Origin: an uncultured Prevotellaceae bacterium
GTDB lineage: Bacteria; Bacteroidota; Bacteroidia; Bacteroidales; Bacteroidaceae
Assembly: GCA_902775605.1 (NCBI GenBank)
Contig: CACYNE010000008.1
Location: 466 to 64,465 of the forward strand
DNA: 64,000 nucleotides
Direction of reading: 5' to 3'
Shown here: piece after piece, positions 1-64,000 of the stretch
How positions within the stretch are numbered: the stretch's first letter is position 1
Layout of the letters: each line of letters begins with the position of its first letter
Made by a program: the position numbers and the translations under genes
The notes under the pieces: model-generated
What the model was told of the DNA's origin: nothing
Seen by the model: the letters and a program-made list of their open reading frames with translations, nothing else
The model's database searches: none

Positions 1-1363
1 TTGGTTTGTGCCAGCCGTCTTCGACTATCTGCAGCCAACGGGCTATTTCAAGCAAGAGGAAAGTGAAATCACGGAGATAAACCATCGCGTGCAAGTGTTG
101 GAAGACTCTGCCGAGCGACAGTCTCTGCAGCATGCCGTTTCCACAACCAGGCAACAGGCCTCAGCAGAGATTGAAGCCTATAAGTCGATGATGCTGCAAG
201 CCAAGGCTCGCCGTGATGCCCTGCGGACAACAAGTGGCGAGACGGAAGAGATGATTCGCGAGAGTCAGTTTCAGAAGGCCGAGTTGCGCCGACTGAAGAA
301 ACGTTGGAACGAACAGATTTCTGAAGCAGAGGCCCGTTTGAAGCCCTTCGATGACGAGTTGCAGCAATTGAAACAAGAACGCAAGCGCCGTTCCGATGCC
401 TTGCAGCGCTGGCTGTTCGACAACTTCCTGATGTCGAACACGCTGGGAAAAACGCGTTCGCTCACCGATATCTTCTCGACGACACCACAGGGTGTGCCAC
501 CATCGGGCTCAGGCGAGTGTTGCGCTCCCAAGCTGTTGCAGTATGCCTACCAGCATCACCTGCGCCCACTCAGCATAGCCGAGTTCTGGCAAGGTCGTTC
601 GCCTAAGATGGAGATTCGGCATCATGACCATTTCTACACGGCCTGCAGGGGAAAATGCAAGCCTATTCTGGAATGGATGCTGGAGCCAACCAAGAACCCA
701 CCCCCAGCCCCTCCCGAGCGGGAGGGGATTTCTAGTCAGAAGATGACCCTGAAAGGAGCTAACCAGGCTCCCCACCCGCTCGGGAGGGGCCGGGGGTGGG
801 TCGTCATTTCCAAACCCGCAGGCCTATTGTCTGTACCTGGCCTCACGGACGCTCCCTCTGTAGAGAGCATCCTCAAGGCGCAGTATCCTGAGGTCTATAT
901 GGTTCACCGCCTCGATATGGATACATCGGGCGTGATGGTGGTAGCACTCACACAGGAAGCCTATCATCACCTGCAGAAACAGTTCTTGGAACGTACGGTT
1001 CAGAAGGAGTATGTGGCTTTGCTGGAGAACGATGTTGAGGGGAGTGGTAGGATTAGCCTGCCCTTGTGCCCTGACCTGTTGGATAGGCCTCGTCAGGTGG
1101 TAGATCCAGAAAATGGTAAGTCTGCCTTGACGGAATATCAAGCCTTGGGCCATCGCCGCATCCGACTCATCCCCCATACGGGTCGCACCCACCAGTTGCG
1201 CGTGCATTGTGCCCATCAGCAGGGATTGGACAATCCCATTCTGGGCGATCCCCTCTATGGAACAAAGAAGGCCGACCGCCTCTATCTGCATGCAGAGACC
1301 CTCTCGTTTGATGACCCAGAGACGGGCGAACGACAGACATTCCATGATCCAGCACCCTTTTAA
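1..1363 (+). CDS. rluA: RluA-family pseudouridine synthase with coiled-coil N-terminal region (probably begins before the window)
   Basis: Motifs KPAGLLSVPG, HRLDMDTSG, GRTHQLRVH and ILGDPLYG. Confidence 0.85.
   Translation, partial: WFVPAVFDYLQPTGYFKQEESEITEINHRVQVLEDSAERQSLQHAVSTTRQQASAEIEAYKSMMLQAKARRDALRTTSGETEEMIRESQFQKAELRRLKKRWNEQISEAEARLKPFDDELQQLKQERKRRSDALQRWLFDNFLMSNTLGKTRSLTDIFSTTPQGVPPSGSGECCAPKLLQYAYQHHLRPLSIAEFWQGRSPKMEIRHHDHFYTACRGKCKPILEWMLEPTKNPPPAPPEREGISSQKMTLKGANQAPHPLGRGRGWVVISKPAGLLSVPGLTDAPSVESILKAQYPEVYMVHRLDMDTSGVMVVALTQEAYHHLQKQFLERTVQKEYVALLENDVEGSGRISLPLCPDLLDRPRQVVDPENGKSALTEYQALGHRRIRLIPHTGRTHQLRVHCAHQQGLDNPILGDPLYGTKKADRLYLHAETLSFDDPETGERQTFHDPAPF
696..801. 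repeat. GC-rich REP-like inverted repeat inserted in frame in the RluA gene
   Basis: 33-nt arms 696-728 and 769-801 are reverse complements with 2 mismatches; each arm is internally palindromic (CCCTCCCGAGCGGGAGGG). Confidence 0.85.
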
Positions 1364-1372
1364 ATTGACACT

Positions 1373-3250
1373 ATGAGCACTGAGACATCATCACCCATAT
1401 TGGAACTCCAGCGACAACGCATGTTGCTGCAGATGGAGTACGACGAAGAGAAAAAGGCCTTTCAGCAGCAAACAGAAACACTCGGCATGATGCGTCGAGT
1501 GAAGCGTGGCGATGCCTGGATGCCCCTTCGTGTGGGTAAATCATATTTCAACTCGCTGAACCAATATTGCGTGGAGATATTCCGTCAGAGCGATGACGAC
1601 ACAGACCATAACTTCGAGTTCGGACGACCTGTGCAGTTCTTTGTTCAGCAGGAAAAGGCCATTCGTTTCTTTGCTGCCACAGGTACCGTGAGCTATGTTG
1701 ATGGCGATAGAATGGTGATCGCCATTCCAGATAATTTCTCTGTTGCCGACCTCCAGATTACTGACGGTCAGTTGGGCGTGCAACTCTTCTTCGACGAGAC
1801 CTCCTATCGCCTGATGTTCGACGCCTTGGAGCGCACCATGCGTGCCAAAGGTCGTCTGGCCTATCTGCGTGACCTCTTTTATTCGCGCCAGAAGGCTGAG
1901 ACATTCTCCTTTCCAGATATGGGATTCTCCTATCTGAACGACACCCAGCAGCATGCCGTCAACGAGGTGTTGCGTGCCAAGGATGTGGCTATTGTGCACG
2001 GTCCTCCAGGCACAGGCAAGACAACGACTTTGGTAGAGGCCATCTATGAGACGCTGCGTCGCGAGAGTCAGGTGCTGGTGTGCGCCCAGAGTAATATGGC
2101 TGTCGATTGGATTAGCGAGAAACTTGTGGACCGTGGACTCAACGTCCTGCGCATTGGCAATCCTGTGCGAGTGGACGATAAGATGCTGTCGTTTACCTAT
2201 GAGCGCCGCTTCGAGGCTCATCCCGATTATCCCCAGCTATGGAGCATCCGTAAGGCTATCCGCGAACTCCGCAGTCAGCGCAAGCGCACGGACAACTGGC
2301 ACCAGAAGATGGACCGACTGAAAAGTCGCGCCACAGAACTGGAGATACGCATCAATGCCGAACTCTTTGGTGAAGCACGTGTCATAGCCTGCACCTTGGT
2401 AGGCTCAGCCAATCGTCTGCTCGACGGCATGAAGTTTGGCACGCTCTTCATTGACGAGGCTGCTCAGGCCTTAGAGGCTGCCTGTTGGATACCCATCCGC
2501 AGGGCAGGTCGCGTCATTCTGGCTGGCGATCATTGCCAGTTGCCACCCACTGTAAAATGCTATGAAGCCCTGAAAGGCGGGCTGGGGCGCACGCTGATGG
2601 AGCGTATTGCTGAGCAGAAGCCCGAGGTGGTGACGCTGCTTCGTATTCAATATCGTATGCATGAGGATATCATGCGTTTTTCCAGCGACTGGTTCTATCA
2701 TCATCAGATGGTGGCAGCGCCAGAGGTGAAGCATCGCAGCATCTTGGACCTTGACTTGCCGATAACGTGGATTGATACTGCTGAGTATGAAGGAAAAGAA
2801 GAGTTTGTTGGCGAGTCGTTTGGACGTATTAATAAGACAGAGGCAGAGTTGACCTTGCTCTCTCTGCAAGCCTATTTCGAGCTCATTGGCAAAGAGCGCA
2901 TCCTATCAGAGCGTCTCGATGTGGGTATCATCTCACCCTATCGTGCTCAGGTGCAGTATCTGCGCCAGCAAATCAGGAAGAAAGATTGGATAAAACCCTT
3001 CCGTACTCGCATCAGCGTGAATACCGTGGATGGTTTCCAAGGTCAGGAGCGCGATATCATCGTCATCTCGCTGGTGCGCTCTAATGATGAGGGACAGATA
3101 GGTTTCCTTCGTGACCTGCGCCGAATGAATGTGGCTATGACTCGGGCTCGCATGAAACTCATCATCTTAGGTAACAAGGACACGATGACCCGTCATCCGT
3201 TCTATAAGAAACTATGGGATTATATCCAGTCATTAAAACGAGTTGAATGA
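1373..3250 (+). CDS. Superfamily 1 helicase, Upf1/IGHMBP2-like (AAA_11/AAA_12)
   Basis: Walker A GPPGTGKT, DEAAQ, GDHCQLPP, QYRM, TVDGFQGQE, RMNVAMTRAR. Confidence 0.9.
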   Translation: MSTETSSPILELQRQRMLLQMEYDEEKKAFQQQTETLGMMRRVKRGDAWMPLRVGKSYFNSLNQYCVEIFRQSDDDTDHNFEFGRPVQFFVQQEKAIRFFAATGTVSYVDGDRMVIAIPDNFSVADLQITDGQLGVQLFFDETSYRLMFDALERTMRAKGRLAYLRDLFYSRQKAETFSFPDMGFSYLNDTQQHAVNEVLRAKDVAIVHGPPGTGKTTTLVEAIYETLRRESQVLVCAQSNMAVDWISEKLVDRGLNVLRIGNPVRVDDKMLSFTYERRFEAHPDYPQLWSIRKAIRELRSQRKRTDNWHQKMDRLKSRATELEIRINAELFGEARVIACTLVGSANRLLDGMKFGTLFIDEAAQALEAACWIPIRRAGRVILAGDHCQLPPTVKCYEALKGGLGRTLMERIAEQKPEVVTLLRIQYRMHEDIMRFSSDWFYHHQMVAAPEVKHRSILDLDLPITWIDTAEYEGKEEFVGESFGRINKTEAELTLLSLQAYFELIGKERILSERLDVGIISPYRAQVQYLRQQIRKKDWIKPFRTRISVNTVDGFQGQERDIIVISLVRSNDEGQIGFLRDLRRMNVAMTRARMKLIILGNKDTMTRHPFYKKLWDYIQSLKRVE

Positions 3251-6200
3251 CAGCAAAGGAACTATACGATATCATACAGGAACTGGCAGGTGGCGAACCA
3301 TCAGTACAGAACTTGCGACAGATGCACGAGTTGATTGCTTTGGCATCGGCCGAAGGTAGCAGGTCGCAAGGAGGTACCTTTGGCAACCTGTTCTCGCAGG
3401 TAGATTTTGTGTGCCAGCACTTGGGGGTGAAAGCATCACAGAAGCGCGCCATCCAAACGGCCCGTCGCCATGCAAATGGACGCGCCACTTTGACTCACGA
3501 AGAGTGGCTCTACGACCTGCGGGCTGTCACGATGCTCATTAGTGCCGTCTTTCACGAGGATGTGCCTGGTGAATTACTGCGTTTGCTGCCAGTCAATTTA
3601 GCGCCTACGGAAAAGGGACTCACCATCAACAAACGCTATGTGCGCTGCATCGTCCGTTCGTTTGACGAGACAACGATTAAGGCAGATACCTCTGATGGCG
3701 AGATACACATTGACTATGCCAACACGGAGGGTGGGCGCGACTTTGCCTATCTCAGAAAGGTATTGCGTGAGGGCATGCAGCTGAACCTGCTTGATTGTCA
3801 TGTGGATGACGTCATCATCCCAGGTGTCATCGTGGTAGAGCCCGACTTCATGCTCGATATCTCTGCGCTGGCAGCATGCTTTACGGCCTATGGGCACCAT
3901 CCTTTGCTTTATACCGTCAGTCGCCTGAAGCCGAAGCCCAACACGCAGGCCGTATTATTAGGTAACTTCGCAGGAACAGCCCTCGACGATATCATTCATA
4001 ATCCTGATGTTACACTACAGCAGTCGCTCCAGCGCTCCTATCGTGAGCAGGCAGAGCGCTTTGCTGCCTGTGAGGATTTTGACCAAGAGAAGTTTGAAGC
4101 TGAGGCGGCTGTGCAAATGCAGAATATCCGCGAGACGGTGAAAATTCTCCATTCTCATTTTTCAATTCTCAATTCTCAAGCCCTCCTCGAGCCTTCGTTC
4201 GTCTGCGAGAAGTTAGGACTGCAAGGTCGTGTGGACTTGATGACGTCTGACATGCGTCTGCTGGTAGAGCAGAAGTCGGGCAAGAATGCCAAGATTGACT
4301 ATCAGAGTCATGATGCTCACGGCGTGCAGTTGGAGAGTCATTATGTGCAGTTGTTGCTCTATTACGGCATCCTGCGCTATAACTTCGACAAGAGTGATGC
4401 TCAGGTGGATACCCGTCTGCTTTACTCACGCTATTCGCCCGACAAGGGACTCGTTGCGGTGAACTACTATCGCACGCTGTTTCGTGAGGCCATCAAACTG
4501 AGAAACCAGATTGTGGCCACTGAGTTGCTCATTGCTCGTGAGGGCTTTGGGCGCATCATGCCCTTGCTCAATGCTGACGTTATATATAATGGTGTCGCTC
4601 GCGACAGTTATTTCCATCACTATATCCTCCCAGGTCTTTTAACTCTCAACGTTCAACTATCTACTCTCAATCCACTGGAGCGCGCCTATTATGAGCGCAT
4701 GATGACCTTCGTCTATCGCGAGCAGCGGGCACAGAAGTTGGGCAGCAGCGAACAGACACTTCACCATGCAGGCGGTTGTGGCAGCGACCTGTGGCTGATG
4801 CCGCTGAGCGAGAAACTGGAGCAGGGTAACATCCTCATGGGACTTAACATAAATAAACGTGAGAAGAGTGACCCCGATGGGGGATATGACGTGATATCGT
4901 TTGTCATTCCTCAGTCTTTCTCATTCACAACACTTAACTTCCGCGTGGGCGATATGGTTTACCTTTATCAATATGATGACCAGCCCGATGTGCGCAAACA
5001 CATCCTCTATAAAGGGTCGCTACAGGAAATTGATGGCTTGAAGGTGGTTGTGGCTTTGAACGATGGACAACAGAATGAGTCTGTTTTCGCACCTTCCAAC
5101 AAGACTTGGGCCATAGAGCACGGTGGCAGCGATGTGGGCACCAACAGCAACATCCGTAGTCTGCATCAGTTTATCTTGGCTTCACCACGTAAAAAGGACT
5201 TGCTGTTGGGGCAGCGTGCTCCTGAAGCTGATACTTCGCAGAAGCTCTCAAAAGCTTATAATCCTCACTATGACGATATCATCCAGAGGGTGAAACAGGC
5301 TCGCGACTATTTCCTCCTTGTGGGACCTCCTGGCACGGGTAAGACCTCGATGGCGCTGCGTTTCATGGTAGAGGAAGAGCTATCAGCCACTGTTCCCGAT
5401 GGTTCTCCGTCGGGTGATATTCTCCTCATGGCCTATACAAACAGAGCTGTCGATGAGATTCGCTCGATGCTGCAGGAAGCTGGATTGGCTGGCGATGAGC
5501 GCATAGTGACTGGCACCACCTCAATGATGCAGGCTCGTCCGTTCCTGCTGGCTGGCCGACATTTTTCGCTGGCAGTAGTCGATGAGGCTTCACAAGTGTT
5601 GGAACAAGGACTCATCGGACTGCTGAGTAGCGACCAGATAGACAGATTCGTACTCGTTGGCGATCACAAGCAGCTGCCAGCTGTGGTTCAGCAAAACCCA
5701 GAGGATGCCCGCATCGTTGATCCGTTGTTGAGAGATATCGGTCTCACGGACTGTCGTCAGTCGCTTTTCCAGCGTCTCTACAATTGGGAAGTGACTCAGG
5801 GACGCACACAGTTCATTGGAACCCTAAGTCACCAAGGCCGCATGCATCCTGATGTGGCGCAGTTTGCCAGTCAGCATTTCTATGGCTCGTGGCTGACACC
5901 AGTTCCTGTGGCTCATCAGAAAGAGACAACGCTCAACTACAACCTGCCAGCGCAAGATGCCCTTGATGCTACCCTTCAGCAACATCGCATGCTTTTCTTC
6001 GAGGGCGACACGGAGATGGTCATCACGTTGGCTCAGCGCATCCGTCGCTTCTATGGTGAGCGGTTCGACCCGCAGAAGACATTGGGTATCATCGTCACCT
6101 ATCGTAAACAGATTGCTGCTATTCGTGCCGCTGTTCCTAATGTCAGCATTGACACCGTGGAGCGTTATCAGGGTTCTCAGCGCGAGGTCATTATCTATGC

Positions 6201-6402
6201 GGTGGGGGTTGACCGCCACTATCAGATGGACTTCCTTACTGCCAGTACCTTTGTTGATGACGAAGGTCAGGTGGTGGACCGCAAGCTTAACGTGGCGCTG
6301 ACGCGTGCGCGCAAGCAGATGTTAATGGTAGGTCATTCGGCTATTTTACGGGGAAATGAACTGTTCCGTCAGTTAATTGATAAATTTTCTTTGAAAATGT
6401 AG
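3247..6402 (+). CDS. Dna2-like nuclease-helicase (PD-(D/E)XK-like domain plus SF1 helicase)
   Basis: GLQGRVDL..EQKSGK..QLLLY nuclease-like motifs; GPPGTGKT, DEASQ, TVERYQGSQ, LNVALTRAR. Confidence 0.8.
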   Translation: MTAKELYDIIQELAGGEPSVQNLRQMHELIALASAEGSRSQGGTFGNLFSQVDFVCQHLGVKASQKRAIQTARRHANGRATLTHEEWLYDLRAVTMLISAVFHEDVPGELLRLLPVNLAPTEKGLTINKRYVRCIVRSFDETTIKADTSDGEIHIDYANTEGGRDFAYLRKVLREGMQLNLLDCHVDDVIIPGVIVVEPDFMLDISALAACFTAYGHHPLLYTVSRLKPKPNTQAVLLGNFAGTALDDIIHNPDVTLQQSLQRSYREQAERFAACEDFDQEKFEAEAAVQMQNIRETVKILHSHFSILNSQALLEPSFVCEKLGLQGRVDLMTSDMRLLVEQKSGKNAKIDYQSHDAHGVQLESHYVQLLLYYGILRYNFDKSDAQVDTRLLYSRYSPDKGLVAVNYYRTLFREAIKLRNQIVATELLIAREGFGRIMPLLNADVIYNGVARDSYFHHYILPGLLTLNVQLSTLNPLERAYYERMMTFVYREQRAQKLGSSEQTLHHAGGCGSDLWLMPLSEKLEQGNILMGLNINKREKSDPDGGYDVISFVIPQSFSFTTLNFRVGDMVYLYQYDDQPDVRKHILYKGSLQEIDGLKVVVALNDGQQNESVFAPSNKTWAIEHGGSDVGTNSNIRSLHQFILASPRKKDLLLGQRAPEADTSQKLSKAYNPHYDDIIQRVKQARDYFLLVGPPGTGKTSMALRFMVEEELSATVPDGSPSGDILLMAYTNRAVDEIRSMLQEAGLAGDERIVTGTTSMMQARPFLLAGRHFSLAVVDEASQVLEQGLIGLLSSDQIDRFVLVGDHKQLPAVVQQNPEDARIVDPLLRDIGLTDCRQSLFQRLYNWEVTQGRTQFIGTLSHQGRMHPDVAQFASQHFYGSWLTPVPVAHQKETTLNYNLPAQDALDATLQQHRMLFFEGDTEMVITLAQRIRRFYGERFDPQKTLGIIVTYRKQIAAIRAAVPNVSIDTVERYQGSQREVIIYAVGVDRHYQMDFLTASTFVDDEGQVVDRKLNVALTRARKQMLMVGHSAILRGNELFRQLIDKFSLKM

Positions 6403-6422
6403 GCGAATTAAAAGAAAATGTT

Positions 6423-6430
6423 TACTTTTG
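6423..6430 (+). promoter_or_regulatory. Bacteroidetes -7 promoter box
   Basis: TACTTTTG matches TAnnTTTG upstream of ATG 6465. Confidence 0.65.
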
Positions 6431-6464
6431 CCATCGGAATAACCCTTTTAACAATCAATTTAAT

Positions 6465-7013
6465 ATGAAAAAGTTTAGTTTGAAGGCAGCCGTTGTGCTG
6501 TTGGCAGGTTCTTTCCTGTGCAGTTCGTGTATTGGTTCGTTCAGCCTCTTCAATAAGTACGAGAAGTGGCAGTGCAACATGACCAGCAACAAGTATGTGA
6601 ATGGTATCGTGGGTCTTATCCTGCAGCCTATCGTAGCTCCCATCTGTCTCTTCGTTGATTCTGTGGTGCTCAACACCATCGAGTTCTGGACAGGCAGCAA
6701 TCCTATGGCAGCTGGTCAGGTGAAGACTGTGATGGGTCAGGATGGTCGTTACTATGCCATCAAGACCTTGAAGAACGGCTATGAGGTGAAGGACGCTAAT
6801 GGTGAGAAAACCCTTTTCATCCACGACGCTAAGACTGACTCTTGGTCAATGACTCAGAACGGTGTGACAAAGGAACTCATCCGTTTCAATGCTAACGGCA
6901 CCATTCAAGCCACCCTGCAGAACGGCGAAACGCTGACTGTTTCTAACGATGAGGCTGGTTTGATGCAGGTTCGTGAGGCTGTTTACAACGAGAACTGTTA
7001 CGCTCTGCGTTAA
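6465..7013 (+). CDS. DUF3332-like lipoprotein
   Basis: Signal peptide ending SSC, then CIGSFSLFNK and NTIEFWTGSNP. Confidence 0.75.
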   Translation: MKKFSLKAAVVLLAGSFLCSSCIGSFSLFNKYEKWQCNMTSNKYVNGIVGLILQPIVAPICLFVDSVVLNTIEFWTGSNPMAAGQVKTVMGQDGRYYAIKTLKNGYEVKDANGEKTLFIHDAKTDSWSMTQNGVTKELIRFNANGTIQATLQNGETLTVSNDEAGLMQVREAVYNENCYALR

Positions 7014-7016
7014 GCT

Positions 7017-7757
7017 ATGAACATACAACGACGAGCAATCATCGTGGGCGCCACCTCGGGCATTGGGCTCGAGGTGGCCTTGTTATTGGCCAATAAAGGA
7101 TGGCTGGTGGGTATTGCTGGCCGTCGCCAGGAACTGCTGGAACAAATTCAAAAGAATCATCCAAATATCATTGCTATAGAACCCATCGATGTGACTCATG
7201 ATGATGCTCCCAATCACTTGCAGGCACTGATTGACCACATGGGTGGCATGGACCTTTATTTTCACAGCTCAGGCATCGGCTATCAGAATACGGAGCTTGA
7301 TATGGAGCGCGAATTGGCCACTGTTGAGACAAATGCTGTCGGGATGACGCGTATGGTAGGTGCTGCCTTCCATTATTTTGAGGCGCACCCCAACCAACGG
7401 TGTCAGATAGCCGTGATTAGTAGTATTGCTGGAACCAAGGGACTCGGTGCAGCACCTGCCTACTCTGCCACCAAGCGCTATGTCAATCATTACCTGGAGT
7501 GCCTCACCCAGCTCTGTCATATTCGCCATTTGCGCCATATCAGCATCCACGACATCCGTCCAGGTTTTGTACGTACTGCTCTTATTAGTGGCAGTAATTA
7601 CCCCTTGCAACTCGATGCCGCTGAAGTGGCTCGCCAGATAGTTCGTGGCTTAGAGCATGGTCGCAGTATTATTACTGTTGACTGGCGCTATCGTCTGCTC
7701 GTGGCTTTCTGGCGTCTCATTCCCAGATGGGTGTGGGTGCGAATGAGCGTGAAATAG
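7017..7757 (+). CDS. Short-chain dehydrogenase/reductase
   Basis: GATSGIG Rossmann motif and catalytic YSATK. Confidence 0.9.
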   Translation: MNIQRRAIIVGATSGIGLEVALLLANKGWLVGIAGRRQELLEQIQKNHPNIIAIEPIDVTHDDAPNHLQALIDHMGGMDLYFHSSGIGYQNTELDMERELATVETNAVGMTRMVGAAFHYFEAHPNQRCQIAVISSIAGTKGLGAAPAYSATKRYVNHYLECLTQLCHIRHLRHISIHDIRPGFVRTALISGSNYPLQLDAAEVARQIVRGLEHGRSIITVDWRYRLLVAFWRLIPRWVWVRMSVK

Positions 7758-7784
7758 GTTTTGGAGTTTCTATAGTCCAAAAAC

Positions 7785-9059
7785 TTACCAACGGTCTTTT
7801 GTCTGAATGTCGTCAGCCCAACGATGGTCCTTGGGGAACGACTGCCCGTTCCAAGCCTTCACCTGTGTCCAGGGTTCTGCAGGGCAAGTCCAAAAGTCGT
7901 GGTTGGCGGGCAGACCGAGAGGCATCAGCGACAGCGATGTAAGATAGAGTGAGCCGTTGTTGGTGTACCAGTCGGCCACTTCTGGCTGGTGACCACAGAA
8001 GCCGATAGTCAGGAAACCACCCTCGTTGTAATTCTGCTGATGGTCATACATGCGATGCATCACAGCGGTGAGTGCAGCACGCACCTGTCCGTTAGTCAGT
8101 TCCTTTGGTAACTTCTGCTGCCATGCTATGAGAGCCAGTGGCTGGAGGGCTGCCAAGCGATAGGGGATGGAGCGACCGAAGACGGGGAAGGTGCCTTCTG
8201 GCGAGACAAAACGCTCAAGGATGATACTGTATTTTTGGGCGCGTTTCAGGGCTCGGTCATAATATTTCTTGTATTCCAAGCGTGTGTTGGCTTTGGCGTC
8301 AATCATATTCTGAAGTGTTTCCAGATACATGGAGTGGAACACATAACTACTATAATAGTCGAAGGCAAAGACGGGGCCGTCAGCATACCAACCATCACCC
8401 ACATACCATTCCTCCACCTTGCGGATGGTAGTCATCACGCGATAGTCGTCATATTCCTTCAGTCCTGCAGCCTTGGCAATAAAACTCTCTATGATGCTGG
8501 AGAAGAGAAACCAGTTGGTGTATGGTGGTTCAATACTGCGTAACTTCTTGAACTCGGCAATATAGCGATCCTTCGTTACCTGATCCAGCGGCACCCAAAG
8601 GGCATCGTAGCCACGAATAAATGACTCAGCAATGTAGGCTGCATCAACGAGGTTCTGACCTGCCGCGCCCCAGCAGAGATAGTCGGGCGACGAAGGATCA
8701 ACGCTGTTCTTATAGGATGCCAATGCCCATTCGCGCAACTGCTTTCGCTGACGTCCCTCAACAGTATCGTCATCGGGAAGTGAAAGCCAAGGTGCGATGC
8801 CTGCCATGAGTCGGCCGAAGGTTTCCATATAGACCACTTTGCGGTTGCGACTGTCGAACGAAGGTGAGAACTCGGTCTGCATGTTCTTCTGCAGTTCGCC
8901 CTTTGCCATGTTCTCCAGTACGGGTTGTGCCATTTTCCATGCCTCCTGACACCAATATTCACGATCTGTTTGCTGATTTTGTACCTTCTTCTTCGCAATT
9001 GTTGGTGTTAGAGCAGAAAATGCGCAAAAAGTAACTAAAAAGATAAGAATTCGTTTCAT
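7785..9059 (-). CDS. DUF2264 / GH154-like glycoside hydrolase
   Basis: Signal peptide; ETFGRLMAGIAPW, YVGDGWYADG, FDYYSSYV, GRSIPYR, GSLYL. Confidence 0.75.
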   Translation of the reverse strand: MKRILIFLVTFCAFSALTPTIAKKKVQNQQTDREYWCQEAWKMAQPVLENMAKGELQKNMQTEFSPSFDSRNRKVVYMETFGRLMAGIAPWLSLPDDDTVEGRQRKQLREWALASYKNSVDPSSPDYLCWGAAGQNLVDAAYIAESFIRGYDALWVPLDQVTKDRYIAEFKKLRSIEPPYTNWFLFSSIIESFIAKAAGLKEYDDYRVMTTIRKVEEWYVGDGWYADGPVFAFDYYSSYVFHSMYLETLQNMIDAKANTRLEYKKYYDRALKRAQKYSIILERFVSPEGTFPVFGRSIPYRLAALQPLALIAWQQKLPKELTNGQVRAALTAVMHRMYDHQQNYNEGGFLTIGFCGHQPEVADWYTNNGSLYLTSLSLMPLGLPANHDFWTCPAEPWTQVKAWNGQSFPKDHRWADDIQTKDRW

Positions 9060-9088
9060 TTTGTTAGTTGTAATTTGTTTTATTGCTG

Positions 9089-9146
9089 CAAAGTTACGAA
9101 AATATCGCCTATTTTTTTGCTAAAACGAAAACAATCGTTATCTTTG
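9089..9146. promoter_or_regulatory. Divergent -7 promoter boxes
   Basis: TAACTTTG on the minus strand (9089-9096) and TATCTTTG on the plus strand (9139-9146). Confidence 0.65.
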
Positions 9147-9192
9147 CACCGATATTTCGTAAATTTTAACTAAAGCAATTATTTAACGCGGT

Positions 9193-10281
9193 ATGAAAAA
9201 GCAAACATGGAAGGCAGCAACGCTCGCTGTGACAATGGCTGTATTTAGCAGTACGGCCGCAATGGGACAACAAAAGTCGGACGCTGATATCGACTGGATG
9301 AAAGACTTTACCAGTCGCATCACACTCAACGGCTATGCACAAGGAGGCTGGTCCTATCAGGACATCAACGGAGAAAAAACGAACTCCTACAACCTAAAAC
9401 GCACACTTCTCTGGGCCAAGGCCCGTATCACCGACCGCTGGTCGTTTCTCTTCATGCACGACTTCTCAAGTGTTCCGCAGGAATTCTATACTGATTACCG
9501 CGTGACCAAGAATAACGCACTGACCATCCGCTTGGGTCAATTCAAGCATTCCTACACCATGGAAAATCCCATGTCGCCTACTCAACTCGAACTTATTGAC
9601 GTCTATTCGCAGGCCGTACTCTATCTGGCTGGCGAAGGTCCTGACCCATTGAACGGCGTCAATTATGGTCGCGACCAGGGATTGATGGTCTTTGGCGACA
9701 TCCTCAAGAATAAGGTACACTATGAGTTGGCATTGATGAGTGGACAAGGCATTAACCGTAAGGACCAGAATAATCAAAAGGACTTCATTGCCAAACTTGA
9801 GCTGCGCCCTATCGATGGCCTCCGTATTGTGGGCTCTGGTTATCTGGGAACAGGCAATGCCGTCGACTCTGCCGCATGGAACAACATCAGCAAGGGGCAG
9901 AACTATAAGCGCAATCGCTATAGCGTGGGTGCGGAATACAAGACCACACCCTATAGCGAAGGTGAATACAAAGAAGCTCGTCCTGCCAGCATTCGAGCTG
10001 AATGGCTGGGTGGTAAGGACGGCGAAGTGAATAGCCGTGGTGGCTATGTCACAACCTGCATCCCCGTTTATGATGCGCTCGACGTGGTGGCCTCTGGCGA
10101 GACCTTTGATCGCAATACGAAGGTAGATGGTTGGGATCAGACCAACTTGACACTGGGTCTGCAGTATTGGTTCTATAAGAAATGTCGTGTGCAGTTGCAG
10201 TACACCCGCTGCCTCTGTGGCGAGAATATCTCTTCAAAGGATTACAACTGGCTGCAGGCACAAGTACAAGTGGCTTTTTAA
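9193..10281 (+). CDS. OprO/OprP-like porin
   Basis: Signal peptide, GQFK and GRDQG motifs, beta-strand pattern, terminal Phe. Confidence 0.75.
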   Translation: MKKQTWKAATLAVTMAVFSSTAAMGQQKSDADIDWMKDFTSRITLNGYAQGGWSYQDINGEKTNSYNLKRTLLWAKARITDRWSFLFMHDFSSVPQEFYTDYRVTKNNALTIRLGQFKHSYTMENPMSPTQLELIDVYSQAVLYLAGEGPDPLNGVNYGRDQGLMVFGDILKNKVHYELALMSGQGINRKDQNNQKDFIAKLELRPIDGLRIVGSGYLGTGNAVDSAAWNNISKGQNYKRNRYSVGAEYKTTPYSEGEYKEARPASIRAEWLGGKDGEVNSRGGYVTTCIPVYDALDVVASGETFDRNTKVDGWDQTNLTLGLQYWFYKKCRVQLQYTRCLCGENISSKDYNWLQAQVQVAF

Positions 10282-10316
10282 AGGTAAAAAAGTAAAAGAG
10301 TAAAAAGCAAAAGACA

Positions 10317-11840
10317 ATGATTATAAAAGTTCTTTTAACGGTCATTTTTCTGATTGTCATGGTAGGCGTGGGACTCTACTCACGCAAGCAGGCCAAAAGT
10401 GTTGATGGATTTGTGTTGGGAGGTCGCTCTGTGGGTCCATGGCTCACGGCCTTTGCTTTCGGCACAAGTTATTTCTCGGCAGTGGTCTTCGTGGGCTATG
10501 CCGGACAGTTTGGTTGGAAATATGGTTTGTCGTCAGCGTGGATAGGCATTGGCAATGCTGTTATCGGCTCGCTGCTGGCGTGGATAATCCTCGGTCGTCG
10601 TACGAAACTGATGACACAGCATATAGAGAGTCGTACCATGCCCGACTTCTTCGGCACCCGTTTTCAGGACCAAGGTTTACGCGTGGTGGCTTCCATCATC
10701 GCTTTCGTTTTCTTGATTCCTTATACGGCAGGCGTCTATAGTGGCATCTCACGACTTTTTGAGATGGGTTTCAGTATTCCTTATGAATATTGTGTGGTCA
10801 TTATGTCGGTGCTCACCGCTGTCTATGTTATCTTGGGCGGCTATAAGGCAACGGCTATGAACGACTTTATCCAAGGCATCATTATGCTCTTTGGCATCGT
10901 AGCCGTCATTGCTGCTGTGCTCTCGGCACAGGGTGGACTGGTGGCTGCTGTGGATAAGTTAGCAGCAATTCCGTCAGACGCCGACCCTACTGTGAACGGT
11001 GGCTTTGCCTCCTGGTTCGGTCCAGACCCGTGGGGCTTGTTAGGTGTGGTCATCTTGACCTCGCTGGGCACGATGGGCTTGCCTCAGATGGTGGGTAAGT
11101 TCTATTCTATTACCGACGAGAGTGCCATTAAGCGTGGTACCGTCATCTCCACCATCTTCGCCTTTATCGTGGCTGGTGGTTGTTATTTCCTGGGTGGTTT
11201 TGGCCGACTCTACGACCCCGTCATTGGTACCAATGGTAAGATTGCTTTTGACTCCATCGTACCCGCCATGTTGGTCACCCTGCCCGATGTGCTTATCGCC
11301 CTCGTGGTGCTGTTGGTGCTTTCTGCCTCCATGTCAACACTGGCTTCGTTGGTGCTTACCTCTGCATCGACGATGACCCTCGACCTTATTTATCGTGACA
11401 AGAAGTCACTCGATGGTGAGGTGGAAGAGGGAACCATCGATGATGTGGTGGCAGAGAAGATTGAGCGTCGCAAGGTGGTCATCATGCGCGTACTCATCGT
11501 GTTCTTCATTGCCATCTCATTGCTTATCGCCCTCAATCCACCCACCTTCATTGCCCAGCTGATGGGCATCTCTTGGGGTGCTTTGGCAGGTGCCTTCCTC
11601 GCGCCCTTTATGATGGGCCTCTACTGGAAGCGTGTCACCACAGCTTCTGTCTGGGCTTGCTTTGTCTGGGGTGTGGGACTGACGGTCATCAACATGTTGC
11701 TGGGCAATCCTATCAACCCCATCAACTGCGGTGCCATCGCCATGTTGGGCGGTTTCCCCGTTGTCTTCCTTGTCAGTCTGTTTACGCCGAAGTTACCCCA
11801 GAAGGACGTTGAGCAGATTTTCCTGTGCTATAAGAAGTGA
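10317..11840 (+). CDS. Sodium:solute symporter (SSS family)
   Basis: Many TM helices; FVLGGRSVGPW, TMPDFFGTRF, GGYKA, SASMST. Confidence 0.9.
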   Translation: MIIKVLLTVIFLIVMVGVGLYSRKQAKSVDGFVLGGRSVGPWLTAFAFGTSYFSAVVFVGYAGQFGWKYGLSSAWIGIGNAVIGSLLAWIILGRRTKLMTQHIESRTMPDFFGTRFQDQGLRVVASIIAFVFLIPYTAGVYSGISRLFEMGFSIPYEYCVVIMSVLTAVYVILGGYKATAMNDFIQGIIMLFGIVAVIAAVLSAQGGLVAAVDKLAAIPSDADPTVNGGFASWFGPDPWGLLGVVILTSLGTMGLPQMVGKFYSITDESAIKRGTVISTIFAFIVAGGCYFLGGFGRLYDPVIGTNGKIAFDSIVPAMLVTLPDVLIALVVLLVLSASMSTLASLVLTSASTMTLDLIYRDKKSLDGEVEEGTIDDVVAEKIERRKVVIMRVLIVFFIAISLLIALNPPTFIAQLMGISWGALAGAFLAPFMMGLYWKRVTTASVWACFVWGVGLTVINMLLGNPINPINCGAIAMLGGFPVVFLVSLFTPKLPQKDVEQIFLCYKK

Positions 11841-11864
11841 TGATAGTCTTTTAGCAAGAAATAG

Positions 11865-11894
11865 TAACGGCTCCGGAAATATTCGGAGCCGTTA
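11865..11894 (+). terminator. Intrinsic terminator-like hairpin
   Basis: TAACGGCTCCG / CGGAGCCGTTA perfect 11-bp stem after the symporter stop. Confidence 0.7.
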
Positions 11895-12020
11895 TTGTGC
11901 AGAAAAATAAGTTCTCCTTTTGCTTGTTTATTCATACCTTTGAATTCTACGAAGGTACTCTCGCTCGGAAAAACTCAAATAAATTTGGTTTTTCTCTCGC
12001 TTATTCGTACCTTTGCACCC

Positions 12021-13040
12021 ATGAAAATACTGATTACGGGAGCCAGCGGATTCATTGGCTCATTCATTGTAGAGGAAGCCTTGCGTCAGGGTATGGAGAC
12101 GTGGGCAGCCGTCAGAGGCAGCAGTAAGAAAGACTTCCTGCAGGACGATCGCATCCATTTCATCGAGTTGAATTTGAGTAGTCAGGAGCAACTGGAGGTA
12201 CAGTTGAAGGACCACCAGTTTGACTATGTGGTACACGCCGCTGGCGTAACAAAATGCCTCAATATCGCCGACTTCCGCCGTATCAATACTGAGGGCACCA
12301 AGAACCTGGTGCGCGCCCTCATCCGTCTGCAGATGCCCATCAAGCGCTTTGTCTATCTGAGTTCACTCAGCGTCTATGGTGCTATCCGCGAGGAGCAACC
12401 CTACACAGAGATTCGTGAAGACGACACCCCACGCCCCAACACGGAATATGGTAAGAGCAAGCTCGAGGCTGAGCAGTGGCTTGAAGCTAACAGCCAACAG
12501 CTAATAGCTAACAGCCAGTCCCCTTTTCCTTACGTCATCCTGCGTCCCACGGGCGTCTATGGTCCTCGTGAGCGCGACTATTTCCTGATGGCGAAGAGCA
12601 TCAAGCAGCACAGCGACTTTGCAGTGGGCTTCCAGCAGCAGGACATCACCTTTGTCTATGTGCTCGACGTGGTGCAGGCCGTCTTCCTGGCTTGCGAGAA
12701 GGGACAGACGGGTCGTAAGTACTTCCTCAGCGATGGCGAGGTCTATCAGTCGGCCACCTTCTCTAATCTCATCCGTCGTGAGTTGGGCAACCCCTGGTGG
12801 ATTCGCATCACGGCTCCCATCTGGGTGTTGCGCATCGTCACCTTCTTTGGCGACAAGTGGGGCCATCTGACGGGCAAGATCTCGGCATTGAACAATGACA
12901 AGTATCACATCCTGAAGCAACGCAACTGGCGTTGCGACATCGAACCCGCCCGACGTGAGTTGGGCTATAATCCCAAGTACACACTGGAGCAGGGCGTGCC
13001 CCTGACTATTAAATGGTATCAAGAAAACGGATGGCTTTAA
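12021..13040 (+). CDS. NAD-dependent epimerase/dehydratase
   Basis: MKILITGASGFIG and YGKSK; start placed at ATG 12021, just after the TACCTTTG box. Confidence 0.88.
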   Translation: MKILITGASGFIGSFIVEEALRQGMETWAAVRGSSKKDFLQDDRIHFIELNLSSQEQLEVQLKDHQFDYVVHAAGVTKCLNIADFRRINTEGTKNLVRALIRLQMPIKRFVYLSSLSVYGAIREEQPYTEIREDDTPRPNTEYGKSKLEAEQWLEANSQQLIANSQSPFPYVILRPTGVYGPRERDYFLMAKSIKQHSDFAVGFQQQDITFVYVLDVVQAVFLACEKGQTGRKYFLSDGEVYQSATFSNLIRRELGNPWWIRITAPIWVLRIVTFFGDKWGHLTGKISALNNDKYHILKQRNWRCDIEPARRELGYNPKYTLEQGVPLTIKWYQENGWL

Positions 13041-13984
13041 AATCTAAACGCGGACTGATGGCAGCAGAGTGGGCTACACTGGCCTATACGCTGTTTACCA
13101 CAATATTTATTCTCGTCACCTTCGTACGACTCACCAATCCCGGCGACATGCTGTTGCTCAGGGCGCAGGCTGTGGTACTGACGCTGGCCCTGTGGGGCGT
13201 CTATCGCCTCTGTCCTGGCAAACTTACGATGCTCTTCCGCGTCACGGGGCAGTTGCTGTTGCTGTCGTGGTGGTATTCCGACACGTATGAGCTGAATCGT
13301 ATATTCCCCAATCTCGACCACGTCTTTGCGGGCTATGAGCAGTCACTCTTCGGCTTCCAGCCCTCGCTGTCGTTTAGTCAGGTCTTCTCGCATCCCATTT
13401 TCAGCGAGTTCCTGTCTATGGGTTATGTCAGCTATTTCCCCCTGTTCGTGGGCATCACCCTCTTTTATTTCTTCTTTCGCTACGAGCATTTCGAACGTAC
13501 GGCCTTCATCATCATGGCCTCGTTCTTTCTTTTCTACCTCATTTTCATCTTCGTGCCTGTGGCCGGTCCTCAGTTCTATTTCAAGGCTGTAGGTGTGGAT
13601 CAGATAGCGCAGGGCATCTTCCCCAATATCGGCGACTATTTCAACACGATAGAGTTCGACGTGCATAATCGCGACTTCATCATGCCCATCCCAGGCTGGG
13701 AGGACGGCCCTATGTATAAGGCCCTCATCATCACCCATGATGCCGGCGAGCGCCCCACAGCAGCTTTTCCTAGCAGTCATGTGGGAATTGCCACCGTTGT
13801 GCTGTGGCTGGCGTGGGAGAGTAAGAACCGCAAGGTCTTTTATGTATGCCTGCCCTTCGCCGTCCTGCTGTTCTTTGGAACCTTCTACATTCTGGCACAC
13901 TATGCCATCGATGCCATTGCCGGCCTGTTCTTCGGCACCATCTTCTACTTCGGTTTGAAGTGGGCGTATAACCTGACTCACTGA
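13031..13984 (+). CDS. PAP2-family membrane phosphoesterase
   Basis: TM segments with PVAGP, AFPSSH and HYAIDAIAG motifs. Confidence 0.85.
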   Translation: MALKSKRGLMAAEWATLAYTLFTTIFILVTFVRLTNPGDMLLLRAQAVVLTLALWGVYRLCPGKLTMLFRVTGQLLLLSWWYSDTYELNRIFPNLDHVFAGYEQSLFGFQPSLSFSQVFSHPIFSEFLSMGYVSYFPLFVGITLFYFFFRYEHFERTAFIIMASFFLFYLIFIFVPVAGPQFYFKAVGVDQIAQGIFPNIGDYFNTIEFDVHNRDFIMPIPGWEDGPMYKALIITHDAGERPTAAFPSSHVGIATVVLWLAWESKNRKVFYVCLPFAVLLFFGTFYILAHYAIDAIAGLFFGTIFYFGLKWAYNLTH

Positions 13985-13986
13985 CA

Positions 13987-14787
13987 ATGGATACTAAAGA
14001 CAAAATCACTGAGCAGCCCTCACGTTACGACCATCTGGAGCAGATGAGCGTTGGTGAACTGTTGCAGCACATCAACGAAGAGGATGCGCTGGTGGCTCAG
14101 GCTGTTACTCTGGCATTGCCCCAGATTGAGGCACTTGTCAAGGCCATTGAGCCGAGGATGAAACGTGGCGGACGACTCTTCTATATCGGTGCTGGTACCA
14201 GTGGTCGTCTGGGTGTGCTCGATGCCAGCGAACTGCCCCCCACGTTTGGCGTGCCCTCCGATTGGGTGATGGGCATCATCGCTGGTGGTGACCAAGCTCT
14301 GCGCCATGCCGTGGAGCATGCTGAGGATATTGCTGAGCGGGGGTGGAAAGACCTTCTGGCCCATCATCCCACCCCTGACGACACCCTGCTGGGCATTGCT
14401 GCCTCTGGCACCACGCCTTATGTGGTCGATGCCGTTCGTCAGGCTTGCGCCCATGGTCTTCTCACGGGCTGTATTACCAGCAATCCCAACACCCCTTTGG
14501 CTCAGGCCGCTGATTATCCCATTGAGACCATTGTAGGCCCAGAGTTCGTCACGGGCTCCAGTCGCATGAAGAGTGGCACGGCGCAAAAGATGGTTTTGAA
14601 CATGATTTCCACTACTCTGATGATCCGCCTGGGCCGTGTTCAGGGCAACCGCATGGTGAACATGCAACTCACCAACGATAAACTCATTGATAGGGGCACC
14701 CGCATGCTCCAGGACTCTCTCGGCCTCAGCTACAACGAGGCCCGCCAGCGTCTCCTCGAAGCAGGTAGCGTGAGCGATTGCCTGTAA
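13987..14787 (+). CDS. murQ: N-acetylmuramic acid 6-phosphate etherase
   Basis: GAGTSGRLGVLDASE, GPEFVTGSSRMKSGTAQK, NDKLIDR. Confidence 0.95.
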   Translation: MDTKDKITEQPSRYDHLEQMSVGELLQHINEEDALVAQAVTLALPQIEALVKAIEPRMKRGGRLFYIGAGTSGRLGVLDASELPPTFGVPSDWVMGIIAGGDQALRHAVEHAEDIAERGWKDLLAHHPTPDDTLLGIAASGTTPYVVDAVRQACAHGLLTGCITSNPNTPLAQAADYPIETIVGPEFVTGSSRMKSGTAQKMVLNMISTTLMIRLGRVQGNRMVNMQLTNDKLIDRGTRMLQDSLGLSYNEARQRLLEAGSVSDCL

Positions 14788-14975
14788 CTTAATCATTGAA
14801 TATCGCGCGTTGATATGAAATGTGTGTTAACCGCAAATATGACACGTTTTAAAAATAGAAACAACCTTAGCAAGTGTAGGCTATACATAGCGTAGAAGAG
14901 AAAAACAATAAAAAATTTGGAGAATCACCAAATTATTTGTACCTTTGCGGGCGAATTTTGAATAATTCGACTGAT

Positions 14976-15046
14976 TGGACGATGGTGTAATGGTAACACT
15001 ACAGGTTTTGGTTCTGTCATTCCCGGTTCGAATCCGAGTCGTCCAA
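14976..15046 (+). tRNA. tRNA-Gln (anticodon TTG)
   Basis: Acceptor stem TGGACGA/TCGTCCA, anticodon arm ACAGG-TT-TTG-GT-TCTGT, T-loop GGTTCGAATCC; -7 box TACCTTTG at 14940-14947. Confidence 0.95.
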
Positions 15047-15122
15047 CATGAAATCAAAGAAAGCTGACGATTGAAAAACCAATCCGTTGGCTTTTATTTT
15101 TTGCTACCAACAGACTACAAAT

Positions 15123-18100
15123 ATGAATAGAACTAAAACAGTCATCACATCCATGTTTTTCATGCTGTTATCGTGTCAGCTGGGCTGGACAAGCAACACA
15201 AAGACGACGGTGACAAAGGTCAGTTCATCGGTGACCCTGACCAGTGATGTGGACTACGTCATTAATGGAGATGAACCTTTCTCAGACGAGGGGCAGGTGG
15301 ATATTGCCAATACAACTCACGCCGTACTCATCATCGAGCGCATCAAACCTTCAAGGGTCATTTCCTCCCTCCTTCAAACTCATGTGAAGATAAAGGGCGA
15401 GGTGGCACGCAACAATGTGAACTGTCAGGTGAGACTCTATGGTACTCACGGCTCGATGATATTGCCTTATGCCAAAAGCGACAAACCACTCACCGTCTTT
15501 AGCGAACAGAACCTGAAAGGCGATTCGTGCAACGCCTTCGGACTGGAGAACGACGGGGGCTATATGGTGACCTTGAGCGACCAGAAGATGAATAACCGCA
15601 TACGGTCCTTCCGATTGAAACGCGGCTATATGGTAACCTTTGCAACAGGCAAGAGCGGCTATGGCTACCAGCGTTGCTTTATTGCCAACGATGCTGACAT
15701 CGAGATGAACACCCTTCCCCAGATTCTCGACCAGAAGATTACCAGCTATCGTATCTTCAACTGGAACACGGCTGGTAAGAAAGGACTTGCCAGCAGCACT
15801 GATGCACATGCCTGCGATACGCTCAATGTTATCAGTTGTTATGGCTGGGATACCGGCAAGGATATGAACCCCGATGTGGACTGTGTGGTCAATCATCTCT
15901 ATGAGGACTATCCCTCGTCATCTGCTTGCGGAAAGGCTACCTGGAGCTGTCACATGAAGACTAACAATGAACCGCGAAATGGGTCTGATGACAGGCCACA
16001 ATCACTGAATACCATTCTCGACAACTGGCAGAACCTCATGCGTACTGGCATGCGACTCTGCTCACCTTCGTCGTGGGATGGCAGTGACTATACTGATGGC
16101 TCTGGATTTATCAAGCAGTTCCTGGATTCTATTGACGCACGAGGTTGGAGATGCGATCTCGTTGACCTGCATTGCTATTGGTTGGTGGATAACTTCGACA
16201 AAATCGGCACGATGCAGAGTAAATATAAGCGTCCCATCTGGATTTCTGAATGGATATGGGGCGCCTCGTGGAATAAGAACGGTGCTTTCGAAAGTGGCAA
16301 GACCGACTGGGACAATGAGTGGGCCGTCAAGACCATCTGTAGCAAGCTCAACAGCATGCCCTATGTGGAACGTTATTTCTATTGGAACAGCGAGTCAAAG
16401 GGAAAGCTCTATCATAATGGTACGCTGACTCCTGCTGGCACATGGTATGCCAGTCAGCTCACGGGTATGGGCTATAACAAGAACTACGAGAAGATTCCAA
16501 ACACACCGCCCATGCGTGGTGGTTTCTCAAACTTCCACGTTGAGAAGACCAATGGCAAGGCCGTCATCTCATGGCATGACTACGACGGCGAATACAACCA
16601 AGTCATGGAACTGCTACGCAAGACACCTGACGGTGTATGGCAGCAATGGAAAACCATTACGCCTGACGATGGTGAGGCCGACTATCAGATAGAGGACGAG
16701 GAATCAATCGATGGAACGCGTTATCGCCTGCATATCAAGAGTTTCGGTGGACGCGACTATTACAGCAGCGAGGATATGTCGCCTGGCGAAGCGGTGGAGA
16801 CTGCCGACGGACTACGCTATGTGGGTGGCAACATCATCCTCAACAGCGACTTCCAGATGGGACTCGACCATTGGCTTTCGGGCACTGGCGAGCCACTTCA
16901 ACAGCCTTGGTTCGAGGTGTTCCCCAGCGGACGTACTGAGGGTTTTTTCCTTCAAGCTTTTGCCAATCACGGGAAAGACGGAGCAGGCTCTATCAAGACG
17001 CCTTTCGACATCGAACCCAACCAGAATTACATCATCCGTGTGACCTCCTGTAATGCTGGCGATTATATCAAGGTGGACCTTCGCAAAAAAGGAGAAAGCA
17101 GCGATGTCAACAAGGTCACACTCAAATCAGAGAGTTATTGGACAACCAAACAGGCCGTCTTCAGTAGTGACAATCTCAATGAAGCACTCCTGTCCTTCCG
17201 CTGGTTGGGTGCTACGGCACAATTGGGCACCATAGAGCTGCGTCGCTTGTTTGACTCCAAGGAAGAGGCGTTGGCAGACGGAGAACTGTGGGCACAGCGC
17301 CGAGAGGAGTTGCTGAAGCCATACCTTGAAGCGCGCAACCAGCAAATGGTCGATTCGCTGCTTACCGTGGCGAATGCTGTCAGTCACATGAACCTGGATG
17401 GACGAGAAGAACTGCAGCAAGCCATCATCACTGGCGACAGACAGCAGTTGAAGCAAGCTTTGTCAGACTTTCTCACCATGACGGAATCAGAGATTCAGCC
17501 ACAATCGCCCTCGTTTGACAACACCACCGGATGGGAAACAAAGATAGGTACCTATACTGGAGGCGACCAACGCATCGCCACGCAAGAGGATAAAACATGC
17601 TGGAACGCCTGGTGGGATGGTATCAGTGCCAGTCAGCAACAGAGCATGGAAATCAGACAGCGCATCGGTGGATTGGCCGAAGGTCTCTATCAGCTGGAAT
17701 GCAAGGCCAGCACACAGCATTATTGCCTCGCCGACCAGCATGGCTACATCAAAACCAGCACTCAGCAGAGTGAGACGCCTCGCCTTCAGCGCGACTACCT
17801 TGACGTGCCAGGCACGCCCTCTGCTTGGCAAACGCTCACCAGCCTGCCTGTCTATGTCAGTGGAGAGTCCGACACCATCACCATTGGTTTCATTGGTACA
17901 AAACAGGGAGCCACGGACTTTGCTTGGCGCAGATATGGCAAGAGTGATTCTGAGAACAATTTGGGTGACAAGCGTGAAGGATGGTGGTGTGCCACAGACT
18001 TCCGTCTCCTCTATCATCCTGTATTCCGGTTCAGTATCACCCCCAACCTGTGGGGCACCATCTGCTTGCCCTATGCTTATCGGGTGCCAGACGATATGAC

Positions 18101-18593
18101 GCTTTATAGTATTGCCGGCATCTCCAGTGACTATGCACGACTCTGTCTGGAACCTGTCACCCAACCAGAGGCTGGCATACCTTATATCTACACATCACAA
18201 CTTTCAGATGTTACCTATTACGCCCAAGGCGAAGCTGTCAAAACTGCCAAGCGGGGCAACAATAACCTGCATGGGGTCTTCATCAGTGCATCCAAGTCGC
18301 CTACAGGCAGCTATCTCCTCAAAGACGGAGTATGGCAACGCGTCACCGAGCGCGAGAATATGGCTAACTATTCCGCTTTCATCACCAAGGCTGATGGCAT
18401 CACAGTACTTGACAGTTGGAATGGCATCACGATGCCTATCGCTGGTGCAGTCGAAGAACTGGCACAGGACATAAAAGACATCACAAATACCAAGCAACAA
18501 TCAATTATCTACGACCTGCAAGGACGTCCCATTCAGATGCGGCCTCAGCATGGTCTCTACATCCAGAACCATCGTAAGGTTTATATTAAGTGA
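15123..18593 (+). CDS. Secreted multidomain glycoside hydrolase (GH128/Glyco_hydro_cc-like) with T9SS tail
   Basis: NNEP, DLHCY, PIWISEW and VERYFY clan-A-like motifs; tail YDLQGR..GLYIQNHRKVYIK. Confidence 0.7.
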   Translation: MNRTKTVITSMFFMLLSCQLGWTSNTKTTVTKVSSSVTLTSDVDYVINGDEPFSDEGQVDIANTTHAVLIIERIKPSRVISSLLQTHVKIKGEVARNNVNCQVRLYGTHGSMILPYAKSDKPLTVFSEQNLKGDSCNAFGLENDGGYMVTLSDQKMNNRIRSFRLKRGYMVTFATGKSGYGYQRCFIANDADIEMNTLPQILDQKITSYRIFNWNTAGKKGLASSTDAHACDTLNVISCYGWDTGKDMNPDVDCVVNHLYEDYPSSSACGKATWSCHMKTNNEPRNGSDDRPQSLNTILDNWQNLMRTGMRLCSPSSWDGSDYTDGSGFIKQFLDSIDARGWRCDLVDLHCYWLVDNFDKIGTMQSKYKRPIWISEWIWGASWNKNGAFESGKTDWDNEWAVKTICSKLNSMPYVERYFYWNSESKGKLYHNGTLTPAGTWYASQLTGMGYNKNYEKIPNTPPMRGGFSNFHVEKTNGKAVISWHDYDGEYNQVMELLRKTPDGVWQQWKTITPDDGEADYQIEDEESIDGTRYRLHIKSFGGRDYYSSEDMSPGEAVETADGLRYVGGNIILNSDFQMGLDHWLSGTGEPLQQPWFEVFPSGRTEGFFLQAFANHGKDGAGSIKTPFDIEPNQNYIIRVTSCNAGDYIKVDLRKKGESSDVNKVTLKSESYWTTKQAVFSSDNLNEALLSFRWLGATAQLGTIELRRLFDSKEEALADGELWAQRREELLKPYLEARNQQMVDSLLTVANAVSHMNLDGREELQQAIITGDRQQLKQALSDFLTMTESEIQPQSPSFDNTTGWETKIGTYTGGDQRIATQEDKTCWNAWWDGISASQQQSMEIRQRIGGLAEGLYQLECKASTQHYCLADQHGYIKTSTQQSETPRLQRDYLDVPGTPSAWQTLTSLPVYVSGESDTITIGFIGTKQGATDFAWRRYGKSDSENNLGDKREGWWCATDFRLLYHPVFRFSITPNLWGTICLPYAYRVPDDMTLYSIAGISSDYARLCLEPVTQPEAGIPYIYTSQLSDVTYYAQGEAVKTAKRGNNNLHGVFISASKSPTGSYLLKDGVWQRVTERENMANYSAFITKADGITVLDSWNGITMPIAGAVEELAQDIKDITNTKQQSIIYDLQGRPIQMRPQHGLYIQNHRKVYIK

Positions 18594-18596
18594 ATA

Positions 18597-18626
18597 AGAA
18601 AAGGTGCCTTGAACGGCACCTTTCTT
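18597..18626. terminator. Bidirectional terminator between convergent genes
   Basis: AAAGGTGCC-TTGAAC-GGCACCTTT with A/T-rich flanks. Confidence 0.8.
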
Positions 18627-21071
18627 TTATTTCACAATCCACTCAAACACGCCTGATGAGAAGTCGTCGGGCTGGGTGACCTCCAGTCGCAGGGCTTTGG
18701 TCTTGACGGGAGAGAAGTTTACCGTGCAGGCCGCACCGCGCGTAGTGGGATAGTGGTCGGCATCCTTCACGGGTTGCCATTGACCCTGGGCGTCTTGATA
18801 GAGGATGCGCCAAGACTTAGGCACACGACAGCCACCCCAGGGAGCATCGTCAAACCAATAGACGGTGCAGGTCTGTACGGTGACCTCGGCAGGAAACTCA
18901 TAGGAGAGCCATTCAGTGCTTGCCTTCTTGGGCCACCAATGGGTGTAGGGGATAGAGCGGTCATTCTCGTCCTTAGGCACCAAGCGGTCGTTGATAGACG
19001 AGAGGGCCGGCACCTTCGAGCTACTGCTCACCTTGCTCTCGCTGGCCAGTGTGGCGGGCTGAGCAGGTGTTGTAGCGCTGAGGTCCTGTGGCAACCATAC
19101 GCGCATCTTGCCAGAGCCACGATGACACCACGCAAAATAAGGAATCAGGGTGAGCTTCTGGTCTGTAATGGTCAGTTTGCCCTGCTTGTTGAAGTCGAGG
19201 GTCTGGGCATCGGTTGTCAGAGTGACCACCGACGTGCCCGCAATCTCTGTCTTTCCCAACTGGAACTGTGGCTCCTGGTTGACCAGTGCAGAGAAGATAT
19301 CGAATGCATTGTCAGGATGTTCGGCACAATACACCAGCGGACCGCGCTCCACGGCCACCATGCCCCTGTCGGCCTCCACCTTGTTCTGGGCACGCACGAT
19401 GCGAGGCTCCATGTCAAAGTGAATCTGCACTTTGTCGCCCTTCTTCCATTTGCGGTCGATAGTGATATAGTCACGGTTTTCGGGATAGAAAGCCTGATTG
19501 TTGACGCTCACGCTATAGCCCAGGCGCTTACCGTCGGCATAGGCATAGAGGTCAGAGGGCACCACCTTGCCCCTCACCCAGCCGGGGATACGGATCTTTA
19601 GGGCAAACTGACCGGCGGTATTCTGGTCGATGGTGATGGTGATGTCGCCATCCCACGGATAGTTGGTCTGTTGCGAGAGCGTCACCTTTTTGCCCTTCAC
19701 ATCAAGTGTGGAGGTGTTTGACAGGAAAAGGTTTACATACACGGAAGCCTCATTAGCCCTATTAGACCCATTCGACCCATCAAGCCTATAAGAATAAATA
19801 TACCCAGGCAACGAAGGAATGAAGCGGCAGATGTTTGATGGACAGCAGGCACAGCCAAACCATGCCTGACGCTGATGCTGTCCCATCGATTCCAATGGAT
19901 TGGGGTAGAAGAAGCCGTTGCCCTGCAGCGAGACGCCGCTGATGAGGCCGTTGTAAAGCGTGCGCTCCAGCACATCATAGTATTTTGACTCGCCGTGAAG
20001 TAGGAACAGGCGGTAGTTCACATACACATTGCCAATGGCTGCACAGGTCTCGCAATAGGCACTCATGTTCGGCAGTTCGTAGTTCTTGCCAAAAGCCTCA
20101 CCACTTGAGGTGGCACCGATGCCGCCAGTGATATAGAGTTTCTTGGTGACGATATTTTCCCAGATGCGGTCGATAGCGTCGATATAGCCCTTGTCGCCAG
20201 TCAGCGCGGCCACATCGGCCATGCCGGCATACATATATGCCGCACGCACGGCATGACCCACAGCCTCATCCTGAAGAACCACGGGTTTGTGACTTTGCGA
20301 ATATTCCTGTTTAATCTGTGTCTTGCCGCGATAGTCGAGGAAGAACTTCGCCTCGTCCAGATATTTCTTCTCGCCAGTGGCCAAGTAGAGGCGACAGAGC
20401 GCCATCTCGGCAATCTGGTGTCCAGGCACCACGCAGGCCTGTCCGGGGTTGGGACCCACCTCTTTGCACACCACATCGGCATAGCGGCGGGCAATGTCCA
20501 GGAACTTCCTGCTGCCTGTGGCTTGCCAATGGGCCACGGCGCCCTCAATCATATGTCCCAGGTTATAGAGTTCATGCGACAGGTCCTCCTCCTTCACCCA
20601 ACGCTTGTCGCCCGCCCAGTGATGCGGGTCGGCGGGGTTTTGCGTACGAGCCGTATAGAGGTAGCCGTCAGGCTCCTGAGCTGTGGCGATGATGTCGATG
20701 ACAGAATCTACATAGTGACGCAGGCGCTTGTCAGGATAGGTCTGCAGCAGATAGGACGCTCCCTCGATGGTCTTATAGGGATCGGTATCGTCGAAGGAAT
20801 AGCCCACGCCGTTTACCTTGAACACCTTTGAGGGATCCTTCAGGTGCTGGGCAGCATTCTCGAAGTTCTTATAGCGCCCCTCACTCTCGCACTTGGAGAA
20901 GGCCAAGGGCACGGTGACGTTGCGACTGGCCTCCAGTCGTTGTCCCCAGAACGTACCGGGTGTCACCTTCACTGCCGTGAAGGGTACGGGAGTGATGGGA
21001 TAGCCCGTCTGCGCTGTAGAGGCAAGAATCGATACATGAAAAGCGATAAGTGATAATAGACTCTTTTTCAT
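18627..21071 (-). CDS. GH127 beta-L-arabinofuranosidase-like protein with C-terminal F5/8-like domain
   Basis: HELYNLGH, GHAVRA, YCETCAAIG, CACCPSN. Confidence 0.9.
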   Translation of the reverse strand: MKKSLLSLIAFHVSILASTAQTGYPITPVPFTAVKVTPGTFWGQRLEASRNVTVPLAFSKCESEGRYKNFENAAQHLKDPSKVFKVNGVGYSFDDTDPYKTIEGASYLLQTYPDKRLRHYVDSVIDIIATAQEPDGYLYTARTQNPADPHHWAGDKRWVKEEDLSHELYNLGHMIEGAVAHWQATGSRKFLDIARRYADVVCKEVGPNPGQACVVPGHQIAEMALCRLYLATGEKKYLDEAKFFLDYRGKTQIKQEYSQSHKPVVLQDEAVGHAVRAAYMYAGMADVAALTGDKGYIDAIDRIWENIVTKKLYITGGIGATSSGEAFGKNYELPNMSAYCETCAAIGNVYVNYRLFLLHGESKYYDVLERTLYNGLISGVSLQGNGFFYPNPLESMGQHQRQAWFGCACCPSNICRFIPSLPGYIYSYRLDGSNGSNRANEASVYVNLFLSNTSTLDVKGKKVTLSQQTNYPWDGDITITIDQNTAGQFALKIRIPGWVRGKVVPSDLYAYADGKRLGYSVSVNNQAFYPENRDYITIDRKWKKGDKVQIHFDMEPRIVRAQNKVEADRGMVAVERGPLVYCAEHPDNAFDIFSALVNQEPQFQLGKTEIAGTSVVTLTTDAQTLDFNKQGKLTITDQKLTLIPYFAWCHRGSGKMRVWLPQDLSATTPAQPATLASESKVSSSSKVPALSSINDRLVPKDENDRSIPYTHWWPKKASTEWLSYEFPAEVTVQTCTVYWFDDAPWGGCRVPKSWRILYQDAQGQWQPVKDADHYPTTRGAACTVNFSPVKTKALRLEVTQPDDFSSGVFEWIVK

Positions 21072-21462
21072 ACCATTTTGGCTTTAGTTTTCTCATTTTT
21101 CAAATGTTCGCCGCAAAGGTACTCAAAATTTGTCTATTTCACGTGAAAACTTCTGAAAAGTTTGGAAAGTTATTTAATGATTCCTAGCATAATTTGTTAT
21201 CAGCATGTTGTGCATATTGCGGATGAGTTGTGGAGTATCATAGGAGATGAAATCAATATCATTCTGGTTTAATGATTCAAAATAGTCCGTATGAGACATT
21301 TTCAATTGCCTACAATACCATCATCAACTCTATGGCTACTGCCATCATAATCTTTTACTCATTCCTGAATATTTTTATTTTAGAAATTCTGCCATATTTT
21401 CTTGATACACGCTGCCGTAGTTGTGAGCATTATAAACCTTGACATGCGAGCCGGATGTGTTC

Positions 21463-21489
21463 TGCGTACGAGCCGTATAGAGGTAGCCG
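21463..21489 (-). repeat. 27-nt exact copy of an internal segment of the GH127 gene (20641-20667)
   Basis: TGCGTACGAGCCGTATAGAGGTAGCCG at both positions. Confidence 0.9.
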
Positions 21490-21508
21490 ACGTCTCAATT
21501 TGTTTTAT

Positions 21509-21783
21509 TTAAGAACAGAAATCATCGGGATATGGTTTATCAGCTGGCATTCTTCCATCTTTTAGTGCCTGATCAATCATCTCCATTGTCCTTCTAATAC
21601 TCTCTTGCATTTCTCGCATTTCCTCAGGAGTTTGAAATCCTCCTGTGGCCTTGTCAAGTTCTTCCTCAGACATTTCCACTACACCTGCTTCTACGAGCTC
21701 GTCGTAGATGGCCTTCATTCTTTTACTTTCTCTGCGAGCAGTTGCTTCTTCTGCTCAATCTGTTCGATTGTCATTTTTGCCAT
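21509..21783 (-). pseudogene. Double-glycine precursor P1 (type A leader), frameshifted
   Basis: MAKMTIEQIEQKKQLLAEKVKE*; 1 nt missing near 21719 relative to paralogues; continues MKAIYDELVEAG..ELDKATGG|FQTPEEM..DDFCS. Confidence 0.75.
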
Positions 21784-21827
21784 TTTTTTTATTTTTTTTG
21801 TTAACTTACGCAACGATGTTTTGTCGT

Positions 21828-22025
21828 TTATTGGAAAACCAACTTATGCTTTTTTATTGCATCCCAATATTTATCAGGATTAGGATTCCCACCTGCAGCC
21901 TCATTGAGGTCCTTCTCGTCAAGGGGCCATGCGCCGGCCTCCACGAGTTCGTCTTTCAGTTGCTTTACTTCTTCAGCCAGTTGCTTCAACTGCTGTTTTT
22001 TCTGCTCAATCTGTTCGTTAGTCAT
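21828..22025 (-). CDS. Double-glycine precursor P2 (type B), core NPNPDKYWDAIKKHKLVFQ
   Basis: Conserved leader ending WPLDEKDLNEAAGG. Confidence 0.88.
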   Translation of the reverse strand: MTNEQIEQKKQQLKQLAEEVKQLKDELVEAGAWPLDEKDLNEAAGGNPNPDKYWDAIKKHKLVFQ

Positions 22026-22066
22026 TGCTACAATGTTTTTTTAATAGATCATTTATTTTTTTCACG

Positions 22067-22261
22067 TTAGGGCATTTCAGCGAATTCCAATACCATCTTG
22101 CGCCAGTTCTCATCAGCAGTGCTTCCGCCAGCTACGTGATTGAGTTCTTCATCGGACATCTCGATAGCACCGGCCTCTACAAGTTCGTCGACGAGGGCTT
22201 TTATTTCCTTTGTTTTCTCTGCGAGCAGTTGTTTCTTCTGCTCAATTTGCTCTGCTGTCAT
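22067..22261 (-). CDS. Double-glycine precursor P3 (type A), core STADENWRKMVLEFAEMP
   Basis: Leader MTAEQIEQKK..IEMSDEELNHVAGG; start reassigned to ATG 22261 by alignment. Confidence 0.88.
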   Translation of the reverse strand: MTAEQIEQKKQLLAEKTKEIKALVDELVEAGAIEMSDEELNHVAGGSTADENWRKMVLEFAEMP

Positions 22262-22302
22262 AGTTCTTATAATGCTTTTTGTTTTAATGATTAATGAGTT
22301 TT

Positions 22303-22500
22303 CTAGAAGTTCCAAGCATCTAGATTTATTGGAGTCAACATTGCCCATAAATCAAGTGCTATACCACCAGTGGCTTTGTCCAAATGTTCTTCAGACAGTT
22401 CTAATGCGCCAGCCTCTACGAGTTCGTTGACGAGGGCTTGCATTTCATTTATTTTCTCTGCGAGCAGTTGTTTCTTCTGCTCAATTTGCTCTGTTGTCAT
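22303..22500 (-). CDS. Double-glycine precursor P4 (type A), core IALDLWAMLTPINLDAWNF
   Basis: Leader ending LELSEEHLDKATGG. Confidence 0.88.
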   Translation of the reverse strand: MTTEQIEQKKQLLAEKINEMQALVNELVEAGALELSEEHLDKATGGIALDLWAMLTPINLDAWNF

Positions 22501-22523
22501 AATATAAAAATGGTTTTAGAATC

Positions 22524-22745
22524 TTACATAAATTTGTGGGGGAACGGATTAAGATGTGGATTATGCTTATCTACAGGCCTTATGTCCGGTATATATAATC
22601 CTCCTGCTGCATCGTTAAGGTCTTTCTCGTCAAAGGGCCATGCTCCGGCTTCAACGAGTTCGTCCTTCAATTGCTTTACTTCTTCAGCCAGTTGCTTCAA
22701 CTGCTGCTTCTTCTGTTCTATCTGTTCGGTTGTTAATGTAGCCAT
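22524..22745 (-). CDS. Double-glycine precursor P5 (type B), core LYIPDIRPVDKHNPHLNPFPHKFM
   Basis: Leader ending WPFDEKDLNDAAGG. Confidence 0.88.
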   Translation of the reverse strand: MATLTTEQIEQKKQQLKQLAEEVKQLKDELVEAGAWPFDEKDLNDAAGGLYIPDIRPVDKHNPHLNPFPHKFM

Positions 22746-22758
22746 AATCTTAAAGTAT

Positions 22759-22944
22759 TTAAAAGAATTTTCTTTTTATGTCGCGGAACACGGGATAACC
22801 TCCAGCGGCTTCGTCAAGTTCGCTTTCAGACAATTCGATTGCACCTGCCTCTACGAGTTCGTCATAGATGGCCTTCATTTCCTTTGTTTTCTCTGCGAGC
22901 AGCTGTTTTTTCTGCTCTATCTGTTCGGTTGTTAATGATGCCAT
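22759..22944 (-). CDS. Double-glycine precursor P6 (type A), core YPVFRDIKRKFF
   Basis: Leader ending IELSESELDEAAGG. Confidence 0.88.
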   Translation of the reverse strand: MASLTTEQIEQKKQLLAEKTKEMKAIYDELVEAGAIELSESELDEAAGGYPVFRDIKRKFF

Positions 22945-22985
22945 GATGCTTAATATATTAATGGTGATTATTATGAGGAAGGAAA

Positions 22986-23222
22986 TTAAAGAAAGGTAGG
23001 ACCCTTCGGTCTCTCGGGTTTCGTTGGTTTCCTTGAATCCCAGAACTCTCCAGCGCCACCTTTCAGAATACTTCCAGCCTGAACGCCTCCAGCGGCTTCG
23101 TCAAGTTCGCTTTCATCAAGGGGCCATGCACCAGCCTCTACTAATTCGTCCTTCAACTGCTTTGCTTCTTCAGCCAACTGTTTCAGTTGCTGCTTTTTCT
23201 GCTCAATCTGTTCTGCTGTCAT
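22986..23222 (-). CDS. Double-glycine precursor P7 (type B), core VQAGSILKGGAGEFWDSRKPTKPERPKGPTFL
   Basis: Leader ending WPLDESELDEAAGG. Confidence 0.88.
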   Translation of the reverse strand: MTAEQIEQKKQQLKQLAEEAKQLKDELVEAGAWPLDESELDEAAGGVQAGSILKGGAGEFWDSRKPTKPERPKGPTFL

Positions 23223-23279
23223 AATCGTAAGTCTTTAATAATTCATTTTAAAATAAATGACCAAACTTCTGAAGTGCCT

Positions 23280-23450
23280 CTAATACACCAGGAAGAAGAC
23301 CCCCCCCCCTGTGCTCTTTTCTAGTTCTTCCTCAGACAATTCAATTGCACCTGCCTCTACGAGTTCGTCGTAGATGGCCTTCATTTCCTTTGTTTTTTCT
23401 ACGAGCAGTTGTTTCTTCTCTTGAATCTGCTCTGATGTTAATGTTGCCAT
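23280..23450 (-). CDS. Double-glycine precursor P8 (type A, 56 aa, absent from ORF track) with G10 tract at the GG site
   Basis: Manual translation MATLTSEQIQEKKQLLVEKTKEMKAIYDELVEAGAIELSEEELEKSTGG|GVFFLVY*. Confidence 0.85.
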   Translation of the reverse strand: MATLTSEQIQEKKQLLVEKTKEMKAIYDELVEAGAIELSEEELEKSTGGGVFFLVY

Positions 23451-23562
23451 AATACTTAAATTTTTTATTGTGATTATTAGGTGGATAGGGTTGCGCCTTC
23501 CCGTGACAGTTTACTCGTCGCCGTCCCATGTCGGGATTCAGCCGATGCCCGTCAGTCGGATT

Positions 23563-23748
23563 TCACATTAGTGGGCCCCACAGGTGCCAGTCTCGTATCC
23601 ATCCTCCAGCAACGTTCTCAAAGTCTTCTTCAGACAACTCTATCGCTCCGGCATCCACCAGTTCCTTGGTGAGGGCTTGCGCTTCTTCTGTCAACTGTTT
23701 CAATTGCTGCTTCTTCTGTTCAATCTGTTCTGCTGTCATTGTTGCCAT
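23563..23748 (-). CDS. Double-glycine precursor P9 (B/A hybrid leader), core WIRDWHLWGPLM
   Basis: KKQQLKQL front half, IELSEEDFENVAGG back half. Confidence 0.85.
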   Translation of the reverse strand: MATMTAEQIEQKKQQLKQLTEEAQALTKELVDAGAIELSEEDFENVAGGWIRDWHLWGPLM

Positions 23749-23784
23749 TATTGTATTGTTTTTAAATTGCGTTTATCTATATTA

Positions 23785-24024
23785 TCAGAGCAACCACCAC
23801 CGACCACGTTGCAAATTCTCCCAGTCTCTTTCGGCTTTTTCTAAACCTGGAGGTGTAACTCCACGCGGAACCTTCTTCCCTCCTGCTGCCTCGTTGAGGT
23901 CGTTGTTATCCAAGGGCCATGCTCCGGCTTCCACCAGCTCGTTTTTCAGTCCCATCACTTCTTCAGCCAGTTGCTTCAACTGCTGCTTCTTCTGTTCAAT
24001 CTGCTCTGCTGTTAATGTTGCCAT
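23785..24024 (-). CDS. Double-glycine precursor P10 (type B), core KKVPRGVTPPGLEKAERDWENLQRGRWWLL
   Basis: Leader ending WPLDNNDLNEAAGG. Confidence 0.88.
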   Translation of the reverse strand: MATLTAEQIEQKKQQLKQLAEEVMGLKNELVEAGAWPLDNNDLNEAAGGKKVPRGVTPPGLEKAERDWENLQRGRWWLL

Positions 24025-24057
24025 GATCTTAAAGTTTTTAATTTAATTGGTTATTTG

Positions 24058-24258
24058 TTATTCACTTTTTTCTTTTGATTGTTCCCCTGCTTGCCGCAGT
24101 TTTTCGCGCATCTCCATATTCTCGTTGATAAACTTCTCTAAATGGACGTTATTATCACTGACGCGCCACCTATAATATATTAAGGTGAACACCAGGCCGA
24201 GGACCACCATGACGATGGCTACTCCCAAGGCTACTGAAATGACAAATGATACTTCCAT
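24058..24258 (-). CDS. Small single-TM membrane protein (66 aa), first gene of the precursor operon
   Basis: Hydrophobic stretch VSFVISVALGVAIVMVVLGLVFTLIYY then a charged helix; lies downstream of the -7 box at 24285-24292. Confidence 0.7.
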   Translation of the reverse strand: MEVSFVISVALGVAIVMVVLGLVFTLIYYRWRVSDNNVHLEKFINENMEMREKLRQAGEQSKEKSE

Positions 24259-24284
24259 GTTGTTTTGTTGTTTGATTTCGGATG

Positions 24285-24351
24285 CAAAGTTACGGAGAGT
24301 TGGCAAAACAAGTGTCCCACTATAGGAAAACCATGTCCCAAATCAGGAAAA
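24285..24351 (-). promoter_or_regulatory. Promoter with tandem 21-bp-period operator repeats
   Basis: TAACTTTG box (24285-24292); TGTCCCA..GGAAAA at 24313 and 24334. Confidence 0.8.
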
Positions 24352-24353
24352 TC

Positions 24354-26066
24354 TTACGAATTCTCTGATTTTTTGGCGTTTGTCACCTGACGATACTCTG
24401 TGCATGTCATGCCGTAGGCATTACGGAAGAGGCGTGCCAGGGTAGAACGGCTGGGTATGCCCGACAACTCGCCGATAACGGCAATGGAATCGTCGGTGGC
24501 CTTCAGCAGACGGGCAACATGCTCCAGACGGTAGCGGGTGATGAAGTCATTGACTGTTTCGCCGTGTGAACACTCGCGGATAGCCTGCTCAACATACTTC
24601 GCGTTAGTGGCGAGCATCTGGGCAAGTGTATCGCGGTTCAGCGTCTCGTCGGTATAAGGTTTTTGCTCGGCCATGAGGTCACAGATGCGGCGGAAAAGCT
24701 GTTGCTCAGTAGTGAGACGTTCCTCGGGCTCTGCCTTCAACTGCTCGATGGCCTGCTGCTCCTCCTGTTCACGCTGTTCTATCTCGGCCACCAAGCGACG
24801 GTTCTTTTCAAGGAGCACCTTGTTATATCTGGCAGTTCGCCAGAACAGGTAACCTATGAGCAGGCTGATGAGTGCGGCAGCAATGGCGAGGATGCGATAG
24901 ATAGTGGACTTGGTCTCTTCGTCCTTCAGCAGCATCTCTTTCTCCTGCGTCTTCATCTGCTGGGCATACTTCAGTGTCTCTGCCTGACGCTCGCGCTGCA
25001 CCAGACTGTCTGTCAATACTATATTGCGCAAGAGTTGCTCGTATGCCTCATGACTCTTTCCAATCTTGTCTAAGCCCATAGCGTAGGTTTTCAACCACGA
25101 TGCATAATCTATGGAGATGGTATCCATACGCTCTTTGTAGTAGGGCTCCAAGACTGCACAGATTTGGCTGATGCGCTGGCTGCTTCCGGAGAGAATATAA
25201 TAACTCAGAATGTCGCTCTGATGATCTGGGAGCTGACTGCATGGGAGATTCTCGAAAAGCTGTGCACTATGGCTGGCAGCAGCTTTGTCACCCAGCTGGT
25301 ACTGGCAGTAGGCCATAATGCTATAGATATATGCACGCTGTTGGTCAACAAAGCCAGCTGGCGCGGTGGTATATTCTTTCTCGATACGGTCAATCACTGG
25401 CAAACGCTCCTCAGTGAGTTTCAAAGCGCGGGCAAAGTCCCCATGGTTAATGGCATGACGCGCCACGCTGCCAAGATAGGCTGAGAACATCGGCATGGCT
25501 TGGATGTTGGTGCTACCACGGAACAGATCCAGCGAGCGGTCTAGATACTCGACGCCGCTGCCGGTCTGCACCTTTTCCATCGTCTCTCCCGCTTCAAAAT
25601 AGAACATGGCCTCCTCGCCATTCCAGCCATACTCATGTGCTATCTTTGCACCCTCGATGGCATAGCTGATGGCATCCTGGTATGTCTTTGAATCTTTGTT
25701 GCCGATAGAAGTCAACAGATGGTAGGTTCTGACGCGCTGCAGACTGTCTGGTGCCTGGTCCTGATTGTTCAGAATGGCCATACAATACTCGCGTGCTTTA
25801 TCAATATCTTCCTTTGAGCCTTTCACTAAATAAATCTGGGCTCGCATCCAGTTGGCATAGTTTGCGTCGGCTACCCCCTTCATCTGGGCAGTGTCCACCA
25901 GTCCGAGGGCATGCTCTGGCTGTACCATTATTGACTGGCGGATGTACTCCCATGTATAGATACTATCGGCCTCGGAGCCCTGCTCCGTATTACCATGATT
26001 TGTGCACCCTACCATCAGAGACAGTAAGGTGCACAGTATGAACACACTCTTTTTAATCATTTTCAT
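24354..26066 (-). CDS. Membrane-anchored AraC-family regulator with helical (TPR-like) extracytoplasmic sensor
   Basis: N-terminal signal ending LMVGC, long helical region, TM ILAIAAALISLLIGYLFW, C-terminal HTH (LAQMLATNAKY..RYRLEHVARLL..LFRNAYGMTCTEYR). Confidence 0.88.
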   Translation of the reverse strand: MKMIKKSVFILCTLLSLMVGCTNHGNTEQGSEADSIYTWEYIRQSIMVQPEHALGLVDTAQMKGVADANYANWMRAQIYLVKGSKEDIDKAREYCMAILNNQDQAPDSLQRVRTYHLLTSIGNKDSKTYQDAISYAIEGAKIAHEYGWNGEEAMFYFEAGETMEKVQTGSGVEYLDRSLDLFRGSTNIQAMPMFSAYLGSVARHAINHGDFARALKLTEERLPVIDRIEKEYTTAPAGFVDQQRAYIYSIMAYCQYQLGDKAAASHSAQLFENLPCSQLPDHQSDILSYYILSGSSQRISQICAVLEPYYKERMDTISIDYASWLKTYAMGLDKIGKSHEAYEQLLRNIVLTDSLVQRERQAETLKYAQQMKTQEKEMLLKDEETKSTIYRILAIAAALISLLIGYLFWRTARYNKVLLEKNRRLVAEIEQREQEEQQAIEQLKAEPEERLTTEQQLFRRICDLMAEQKPYTDETLNRDTLAQMLATNAKYVEQAIRECSHGETVNDFITRYRLEHVARLLKATDDSIAVIGELSGIPSRSTLARLFRNAYGMTCTEYRQVTNAKKSENS

Positions 26067-26070
26067 TAGT

Positions 26071-26103
26071 TCACTTCTTTTTCTCAATCTGTTCGTTAGT
26101 CAT
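26071..26103 (-). pseudogene. Truncated precursor-leader relic MTNEQIEKKK*
   Basis: ATGACTAACGAACAGATTGAG identical to the P2 start; stop 4 nt before the regulator ATG. Confidence 0.7.
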
Positions 26104-26114
26104 AATTATAGAGT

Positions 26115-26321
26115 CTAAAAAAAGTTTTTCGTATATTGTTCTAATATATTCCCAATGATGGGAGGTATTCCTTTGCTTCCAGCAGCCTCGTCAAGGTCAT
26201 TTTCGTTAAGGGGCCATACTCCAGCCTCTACGAGTTCATCGTAGATAGCCTTTATTTCCTTTACTTTCTCTGCGAGCAGTTGTTTCTTTTGCTCAATCTG
26301 TTCGTTAGTCATTGTTGCCAT
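26115..26321 (-). CDS. Precursor P11 (A/B hybrid leader, GS site), core KGIPPIIGNILEQYTKNFF
   Basis: KKQLLAEK front half, WPLNENDLDEAAGS back half. Confidence 0.85.
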   Translation of the reverse strand: MATMTNEQIEQKKQLLAEKVKEIKAIYDELVEAGVWPLNENDLDEAAGSKGIPPIIGNILEQYTKNFF

Positions 26322-26352
26322 AATACTTATTGCTTTATTTTTTTTCGTTAAA

Positions 26353-28341
26353 TTACCATATCTTTACGCGGTCCTCGGGCTTGAGGTACAGTTTGTCCGT
26401 GGGCTGCACGTCGTAGAGACGGTACCAGTCATCAAAGAGGCGGACGATGCCGTTAACGCGGTTGTGACCTGCGGAGTGTACATCACCGGTGAGCATTTCC
26501 GCCAGTGCATCCACGCTACGTTCGCTGTCCGTGAGAGCGACGGGAAGTCCATATGCGAGCCAGAACTTCTTAAGCTGGGCGTCGAACTGTTCCCCAGTGA
26601 AACCCTGCTGGCGCAAACGGGCACTATAAGCCTCGATGGCCAGTGTGACGCCACCATAGTCGGCCATGTTCTCGGGGAGGGTCTTCTGTCCGTCGGCCGG
26701 TTGTCCGGGATATTGCTCCAGTTGGTTCCAGAGGGCAACGAGCTGTTGTTGTTTGGCCTGGAAGGCCTCCTTGTCGGCAGCTGTCCACCAGTCGCGTTTG
26801 GATCCCATCTCGTCGTATTGCGAGCCGGCGGCATCAAATCCGTGGCACATCTCATGGCCAAAGACCGCAGCAGTACCGTAGAGCGTTGCCTCGCTCAGGG
26901 AGGTGTCGAAAATAGGAGTAATCAGGAACGCAGGAAGGATGACCAGCTGGTTACTATTCGGAGAGTATGTGGCATTAAAGGTTGTGAAGGATGTGTAAGT
27001 ACACCAGAAGTCCCAGCCGTTGGTGGTGATGCTCTTCCCTACCATCTTGCGGATAGCGGCCGTCTGATGGCGGCGCAGGCTGCCGACGGCCTCGAGCAGC
27101 GTGTTCCCCTCGATGATGGGGGTCATTTCGTCGTTCCACTCGTCAGGATAGCCGATGAAAAAGAGCATACTGTCCAGTTTCTTCCGGGCGGCCAGCTTCG
27201 TTGTTGTACTCATCCACTCAAGGCCGTCAATGCGCTCGCGGAATATGCTGCGGAATTCCTCCATGATTTCTGCACAGCGCTCCTTATGGATGTTCTGCGG
27301 GCCAAATGCTTCTACCTGAAGGTGAAACATATGGTATTTGGCATGGAGCATGGCATACCTCATGCGGATGATACTTTGTAACGAAGGCGAAAGCGTGTGG
27401 ATATAAAACATGTCAGAGGTGAAGACGTAGGCTATCAGGTAGTCGCGCATCTTGGCCACACTCTCTTCGCTGCCCTCCAGCAGCATGCCCATCAGCTGCT
27501 CCATGGCCTCGCTTTCTTCCTCATCGTCGATGTCCTGCATCTGGTCGGCCAGGTCGCCGATGCCCATCAGCTGACATACCTGACGGCACGCTGTAGAGGC
27601 ACCGCGGGTCTCAGCCCGGGTCACCGGAGCCTGCGGGCGGAGCATCCTGTTGAACCCCCTGTCGTAGGCCAGCATCTCTATTTTTTCTACGGCCAGTGCG
27701 TTCGCCACTATCTCCGCGATGCGCTCTTTGCTGATGTCCAGCTTGGCCAGCCAGCTGCAACCGGCCGACAAGTTGTTGGCCAGCATCTCCTCGTTTTTCC
27801 TGTTGAAGGCATCTATAACGACAAGGGACGGCAACTCGGACGTTAAATAAGGACCCATCATTCTTTGCTCGGCGAAGGCCACCAGGCGCACGACAGGACT
27901 GTAACCCCACTGGTGCAGCTGCGCGAAGGCCTCCAGCAGTTCCTCTTGCGTCGTAATGGCCGATAGGCGGTCTATGCGTTCCTTCAGCAATGCCATGTCG
28001 GCGGCATCGTCGGTCTCGCCTGCTGTTGCCAACTGTCTGAGGGTCACAATGGCCGGGTCGTCGGAGTTAGCCAACACCTCTGCCTCTATCCCTGACAGTT
28101 TCTGCATAGTAATAGTCGACATTGCCTGTAGTTGGTTGTCGGCAAGCCACTTGCCATACTGATACCTGAAGAAGTCATCGCCAGGACGAACTGATGTGTC
28201 GATGTACTGGTCGTAGTTGAACGGCTTGTCGTCGGTCACCACCACGGGCACGGGATTGTCGTTGTCGTCGGTACACGATGTTAGCACCGTCATGGTCATC
28301 ATCAGCGTTAAGGCCGCTGCCAGCATTAAAATCTTTTTCAT
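26353..28341 (-). CDS. M13 (PepO/neprilysin-like) zinc endopeptidase lipoprotein
   Basis: Lipobox LTSC followed by TDDNDN; RPGDDFF, NATY, HEMCHGFD, ENMADYGG. Confidence 0.92.
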   Translation of the reverse strand: MKKILMLAAALTLMMTMTVLTSCTDDNDNPVPVVVTDDKPFNYDQYIDTSVRPGDDFFRYQYGKWLADNQLQAMSTITMQKLSGIEAEVLANSDDPAIVTLRQLATAGETDDAADMALLKERIDRLSAITTQEELLEAFAQLHQWGYSPVVRLVAFAEQRMMGPYLTSELPSLVVIDAFNRKNEEMLANNLSAGCSWLAKLDISKERIAEIVANALAVEKIEMLAYDRGFNRMLRPQAPVTRAETRGASTACRQVCQLMGIGDLADQMQDIDDEEESEAMEQLMGMLLEGSEESVAKMRDYLIAYVFTSDMFYIHTLSPSLQSIIRMRYAMLHAKYHMFHLQVEAFGPQNIHKERCAEIMEEFRSIFRERIDGLEWMSTTTKLAARKKLDSMLFFIGYPDEWNDEMTPIIEGNTLLEAVGSLRRHQTAAIRKMVGKSITTNGWDFWCTYTSFTTFNATYSPNSNQLVILPAFLITPIFDTSLSEATLYGTAAVFGHEMCHGFDAAGSQYDEMGSKRDWWTAADKEAFQAKQQQLVALWNQLEQYPGQPADGQKTLPENMADYGGVTLAIEAYSARLRQQGFTGEQFDAQLKKFWLAYGLPVALTDSERSVDALAEMLTGDVHSAGHNRVNGIVRLFDDWYRLYDVQPTDKLYLKPEDRVKIW

Positions 28342-28362
28342 CTTTCAGTATTTCTTGATATA

Positions 28363-28953
28363 TTATTCAATTTTGCCGGTACTGATCTGGTTTCCGTCCT
28401 TGTCGAAGGTGTAGGTCTTGTTCAGCACGCCGCCGCGACGCTCCCATGCCTCGGTATATGCAGCCAGTTTATCGCCGCTGGTGCTGGCGTGGGTGGAGGC
28501 AGAGCCCGTGAAATCGACGGTCTTTCCCCAGGCTTTCTCGGCTTTGGTGGTGATGCCCTCGATGTAGAGCAGGTTGCTGACGGGATAGATATTGCTGATG
28601 CGGACGCCTTCGAGCTGGGCATCCTCCTTCACCTTCACGCTGACCTTCAAGCCGAAGGTAGCGGGGAACTGGGTGCTGCTCACGCCTTTCATCCACGTGG
28701 CCGTGCCGTCTTTCGTTGTCCACGTGGCCTGTTCGGTCGTCAGCTCACCGTTGATGCCGTAGTAGGTCATGGTATAGTCGCACAACTGCGCCATCTGCTC
28801 GTCTACACTGAAGAGATAGCGTGCAGCGATGCCCTTGATTTCCGTCGTGTTAGGCGTGTTGTTTTCGTCATCGTCGCTTCCGCAGGCGGTGAATACTGTC
28901 GTTGTCATTGCGCAGCAAAGGACGGCTGCGAGCGTTATCAAAAATTTCTTCAT
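28363..28953 (-). CDS. Hypothetical surface lipoprotein
   Basis: Lipobox FTAC followed by GSDDDEN. Confidence 0.8.
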   Translation of the reverse strand: MKKFLITLAAVLCCAMTTTVFTACGSDDDENNTPNTTEIKGIAARYLFSVDEQMAQLCDYTMTYYGINGELTTEQATWTTKDGTATWMKGVSSTQFPATFGLKVSVKVKEDAQLEGVRISNIYPVSNLLYIEGITTKAEKAWGKTVDFTGSASTHASTSGDKLAAYTEAWERRGGVLNKTYTFDKDGNQISTGKIE

Positions 28954-28989
28954 TGTTGATAGAATTTAATATTATTACCTAGTTATATA

Positions 28990-31269
28990 TTATAAGCGGA
29001 TGAGGGTGGAACCGAGGTTGCCCACCTGTACGGCATAGACGCCAGCGGCGAATCCTGAGAGGCTGACGCTGCCATTGTCGCAGATAGTCTTAAGGACAGG
29101 ACGGCCACTGAGGTCATAAATGGTCACGGCGGCGGCTTCCAAGCCGTCAATGTAGAGGGTGCGGCCAGCGACGCGGAATTTGACACCAGCAGGCTGATGA
29201 TTACTGAGTTCGGGGATGCTGGTGCCAAGGCCCAGAATATCCAGCAGACCGGCGTATGCATCAATCTCGCCCCAACCGTAATAGACATTCTTGTCGGTAC
29301 CGCTGAACTCGGGTTCGGGCTGGTGGCTGGTGCGCTCGATGACGCCGAGGATGTCTTCGGGTGTGAGGTCGGGCTTGGCTTGCAGCCAGAGGGCGATGAT
29401 GCCGGCGGTGATGGGCGACGACATGGAGGTACCGCTCATGGCCCATACGGCGTAGTCGTTGCCGAAGACGTTTTTATAGTAGGGCATCAGAGGGATGGTC
29501 TCGTCGCGGGTGGCCTGCAGGTCGTGATTATTGCGGTAGAAGCTGTTGAGGGCGGAGATGATGTTGTGGCCGGGGGCTACGACGTCGGGCTTCACGCGGC
29601 CGTCGAGGGTGGGACCGCACGAGCTGAAGCTGACGAGCGTGCCCTCCTGGCTGCCTGCGGGGTAGGAAGAATTGGTCTCTCCCCAGATGTTGGTGAACTG
29701 CGAGCGGTGGTGCATGGCGCCGACGGTGATGATGCGCTCCATGCTGGCTGGGTAGCCGACGGTGCATTTCTGGCAGCCGCGCGAGTTTTCATCGTTTTCT
29801 TCCGAGAAGGCCACAGTCTCGCCTTGGATGGAGGCGCCCATCATCTGGATTTCCACGGGGTCTTCGATGAGAATCTTGCCGTTGGTCTGCATCCAGCCGT
29901 CTTCGTAGGTGATGGACTCCGCATAGTCGTTCAGGGGCATCAGCATGATTTTAATGGCTATCTTATCGTTAGCTAAGATATCCGCAGAGACGGTCATCTC
30001 CACTTCGGGTTTCTCGACCACGAGAGTATCCCCGGCCTGGGCGGCGGCAATGGCGTCGCGGGTGTCGAAGAAGAGCGTGTCGGGCGCGTCGCGGAGGGTG
30101 ACGCCTACGCGGAAGTCAGAGGCAGACATGTCGGCGCGCAAGTTCATGTAGAATCTATCGGTATAGCCATAGTAATAGACATCCTGCTCCAGTGGCGTGT
30201 AGGCATCTTTTTCCACATAGGTCTTCTCGCCGCCTTCGTTGCCGGCCGAGGCCACGACGATGCGGCCCGGACCCACAAGGCGGTTGAACACCTGTTCGTA
30301 GAGCGTGCCGTCATAATAGAAGTCGGGAGGGGCGCCAAAGCTCCAGTTCACTACGCAGGGCTGTCCGGCGGCGTCGGCCTGCTGGAAAATCTTGCAGAGT
30401 TCCACAAGAAGGATGGTGTCATACATATCTATTTGAAGAATGGCATCCTTGACGTTCTGAAAGCCCATGATATGGCTTATCAAGAACTCGCGCAGGGCAT
30501 CCATCCACTCGTCATCCACCTGCCCTAAAGGGATATAGGCACCCATGATGTCGGCCTCGGGAGCCATGCCCACGTAGCGGCCGTCCAGTCCGTTGCCGGC
30601 CATCGAGCCCAGCACATGGGTGCCGTGGTTTTGCACGTCGGCATCTATGCTGTGGCGGGCGGCCAGCACCTCGGCGGGCGTGGCGTATATCATGCCGAAG
30701 GTGTCGTTGTTGGCGTGGGGGGCCGTCGGGTCCCAGAACCATTTGATGCGCGAGGTGCCGTCGTCGTTGCGGAAGGCAGGATGGGTAAAGTCGAAGCCCA
30801 CGTCCATCACGGCGGCGATGACGCCCTTGCCGGTGAAGGCCTGGGGCAACTGCGACTGACCATTCCACACCTTGTCGGCACCGATGATGACGGCGCTGGT
30901 GTCGTTATGCAGCGTCGCGGGCTTGTTGGCCTCCAAACGCAGGATGGTGCTGCTCTGTTCCATGACACCGAGGCTGTCCATGGGCAGGAAGGCGGCACAG
31001 ATGCCCTCGCCGAAGTCCTGAACCACCACGCCGCCCTTCTCACGAAGGCTCTGCGCTTGGTCGGTGCTCTCCACCAGCGTCAGCATATACTTCATCACGG
31101 GGCGGCCCTGTGTGCGCAGCCTGCCGCCACTCTGCTTCACCGCCTCTTGCTGCTGCCGATACTGACCACGCAGCCAGGGCGACATCTTCGATGGTTTCGG
31201 GAGGCCTTGCGCCTCGATGGCCATTGCGCAGCAGAGGACGGCTGCGAGCGTCATAAAAAACTTCTTCAT
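28990..31269 (-). CDS. S8 subtilisin-like serine protease with T9SS tail
   Basis: Triad motifs VMDVGFD, HGTHV, GTSMSSP; SAGNEG; tail IYDLSGR..AGVYAVQV. Confidence 0.92.
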   Translation of the reverse strand: MKKFFMTLAAVLCCAMAIEAQGLPKPSKMSPWLRGQYRQQQEAVKQSGGRLRTQGRPVMKYMLTLVESTDQAQSLREKGGVVVQDFGEGICAAFLPMDSLGVMEQSSTILRLEANKPATLHNDTSAVIIGADKVWNGQSQLPQAFTGKGVIAAVMDVGFDFTHPAFRNDDGTSRIKWFWDPTAPHANNDTFGMIYATPAEVLAARHSIDADVQNHGTHVLGSMAGNGLDGRYVGMAPEADIMGAYIPLGQVDDEWMDALREFLISHIMGFQNVKDAILQIDMYDTILLVELCKIFQQADAAGQPCVVNWSFGAPPDFYYDGTLYEQVFNRLVGPGRIVVASAGNEGGEKTYVEKDAYTPLEQDVYYYGYTDRFYMNLRADMSASDFRVGVTLRDAPDTLFFDTRDAIAAAQAGDTLVVEKPEVEMTVSADILANDKIAIKIMLMPLNDYAESITYEDGWMQTNGKILIEDPVEIQMMGASIQGETVAFSEENDENSRGCQKCTVGYPASMERIITVGAMHHRSQFTNIWGETNSSYPAGSQEGTLVSFSSCGPTLDGRVKPDVVAPGHNIISALNSFYRNNHDLQATRDETIPLMPYYKNVFGNDYAVWAMSGTSMSSPITAGIIALWLQAKPDLTPEDILGVIERTSHQPEPEFSGTDKNVYYGWGEIDAYAGLLDILGLGTSIPELSNHQPAGVKFRVAGRTLYIDGLEAAAVTIYDLSGRPVLKTICDNGSVSLSGFAAGVYAVQVGNLGSTLIRL

Positions 31270-31328
31270 AATAACCTTTTTTAAATTATTAAATTATTCA
31301 AGGTTTTAATTCTTCAATTTTATATTAG

Positions 31329-33335
31329 TTACCAAATCTTCACGCGGTCTTCGGGAGCGAGGTAGAGCTTGTCCGTGGGCTGCACGTCGAAGAGGCGATA
31401 CCAGTCGTCCTGCAGACGCACCTGCCCATTGATGCGGATGTGAGGGAGTGCGTGGGTGTCTTTCTCGTGATAATGCTTCAGTTCGTCGATCGACAGTTCC
31501 CTTTCCATTTTCCAGAAGGCTGCGAAGGAGATGAAAAACTTCTTGATCTGCTCGTCGAACTGCGCGCCGGTGAAGCCCTGCTCTTTGAGGCGCTGCTTGT
31601 AGCACTCCAAAGCCAGCTCTATGCCGCCGTAGTCGGCCATGTTCTCGTCCAGCGTCTGCATGCCGTTAGCGTTCACTCCGGGATAGTCCTCCAATTGGCT
31701 GAAAAGGTCTATCATGGCCTGCTGCTTCTGCTGGAAGGCCTCCCTGTCGGCAGGCTCCCACCAGTCGCGCTTTATGCCGTCGGCATCATACAATGAGCCA
31801 TTGGCATCGAAGCCGTGGAAGAACTCATGGGCGAAGACGTAGGAGGTAGTATAGTAAGTGGACTCGCTCAAGCTGCTGTCAAAGCGGGGACGGGTAATCC
31901 AGGCTGGCAGGATGACGAGGCAGTTAGCAGTACGCTGGTAGAAGGCGTTGTCGGTGGTGAATTGTGCGATGATGGCCCATACGTCCCAAGGATTATCGTC
32001 GAGGTTCTTACTTGTCAGGGCGAGGTTCTTCTTCAGCGCGTCCTGACGCAACTGGGTGGCAGTCTCCAGCAGGCAGTCGCCGCTGACGGCGGGCGTCATG
32101 GCGTCGTTCCAAGTGTCGGGATAGCCAATATAGAACTTCATGGCCTCAGCCTTCTTGCGGGCCTCGGCTTTGGTGGCGTCGCTCATCCAGTCGAGGCTGT
32201 CGATGCGCTGGATGAAAATCTGGCGCATGCGCTCCAGAATGTCCTGGCACTCCTGCCTGTAGATATTATCGCGGCCGTAGTTTTCCACCGTCACGCGGTA
32301 TTTGTAGTATCGGTTGTATTGCAGCGCTCTCTGCAACATGGCCGTGCGGTCGGCCTGCGCATTGGCGGAGGGTACGAAGGGAGCATCCTGTGCCACCACG
32401 TTGTAAATCATGTAATCGCGGTAGGCATTGATATTCTCCTGATCATCAACGGTGGCAAAATGGCGGATTAACTGTATGATTTCGTTACTGGAGTAGATGA
32501 AGCGACCGGAGGTGAAATCGTCGTAAGTAAGTCCCATCATCTCGATAATAGCACCAAACTTCTGATTGACCTCGTCGTCTTCGGAGGAACGGCGTGGAGC
32601 CTGCAACCGGTGCTTCACCATCTCCAGGCCATACCTGTAGCTTTGCTGCTCGGCGGTCTCCACCGCAATGGCGTTTTTGATAATCTCTGCTACGCGTTCG
32701 GGCGTGTAGCCAAGGCTGGTGAGTGGCTGGCAATAGGCGCGGACAAGGCTGTCTATCTTTTCCGGCTTCTGGCGCATAAACACTTCCTTCAGCATCTCAT
32801 CGGGCATGCCGCCGGTGGTGATGGCAAGGACCGTCTTCTTGCCCTCGTTCACGAAAGGAATCAGGCGGAACAGCGGGCTGTAGCCCAACTCGTAGAGGGT
32901 GCCGAAGACGGCATGCAACTGGTCGGCGGTCTCAATCTGTTCCAGCATCTGCAGGCGCTCCTTCAGCAGAGCCACGTCGCGGCTGTCGTCGACCAGCGTC
33001 GCGTCGGCCTGACTGCGCAGCATGACCAGCAGCGGGTCCTGGCTGGTGGCTAATGCATCGTCGGATAACTGATCCAACTGGTCCTCAACCTGCTTCATCA
33101 TAGAGGGCGCAGGGTTAGGGCTATTGAGCCACAGTCCGTTGATGTAGCGGTAGAAGTCGTCGCTCGGGCGCACCGTCTCGTCAATGTCGGTGCCGTAGGG
33201 GAACGGCTTGTCGTCGGTCACCACCACGGGCACGGGATTGTCGTTGTCGTCGGTACACGATGTCAGCACCGTCATGGTCATGAGCAGCGTGACGGCTACC
33301 CATAACAGTCTTTGATAGTAATGATTGTAATTCAT
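31329..33335 (-). CDS. Second M13 zinc endopeptidase lipoprotein
   Basis: Lipobox LTSC; RPSDDFY, NAFY, HEFFHGFD, ENMADYGG. Confidence 0.92.
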   Translation of the reverse strand: MNYNHYYQRLLWVAVTLLMTMTVLTSCTDDNDNPVPVVVTDDKPFPYGTDIDETVRPSDDFYRYINGLWLNSPNPAPSMMKQVEDQLDQLSDDALATSQDPLLVMLRSQADATLVDDSRDVALLKERLQMLEQIETADQLHAVFGTLYELGYSPLFRLIPFVNEGKKTVLAITTGGMPDEMLKEVFMRQKPEKIDSLVRAYCQPLTSLGYTPERVAEIIKNAIAVETAEQQSYRYGLEMVKHRLQAPRRSSEDDEVNQKFGAIIEMMGLTYDDFTSGRFIYSSNEIIQLIRHFATVDDQENINAYRDYMIYNVVAQDAPFVPSANAQADRTAMLQRALQYNRYYKYRVTVENYGRDNIYRQECQDILERMRQIFIQRIDSLDWMSDATKAEARKKAEAMKFYIGYPDTWNDAMTPAVSGDCLLETATQLRQDALKKNLALTSKNLDDNPWDVWAIIAQFTTDNAFYQRTANCLVILPAWITRPRFDSSLSESTYYTTSYVFAHEFFHGFDANGSLYDADGIKRDWWEPADREAFQQKQQAMIDLFSQLEDYPGVNANGMQTLDENMADYGGIELALECYKQRLKEQGFTGAQFDEQIKKFFISFAAFWKMERELSIDELKHYHEKDTHALPHIRINGQVRLQDDWYRLFDVQPTDKLYLAPEDRVKIW

Positions 33336-33347
33336 GTTTTTGAATGA

Positions 33348-35207
33348 TTAATAATGATAGTACTCGTTGATGATGTTGCTCAGGCTGTTGAGGTTGTATA
33401 GATTCCTGTAGCTGTAGACGAGAAACTCCCTACCCTGGTAAACGGCGGTTTGCTGATTGTCGTAGCCAATGATTACATTCGGGGTGATGCCGCTGTCGAT
33501 AGACTGCCAGTGTTCGTCGTTTAGGTGGCCGCGTGCTGAGGATATTCTGTAGAAGAAACCGTCGGCAGTGCGATAGCTGCCTATACCACAGCTGCCGCCG
33601 CCGCTCTTCTGTCCGGCAACGAGCACTCCGGCCTCCTTGCAGAGTGCAGGCATGAGGTTGCCGCAGGAGAAGGACAAGGGGCTGGTGAGGATACAGAAGT
33701 TCAGGTCGTAGTGCACGTCGTTGTCCTTCTCGTCGAACTTGCCGTCGAAATTGCGGTCCACGTCGTAGTACCAGGTGATGCGCTGGTCGGTAATCACGTT
33801 GAGGGCCCTGTAAAAGCTCTGTCCATAGATGAGCGAGGTCATGGCGACTACCACATCCGAAGAGCCGCCGAGGTTGACAGTTAGGTCGATGACCAGGTTC
33901 TTTACATCGGGGTCATTGTCGGCCTTTTCGAGGGCATCGAGGAAGATGACCATAGGATCGTTGGGACTGGTCTCCATCGTCGGGCGTGGCGCGGTGCCGT
34001 TGTAGAAAGCATTCCAGGCTTCTTTGTCGGTGTCGCCGAAGCTGTCGAAATGGCAGATGGCCGTATTGCCCTGCTTATGGTAGGTGTTCTGGTCGCCGAA
34101 TATATTCGCGCGCTGCGGGATGGCGAGCGAATTTATCTGAGTATTCTCCATGACAGTAGGGAACATGACTTTTTCCTGATAGAACTCGTACATGTCGGGA
34201 TACTTCTGCTCGAAGGTTTGATTCACCACGGGGAGCTTTCCCAGATTCCACATCACGGTATGTCCGCGGTCCCAGAGAAAGGCGTTGAGCATGTCCATGC
34301 CTCCAGCGTAGTCCTGCATGTCGGCGGAAAGCAACATCTCTTTCACTTTCTGTCCCATGGCGTCGGCCTCAAGGGTTTTGTCCAGTCCTACGCGCAGGAT
34401 GGAGGCCTCGAAGTCGGAGCCCGTGGGAAAGCCGTACAAATGGTCGACGACAAAGCAGAGCTCTGCATAGCTGAAGGCAATCATGTCGGCATTGCGCTGG
34501 CCGCTCTTCATCAGATTTTCGGCCGAGAAGTCCTCATCCAGGCCCTCGATACCGGTTTGACTGTAACTATCCCTACTTGAAAAGACAACCTTCTCTCCGT
34601 TGCAGGCCACATTATGGCCGAAGAGGTCGGAGTAGAGGTCGGCGAGCGTGGTGAAGGGGAAATAGACGCCTGCGTCATCGCCGCGCAGGTTGATACCGTA
34701 GGAGGCGTAGTCGAAGGTTACTGCCGGCGAGCCGCCGCTAAGCGTCTGGTGACTGAAGCGGATATAGGGGTAGCCGTCGTAGTAGCCGTTTTCCATGCCT
34801 GGCTGCACCAGTCCCATCAGGTTGGTAAAAGCCATATAGTCATCAAAGGCGCAGGTCTCGTTGACGGTGCTGACCGTGGCCGTGGCGCCTGCGTTGTTCA
34901 GCAGATAGAGCCCCGTGCCGGTCTTGGTCACGGCCACGGTGCTGCCTGGCAGTACCACGCTCTGGAAGTCGCTCACCGAGATATAGGGCACATGGGGCAT
35001 GTCCTCGTAGAAACGTATGGTCACGGTGCCGGCAGACTGGCCGTCGCGGTTCACGGGCACTTGCTTCGTGGTGTAGCCCGTCTGGTCGTCGGGGTTCGTT
35101 TCCTGTTGCGTCGTTGCGTTGTCGTCGTTGTCGGTACACGATGTCAGCACCGCTGTTGTCATCATCAGCAGCATTAAGGCCGCTGCAGCTATGAGAATCT
35201 TTTTCAT
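33348..35207 (-). CDS. S41-family peptidase lipoprotein
   Basis: Lipobox LTSC; VIDLTVNLGG, SFSCGN, GQKSGGG, GITPNV. Confidence 0.8.
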   Translation of the reverse strand: MKKILIAAAALMLLMMTTAVLTSCTDNDDNATTQQETNPDDQTGYTTKQVPVNRDGQSAGTVTIRFYEDMPHVPYISVSDFQSVVLPGSTVAVTKTGTGLYLLNNAGATATVSTVNETCAFDDYMAFTNLMGLVQPGMENGYYDGYPYIRFSHQTLSGGSPAVTFDYASYGINLRGDDAGVYFPFTTLADLYSDLFGHNVACNGEKVVFSSRDSYSQTGIEGLDEDFSAENLMKSGQRNADMIAFSYAELCFVVDHLYGFPTGSDFEASILRVGLDKTLEADAMGQKVKEMLLSADMQDYAGGMDMLNAFLWDRGHTVMWNLGKLPVVNQTFEQKYPDMYEFYQEKVMFPTVMENTQINSLAIPQRANIFGDQNTYHKQGNTAICHFDSFGDTDKEAWNAFYNGTAPRPTMETSPNDPMVIFLDALEKADNDPDVKNLVIDLTVNLGGSSDVVVAMTSLIYGQSFYRALNVITDQRITWYYDVDRNFDGKFDEKDNDVHYDLNFCILTSPLSFSCGNLMPALCKEAGVLVAGQKSGGGSCGIGSYRTADGFFYRISSARGHLNDEHWQSIDSGITPNVIIGYDNQQTAVYQGREFLVYSYRNLYNLNSLSNIINEYYHY

Positions 35208-35264
35208 TGTAGAGTTAAAGTTTCATTAGTTCTTTTTCTATATTTGATTATATAGTCCACATTA

Positions 35265-36389
35265 TTATATCTGTTTTTTTATTGTTACTGCAATATTTGT
35301 GTGGTGAGCCGCTGTTGCCATTATTATTTTCTTCCCGTTCCTGATGTATATTCCCATTCCCTGCGGACGGCTGTTCAGACGGTGGCCCTGCATGTCATAG
35401 TAGATATCCGTGGGAGTGTTGTGCTGCATGGTCCTGATGGCACTTGTTTCATTCTCAATGATGTTTGGAAAGAGCGTCCAAACGCGATGTTGGCGATAGG
35501 CGCCAATCGTTCCTTGAGGGACGATAATGACGGTGTGATAGTCAGCAAAGACGCCGTTGCCAACGGTGGGCGGCACGCCACTTCTCAGCACCAAGGTGTC
35601 GATGGGTGTGCCTTCGTGAAAGACGCTGTCATCAATGCATTCAAGGGTTGAGGGTAGCGTCAGTTTGTGAAGACTTGGGCAGGAGATAAAAGCCGACTCG
35701 CCAATTTTCGTGATACCTTCGGCGATGATGACATAAGAAAGGGAAGAACATCCCCAGAACACCTCGGGTGGCACCTCCTTCATCGTTCCCGGCAAGCTCA
35801 CGCTCGTCAAATTCACGCAGTCACCGAAGGCCACTACTCCCAACGAAGTGAAGCCCTCTGGCAGGACAAGATCAATCGACAGCCTACCGTCGTATTGAAA
35901 GGCAAAGTCATCTATCACCTTCAAACTGGAAGGGAAATTGATGGAACACAGATTGACACATTCGCGAAAAGCGCAATAGCCTATTGTGTCGATGCCCTGA
36001 CCAAGAAAGACAGATTCGAGACTGCTGCACTGGTTGAAGGCCCACTTGCCAATGGTGTTGATGGTGTTGGGTAGCTTCACAGAGGTCACCTTGTCGCATC
36101 GATAAAGTGCCTTGTCATCAACACGGGTAACGGCATGAGATCTGCCATCGAAAGGCACTGAATCGGGCACCACCACCTCACCCTGTGGTTTTGTGTAGCC
36201 AGTCCACGATTCATTGTTGTCCCTATCGAAGTGTGGCCAAATCGGCGATACCAGCATAGCGTCACCCTCTGAGTCGATGGTGTAGTACAGCGTCACATCC
36301 TGATGGGTGTAGCAGAATACAGAGTCCTGAGCCTTCGTGCCCTGCATTACCATCGCAAGGATGACAGAAAAGATAACCTTCAGTTTCAT
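35265..36389 (-). CDS. BspA-like LRR_5 protein with T9SS-like tail (copy 1)
   Basis: Repeats such as LPNTINTIGKWAFNQCSSL; YYDMQG..GIYIRNGKK. Confidence 0.88.
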   Translation of the reverse strand: MKLKVIFSVILAMVMQGTKAQDSVFCYTHQDVTLYYTIDSEGDAMLVSPIWPHFDRDNNESWTGYTKPQGEVVVPDSVPFDGRSHAVTRVDDKALYRCDKVTSVKLPNTINTIGKWAFNQCSSLESVFLGQGIDTIGYCAFRECVNLCSINFPSSLKVIDDFAFQYDGRLSIDLVLPEGFTSLGVVAFGDCVNLTSVSLPGTMKEVPPEVFWGCSSLSYVIIAEGITKIGESAFISCPSLHKLTLPSTLECIDDSVFHEGTPIDTLVLRSGVPPTVGNGVFADYHTVIIVPQGTIGAYRQHRVWTLFPNIIENETSAIRTMQHNTPTDIYYDMQGHRLNSRPQGMGIYIRNGKKIIMATAAHHTNIAVTIKKQI

Positions 36390-36476
36390 TCAAAAATTCT
36401 TTTTGGGTAAGTTCCCTTAATTTTAAATTTATATGAATCTTGTCTTATCGATAGATTTTTATTATTTATTCGATTG

Positions 36477-36569
36477 CAAATTTACGTTGCTTCTGAAAAA
36501 CAGATGTGTCATGGCTGGAAAAATATGTCCCAAAACTGGGAAAAATCATTTTTTCAATGTTTTGAGACA
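36477..36569 (-). promoter_or_regulatory. Promoter with the same tandem operator repeats plus an inverted copy
   Basis: TAAATTTG box (36477-36484); repeats at 36505 and 36526; TGAGACA at 36563. Confidence 0.8.
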
Positions 36570-36603
36570 AAAAAACAAGCCCGGCATTTTGGTGCCAGGC
36601 TTG
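36569..36603 (-). terminator. Intrinsic terminator after the 896-aa lipoprotein
   Basis: CAAGCC.GGCA-TTTTGG-TGCC.GGCTTG stem with adjoining A-run (U-tract on the minus strand). Confidence 0.7.
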
Positions 36604-36635
36604 ATTATTTACCGATGAAATGGGCGATTTTTACT

Positions 36636-39326
36636 CTATTCCTCCACGATGTTCTTGAAACCCTTCCAATAGTTTGCCGTAGCATAGGTGTCCTTATAGC
36701 CAGTGGGGACGTACAGCGTAGCACTTTGGTATGCGGGATTGAGACCATAAGAAGCCACAGAAGGCGGTGTCGTGGCCTTGATGTGTATCTCAGTAATTGC
36801 TTTACACTCGTAGAAGGCGCAATACTGTATTGCGGTCACTGTGCTGGGCAGAAAGACCTTCGTCAAATTATTGTCGGCATGGAACGACCATGTACCGATG
36901 GTCTGTACACCCTCTGGAATGATGATTTCGGTGATGTTCAGCTCTGCCAAGGCTCCGTTCTCGATGGTGCGGACGGTGTTGGGAATGGTGACGGCAGTGA
37001 TTCCCTTACGGCGAACGGCACTGTTATTACCAAGTGATGTTACCTTAAGATGGATGCCTTCGCCAATTTGCTCTGGAATCACCAACTCTCCCGTGAAATT
37101 CCAAGGAACGGAATTAAGTTCCACCTCCTCGTTCCTCTTCGTCACCTTGAAGGTCAGTTCGTAGCCGTTCACCTCTTCGGTCAGCGTCTCTCCCACACTA
37201 TAAAGGTTATCCAGATCCAGTGTAATTTTATCAACCAGGCTGCTGCTCCCGTCGCGTTTCAGCCCGAACACCAATTGTCCGCGGAATCCTTTCTGATAGA
37301 GTTGCACCTTCATACCGGTAATACTGTTCTTGAAGGTCTGGAACACGGCGCGGGCGTTGTCCGACCCGTCGGCAGTGGCTTCGGTGGACATGAACAGGCC
37401 GGCCCAGCAGAAATTGGCAGAGTTATAGCCATAGGTCTTCTCAATATATTCATCAAGGTAGTGTGTCAGCTGGATGTCACCGGTGACGGAGCCATAGTCG
37501 TAGATAACGTTGTTCCACTTGACTTTATAGCGGTTGGGGGCGGTAAGGTCGAAGCTGATGTCGTGCAGGTTGTCCTGAGTGGGGCGATTGCCGTCATAGC
37601 TCGAACCGGTCCAGGCGATTTTATAAATCTCTGCCACCACGTTGAGGTTTGCCCGCAGCGTGTAGCTGCCCGACGGGTCCTGCACCTTCCAGAGTGTCTG
37701 CTCGTCGGTAACGCAGGTGCTTCTAAGCAGCGGTTTGAGTTTGCTCACATGGGCATCGTTACCGCTCGTAGGCGTATAGCCGGTGTGCTTCCACGTCACG
37801 GTGGCGTTGGCATCGTTTCCCTGTGTGAAGACAGTGGTCAGATCCTTGGTGCTCCAGTTGGTTGTGGTGTTCCATGTCGTGCTCGTGGCATCAGAGTATG
37901 TTTTCGTGTGCGAATAGCTTCCGCTTACCGAAAATGTAGGATTAAGCCCCGACATTCCTACAGACCCTCCGATGGAGTAGCCATCGCTTCCCCCCTCTGT
38001 GTGAGTCGTTCCGCCTCCGCTCGACGAACTGCCGCTGCTGCTGCCGTTCTCGTTGAGGGGAGCCGCAGAGACGACGGACTTCGTGCCGCTGCCTTCGAGC
38101 CACATCTTCGTGTCAATGCGTTTCATATAGGCACCACGGGCAAGGGTCCATCTGCCATCGTTGCTTCTGGGCCACCAACCATCACCAGGGTCGATAAATA
38201 ACTTGTCGTTCATCACCGTAATGTTCTGTCGCACCTGATAGTACTCCACGTTGCCGCTGAAGTCGTAGGCTCCATAGACAGAATATTGCACCTTGATAGC
38301 AGAATAGGCGGACGCAACCGAAGTGTCAAACAAGGAAGGATACTTATAGTCGAACACGAATTCCTTGGTCTGTGCGTTCATCAGGTCGCTGATGGCGGTG
38401 CTGCCTCCGGCGCGGGTCACGGCACGGCTGAAGTCGGCCATTCCAGCGCGTGTCTCGGCATCGTCCTTACGCTGACGGTTCAGCCAGTCGGCCACGACAT
38501 CAGCCTTCTGACCCCACTCATAATCGTTGTCGGGCTGGTCGGCCTCTTCGCCATTCATATATTTGCTGGCCTCGGCATTGAGCACATAGATTTCATTACC
38601 GCCGCAGAAGGCATAGGCGTCGAACATGATGGCATTCTGCTTCTCCTCGGGCCACTGATCGATGTTCTCCCAGTCCAGTTCCTGACCGTTCACCTCGGTG
38701 CCGCGAGTCATGGCACCATCAGCCTGACAGCCGGCTATATAGGCATTGCGCACCATGTTGGTCATGCGCTGCTTTACACGGGCTTTGATTTCTGCCTGCA
38801 CGCCCGGGTCTATATCGCCCTGATAGTTGTCAAGCTCGATGGCTATAGCAGTAAATACATAGAGAACAGCAAAGTGGTAGAACTCCTTGAAAGTGCACTG
38901 GGTAATCACATACGAGGCATCGCCCGACTGGCAGCGGCGCACCATTTCCTTCCATTCGTCAAGGCTCAGGCTGCTCTGGTTGAGCGCAGCCATGTCGAAA
39001 ACAAAGCAGTCGGCATTCGTGGGCGATGCCATGTTGCCCTGCAGGCGACGTTGAAGGGCGAGGTCAAAACCATGCTCCATTTCGCCATACACCATGAAGT
39101 TCCCGTCATACTTCACCGTGAGGGCATCCTCGGTCAGTTCTACAGGCTGTTCGCTTACTTCTGTCGGTGAATACTCTGTGTCGTCATCTTTGTCGGCACA
39201 GGCCGTCAGCACCACCGTTATCACTAGCAGCGTTATGGCCTCTGCAGCCATCATCATCTTTCTCATTTTTTCTTTCATTTTCTCAGCGAGCTTTTGCTGC
39301 CTCAGCTTAATCTGTTCGTTAGTCAT
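36636..39326 (-). CDS. Lipoprotein with leukocidin/hemolysin-like central domain and C-terminal BspA-like LRRs
   Basis: Lipobox LTAC followed by ADKDDD; APLNENGSS..YSIGGSVGMSG..SVSGSYSHTKTYS Ser/Thr/Gly hairpin; LRR_5 repeats; N-terminus MTNEQIK..KLAEK resembles the precursor leader. Confidence 0.7.
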   Translation of the reverse strand: MTNEQIKLRQQKLAEKMKEKMRKMMMAAEAITLLVITVVLTACADKDDDTEYSPTEVSEQPVELTEDALTVKYDGNFMVYGEMEHGFDLALQRRLQGNMASPTNADCFVFDMAALNQSSLSLDEWKEMVRRCQSGDASYVITQCTFKEFYHFAVLYVFTAIAIELDNYQGDIDPGVQAEIKARVKQRMTNMVRNAYIAGCQADGAMTRGTEVNGQELDWENIDQWPEEKQNAIMFDAYAFCGGNEIYVLNAEASKYMNGEEADQPDNDYEWGQKADVVADWLNRQRKDDAETRAGMADFSRAVTRAGGSTAISDLMNAQTKEFVFDYKYPSLFDTSVASAYSAIKVQYSVYGAYDFSGNVEYYQVRQNITVMNDKLFIDPGDGWWPRSNDGRWTLARGAYMKRIDTKMWLEGSGTKSVVSAAPLNENGSSSGSSSSGGGTTHTEGGSDGYSIGGSVGMSGLNPTFSVSGSYSHTKTYSDATSTTWNTTTNWSTKDLTTVFTQGNDANATVTWKHTGYTPTSGNDAHVSKLKPLLRSTCVTDEQTLWKVQDPSGSYTLRANLNVVAEIYKIAWTGSSYDGNRPTQDNLHDISFDLTAPNRYKVKWNNVIYDYGSVTGDIQLTHYLDEYIEKTYGYNSANFCWAGLFMSTEATADGSDNARAVFQTFKNSITGMKVQLYQKGFRGQLVFGLKRDGSSSLVDKITLDLDNLYSVGETLTEEVNGYELTFKVTKRNEEVELNSVPWNFTGELVIPEQIGEGIHLKVTSLGNNSAVRRKGITAVTIPNTVRTIENGALAELNITEIIIPEGVQTIGTWSFHADNNLTKVFLPSTVTAIQYCAFYECKAITEIHIKATTPPSVASYGLNPAYQSATLYVPTGYKDTYATANYWKGFKNIVEE

Positions 39327-39364
39327 AATCTTGAAGTTGTTTAATTATAATGGTTGTTTATTTA

Positions 39365-49247: not shown

Positions 49248-49847
49248 TTACAGTTGTCCTGCCTCAACCATTAATACCACACGCTCAGTAAGGCGGTCAG
49301 TGCCCTCGGGCTCGTAGCCCTTTTTCAATGAAGCACCAAACATCCAGGCGAAAGCCTGCCACATGCCAGAACGAATGGGGCCGATGAAAGCCTGCATGGC
49401 CTCATAGGCCGTGGAGTGGCACTCACGGTCCACGAGTTTGATGAGCAGTTTACCCTGCGAGAACGTTAGTTTCTTCATCTGTGGCTTGTACTCCTTAACG
49501 ATGGCTTGCTCCACGCGCTTCAGATGGGCATCGCGCTCTTTGGGAGGGAGAGTCTCAGTAAACTCGGCCGTCTCGATGATAATCTGACGCACCTGTTTGG
49601 CCAAGGGAAGCACTTTTTTTACGTTTTTCACCAGTCGCAGATAGGCCTGCTGCTGTCGCTTGCTTTTGAAGGTTAGTTCCGGATAGACGTAAACATTCGA
49701 CATCTCCATGTACTGAATAGAGTCGCCGTCAACCAGCGCCTTGCCCACTTTCACCGTGGGTACAAATGTGGGATCGCCCAAATCCTCTTGGGCGAAGGCT
49801 GTCAGAGATGTCAGCAATAACCAAAGAAAAAACGCTATTCGTTTCAT
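49248..49847 (-). CDS. DUF4294-family protein
   Basis: RLVKNVKKVLPLAK, LTFSQGKLLIKLVDRE; -7 box at 49857-49864. Confidence 0.85.
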   Translation of the reverse strand: MKRIAFFLWLLLTSLTAFAQEDLGDPTFVPTVKVGKALVDGDSIQYMEMSNVYVYPELTFKSKRQQQAYLRLVKNVKKVLPLAKQVRQIIIETAEFTETLPPKERDAHLKRVEQAIVKEYKPQMKKLTFSQGKLLIKLVDRECHSTAYEAMQAFIGPIRSGMWQAFAWMFGASLKKGYEPEGTDRLTERVVLMVEAGQL

Positions 49848-49935
49848 AAGCATCTGCAAAGTTACGAACATTATCCGTAACGACAAAGCATCTGTAGAAA
49901 AAAAACGTGAAAAGCATAGCGGATAATGCAAAATT

Positions 49936-49980
49936 GAAACATCGCTGAATCCTTATAGACAGAGGATTCAGCAATGTTTC
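49936..49980 (-). terminator. Long hairpin after the M16 gene
   Basis: GAAACATCGCTGAATCCT / AGGATTCAGCAATGTTTC. Confidence 0.65.
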
Positions 49981-50001
49981 TTGATGGGGATAAATGAATG
50001 A

Positions 50002-52806
50002 TTACTCAGAGAGCATAGTTACCTCAATGCATCGCTTGGCAGAAAGCAAGCGCTGAGCCATGCGCTGCACGTCGGCAGTAGTCATGCGATTGACCATCTC
50101 GCAATAGTCGTGGTCGAAGTCGGCATCATCGTCGAGCTCGTGCCAAATGATGTAGCTCCAGTAATCGTTGGTGATGGCCATCTGGGCATATTGCTTCACC
50201 AAATATTCCTTAACCTTCTGCATGGATGTGGCCGAAGGACCGTTTTGGGCGATGTTCTTCAACTGCTGATAGATAATGGGGTTCAGTTCCTCATAGCGCT
50301 GAGGGTCGGCATTATATGAGATTTCCAACGTAGCGTTGGGCTGATCGTCCTTGTCGAGCTCAAAGTCAACGCTGACGCCATAGGTACCACCCTTTTCTTC
50401 GCGCACAGAGTCGGTATAGGCAATGGAGAGACAACGCTTCAGAAAGTCGAGTTCCAGGTCGCTTTGGGGTGTGAAAGGTACATCGGCGGTGAGTACGATG
50501 CTCACGTTGGCCAAAGGAGTGGCCTGCTTCTTGGTGAAGGTCACCACCTTCTGTCCGTCGATGATGCGAGGCAGACGATTTACATTAGGTGTCTCGTGCT
50601 GATTTGTGGCAGGTAGCGTGGCCAGATACTGACACAGCATGGTGCGGAGTTCCTGTTCGTCGTAGTTGCCGATGATAACCGTTTTGAAGTTGGCAGCATC
50701 GCTGAAACGCTCCTTGTAGATTTCAAGGATACGATCGTAGTTTACCTTGTCGAGTGTCTGCTGAGTGACGGGCTCTAGGCGGGGGTGATGGCCATAGAGG
50801 ATGGCGCGGAGAGAGTCGTAATAATCGACCTTGGGCGACGCATTGCGGTTGGCGAGGAAGGCGTGCTGACGATTCATCAGACCCGCGAAGGCGGCATCGT
50901 CGTGTCGCGGCTGGGTGAAGTAGAGATAAGCTAACTGGAACATGGTCTTCATGTCCTTGACCGATGCGCTACCATTGATGCTCTGACTCCTGCTACCTAC
51001 AGAAGGACTCACACGAACGCTTTTGCCAGTGAGCATTTTGCGCAGGGTGACGGCATCAAATTGACCCACACCGCCCTCGGTCACACCACTGGCAATAAAA
51101 CCGAAGTTGGGGATGTCCTCATCACCATAGAGTGAGGTGCCGCCATCGCCAGTCATGCGCAGGCTGATGGCATCGGCCTCGTAGGCTGTTTTCTTCGTAT
51201 AGACTTTCATGCCGTTGCTCAGGGTGAGCTCAGTAAAGCCGTGACGATAGGGCATCTCACTGACGATGGTACCTGCCTGGGGCAGGGAATTCACCAGCTC
51301 CTCGGCCAACTGTTCTTCGGCATAAGGGGCGTAGGGCTGCTGCTGGGCAGCGAGAACTACCTGCTCGATCTGTTGCTCTGAGGGCAATTCAAAGCCCTCT
51401 TTGTCAGGTCCATACATAGTCACCACTTGGTTTTGATTGGTAATCAGCTCCTTGACAGCGGCATTCACCTCAGTCAGCGTGACCTCGCGATCCAGTTTCT
51501 GTGTGTTCTCTAGTAGGAACGCCAGTGACACGAGGGGCTCGCCAGTGAGGAAGTTGCTCACGCACTCGTTAACAAAATGCGAATTGCGGAAGTCGTTGCG
51601 ACGATTGTAACGGCGTTCGGCAGCATTGAGATAGATCTTCTTGGCACGATCGAGTTCGCTTTGAGTGAAGCCATGCTGACGGGCACGCTCTGCTACACCT
51701 ACAGCAGCGATGATGCCCCCCAGAATATTGTCCTGCTTGCAGCTGATGCTGATAGAGAAAGCATCCTTGGTGCGACTGAGGAAAAACTGTGAGGCACGGG
51801 CCGTGGCACTCTGGAAGGGAGGTACAGGTTGTTGGCGGAGTTCCATCATGCGGTCGTTGAGCATCGAGCCGATGAGGTCGTCGATGTAGTCGTCACGAAG
51901 ATATTCCTCCGTGTTCTTTTTGTTGTCTGGCGTAGCCTCACGCTTCTGGTAGAGATGGCAGAGAACGATGGGCTGTTCGGCATCCTTCTCGATGTTGACA
52001 ATCATCTTTTCATTGTTGGGCACGGGATAGTAAACGCGCTCGGCAGCATTCTTGGGCATGGGGATAGATGAGAAGGTCTTCTTGATCTTCTTTTCCATCT
52101 GGTTCACGTCGATGTCGCCGACCACGATGATAGCCTGCAAATCGGGGCGATACCATTTCTGGTAGTAGTCACGCAGGTCTTGATAAGGGAAATTATCGAC
52201 GATATCCATTGAGCCGATAGGCATGCAGTCCTCATACTTTGTACCTTTATATATCTTGGGCATGGCCTGCTCTTGCAAACGCTGCATGGCCATACCAGCA
52301 CGGCGTGTGCGCCACTCCTCGTGGATGACGCCACGCTCTTTGTCAATTTCAGCATCTTCGAGCAACAGATAGTGGCTCCAGTCGTGGAGTACCAGCAGAC
52401 ATGAGTCGATAATACCCTCGCGCTTCAGAGGGGCAGAACCGATGTGATAGACTGTCTGGTCGATAGAGGTATAGGCGTTAAGGTTGGCACCAAACTTCAC
52501 ACCGATGCTCTCACACCAAGGCACGATGCCCAGACGTTTGCCCTTGCCAGGGAAATTCTTCGTGCCATTGAAGGCCATGTGCTCGAGAAAATGGGCTAAG
52601 CCACGCTGGCGTGGCTCCTCGAGAATACTACCAACACGCTGGGCAATGTAGAAGTCGGCCAGGCCAGCCTCTTTGCCATTGTGGCGGATATAGTAGGTCA
52701 TGCCATTCTTCAGTTTTCCCTTGCGAACGGCAGGGTCTTGTGGTAGAGCTGCCATCGCCTGAAGCGACAGCAGCAGTACCAAAGAGCAAAAGAGGATTTT
52801 CTTCAT
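50002..52806 (-). CDS. pqqL: M16 zinc protease (PqqL-like)
   Basis: GLAHFLEHMAFNG, NAYTS, EIDKERGVIHEE, VREEKGGTYG. Confidence 0.88.
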   Translation of the reverse strand: MKKILFCSLVLLLSLQAMAALPQDPAVRKGKLKNGMTYYIRHNGKEAGLADFYIAQRVGSILEEPRQRGLAHFLEHMAFNGTKNFPGKGKRLGIVPWCESIGVKFGANLNAYTSIDQTVYHIGSAPLKREGIIDSCLLVLHDWSHYLLLEDAEIDKERGVIHEEWRTRRAGMAMQRLQEQAMPKIYKGTKYEDCMPIGSMDIVDNFPYQDLRDYYQKWYRPDLQAIIVVGDIDVNQMEKKIKKTFSSIPMPKNAAERVYYPVPNNEKMIVNIEKDAEQPIVLCHLYQKREATPDNKKNTEEYLRDDYIDDLIGSMLNDRMMELRQQPVPPFQSATARASQFFLSRTKDAFSISISCKQDNILGGIIAAVGVAERARQHGFTQSELDRAKKIYLNAAERRYNRRNDFRNSHFVNECVSNFLTGEPLVSLAFLLENTQKLDREVTLTEVNAAVKELITNQNQVVTMYGPDKEGFELPSEQQIEQVVLAAQQQPYAPYAEEQLAEELVNSLPQAGTIVSEMPYRHGFTELTLSNGMKVYTKKTAYEADAISLRMTGDGGTSLYGDEDIPNFGFIASGVTEGGVGQFDAVTLRKMLTGKSVRVSPSVGSRSQSINGSASVKDMKTMFQLAYLYFTQPRHDDAAFAGLMNRQHAFLANRNASPKVDYYDSLRAILYGHHPRLEPVTQQTLDKVNYDRILEIYKERFSDAANFKTVIIGNYDEQELRTMLCQYLATLPATNQHETPNVNRLPRIIDGQKVVTFTKKQATPLANVSIVLTADVPFTPQSDLELDFLKRCLSIAYTDSVREEKGGTYGVSVDFELDKDDQPNATLEISYNADPQRYEELNPIIYQQLKNIAQNGPSATSMQKVKEYLVKQYAQMAITNDYWSYIIWHELDDDADFDHDYCEMVNRMTTADVQRMAQRLLSAKRCIEVTMLSE

Positions 52807-52830
52807 ATTCTTTGTGTATTTGTGTGGATA

Positions 52831-54063
52831 TTACTTCAGCAGAGAGGGCTTAGTCTCAGGGATGAAGTCGTTGGTAGAGTTGTTGGTATCCACATATTTT
52901 CCGTTGGCATCCTGCTTGCGGATGACAGCCTTGTTATAACGAGTCATGTCGCGGTCCACCTTGCCACAGTAGGTCCAGCCGGCATCGAGAGCGGGAGAGG
53001 TGACAATCCACTGGAACATAGATTCTACGCTGAGGTTCACAGCGTCGAGAATCCAGGTATTGGGTACCTTGTAAGTGTCGGTGCTCATGGGATAAGCATT
53101 GTCGTTGAAGACAAAGGTGTACTCAGCAGTGTAAGCATAGTCCTTCAGCCAGGTCTCCTTGTCGGTCTTCATACGGGCGATGGCCATTGACTTGAAACCA
53201 CGGTTATGGAAGCCATAGACGGTGGCGGTATAACAATACCACTTGTCGAGGTTGGGAGCAGCGCCATCGGGATCGGTCACTCTAGGATTTGATGACTCGT
53301 CATAGAACTCGAAGTCGGCGCCTGTCAGGTCCATGGAGTTGGGGTTGGCCTCTTTGTGGTTGATGGCGTTGATGGCAAGTGTTAAACTTTGACCTGGAGC
53401 AACAGCCACATCGGTGCCTTTGCCAGGAATCATATAGACAGCATCAACAGAGAATGCCTCGTTCATCACGTCGGGGGTGTAGTCCTGCTTGTCGGTGGTC
53501 ATAAACTGTGACTCGAGCACGGCAATGCTGTCGGCATAGAGTGTCACGTCAGAATTATTGGTGATGATGATATAAGCATCGCCACCGCTATATTGCTTGT
53601 CCTCTGGCGTGGTGGTGCCGGTATAGAAGATCTCGCTGATGACGAAACCACCATCGGCCTGGAAGGAATTAACAGCCAACTTCAGGTTGCTGGATGTCTG
53701 AGTGAACTTCACACCGTCGTTCTGAATCTCGAAGTCGGTTGTGCCGGCAATACCGTCTTTCACAAAAGAAATGTTACCCTTGGCCTTGATATTGTACTGG
53801 CCCTCCTCGATGGTGTTGAGGGTGATGACATAATCGTTGCCCTTCTTCACAGGAGTGCTGAGAGTAACCACATTGCCATTCTGTACGTTGGTGGCGGTGC
53901 CCTCGAAGTTGTTTAGAATTACGTTGCTGACGTTGATAGGCATTTCGAGCAACAGGCTGCAGTTGTTGACAATAGCTGTTGCATCGTCGTCGTCATTACA
54001 AGAAATGGAAGCCATGCTCATGGCCAAGAGCATCATGATGCTCAGAAAAAAGTTCTTTTTCAT
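52831..54063 (-). CDS. DUF4876-like lipoprotein
   Basis: Lipobox SISC followed by NDDDD; VISEIFYTG, ADFEFY, DTNNSTNDF. Confidence 0.8.
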   Translation of the reverse strand: MKKNFFLSIMMLLAMSMASISCNDDDDATAIVNNCSLLLEMPINVSNVILNNFEGTATNVQNGNVVTLSTPVKKGNDYVITLNTIEEGQYNIKAKGNISFVKDGIAGTTDFEIQNDGVKFTQTSSNLKLAVNSFQADGGFVISEIFYTGTTTPEDKQYSGGDAYIIITNNSDVTLYADSIAVLESQFMTTDKQDYTPDVMNEAFSVDAVYMIPGKGTDVAVAPGQSLTLAINAINHKEANPNSMDLTGADFEFYDESSNPRVTDPDGAAPNLDKWYCYTATVYGFHNRGFKSMAIARMKTDKETWLKDYAYTAEYTFVFNDNAYPMSTDTYKVPNTWILDAVNLSVESMFQWIVTSPALDAGWTYCGKVDRDMTRYNKAVIRKQDANGKYVDTNNSTNDFIPETKPSLLK

Positions 54064-54086
54064 TGTGCTTTGTTTTTTATTTATTT

Positions 54087-55565
54087 TTAAAAAGTGATTC
54101 CTATAGAGAGATGACCTGACAACTGATGGGCGTCGGCCGAGCAAGTGGTATAGCCAGCATTCATGCTGGCAAAAAGGCCGTAGTCCTTCAACTGATAGTC
54201 GCAGCGCAGATGCGCTAGAAGGTCGGTGTAGTCGGCCTTGGCAAAAGCATAAGTGTGACGGGCCTTCTCAATGAAAGCCGAACTCATGTTGGCAAAGGGC
54301 ATCGTGAGGTCACTGCTGAGTCCGTGGCGATGAGCCACTGTGAGGACACAGGTAAGCAACATCTGATTGGTGGGCTTGTGGAAAGTCATTCCCGTGAGCT
54401 CAACAAAAGCGTGGGTGCTGTTCATGCAACGCTCAGGGTAGGCATACGTCTGGCGATCACTCTGATAACCCACCCGAGTTTCAATTTGCCAATGAGTGGC
54501 AGCATAGATGGTTGTTAGTGAGGTGTTGACACGATGGTTCTTATACATGGTCAACACACCGAGGTCGGGAAAGGAGGTGGTGGCCGACGTGCCGATGATA
54601 TGCTCGTCGCCACTACGCTTGGTGTAACTGATATCAGCATAGACGGACAATGGCCCCATGAGGCCTGCACGCCCTTCGATGCTATGTGTGTAGAGATCCG
54701 TGAGAGGCAGGATGTAGTTCTCGGTCACCATGCGGTGGTAACGGCTTTCGCCCAAGGCTAAGTGGGCAAAGAAATCGTCTTTCTGCTGTGGAGTGACGTC
54801 GAACAGAAGGCGGATGCCACCGCCATTATATTGCAATGCACGCTTGTCGCCAGAGAAACGGGCATAGTCGGTGCCAAGTCCAGTCATCTGATACTCGGGA
54901 ACTACGCCCAATTCGCGATAGAACTCTACGGTATTGCGCTGTTTATAGACACTGCCTTCAAAGCCAAAGGCCCAGTGGTAGTGGCACCACTGCCTACTAG
55001 CACCCAAACGAAGGATCAATTCGTTGGCAATACCTCGCATGCGAGGATCAATATCACGGTATTCGTGGTCGGCGCGAAACAGCATCTCGGCGCCTATCAG
55101 CCACGAATCCATATGAAGGGCATAGCCACCCTCGAAGACATAACGCTCGTGCTGGGTATCGCCTCCTACGGTGTCAGCCAGGATATAGGGCTCCAACAGG
55201 TCGTAGTCGGAGGTGGAATTCCAGCGGATGTGGCGTTGCTGACCATTCATATATGAGGCGTGTCCCCATGCAGTGGAGTGGTCGTTCAGGCGCAAGTAGG
55301 TATCAACATGGGCAGCAGGCAACAGATAGCCATCGCCTTTCTCGGGTATAAAGGCCAGGCTTTGATGTTGCCAGTCGGCCTGAAGATAGAGTTGCGAGAA
55401 GGTCGTTCTGTAGGCGATGCCATGAAGGGCAGGATTTTGGCAACTCAACTCGCCCACTCTTTGCCATAGTCCTGTGTGCTCCACTAAGGTGGAGTCGGTA
55501 TCTGCTGCGTGGCTCGTCAGGCTGACAAGCATCAGCAGGGCTGTGATGATATGTCTGTTTCTCAT
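54087..55565 (-). CDS. DUF6850-like outer-membrane beta-barrel
   Basis: Signal peptide, PYILADTVGG, YRDIDPR, terminal Phe. Confidence 0.7.
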   Translation of the reverse strand: MRNRHIITALLMLVSLTSHAADTDSTLVEHTGLWQRVGELSCQNPALHGIAYRTTFSQLYLQADWQHQSLAFIPEKGDGYLLPAAHVDTYLRLNDHSTAWGHASYMNGQQRHIRWNSTSDYDLLEPYILADTVGGDTQHERYVFEGGYALHMDSWLIGAEMLFRADHEYRDIDPRMRGIANELILRLGASRQWCHYHWAFGFEGSVYKQRNTVEFYRELGVVPEYQMTGLGTDYARFSGDKRALQYNGGGIRLLFDVTPQQKDDFFAHLALGESRYHRMVTENYILPLTDLYTHSIEGRAGLMGPLSVYADISYTKRSGDEHIIGTSATTSFPDLGVLTMYKNHRVNTSLTTIYAATHWQIETRVGYQSDRQTYAYPERCMNSTHAFVELTGMTFHKPTNQMLLTCVLTVAHRHGLSSDLTMPFANMSSAFIEKARHTYAFAKADYTDLLAHLRCDYQLKDYGLFASMNAGYTTCSADAHQLSGHLSIGITF

Positions 55566-55945
55566 TCTAAGAATATGATATCAAGAGTGGTCTCGTTATA
55601 ATCTTTCTGATTCAGGGCCACATAGTCGGTGTGGGCTCGCATGTGTTTCGTATAGACTTGTCCTTGCTGGTCGTGGTAGCGCACAAGGCCTTCCAAGTCA
55701 ATGCTATAACTGCTGCGCATGAGTGACAAGTGTAGGGCAGAGCCGTTGAAGTCGGACGTAGTGGTCACTTGCTTACTGTTGAGATTGGTGATGCGGGCTG
55801 TGCCCTGCACGCGCTCAATGGTCAACCCTTCATCTGTCAATAGAGTGATGACGGCTGTGGCGAAGATGTCGTCCTCGTCTTCTTGGCAAGCCACCAAGAG
55901 AGGTAAAAGGGTGAGAAGGTAAAAGAGGAAATACTTCTTTATCAT
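55562..55945 (-). CDS. Small lipoprotein
   Basis: MIKKY..LVAC followed by QEDEDD; start overlaps the TonB receptor stop. Confidence 0.7.
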   Translation of the reverse strand: MIKKYFLFYLLTLLPLLVACQEDEDDIFATAVITLLTDEGLTIERVQGTARITNLNSKQVTTTSDFNGSALHLSLMRSSYSIDLEGLVRYHDQQGQVYTKHMRAHTDYVALNQKDYNETTLDIIFLE

Positions 55946-58674
55946 ATCTTGACGTTCATTTCTAATCCAAAGTAGGCATTGACGAAACGGCGAATGGTGA
56001 CGCCGTTGCTCTCGTAGTCGGGAGTGTAGTCCCATATTTTGTTGCAGAACATGGCCATCTTTAGGCGATTGTTCAGCAGTTTCTTGGTCACTTTGAAGTT
56101 GAGGTTCATCGACATGGGCACGCGTTGCTTCTCGAACAGTTCGTCGGAGTTCTTGCGAACTAACCAACGAAGATAAATATCTTCGGCATCGCTACTCTGC
56201 CAGTTGTGAATGCTGCCATCAGGTGCCATATACTGATCAGGCTCGTTACTGACACGAAGGCGCTCCTGGGTAGTGAACCATAGGAACTGAGCTGAAACCG
56301 AAAAGCCCAACTTGAGGCGGGGCACATCGGTGTCGAGAGTGAAATTGGTGTTCATGCGCTCATAGATGTTGCCACCATCTTCCTTGTAGAGACCCACATA
56401 CTGAATCTGCTCACCATTGACCACCTGAGATGGGCGATAAGTTTCGGTAAGCGAGTTGCGATAGGTGGTGCGGAAATAGGCACCATTGATGGTGAGACGT
56501 GTGAGGATGACAGGGAAACGCTTGGTCTCGAGGGTGTACTCCACACCTTCCTTTAAAGTCTGACTACCATTGGTGTAAATGCCGTAGCCCAGCAACTCCT
56601 TTCGCTCCTCGTATGGTAGGAGGGTGATGTCGGGACGGGCGGTGACAGTGGTCGCATCGATGCCAGAAGCATCGTAGTGGCGATAGGTGTAGGGACCATA
56701 GTAGCTTTGCGTGCGGAAACCAGAGATCATGTTTTCGCGGAAAAGGGTGACAGAGAGTCGGTTGCCTCCTATATTGATGTCAGCAGATACTTCCCATTTC
56801 TTGTTGCGGGCAGGCTCTAAGGTGGGATTGCTGGCATCGCGGACATAGGTCTGCAGGTAGATGCGACGATAGTCGGGGTTATCGTGATAGTAGTTCAACT
56901 CAACCAGGTCGATATAGACTTTATCTGGAAAGAGCTGTTCCATTGTAGGGTTCTTGGTGTGCATGCCCCAGCCACCAGAGAGACGGATGAAAGAGGGGAG
57001 ACCAATCACCGTGAACTGCGGAAGGGTCCAACCTATGTTGATGCGAGGATCGAGATAGGTCTTGCCGTACATTTCATAGTTTGTGGGGAGTCCCAGCATC
57101 TGAGCAGCACGGAGACCTGCCACAGTCTCAAGTGATCCACCAATAAAAGGAAGTTTCAGTCGTTCTTCGGCATAGAAAGCCAATGTACGATTGGCAGGGA
57201 TGTCCTTCAAGGCGCGTTGGCGTGAGGATATGCCTGGATAGAGGGGGAGGTAAGGGTCGAAAACCTGACCGCGACCATAGTTCTTGTCCATGTTCCAGTC
57301 GATGCCTGTCAGCAGACTGTTGACCAAAAAGGTGCTAGGTATCTGCCAATGGGTATTCGCCTTGATAAAAAGGTTGAAGGGCTTGCCATCGGCACTGTGT
57401 TGGGCGGTGTATTTGTATGGGAGAATGACGGCATCGCTCTCGCCTTCTTTCTGAGTTGTAGCGGCAATCTGAAGACGCTGCAATTGAACAAGTCGAGTAC
57501 GTTCAATGAGATCGTATTCGTAGGCGCTTGACAAGGTTGTGTTGGCAGACTTCAGCCATGTTTGGTGTTTCATCTTCAGATCGAGGGCTGCCATCAGTGC
57601 CAGTCGGTTGTATTTTGATTGATAAGAGTCTTCTGCCTGACTGTTGAGGTCAGGGTCTTCTTTCTCATTGTCGAACGAACCGGTATAGTCAGCATTGGTG
57701 GTTAGTGCCCAAGAATAGGCGTCATGTTCCCATGTTTTGTGCAGGCGGGCTGAGAGGGTCACGCGCTTGTAGTTCTCCAGCCGGTTACGGGGGTCTGCCT
57801 TGGCATCGAGATAATCGACGCTGAGGTTCAGACTGAGTTGGTGGTCTTGCCACTCCATGCCTTTGGCGGCATAAAAGAGTTTGGAACTCATATCGGCCTT
57901 TAGGCGGAAGTTCAGATCATGACCGCCTTTCTTGCGTTCTATCTTGACGAGTCCACTAGTCAGGTCGCCATATTCCACAGAAGGAATTCCACGCACCACC
58001 TCAACATTCTGTATCTCATCAGTGGAGATGCTACGCATATCAATACCAGCATTGGTGAAGTCGCGACTGTTGGTTTGAGTGTCCCACGCACCACTGAGAT
58101 ACTGCATATTAGCATTGGTTGAAATAGGAGCACCATCCATCACGAAACTGGTGCCTAGGGATGAGGTAGCATACTGACTGCTGCCAGCAACGGCCTCTCG
58201 CAGACTGATGGTGTTGGGGGCTGTGAGTACAGGGTTCTGAGCACGGCCACCAGGTAATAACTCCAATAAGTCGGCGAAACTGGAGGGTTGAAGGTGTTCC
58301 ATGGCGTGTTTTCCAATCTTTGAAGAACTGGTCAAACCGCGATTTTCCTGAGCTGTTACCACGACTTCACCTAACTTACTAACCTGTGCTGTCAAAGGAT
58401 AGCGGCCATCTTTGGTGGAGGAGGTGATGAGTGGGTTGTAGCCAATACAGCTGATTTTGAATTGACGAATATCCTTATTCTTAGGTATGGTGAACTTTCC
58501 GCTTGCATCTGTCACAGTAAACACCTTTCCACTCTTTGCATCCGAAACAATGGCGCCAACAATGGGCTCTGCAGTCTCTATATCTATCACGATACCATGC
58601 GTAATGTTCTGTGAGTAAGATATTTGTGATATAAATAATAATATAATTAGACTAGTGTATTTCAAAATCATCAT
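55942..58674 (-). CDS. TonB-dependent receptor
   Basis: N-terminal CarboxypepD_reg-like domain, LGEVVVTA box, plug DMRSISTDEIQNVEVVRGIPSVEYG. Confidence 0.92.
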   Translation of the reverse strand: MMILKYTSLIILLFISQISYSQNITHGIVIDIETAEPIVGAIVSDAKSGKVFTVTDASGKFTIPKNKDIRQFKISCIGYNPLITSSTKDGRYPLTAQVSKLGEVVVTAQENRGLTSSSKIGKHAMEHLQPSSFADLLELLPGGRAQNPVLTAPNTISLREAVAGSSQYATSSLGTSFVMDGAPISTNANMQYLSGAWDTQTNSRDFTNAGIDMRSISTDEIQNVEVVRGIPSVEYGDLTSGLVKIERKKGGHDLNFRLKADMSSKLFYAAKGMEWQDHQLSLNLSVDYLDAKADPRNRLENYKRVTLSARLHKTWEHDAYSWALTTNADYTGSFDNEKEDPDLNSQAEDSYQSKYNRLALMAALDLKMKHQTWLKSANTTLSSAYEYDLIERTRLVQLQRLQIAATTQKEGESDAVILPYKYTAQHSADGKPFNLFIKANTHWQIPSTFLVNSLLTGIDWNMDKNYGRGQVFDPYLPLYPGISSRQRALKDIPANRTLAFYAEERLKLPFIGGSLETVAGLRAAQMLGLPTNYEMYGKTYLDPRINIGWTLPQFTVIGLPSFIRLSGGWGMHTKNPTMEQLFPDKVYIDLVELNYYHDNPDYRRIYLQTYVRDASNPTLEPARNKKWEVSADINIGGNRLSVTLFRENMISGFRTQSYYGPYTYRHYDASGIDATTVTARPDITLLPYEERKELLGYGIYTNGSQTLKEGVEYTLETKRFPVILTRLTINGAYFRTTYRNSLTETYRPSQVVNGEQIQYVGLYKEDGGNIYERMNTNFTLDTDVPRLKLGFSVSAQFLWFTTQERLRVSNEPDQYMAPDGSIHNWQSSDAEDIYLRWLVRKNSDELFEKQRVPMSMNLNFKVTKKLLNNRLKMAMFCNKIWDYTPDYESNGVTIRRFVNAYFGLEMNVKI

Positions 58675-58883
58675 AGCAATCTTTTTACCAATGCAAAGGT
58701 AGATATAATCTATATAGCGTGCAATACTCAGAAATTAGTAATCTCCTAAACTCTCGATAGGTTAATAACTTAAATAAAACTAATTTTTATAGGTACATGA
58801 CACGCGTATCATGGAAAATGCTTAATTTTGTGCGCAATTTTAAGAATTGTACATTATTTAATAGGAAAATTTAATAAGAAAGC

Positions 58884-59489
58884 ATGGATAAAGTGAGTTA
58901 TGCCCTGGGCTTGGGCATTGGACAGCAGCTGGCACAGATGGGTGCTACCGACCTGAATGTAGATGACTTCGCACAGTCAATTAAAGACGTGTTGAACGGC
59001 AGCGAACTGAAGGTGTCGCATCGCGAAGCACAGCAGATTGTGCAGGACTATTTTGCCAAGAAAGAAGCCGCAATGAATGCTGAGCGTGCCGAGAAAGGAA
59101 AGGCCGCTAAAGAAGAAGGCGAGAAATATCTGAAGGAGAATGCTAAGAAAGAGGGTGTCATCACCACTGCCAGCGGCCTGCAGTATCAGGTGCTGAAAGA
59201 GGGTAACGGTAAGAAGCCCACAGCAAAAGATTCGGTGAAATGTCACTACGAGGGTTTCCTCATCGACGGAACTGTGTTTGACAGCAGCGTACAGCGTGGC
59301 GAGCCCGCCGTGTTTGGTCTGCAGCAGGTTATCGCTGGCTGGACCGAGGGTCTGCAACTGATGTCAGAGGGTGGCAAATATCGTTTCTTCATCCCCTACC
59401 GCCTTGCTTACGGTGAGGGTGGTGCCGGTGCCATGATTCCCCCATTTGCAACGCTGATCTTCGACGTTGAACTGATTGAGGTGATGTAA
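58884..59489 (+). CDS. FKBP-type peptidyl-prolyl isomerase
   Basis: SGLQY, HYEG, FDSS, VIAGWTEGL, LIFDVEL. Confidence 0.93.
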   Translation: MDKVSYALGLGIGQQLAQMGATDLNVDDFAQSIKDVLNGSELKVSHREAQQIVQDYFAKKEAAMNAERAEKGKAAKEEGEKYLKENAKKEGVITTASGLQYQVLKEGNGKKPTAKDSVKCHYEGFLIDGTVFDSSVQRGEPAVFGLQQVIAGWTEGLQLMSEGGKYRFFIPYRLAYGEGGAGAMIPPFATLIFDVELIEVM

Positions 59490-59524
59490 GCAATAAAATA
59501 TTAAACATTAAAATATCAAGAACA

Positions 59525-60394
59525 ATGAAAAAGTTTTTCTCTGTGGCTCTTGTAGCCGCTGCCGTTGCAACGATGATGTCGTGTGGCAACAACCCCAAAC
59601 CCAGTTTGAAGACCGATGTTGATACTCTGAGCTATGCCATCGGTATGTCTCAGTCACAGGGCCTGATGGACTATCTGTCCAACGCAAAGGGCGTTGACAC
59701 TACCTATATTGCAGAGTTCCTGCAGGGTGTGAACGATGGTGCCAACTCTGCCGATGACAAGAAGAAGGCTGCTTATCTCGCTGGTGTCGAGATTGGTCAG
59801 CAGATTGCCAACAACATGATGAAGGGTCTGAACTATAACCTCTTTGGTGAAGATTCTACTCAGACCGTTTCTCTGAACAACCTCTTGGCTGGTTTCGTGA
59901 GTGGTGTAACTGGCAAGAATAGTAAGATGACCGTGGCTGAGGCTGACTCAACTGCTGAGGTGCTGTTTCAGCGCATCAAGGCAAAGAGCCAGGAGAAGCA
60001 GTTTGGCGCAAACAAGGCTGAGGGCGAGAAGTTCTTGGCTGACAACGCTAAGAAAGAGGGTGTGAAGACTCTGCCCTGCGGCGTGCAGTATAAGGTTCTG
60101 AAGGAAGGCAACGGCGCTATGCCTGCTGATACCTCTATCGTTGTTGTGAACTACGAGGGCAAGCTGGTTGACGGTACTGTGTTCGACTCTAACAAGAACC
60201 ACGGTGGTGAGCCTGCTACTTTCCGTGTAGGTCAGGTCATCAAGGGTTGGCAGGAAGCTCTGAAGGCTATGCCTGTAGGCTCTGAGTGGGAGATCTATAT
60301 TCCCCAGGAATTGGCATACGGTGCCAACCAGCAGGGAAAGATTCCTCCTTTCTCAACTCTGATTTTCAAGGTGGAACTCGTAGAGGTTAAGTAA
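59525..60394 (+). CDS. FKBP-type PPIase lipoprotein
   Basis: Lipobox MMSC; NYEGKL, VIKGWQEAL, LIFKVEL. Confidence 0.92.
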   Translation: MKKFFSVALVAAAVATMMSCGNNPKPSLKTDVDTLSYAIGMSQSQGLMDYLSNAKGVDTTYIAEFLQGVNDGANSADDKKKAAYLAGVEIGQQIANNMMKGLNYNLFGEDSTQTVSLNNLLAGFVSGVTGKNSKMTVAEADSTAEVLFQRIKAKSQEKQFGANKAEGEKFLADNAKKEGVKTLPCGVQYKVLKEGNGAMPADTSIVVVNYEGKLVDGTVFDSNKNHGGEPATFRVGQVIKGWQEALKAMPVGSEWEIYIPQELAYGANQQGKIPPFSTLIFKVELVEVK

Positions 60395-60401
60395 TTCCGA
60401 T

Positions 60402-61295
60402 ATGAAGAAAATCATCCTTATAGCACTCGCCGTCATGGCGAGTGCTTCTTTTAGCACCATCGAGGCTGCTAAAAAGAAGAAGAACGACAAGAAAGAGGTC
60501 AAAGAGGTGAAGGCTCCCGTAGCGCTGACCACCAGTAGTGACTCTCTGAGCTATGCCTCTGGTATTGCTGCAACCAATGGCCTGCTGCCTTATGTTCAGC
60601 AGCAGTTGGGCGTTGACACGGCTTATATGGCTGAATTTATTCAGGGCTTCAACGAGGCTGTGGCTGGCTTGAACGACAAGCGTCAGAAGGCTCGCCTGGC
60701 AGGTATGCAGATTGCCGAGCAGGTGACCGACCGCATGCTGAAGAATCTGAAGAACGACCTGACAGATGCCATTGACTCGATTGACACACCTCTGTTCTAT
60801 CGTGGTTTCACGGATATCCTGGTCAACGACACCACCGTGCTTAACATGGCTAATGCCACCAAGATTCAGCAGGAAAAACTGCAGGTTAACAGAAAGGCAA
60901 AGGCAGAGAAGCTGACTAAGGCTGGTCGCGAATTTCTGGCAGCTAACGCTAAGAAGCCTGGTATCATCACCACACCCAGCGGCCTGCAGTATGAGGTGCT
61001 GACTCAGGGTACTGGCGACGTGCCCCAAAAGACGGATAAGGTGAAGGTGCACTACGAGGGTAAGTTGATTGACGGTACTGTGTTTGACAGCAGCATTCAG
61101 CGTGGTGAGCCCGCCGTGTTTGGCCTGAATCAGGTTATCAAGGGTTGGACCGAGGGTCTGTCTCTGATGCCCGTAGGTTCTAAATGGCGCCTCTACGTTC
61201 CCCAGGAGTTGGGCTATGGTGAGCGCCAGGCAGGAAAGATTCCTCCCTATTCGACTCTTATCTTTGATGTCGAATTGTTAGGCATCGAGAAATAA
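60402..61295 (+). CDS. FKBP-type PPIase, exported
   Basis: Signal peptide; HYEGKL, VIKGWTEGL, LIFDVEL. Confidence 0.92.
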   Translation: MKKIILIALAVMASASFSTIEAAKKKKNDKKEVKEVKAPVALTTSSDSLSYASGIAATNGLLPYVQQQLGVDTAYMAEFIQGFNEAVAGLNDKRQKARLAGMQIAEQVTDRMLKNLKNDLTDAIDSIDTPLFYRGFTDILVNDTTVLNMANATKIQQEKLQVNRKAKAEKLTKAGREFLAANAKKPGIITTPSGLQYEVLTQGTGDVPQKTDKVKVHYEGKLIDGTVFDSSIQRGEPAVFGLNQVIKGWTEGLSLMPVGSKWRLYVPQELGYGERQAGKIPPYSTLIFDVELLGIEK

Positions 61296-61379
61296 TAAAC
61301 AACTTTTTTGCTAAAAAGTTTGCAAAATTCAATAAAAAGGTGTACTTTTGCTATCAAAATGCAAAAGTACACTTTTTAA

Positions 61380-61850
61380 ATGGAGAAAATTGATAACTTA
61401 GACAAGAAAATACTGAGCATCTTGTCAAAAAACGCACGAATTCCTTTTAAGGACGTCGCCGCTGATTGTGGCGTGTCGCGTGCAGCCATTCATCAGCGTG
61501 TGCAGCGTCTCATCGACAGCGATGTGATTACTGGCAGTGGATTTGATGTGAATCCCAAGTCACTGGGTTACAGCACCTGCACCTATGTGGGTATCAACCT
61601 CGAGCGCGGATCGATGTATAAGGACGTGGTGAAGCGCCTGGATTTGATTCCAGAGGTGGTGGAGTGTCACTTCACAACAGGCCCCTACACCATGATGGTG
61701 AAGCTCTATGCTCGCGACAACGAGCAACTGATGCACCTTATCAACGAGCAGTTGCAGGGCATTCCCGGCGTGGTGGCTACCGAGACGCTCATCTCACTGG
61801 AGCAGAGTATCAAGCGTGAGATTCCCGTACACTTTGAAGAGTTAGACTAA
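61380..61850 (+). CDS. Lrp/AsnC-family transcriptional regulator
   Basis: IDNLDKKIL..NARIPF HTH; EVVECHFTTGPY. Confidence 0.92.
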   Translation: MEKIDNLDKKILSILSKNARIPFKDVAADCGVSRAAIHQRVQRLIDSDVITGSGFDVNPKSLGYSTCTYVGINLERGSMYKDVVKRLDLIPEVVECHFTTGPYTMMVKLYARDNEQLMHLINEQLQGIPGVVATETLISLEQSIKREIPVHFEELD

Positions 61851-63674
61851 ATGAAACAGTTTGATCTGAACGCCATCATGGCCGACATGCATCAGACTTT
61901 TCCTGTGGCACAGCGTCGGCCTGTCATAGGCATCACCGGTAATTATGCGGACTTGACGTGTAAACTGGGTGATGGCTATTATAAACAAGTGGTAAAGGCC
62001 GGAGGCGTGCCATTCATTATTCCCCCCGTGGCCGATGAGGCTGTCCTGCAGAACGCTTTGGACAGGATTGATGCCCTGCTTCTCAGTGGTGGTGCCGACA
62101 TCAATCCGCTTTATCAAGGCGAGGAACCTCTGCCTCAATTAGGAGGTATTAACAGCGAGCGTGACCTGCCAGAACTGCTGTTGGCACGCTTGGCCTACAA
62201 TCGTCAGTTGCCCATGCTGGGCATCTGTCGTGGCATCCAGACACTGGTCATGGCCTTAGACGGCAAAGTGGCTCAGCACATCAGTACCAGTATCAAGCAC
62301 TCGCAGGATGCCGACCGCTCAGAACCCACACACAGCATCTCCATTTCAGAAGACTCTACCTTATATAATATATATAATAGTAGTAATCAAACCTCAACCC
62401 TCAAATCTCCAACCTCAAACCTCCTCGTGAACTCTTTCCATCATCAGGCGGTAGGTGAGCCTGGTGTGCATTTCCGTACGGTGGCTACGGCTCCCGATGG
62501 TGTCATCGAGGCGATAGAGAGTACGGAGTTTAAGCCCATATTGGGTGTGCAATGGCATCCGGAGTGTATGGGCGAGAGTGGCCTGCCTATCTTCCAGTGG
62601 CTAGTGAACGAGGCGGAAAAGTTTCAGAAGGTGAAGCACTTGCATCATTGCATCCTGACACTTGACACCCACTGCGACACGCCGATGTTCTTCCCGCAGA
62701 ACGTAGATTTTGGCAGTCGCGATCCTCGCATCTTGGTAGATTTGCACAAGATGACGGAAGGACGCCTCGATGCAACGATTATGGTGGCTTATCTGCCTCA
62801 GGATAGGTGGAAAGTGGCGCTCGGCCGAAGGACGCTTGCTACCGAAGGGACGCAAGAAGATGGACGGTGGAAAGAGGATAGTGAGGGCTTTACTCCCAGA
62901 GCCTTTGCGGATGACATCTTTGACAAGATTATGCAAATGGTGTCGCGCAACAGCCAGTATCTGGCTTTGGCCCGTACGCCTGAGGAGCTATGGGACAATA
63001 AGCATGCTGGTAAGAAGAGCATCATGCTGGGCATCGAGAATGGTATTGCCCTCAATGGTCTGTTGCAGAATGTCCAGTACTTCAAGGATCGTGGCGTGGT
63101 GTATATCACGTTGTGTCATAATGGTGATAATGAGCTGTGCGATTCTGCCAAAGGCAATCAAACGCATGGCGGCGTGAGTGAATTTGGCGCACAGGTCATC
63201 GCAGAGATGAATCGCTTGGGCGTAATGGTCGATCTGAGTCATGCTCACGAAAAGAGCTTCTACGACGCGCTTGAGCTGTCGAAGACGCCTATTGTGTGCA
63301 GCCACAGTTCTGCCCGTGCACTGTGTGACCATCCTCGCAATTTGACTGACGAGCAGATGCGGGCGTTGGCCCAGAAAGGTGGCGTGGCACAGACAACACT
63401 CTATCATGGTTTCCTGAAAAAGGACGGTGAAGCCACTATCCTTGATGCAATGGCACACTTAGAGCATGCCATCGACGTGATGGGTATTGACCATGTGGGA
63501 CTGGGAACGGACTTTGATGGTGATGGCGGCGTCCGCGGATTGGCTAATGCCAGCGAATTGACTAACTTCACTCGCCAGCTGTTGGCGCGTCGCTTCAATG
63601 AACAGGACATCCAGAAGATATGGGGAGGAAACTTCCTGCGGGTCATGAAGCAGGTGCAACAGGCTGCTGAATAA
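61851..63674 (+). CDS. Fusion of C26 gamma-glutamyl hydrolase and M19 membrane dipeptidase
   Basis: LGICRG, VNSFHHQ, GVQWHPE; DTHCD, VDLSH, SHS, GTDFDG. Confidence 0.88.
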   Translation: MKQFDLNAIMADMHQTFPVAQRRPVIGITGNYADLTCKLGDGYYKQVVKAGGVPFIIPPVADEAVLQNALDRIDALLLSGGADINPLYQGEEPLPQLGGINSERDLPELLLARLAYNRQLPMLGICRGIQTLVMALDGKVAQHISTSIKHSQDADRSEPTHSISISEDSTLYNIYNSSNQTSTLKSPTSNLLVNSFHHQAVGEPGVHFRTVATAPDGVIEAIESTEFKPILGVQWHPECMGESGLPIFQWLVNEAEKFQKVKHLHHCILTLDTHCDTPMFFPQNVDFGSRDPRILVDLHKMTEGRLDATIMVAYLPQDRWKVALGRRTLATEGTQEDGRWKEDSEGFTPRAFADDIFDKIMQMVSRNSQYLALARTPEELWDNKHAGKKSIMLGIENGIALNGLLQNVQYFKDRGVVYITLCHNGDNELCDSAKGNQTHGGVSEFGAQVIAEMNRLGVMVDLSHAHEKSFYDALELSKTPIVCSHSSARALCDHPRNLTDEQMRALAQKGGVAQTTLYHGFLKKDGEATILDAMAHLEHAIDVMGIDHVGLGTDFDGDGGVRGLANASELTNFTRQLLARRFNEQDIQKIWGGNFLRVMKQVQQAAE

Positions 63675-63710
63675 GAACTTTCAAATTACTAAATAACATA
63701 AAACTAATTA

Positions 63711-64000
63711 ATGATGGCAAATCTTTTTTCGTTAGAGGGCAAAGTGGCCCTTGTTACAGGCGCTGCCTATGGTATTGGCTTTGCTATTGCTGAGGCTCTG
63801 GCAAATGCTGGTGCTGAGATTGCCTTTAACTGTCGTGGTGAGGAACATCTGGAGAAGGCTTTGGCCGACTATCGTGCCAAGGGTATTCATGCTCATGGCT
63901 ATCTGTGTGATGTGACCAACGAGGAGGAGGTAGTGAAGATGGTGGCTGATATTCGTCGTGAACTGGGTCATATTGATATCCTTGTTAATAATGCGGGCAT
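63711..64000 (+). CDS. Gluconate 5-dehydrogenase-like SDR (runs off the window end)
   Basis: Manual translation MMANLFSLEGKVALVTGAAYGIG..CDVT..IDILVNNAG. Confidence 0.85.
   Translation, partial: MMANLFSLEGKVALVTGAAYGIGFAIAEALANAGAEIAFNCRGEEHLEKALADYRAKGIHAHGYLCDVTNEEEVVKMVADIRRELGHIDILVNNAG

Follow-up and report, generated by a model that had tools for sequence, protein, structure and literature searches.

Tandem double-glycine leader precursors with unrelated cores in a rumen Prevotellaceae genome, and a predicted C39 exporter acting in trans

Double-glycine (GG) leader peptides characterised so far are mostly bacteriocins. In the blp and pln loci of streptococci and lactobacilli, several unmodified GG peptides with one PCAT act as toxins and inducing pheromone under dedicated regulation; these loci encode an immunity protein per toxin and a histidine kinase with its response regulator, and their leaders are ~20 aa long. 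A different layout is found in the NHLP/Nif11 'NHLM' systems, including the prochlorosin libraries (Haft et al. 2010), which use a three-gene export cassette (TIGR03794, TIGR03796, TIGR03797) and in which a long conserved GG leader precedes unrelated cores in many paralogous precursors, possibly far from the exporter. Cyanobacterial GG clusters (Wang, Fewer and Sivonen 2011; NF038167) hold multiple GG precursors near C39-ABC/HlyD genes, often without modifying enzymes. GG precursors with PCAT, membrane-fusion and outer-membrane export, and the bacteroidetocins, are reported from Bacteroidales, the order of the host studied here (PMC10352776; PMC6671954). The gene clusters treated in detail in PMC10352776 encode rSAM or YcaO enzymes, and their leaders are short (27 residues in the P. 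gulae example). Bacteroidetocins, going by the abstract of PMC6671954, are one conserved class-IIa-like toxin family and not a hypervariable library, and in this they would differ from the peptides described below. Neither this leader family nor tandem rumen Prevotella arrays appear in the retrieved passages of the two papers, and a literature search returned general accounts of GG motifs associated with PCATs in Bacteroidales, and surveys of class II bacteriocins, with no description of the leader family.

The initial annotation of the window (the whole 64,000-nt stretch of DNA analysed here) described ten tandem constant-leader genes at 21509-24024. We found all ten small ORFs on the minus strand at these coordinates, but the count needs amending, as there is an eleventh copy at 26115-26321 and the tenth gene is frameshifted. 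The precursor genes are as follows.

23785..24024, minus strand: precursor g1, 79 aa, with a subtype-A leader of 49 aa and a 30-aa core
23563..23748, minus strand: precursor g2, 61 aa, with a hybrid A/B leader and a 12-aa Trp-rich core
23280..23450, minus strand: precursor g3, 56 aa here, with a 7-aa core
22986..23222, minus strand: precursor g4, 78 aa, with a subtype-A leader of 46 aa and a 32-aa Pro/Lys-rich core
22759..22944, minus strand: precursor g5, 61 aa, with a subtype-B leader and a 12-aa basic core
22524..22745, minus strand: precursor g6, 73 aa, with a subtype-A leader and a 24-aa Pro/His-rich core
22303..22500, minus strand: precursor g7, 65 aa, with a subtype-B leader and a 19-aa acidic/hydrophobic core
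22067..22261, minus strand: precursor g8, 64 aa from the conserved start, with a subtype-B leader and an 18-aa acidic core
21828..22025, minus strand: precursor g9, 65 aa, with a subtype-A leader and a 19-aa core
21509..21783, minus strand: precursor g10, frameshifted, with a 5' remnant (21715-21783) and a 69-aa ORF (21509-21718)
26115..26321, minus strand: eleventh precursor g0, 68 aa, with a subtype-B/A hybrid leader and a 19-aa core

Judged by their sequences, the small peptides encoded by g1-g10 are double-glycine leader precursors in which one common 46-49 aa leader ending in GG is followed by unrelated tails. Leaders of the array genes without g10, plus the copy at 26115-26321, are on average 65% identical in pairwise comparison (range 49-91%), with 16 invariant columns in the ten-sequence alignment, and the cores are 19% identical, the level of shuffled cores (20.5 +/- 9.3%). 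The leader repeat is recognisable at the DNA level in 11 copies, and its edge coincides with the GG codons, in agreement with the earlier observation that similarity ends abruptly after GG. All ten array genes and all 200 family members that could be split have the GG. The alignment also bears out the PCAT-type hydrophobic residues proposed at -12 (Leu, Met or Phe) and -7 (Leu, Phe once); position -15 is an invariant Ala and -4 is weakly hydrophobic (Ala, Val or Thr).

Core comparison among the array genes revealed no conserved residue or motif. The cores are short, span acidic to basic compositions and are unlike known class II bacteriocins or microcins. Only one Cys occurs in all window cores together, and 173 unique family cores contain 13.1% Pro, 0.6% Cys and 2.3% Ala and are not Ser/Thr-rich. 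Being Pro-rich (13%) and Cys-poor, the cores are probably linear peptides. We also asked whether they might be pieces of larger proteins; when every core was compared with the complete genome by tblastn, no match below E 0.1 appeared.

The cores had been described as unrelated and 7-42 aa long; the first point stands, but both length extremes have particular origins. The 7-aa core of g3 depends on a G10 tract at 23300-23309 that is absent from seven other strains, where the site reads GGGGGATT(T/A)TTT and g3 encodes 67 aa with an 18-aa core. The tract is unchanged in contigs of the best-matching metagenome run, possibly the source sample. The 42-aa core belongs to g10, which has a 1-nt deletion near 21718 common to all 8 sequences compared. 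Its 22-aa 5' remnant overlaps the 69-aa ORF through an ATGA start/stop, and in this ORF a start codon, the final 27 residues of the leader, GG and the core are preserved. Frames are intact in the other nine of the ten array genes. The leader of g0 ends in GS in the window and in GG in other strains.

The window itself lacks an exporter. Exactly one C39 domain was found in the genome, on another contig (C45), so the earlier remark that no exporter lies nearby is true for the window. It is less of a puzzle than it seemed, since the C39 cassette on C45 has its own precursor and arrays abut the same cassette in nine relatives. The cassette is NHLP-type, in the order HlyD, C39-ABC, second ABC, adaptor and TolC-like, the second adaptor and the TolC-like OEP protein coming after the ABC genes. 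The C39-ABC protein scored 892.6 bits against TIGR03796 (cut-off 853.3), the second ABC protein 698.6 bits against TIGR03797 (cut-off 709.4), and HlyD matched TIGR03794 partially (113 bits). Six homologues all have Cys42, which lies in a conserved ECGAAS stretch, and His114; we take these two residues to be the C39 catalytic pair. The twelfth precursor of the genome lies 230 nt upstream of the HlyD gene, and its leader is 76% identical to that of g6. In the nine related rumen Prevotellaceae loci, 2-8 leader genes are located directly upstream of the cassette, and in cultured Xylanibacter ruminicola KHT3 arrays and exporter are on separate contigs, the same split as here. Processing of the array peptides in trans by the C45 transporter, the sole C39 transporter and one with a cognate precursor, is thus strongly supported by genomics, in line with the earlier suggestion; the possibility of a genome without a C39 transporter has fallen. 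When the C39 domain (residues 28-175 of this transporter; alignment of 6 rows) was modelled in complex with the aligned precursors, the score was 0.13, the mark being 0.32, which counts neither for nor against recognition.

In a sample of the genus the cassette is more widespread than the leader. It scored above cut-off in 21 of 401 genomes, and the 400-genome genus sample contained two other clearly leader-positive genomes, both with an above-cut-off cassette (adjacent in one). Another 18 genomes of this sample have the cassette without the array leader family, indicating that the exporter is not specific to it. No leader matches were found in a 300-genome sample across the GTDB family, which speaks for rarity in that sample and not for absence.

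We scanned the ten peptides against Pfam and NCBIfam, and no family was reached above cut-off except for one borderline match: g8 alone scored 16.0 bits (cut-off 15.7) against the generic GG-signal model TIGR01847, which matches 1 of 95 family members at E below 0.1. The ten genes had no match to TIGR03798 (Nif11) or TIGR03793 (NHLP) at E up to 1; among the 95 members, one matched the former (E 0.014) and none the latter. TIGR04149 was approached by one gene only (14.5 bits, cut-off 25), in a genome without a SPASM domain. The cyanobacterial CTB model NF038167 was the most frequent weak match, in 20 of the 95 members and confined to the last 15-20 leader residues; the best window gene stayed at 19.6 bits (cut-off 32).

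These results place the array beside described systems without merging it with any. It shares with NHLM systems the cassette and the precursor logic. Its leader, however, is shorter and fits neither of the Nif11 and NHLP models; LanM, cyclodehydratase and rSAM enzymes were not found here; its cores contain little Cys and much Pro; its host is a member of the Bacteroidota from the rumen; and its cassette has two additional genes, one for a second adaptor and one TolC-like. The cyanobacterial clusters resemble it in their multiple precursors and frequent lack of modifying enzymes, but belong to another phylum and have another leader architecture, the likeness being limited to the residues just before GG. 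Unlike blp and pln loci, the array is accompanied by a single small TM protein and by a TPR-TM-AraC regulator of the one-component type. What is new is the leader family; the kind of secreted-peptide system to which it belongs is already known.

At 90% identity the family falls into 1,831 clusters, and at 50% it still contains at least 371 core types. Each array peptide falls within a 90% cluster, and clusters occur on up to 55 contigs; the exact g6 protein is on 55, and the g1 cluster has 10 members on many contigs. All genome matches, and all runs containing the stretch, are from ruminant or other animal gut, the animal-gut metagenome runs coming from 12 studies and being mostly labelled bovine. 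Orthologous arrays in other rumen assemblies from several studies are 98% identical, and several core types recur in other species, where their identity is 45-83%. Examples include core homologues of g4 (69%) and g9 (67%), and a g1 homologue that keeps 77% of the core behind the other leader subtype.

A comparison of substitutions in leader and core, as had been proposed, was run. Leader pN/pS is 0.4, conversion tracts counted, and within the population the core changes are 0 synonymous and 10 non-synonymous (2 of them the g3 tract). Between species, dN/dS of the g1 core is ~1.6; the leader of the homologue is of the other subtype, and its synonymous sites are saturated. In g6, synonymous differences between strains cluster in leader codons 10-19 and look like a gene-conversion tract. 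Structural variation is weak evidence: g7 is absent from related contig L041, which may be repeat collapse, and the gap in the L042 array is a run of N inside g7. Taken together, the substitution figures indicate cores that are shuffled as modules and are under no strong purifying selection, the pattern that molecules in an arms race would be expected to show. The only sign of expression comes from a few contigs of depth 2 to 3 in RNA libraries, which could contain DNA; they cover g2-g5 (g2 at low depth), and the uncovered parts of the stretch are uninformative on expression.

Upstream of g1 are the following features.

24058..24258, minus strand: small single-pass membrane protein, 66 aa from the conserved ATG, first gene of the predicted operon
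24285..24350, minus strand: promoter region with two TTTCC-spacer-GGGACA repeats and a -7 box
24354..26066, minus strand: membrane-anchored regulator, 570 aa

The two operator-like repeats lie 21 nt apart, and behind them comes the Bacteroidota -7 box TAnnTTTG (24285-24292). The minus strand has no second such box from there down to 21121, which suggests that the small membrane-protein gene and g1-g10 form one operon. A sigma-70 promoter/terminator scan, whose consensus does not apply to Bacteroidota, gave no more than shuffled sequence did, and Rfam models had no match in 20900-26500. Elsewhere in the genome the tandem operator occurs just three times, twice at promoters of BspA-LRR genes in the window. 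Looser copies precede a 977-aa lipoprotein and a paralogue of the small membrane protein on contig C32. The small protein matched no Pfam family, and its homologues precede arrays or exporters in related genomes. The regulator, between g0 and the operon, consists of a lipoprotein-type signal, a ~370-aa TPR-like outer domain, one TM helix, a coiled coil and a cytoplasmic AraC-type HTH. Its gene is rich in synonymous differences only within a recombination tract of 400 nt.

We propose a four-step explanation. First, the promoter upstream of the small membrane-protein gene would drive that gene and g1-g10, its tandem operator probably being bound by the adjacent regulator. Second, the helical leader would be recognised by the C39 domain of the C45 transporter, as the genomic evidence strongly supports, and cut after GG, and the core would be exported in trans across both membranes by the HlyD/C39-ABC/second ABC/adaptor/TolC-like machinery. 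We regard these two steps, a single operon with C39 cleavage and export in trans, as highly probable. Third, the cores would leave the cell as linear, unmodified, Pro-rich peptides of ~12-42 aa, which is fairly likely. Fourth, and here we are guessing, they may form an extracellular cocktail of microcin-like antagonistic peptides directed against related rumen bacteria, with core diversity kept by leader-mediated recombination and relaxed or diversifying selection. This last step is tentative and somewhat doubtful, with signalling as its main alternative. An antagonistic role is weakened by the lack of per-peptide immunity genes, none having been found with the array, and by cores unlike known class II bacteriocins and microcins; the membrane sensors and regulators that flank related loci also count against it. 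Taken as a whole, export followed by antagonism has a little under an even chance of being right.

Signalling would involve the same export and cleavage, but the peptides would be sensed by the TPR-like ectodomain of the adjacent AraC regulator, or in other genomes by a TPR-TM-SpoIIE phosphatase with an RsbW/RsbV-like pair. The output would be a small regulon including the array and surface LRR lipoproteins, amounting to peptide quorum sensing or kin signalling in Gram-negative Bacteroidota. The build and position of the regulator fit this, and regulators of the same build recur within 4 kb of leader genes in other genomes (9 AraC and 6 SpoIIE among 121 neighbours). However, adjacency is a weaker argument than it seems at first, because the genome encodes many paralogous TPR-TM-output proteins, at least 10 of them SpoIIE-type, and the related loci are not independent of each other. 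The cytoplasmic half of the regulator is 41% identical to that of the regulator beside the L012 array, and the two ectodomains have diverged beyond BLAST detection. Compared by BLAST with the TPR-TM-SpoIIE proteins of L026 and L036, the ectodomain showed only insignificant similarity, which does not support a shared sensor domain. The sharing of the tandem operator with few promoters, including those of the two BspA-LRR genes, would fit a small common regulon, but no operator was found at the exporter locus on C45. Secreted peptidases, common peptide-signalling outputs, are also among the 121 neighbours (C11 5, C10 4, M13 3). The cores themselves, being short, Pro-rich, chemically diverse and free of immunity genes, would suit signals; yet at least 10 different peptides face one adjacent sensor, and the precedent of characterised GG-leader peptides is mostly on the side of bacteriocins. 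On balance we consider signalling unlikely, though a serious candidate. A fuller version is a multi-peptide communication system, in which cores would be read by fast-evolving TPR ectodomains of single-pass regulators (AraC here, SpoIIE with the RsbW/RsbV-like switch in relatives), the small membrane protein would be a feedback partner, and the regulon would comprise surface LRR lipoproteins and secreted peptidases behind an operator at four to six promoters. This we hold to be quite unlikely.

Apart from export with antagonism and from signalling, the array could encode prochlorosin or Nif11/NHLP-type RiPP precursors, whose cores would be modified before the same export by one or more promiscuous enzymes of another class or encoded in the unassembled 14% of the genome. 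One leader with many cores is prochlorosin logic, and NCBIfam labels the export cassette as NHLP-type; such systems reportedly serve modified peptides as a rule. At the distant locus L036, genes for several GT8 glycosyltransferases and for a methyltransferase stand among precursors with divergent leaders, and some family members may therefore be modified. No homologue of either L036 enzyme was found in the genome, which is 86% complete, so that a modifying enzyme could sit in the missing part. The genome search proposed earlier, which recovered C39-ABC and HlyD on C45, found no SPASM domain, and LanC-like (LANC_like) and YcaO domains were likewise not found. Lanthipeptide or azole chemistry is unlikely, as already argued, because no LanC or YcaO domain was found and the cores are so poor in Cys. 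In the four array-plus-cassette loci inspected ORF by ORF (L006, L012, L022 and L026) no enzyme gene lies between array and exporter, L036 being the exception. The cores offer an enzyme no common residue or motif as target, and the Nif11 and NHLP models match almost none of the family. We judge modification of this kind improbable.

Least probable, and very unlikely, is that the array is a leftover, a precursor cassette that was duplicated and that a rearrangement parted from its exporter, with neutral core drift and products not exported: the frameshifted g10, the disrupted g3 core, the second Gly of g0 lost here, the all non-synonymous core changes (compatible with neutrality) and the distance from the exporter would fit, but all frames except one of the ten are intact, with 98% conservation between assemblies of several rumen studies, the leader is constrained in its invariant columns and its pN/pS, several core types persist across species, the exporter is intact with its catalytic residues, KHT3 has the same split layout, and even g10 retains a start codon, the exporter-proximal leader half and GG.

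Prevotella is widely regarded as the dominant rumen bacterial genus, and to our knowledge almost nothing has been reported on how rumen Prevotella species compete or communicate. The family is invisible to Pfam and NCBIfam and is therefore missed by current genome mining. With a constant leader and an identified exporter, the mature peptides can be predicted exactly and synthesised, and a cultured carrier exists in X. ruminicola KHT3; it thus becomes directly testable whether they are Pro-rich antimicrobials that survive rumen proteolysis or signals. The system also provides a leader and an exporter that naturally belong together and through which Bacteroidota could be made to secrete short peptides of any sequence.

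Ten small genes lie on the minus strand at 21509-24024 (ORF listing and direct reading), all beginning with a common acidic leader of 46-49 aa, in which Gln, Lys and Leu are abundant and the last two residues are Gly-Gly. Pairwise leader identity averaged 65% (range 49-91%; eleven window copies, gene 10 excluded), and 16 columns were invariant in a ten-sequence precursor alignment that takes in the copy on contig C45 of the same genome. The tails after Gly-Gly, here called cores, shared 19% identity on average, compared with 20.5 +/- 9.3% for shuffled cores. The repeat finder placed 11 leader copies at the DNA level, spaced 199-298 nt, with one repeat edge exactly on the Gly-Gly codons. The pattern of a constant leader followed by unrelated cores, which the initial annotation had described as breaking off at Gly-Gly, is therefore real and far above chance. 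Its expectation of hydrophobic residues at -12 and -7 was borne out by Leu, Met or Phe at the first position and Leu at the second, matching the double-glycine consensus. The leaders form two subtypes that roughly alternate along the array, with gene 2 a hybrid of both (alignment and repeat analysis). The array shows the defining features of double-glycine/PCAT substrates; its match to the generic signal model was inconsistent.

Features of the array and its upstream region:
Gene 10: split by a 1-nt deletion into a 22-aa remnant and a 69-aa ORF, with the remnant's stop overlapping the ORF's start
23300-23309: G10 tract of gene 3, at the GG codons, giving a 7-aa core in the window
24058-24258: small single-pass membrane protein, 66 aa, immediately upstream of the array
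Upstream of the small membrane protein gene: regulator, 570 aa
24285-24292, same strand as the array: Bacteroidota -7 box TAnnTTTG, the only such box ahead of the array
24313-24350, 36477-36543 and 40524-40590, minus strand: tandem operator sites
26115-26321: eleventh copy (g0), upstream of the regulator gene, ending Gly-Ser in the window and Gly-Gly in other strains

The reported count of ten genes stands, with gene 10 frameshifted and g0 to be added. The 69-aa ORF of gene 10 retains the last 27 leader residues, GG and a 42-aa core. Its deletion was common to all eight sequences compared (window and seven other assemblies), so the frameshift is neither recent nor a sequencing error. At the gene 3 tract, seven other strains have GGGGGATT(T/A)TTT, which yields an 18-aa core; the 7-aa core is thus a strain-specific frameshift product. 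For the same reason we rejected G10 as a conserved phase-variable tract. The G10 form was confirmed in contigs of the DNA run that best matched the stretch, and the other allele was found in one RNA-library contig. Both extremes of the 7-42 aa core range given earlier come from frameshifted genes. In the related locus L006 (5351-7093), four GG peptides with short leaders (~25 aa) share one array with six long-leader ones, directly upstream of an exporter. Export may therefore not need the leader's long N-terminal helix, a point relevant to the truncated gene 10.

The source genome (2.99 Mb, 83 contigs, 86% complete; the window is contig C8) gave one match in a whole-genome Pfam C39 search, on contig C45. 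The genes there, numbered along C45 separately from the array genes, are:
Gene 1: twelfth precursor of the window leader family, leader 76% identical to that of array gene 6
Gene 2: HlyD-type adaptor, 278 aa, partial TIGR03794
Gene 3: C39-ABC transporter, TIGR03796, 892.6 bits (cut-off 853.3)
Gene 4: second ABC transporter, without peptidase, TIGR03797, 698.6 bits (cut-off 709.4)
Gene 5: second membrane-fusion protein, RND_mfp (TIGR01730) / HlyD_3
Gene 6: TolC-like protein, Pfam OEP

In NCBIfam, this cassette is named for NHLP-type bacteriocin systems. Within the C39 domain, the presumed catalytic residues Cys42 and His114 do not vary among six homologues. The initial annotation had remarked that no exporter lay near the array, and had allowed that the genome might lack a C39 transporter. 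The first remark holds locally, C45 being another contig; C39-ABC and HlyD genes are nevertheless both present in the genome, and the cassette with its own precursor solves the central puzzle. Nine related loci have 2-8 leader genes immediately upstream of this cassette (HlyD, C39-ABC, ABC2, adaptor, TolC), and several of these loci start with a gene homologous to that of the small membrane protein in the window. The canonical order is thus small membrane protein gene, precursor array and exporter, which in the source genome is split in two. Arrays (L005 and L038) and exporter (L049) are likewise on separate contigs in Xylanibacter ruminicola KHT3. From the leader-cassette linkage we infer that the C45 exporter acts in trans on the window array. 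On contig C1 (153598-153753; L048:7599-7754), an orphan 51-aa gene with an unrelated 26-aa GG leader and a 25-aa Pro-rich core sits between an apparent lipoate-protein ligase gene and dxs, as judged from translations; its product is likely a further substrate of the single C39 transporter.

Every window peptide falls in a 90% identity cluster made up of several variants, and identical proteins were seen on as many as 55 contigs. Orthologous arrays of other rumen assemblies are ~98% identical across 5 kb. The runs that contained the array stretch were animal-gut metagenomes, mostly labelled bovine, from 12 studies. In two RNA libraries, contigs of depth 2-3 spanned genes 2-5, which hints weakly at transcription. 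Among six strains, leaders carried 9 synonymous and 14 non-synonymous changes, concentrated in genes 6 and 7 in a pattern resembling gene conversion by paralogous leaders. Cores carried 0 synonymous and 10 non-synonymous changes, two of the ten from the gene 3 tract. A second species has a homologue of array gene 1 in which 77% of the core is retained (pS 0.11, dN/dS ~1.6) under a leader of the other subtype; cores are thus modules that pass from one leader to another. In the comparison of leader and core dN/dS that the initial annotation had proposed, the homologue's leader was saturated at synonymous sites. The cores are free of strong purifying selection, with relaxed and diversifying selection indistinguishable at such small counts. 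Several core types recur across species at 45-83% identity and are thus not junk. A search of the cores against the source genome ruled out that they are fragments of larger proteins encoded there.

The regulator combines a lipoprotein-type signal, a ~370-aa TPR-like outer domain, one TM helix, a coiled coil and an AraC-type HTH. Two operator-like repeats, 21 nt apart, precede the TAnnTTTG box of the array. The operator is a tandem TTTCC-spacer-GGGACA with a 21-nt period and the box at a fixed distance after it. Only four copies of the tandem form exist across the 3-Mb genome: at the array promoter, at the promoters of two BspA-type LRR genes inside the window that encode lipoproteins, and at one site on C20 (C20:61431). 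Looser copies on other contigs (C19:15709 and C32:22538) lie ahead of the genes for a lipoprotein of 977 aa and for a small membrane protein paralogue. These operator sites look like a small regulon under the neighbouring AraC-type regulator. Six strains aligned over 5 kb differ at ~110 sites, 52 of which fall at the 3' end of the regulator gene (24400-24800, AraC HTH region), probably a recombination tract with a diverged allele.

In related loci, which are not mutually independent, 121 genes other than those of the exporter neighbour leader genes at a distance of up to 4 kb; the commonest families among them were AraC HTH (9/121), SpoIIE phosphatase with a TPR-like N-terminus (6/121), GT8 glycosyltransferase (6/121), Peptidase C11 (5/121), HU-HIG (5/121), Peptidase C10 (4/121), BspA LRR (4/121) and Peptidase M13 (3/121). 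These parallel the window's own M13, S8 and S41 peptidases and LRR genes. Upstream of the array on its strand, 26353-35207 and 40691-42784 hold a peptidase run (M13, a 196-aa unknown, S8, M13, S41), with S9/DPP-IV further on; the peptidases are likely secreted. In related genomes, too, peptidases (C10, C11, M13, M6 and S8) are repeatedly found no more than 4 kb from leader genes. Three related loci, L012 (10433-11152), L026 (10600-11007) and L036 (10292-13065), have an RsbW-like kinase gene between array and exporter. A STAS protein was also read in two of them, L012 and L036, and L026 and L036 encode a TPR-TM-SpoIIE phosphatase; these genes form a partner-switching module that replaces the AraC regulator. 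In KHT3 (L049:4514-4945), the small membrane protein homologue precedes the exporter and is followed by a second TM-plus-coiled-coil protein with a C-terminal GG-type motif and a 9-aa tail; a homologue in L006 (4441-4779) is similarly extended. The small membrane protein family may be a membrane-anchored substrate or partner of the transporter.

In the best-supported chain, which is very probable as far as export, the operon would be transcribed from the operator-bearing promoter, the single C39-ABC transporter would recognise the leader and cleave it after GG, and the cores would be exported via a HlyD/TolC-type conduit; they are then probably released as linear Pro-rich peptides. For their role outside the cell, we tentatively favour antagonistic, microcin-like peptides, given what characterised GG peptides lead one to expect, the number and hypervariability of the cores and their lack of purifying selection. 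The cores could instead be signals that the membrane regulators sense through their TPR ectodomain, a somewhat doubtful reading. The regulators stand where immunity genes would, the cores are short and chemically diverse, and the operator regulon is shared. The sensor link between regulators and array is at the level of a suggestion, since the related loci are not independent and TPR-TM-output proteins are a large paralogous family in the source genome.

That the cores are RiPPs modified in trans is unlikely. The 86%-complete genome contains no SPASM domains, which the initial annotation had proposed to seek, and no LanC-like or YcaO domains, in line with its doubts about lanthipeptide or azole chemistry. 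The same doubts fit the nearly Cys-free cores it described, with one Cys in total across the window and 0.6% in 173 unique family cores (Pro 13.1%, Ala 2.3%; median length 21 aa, range 5-57). Residue 1 of these cores is mostly hydrophobic or aromatic, and no common residue or motif was found as a tailoring-enzyme target. Four other array-plus-cassette loci with ORFs read have no enzyme gene between array and exporter. The lack of tailoring enzymes and of a common target suggests that the products are probably linear peptides, with the incomplete genome and one exception, L036, as caveats. In this water-buffalo rumen MAG (L036:255-9443), the region upstream of the same exporter has precursors with divergent leaders interleaved with a methyltransferase gene and ~seven paralogous genes for GT8-like glycosyltransferases, of which Pfam confirmed one. 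It may be a glycosylated branch of the family; the source genome contains no homologues of these glycosyltransferases or the methyltransferase. That the array is a decaying remnant is very improbable, with core types persisting across species.

A profile of the ten genes matched 1,831 protein clusters at 90% identity and 371 at 50% identity among 1.84 billion representatives (260/371 at E < 1e-10). The leader family is sharply bounded. A species-level genome collection gave 36 loci, nearly all MAGs with rumen or ruminant in the record title; two are from cultured X. ruminicola KHT3. In a 400-genome sample of the genus, only two genomes besides the source genome were clear carriers; both have the cassette above cut-off, adjacent to the leader in one. 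The cassette was above cut-off in 21/401 genomes. Family tests for Nif11/NHLP leaders, lanthipeptide libraries, TIGR04149 and CTB matched none of them to the window family. Papers retrieved by full-text search cover the GG-motif/PCAT association in Bacteroidales, bacteroidetocins and class II bacteriocin surveys; the leader family and its arrays appear in none of them. The feature is real and biologically coherent. Its leader is a new family in a system of a kind already known, resembling NHLP/Nif11-type systems and cyanobacterial double-glycine clusters in having one exporter, one leader and many cores.

Follow-up and report, generated by a model that had tools for sequence, protein, structure and literature searches.

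In the assembly studied here, the small secreted-peptide gene P8 of an uncultured Prevotellaceae bacterium is best explained as a rare, derived and frameshifted allele of an otherwise intact double-glycine-leader gene, a reading to which we assign a probability of about 0.6. The Gly codons at its leader/core junction form a run of ten G, which we read not as a conserved contingency tract but as a mutable OFF allele or a lesion present in a minority. For annotation, caution is advised: the 56-aa P8 of this metagenome-assembled genome (MAG) is a truncated allele, while the species' real P8 product is a precursor of 67-68 aa with an amphipathic core of 18-19 aa. The allelic series G5, G8 and G10 indicates that Gly-Gly codons can seed a slippery tract. 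If the length of this tract varied reversibly, it would offer a small, clean case of a contingency tract arising in the peptide arsenal of a gut commensal. Of greater interest than the tract is probably the wider peptide family. Its leader is long and conserved, its cores number about twelve and are hypervariable, a peptidase-containing ABC transporter (PCAT) likely acts in trans, and the family is spread over many rumen Prevotellaceae.

The analysed window is the whole stretch of 64,000 nucleotides at positions 466-64465 of contig C8 of the MAG, a rumen Prevotella-like genome (G000; 2.99 Mb in 83 contigs, 86% complete). Sequence near-identical to the window occurs in bovine-gut metagenome runs.

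A poly-G tract at the leader/core junction

On the forward strand, positions 23300-23309 read CCCCCCCCCC, and the corresponding coding strand of P8 runs ...GAA AAG AGC ACA GGG GGG GGG GTC TTC TTC CTG GTG TAT TAG, with a translation that terminates in ...EELEKSTGGGVFFLVY* (Table 1). A preliminary description of this DNA had placed a C10 run on the Gly-Gly site of P8, which the sequence bears out. It had further proposed that tract length selects among three reading frames and that the long frame stops at 23248; changing the tract in silico reproduced both statements. G10 yields GGGVFFLVY, G9 yields GGGSSSWCIRGTSEVWSFILK, G8 yields GGGLLPGVLEALQKFGHLF and G11 yields the G8 product with one additional Gly, the stop of the G8/G11 frame being a TAA at 23250-23248. 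Each of the three frames remains open for 7-19 codons behind the tract. The remnant of the conserved core in the G8/G11 frame is intact and amphipathic but lies out of the leader's reach at G10. The amphipathicity ascribed to the G8-frame core beforehand was likewise recovered: the helical hydrophobic moment of the in-frame core GVLEALQKFGHLF is 0.54, a value reached by 0.3% of shuffled sequences. For the two alternative cores of the G10 and G9 frames, the same shuffle test returned no amphipathicity beyond chance.

Runs of this length are exceptional in the genome. Counts of G/C runs fall from 1178 at length 5 to 125, 10, 3 and 0 at lengths 6, 7, 8 and 9, and the P8 tract, the single run of 10, is the sole G/C run of at least 9 bases in 2.99 Mb. 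Extrapolating the roughly tenfold drop per added base, a run of 10 would be expected well under once per genome. The second-longest G/C run within the window measures 7, and none of the three runs of 8 elsewhere in the genome, at C16:15852, C19:38240 and C55:642, lies within a long open frame or a recognizable gene. The paralogues do encode the site with mixed Gly codons, as had been described (GGA GGC, GGA GGT, GGT GGT, GGC GGA and others), and their G runs are 2-3 bases long. The GG site was compared in 53 distinct family members, drawn from contig C45, from the window and from 35 loci in other rumen Prevotellaceae: 51 of them have G runs of 2-3 there, and only the two P8 alleles reach 8 and 10.

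On the opposite strand, an ORF of 45 aa at 23187-23324 (+), in which C10 would encode PPP, runs antisense to P8 and was dismissed for want of support. Promoter and terminator scans gave nothing beyond chance.

Table 1. Features of the P8 region and the exporter locus, with P8 orthologue classes (a slash divides leader from core)
Feature	Position	Strand	Description
G10 homopolymer (C10 on +)	23300..23309	-	P8 Gly codons, leader/core junction
P8 in this assembly	23280..23450	-	56 aa; 49-aa leader ending STGG, then G-VFFLVY, premature stop
Out-of-frame remnant of conserved core (..LLPGVLEALQKFGHLF + TAA)	23248..23299	-	Match to 66-68 aa orthologues P0002-P0012, P0014, P0022, P0122
Candidate core peptides, G10 and G5 strains			GVFFLVY, (G)GLLPGVLEALQKFGHLF, FFLLPGVLEALQKFGHLF
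Array of ten paralogous precursors in tandem, P8 included	21509..24024	-	Constant leader, variable cores; alignment A1
Eleventh family member	26115..26321	-	Leader ends AAGS; core loosely like in-frame P8 core
Exporter locus	G000 contig C45:12600-19100 (L012:4607-11157)		PF03412 and gene order
Orthologues GG/FFLLPG...			37 contigs; P0006 alone on 33, longest contig 181 kb
Orthologues GG/LFLLPG...			18 contigs; P0007, P0009, P0011, P0012, P0014
Orthologues GGG/LFLLPG...			11 contigs; P0002, P0008, P0122
Orthologue GGG/VLLPG..., in frame			1 contig; P0003
Orthologues ...GGGVFFLVY*, frameshifted			3 contigs; P0121, the window's exact 56-aa protein; NCBI, Logan, ENA; longest contig 121 kb
Orthologues ...GGGFFFLVY*, frameshifted			2 contigs; P0001; contigs 742 nt or less

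P8 alleles in other strains

Logan contigs from three runs of three different studies (X2, X3 and X5) were aligned to positions 21400-24400. The contigs that span the site measure 1058, 1299 and 1297 nt at depths of 22.6, 13.2 and 9.55, respectively, and all end more than 255 nt away from the tract site. On the forward strand, all three replace the first five C's (23300-23304) by AAAAA and an inserted T; the aligner placed the difference in X5 slightly otherwise, and its sequence is the same as that of X2 and X3. Their coding strand reads ACA GGG GGA TTT TTT CTT CTT CCT GGT, i.e., the junction is G5-A-T6 (12 nt) as compared with G10-T (11 nt) in the window. G5-A-T6 corresponds to G5-A-T5 plus the shared T at 23299 and is one base longer than the window. 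This allele translates into an in-frame precursor of 67 aa, ...STGG FFLLPGVLEALQKFGHLF*, identical to P0006. Between X3 and the window there are nine substitutions and one gap in 1299 nt; six of these ten differences fall at the tract and four outside it. A run with raw reads from the same study as X3 (X22) contributed 0 reads on the stretch.

A pattern scan of JGI metagenomes found one contig (L010), which over 1240 nt shares 98.5% identity with the window and has a single indel, of 4 nt, at the tract. Its junction, ACA GGG GGG GGA TTA TTT CTT CTT, is G8-A-TTATTT and translates to GGG/LF; as G8-A-TTATT plus the shared T, it is four bases longer than the window.

With the 56-aa P8 as query, the protein collection returned 16 distinct orthologues on 72 contigs (Table 1), whose tallies are to be read as rough proportions, the contigs not being independent samples. 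On 67 of the 72 contigs, P8 stands in the G8/G11 frame, and on the remaining five it is frameshifted. Together with the contigs of the three independent runs, this agrees with the earlier suggestion that the G8/G11 frame is ancestral. The G10-frame product GVFFLVY is confined to the few frameshifted contigs, and the G9-frame product (...SSSWCIRG...) was never met among the best 120 of 272 relatives. The longest contig with P0121 extends over 121 kb, compared with 68 kb for the contig that holds the window.

Orthologues of P8 outside this species were found neither by DNA search of 40 relatives, nor by leader-profile search in 80 genomes of the genus, nor by a P8-specific pattern scan of species-representative genomes, and the P8-type core is absent from the 35 family loci of other genomes.

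Proposed origin of the G10 allele

We propose that the starting point was the junction found species-wide, ACA GGG GGA TTT TTT (or TTA TTT) CTT CTT, which yields ...STGG followed by FFLLPGVLEALQKFGHLF. The common G5-A-T6 form already contains the family's longest G run at a GG site. This junction of two abutting short homopolymers has been altered repeatedly (FF versus LF, G5 to G8, and from G8 on to G9-10), and we therefore take it to be a local mutational hot spot. Remodelling to G8-A-TTATTT adds one Gly and keeps the frame, while a small sublineage would have acquired a pure run of G9-10 with loss of the A/T block. Since the window junction counts 11 nt instead of 12, the ribosome would exit the leader out of frame and stop after GVFFLVY. 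The likely consequence would be the loss of one peptide from a redundant set of twelve. Under this reading, G10 would be genuine DNA of the strain and the truncated P8 product presumably inert. A tract of this length probably slips appreciably, so that G11-type revertants (GGGG-LLPG...) would be expected, a by-product of the tract's length rather than the work of a selected switch.

Several observations weigh against a rare frameshift allele. Five substitutions and a one-base loss separate G5-A-T6 from the window, and two substitutions and a four-base loss separate the G8 allele from it, which leaves no simple mutational path. The three P0121 records may all stem from the same reads. Moreover, three states of the long-G sublineage in six contigs would also be expected of a hypermutable and possibly selected tract. 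As judged from their proteins, P0001 would fit a junction like G9-TT-CTTCTT and P0003 one like G10-TT-CTTCTT; these putative junctions lie one G apart, and the G10-T-CTTCTT of the window would be one T short of that of P0003. The predicted states G9T2, G10T1 and G10T2 are thus compatible with slippage in this sublineage. A gene-conversion donor of the G run was also considered and rejected: the genome holds no other G/C run of at least 9 bases, and there is none in the paralogues.

The clustered, multi-base nature of the difference, odd for a natural mutation, raises the question of whether G10 exists in the DNA of the organism at all. A sequencing error or mis-assembly at the G-run/T-run junction of a metagenome of modest depth would be favored by the fragmentary state of the MAG (86% complete, 83 contigs), by the three other samples, which agree with one another and not with the window, and by the known Illumina bias towards T-to-G miscalls after G runs. 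Yet de Bruijn assemblers emit only k-mers found in reads, and miscalls remove no bases, yet the window lacks 1 nt or 4 nt relative to the other alleles. More than one assembly apparently produced G10, because the window's exact 56-aa product is recorded from three sources, namely NCBI, ENA and Logan assemblies. The large ORFs of the window are intact, and the source run X1 has 0.99 of the sampled 31-mers of the stretch, although this is weak evidence, the measure being too coarse for the k-mers of G10. We consider an artefact of sequencing or assembly unlikely as the origin of G10.

A further explanation, which other readings do not exclude, keeps the DNA fixed at G10 and restores the frame during expression: a fraction of the product would enter the LLPGVLEALQKFGHLF frame, either by slippage of RNA polymerase or by a ribosome slipping -1 at G GGG GGG, and the one gene would deliver two peptides, one short and one long. 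It is established that polymerases slip on long homopolymers and that tRNAs re-pair on runs of identical bases, and the downstream frame has no stop before the ancestral TAA. An intact downstream frame is, however, equally predicted by a recent lesion; no notable structure follows the tract (the fold of 23225-23325 (-) has z = -0.31), and bacterial transcript slippage is known mainly on A/T runs. In insect endosymbionts, polymerase infidelity at poly(A) tracts rescues frameshifts. P8 likewise combines a frameshifting homopolymer with an intact downstream frame, which could yield some full-length product, but the known cases concern A/T runs and the run in P8 is G. On balance, such recoding appears quite improbable.

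Slippage as a possible switch

The preliminary description had proposed that slippage in the tract would exchange the mature peptide, with three possible cores, and leave the leader intact. As a programmed three-way switch, this would imply three functional cores, GVFFLVY, GSSSWCIRGTSEVWSFILK and G(G)LLPGVLEALQKFGHLF, and it is in keeping with the openness of all three frames for 7-19 codons past the tract. The idea is not supported by comparison with other strains, most of which lack the tract and carry G5-A-T6 or G8-A-TTATTT in its place. In addition, the G9-frame product is absent from the best 120 of 272 relatives, the G10-frame product occurs rarely and only in the frameshifted minority of contigs, neither alternative core is amphipathic beyond chance, and G runs at the site do not exceed 3 in the other family members. 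We regard a three-way switch as highly improbable.

A rival proposal is that the G9-10 tract of the sublineage is a young ON/OFF switch of P8, reversible by slipped-strand mispairing, with G10-TT or G11 as ON states and G10-T or G9-TT as OFF states, such that the peptide set varies between cells. A G10 run reaches a length at which tracts slip in bacteria with known homopolymer phase variation. Six contigs show the long-G alleles in three states, P0003 being in frame and P0121 and P0001 out of frame according to their proteins, and the G5, G8 and G10 alleles attest to repeated growth of the run. Set against this, the tract is missing in about 66 of the 72 contigs and in all three runs (X2, X3 and X5), the genome has no other coding G/C tract, and the 51 other family members have none. 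G number is not all that separates the states, whose DNA is deduced from proteins: the neighboring T bases differ as well. Homopolymer errors survive in short contigs of low coverage such as these (742 and 1159 nt). We therefore give a young switch little credence, though not a negligible amount.

The same doubt attaches, slightly more strongly, to the view that a homopolymer switch is seen at its birth, the cleavage codons having grown from G5 to G8 to G9-10 in one sublineage and now toggling the peptide by slippage of DNA or transcript while the leader is still made. If a switch did operate, individual cells would vary their peptide repertoire, and it would be a first case in Bacteroidales, otherwise known for invertible-promoter switches, of phase variation by simple sequence repeats (SSR) that acts on a GG-leader peptide's core.

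In the SSR phase variation of Campylobacter, Neisseria, Haemophilus and Bordetella, as in P8, a coding poly-G/C run of about 8 or more bases shifts frame upon a one-base change, and alleles of differing run length (G5, G8 and G10 for P8) occur in nature. Contingency tracts, however, are long across strains, come as a repertoire in each genome and sit in surface or modification genes, close to the 5' end, whereas the P8 tract is a minority allele, the sole one in its genome, lacking from paralogues, and placed where leader and core of a small secreted peptide meet. Measured by what defines a phase-variable locus, P8 does have a long homopolymer in its reading frame (G10); a slippery length is not kept across strains (G5-A-T6 in three runs, G8-A in L010), and a genome-wide repertoire of tracts is lacking, this being the sole G/C run of at least 9. 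We see no sign of selection for slippage, because the tract is unconserved, unique in the genome and without counterpart in the paralogues or the wider family, and no sign of a repertoire of homopolymer switches, because no other G/C run of at least 8 lies in a recognizable gene. These points return us to a rare frameshift allele of P8. A parallel may exist in blpA of Streptococcus pneumoniae, where frameshift alleles created by repeat insertion reportedly silence the bacteriocin locus in part of the species. Both cases have an intact or a frameshifted allele depending on the strain, a locus of peptide warfare or signalling, and an origin in a short repeat. They differ in that blpA frameshifts hit the exporter and silence the whole locus in a large share of strains, while in P8 one precursor of twelve is affected in a small share of contigs.

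The peptide family and its probable exporter

P8 belongs to a family with 13 matches genome-wide. In the eleven members of the window, a common leader of 46-49 aa, M(A)T(L)TxEQIEQKKQ...ELVEAGA...L(S/D)ExxLxxxxGG, precedes unrelated cores of 12-42 aa (alignment A1). Of twelve aligned members, eleven end the leader in ...[IW][EP]LS/D-E-x-[ED]-L-x-x-[AV]-[AT]-G-G, and one has GS. The leaders thus show the features of the double-glycine type, i.e., an end in GG or GA/GS and a hydrophobic/acidic pattern at -4, -7, -8 and -12. Most cores end with a hydrophobic or aromatic pair (HLF, KFF, NFF, KFM, WNF, WLL). The core of the eleventh precursor, KGIPPIIGNILEQYTKNFF, loosely resembles the in-frame P8 core ..LPGVLEALQKFGHLF.

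Pfam and NCBIfam contain no model that matches the peptides above cut-off. Sub-threshold leader matches were to a CTB bacteriocin model (18.5 bits vs a cut-off of 32) and to mersacidin-type models (13-17 bits), and TIGR01847, the curated GG-leader model, was not among the matches at E up to 1. A leader-profile search gave 0 matches in 80 genomes from the same genus. The leader family was found in 35 loci (L023-L057) of MAGs of rumen Prevotellaceae/Bacteroidaceae and of the cultured Xylanibacter ruminicola KHT3. The hosts of these rumen MAGs are cattle, buffalo, goat and roe deer, and a genome often has several copies. The family is patchy in its distribution and has no curated model.

In Bacteroidales, GG-motif precursors associate with PCATs (PMC10352776), an association also described for bacteroidetocins (PMC6671954). 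In the genome at hand, PF03412 has one match (114 bits), in an ABC protein of 735 aa on contig C45, the sole C39-peptidase ABC transporter. Gene order there comprises the 13th family member (84 aa, leader ...DQAAGG), an HlyD-like gene, the C39-ABC gene, a second ABC protein, an RND-type periplasmic adaptor and a TolC-like gene, a layout that, as predicted from sequence, is that of a Gram-negative double-glycine peptide exporter. The C39 exporter adjoins the 13th family member and is unlinked to the array in the window, whose products it likely processes and exports in trans, to judge by gene content.

In several respects the family resembles known GG-leader peptides, which PCATs export and cleave, such as class II bacteriocins, colicin V and bacteroidetocins: ...LSEEELxxxxGG forms the end of the leader, positions -12, -7 and often -4 are hydrophobic, the cores are variable, and a C39-ABC transporter lies beside the 13th member. 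It departs from them in the length of the leader (about 47-49 aa) with its long conserved N-terminal helix (EQIEQKKQ..ELVEAGA), in escaping the curated models, and in the position of the eleven-gene array away from the exporter and next to a TPR/AraC-type regulator and secreted peptidases.

The array is flanked (24354-35207, -) by this regulator, 577 aa long with an AraC-type HTH at its C-terminus, followed by two M13 peptidases, an S8 subtilase and an S41 peptidase and then by BspA-type LRR proteins. The gene content of this region suggests a putative peptide-sensing or peptide-degrading island.

Further variation was noted within the array. P1, its first gene (21509-21813, -), is frameshifted near 21717, where GAA TGA AGG stands in place of the siblings' GAA ATG AAG; one A is missing and the leader is split over two frames. 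Because the X3 and X5 contigs cover the place without an indel, this break, unlike that of P8, appears fixed in the species. Alternatively, P1 may start at the ATG at 21718 with a short leader. Upstream of P1, at 21783-21799, two T8 runs (A8 on the coding strand) likely belong to the promoter or 5' region, and X3 and X5 differ from the window there by two T>A changes and a one-base deletion. Some X5 contigs join paralogues (22024>23116 and 22025>23353) through anchors of only 20-21 nt, which may reflect variation in array copy number or assembly breaks at the repeated leaders. Run X2 has a 9-nt in-frame insertion, TTGGTTTCC (+), at 23023 in the core of the neighboring P7 (22986-23222, -), an instance of in-frame indels that vary core regions between strains.
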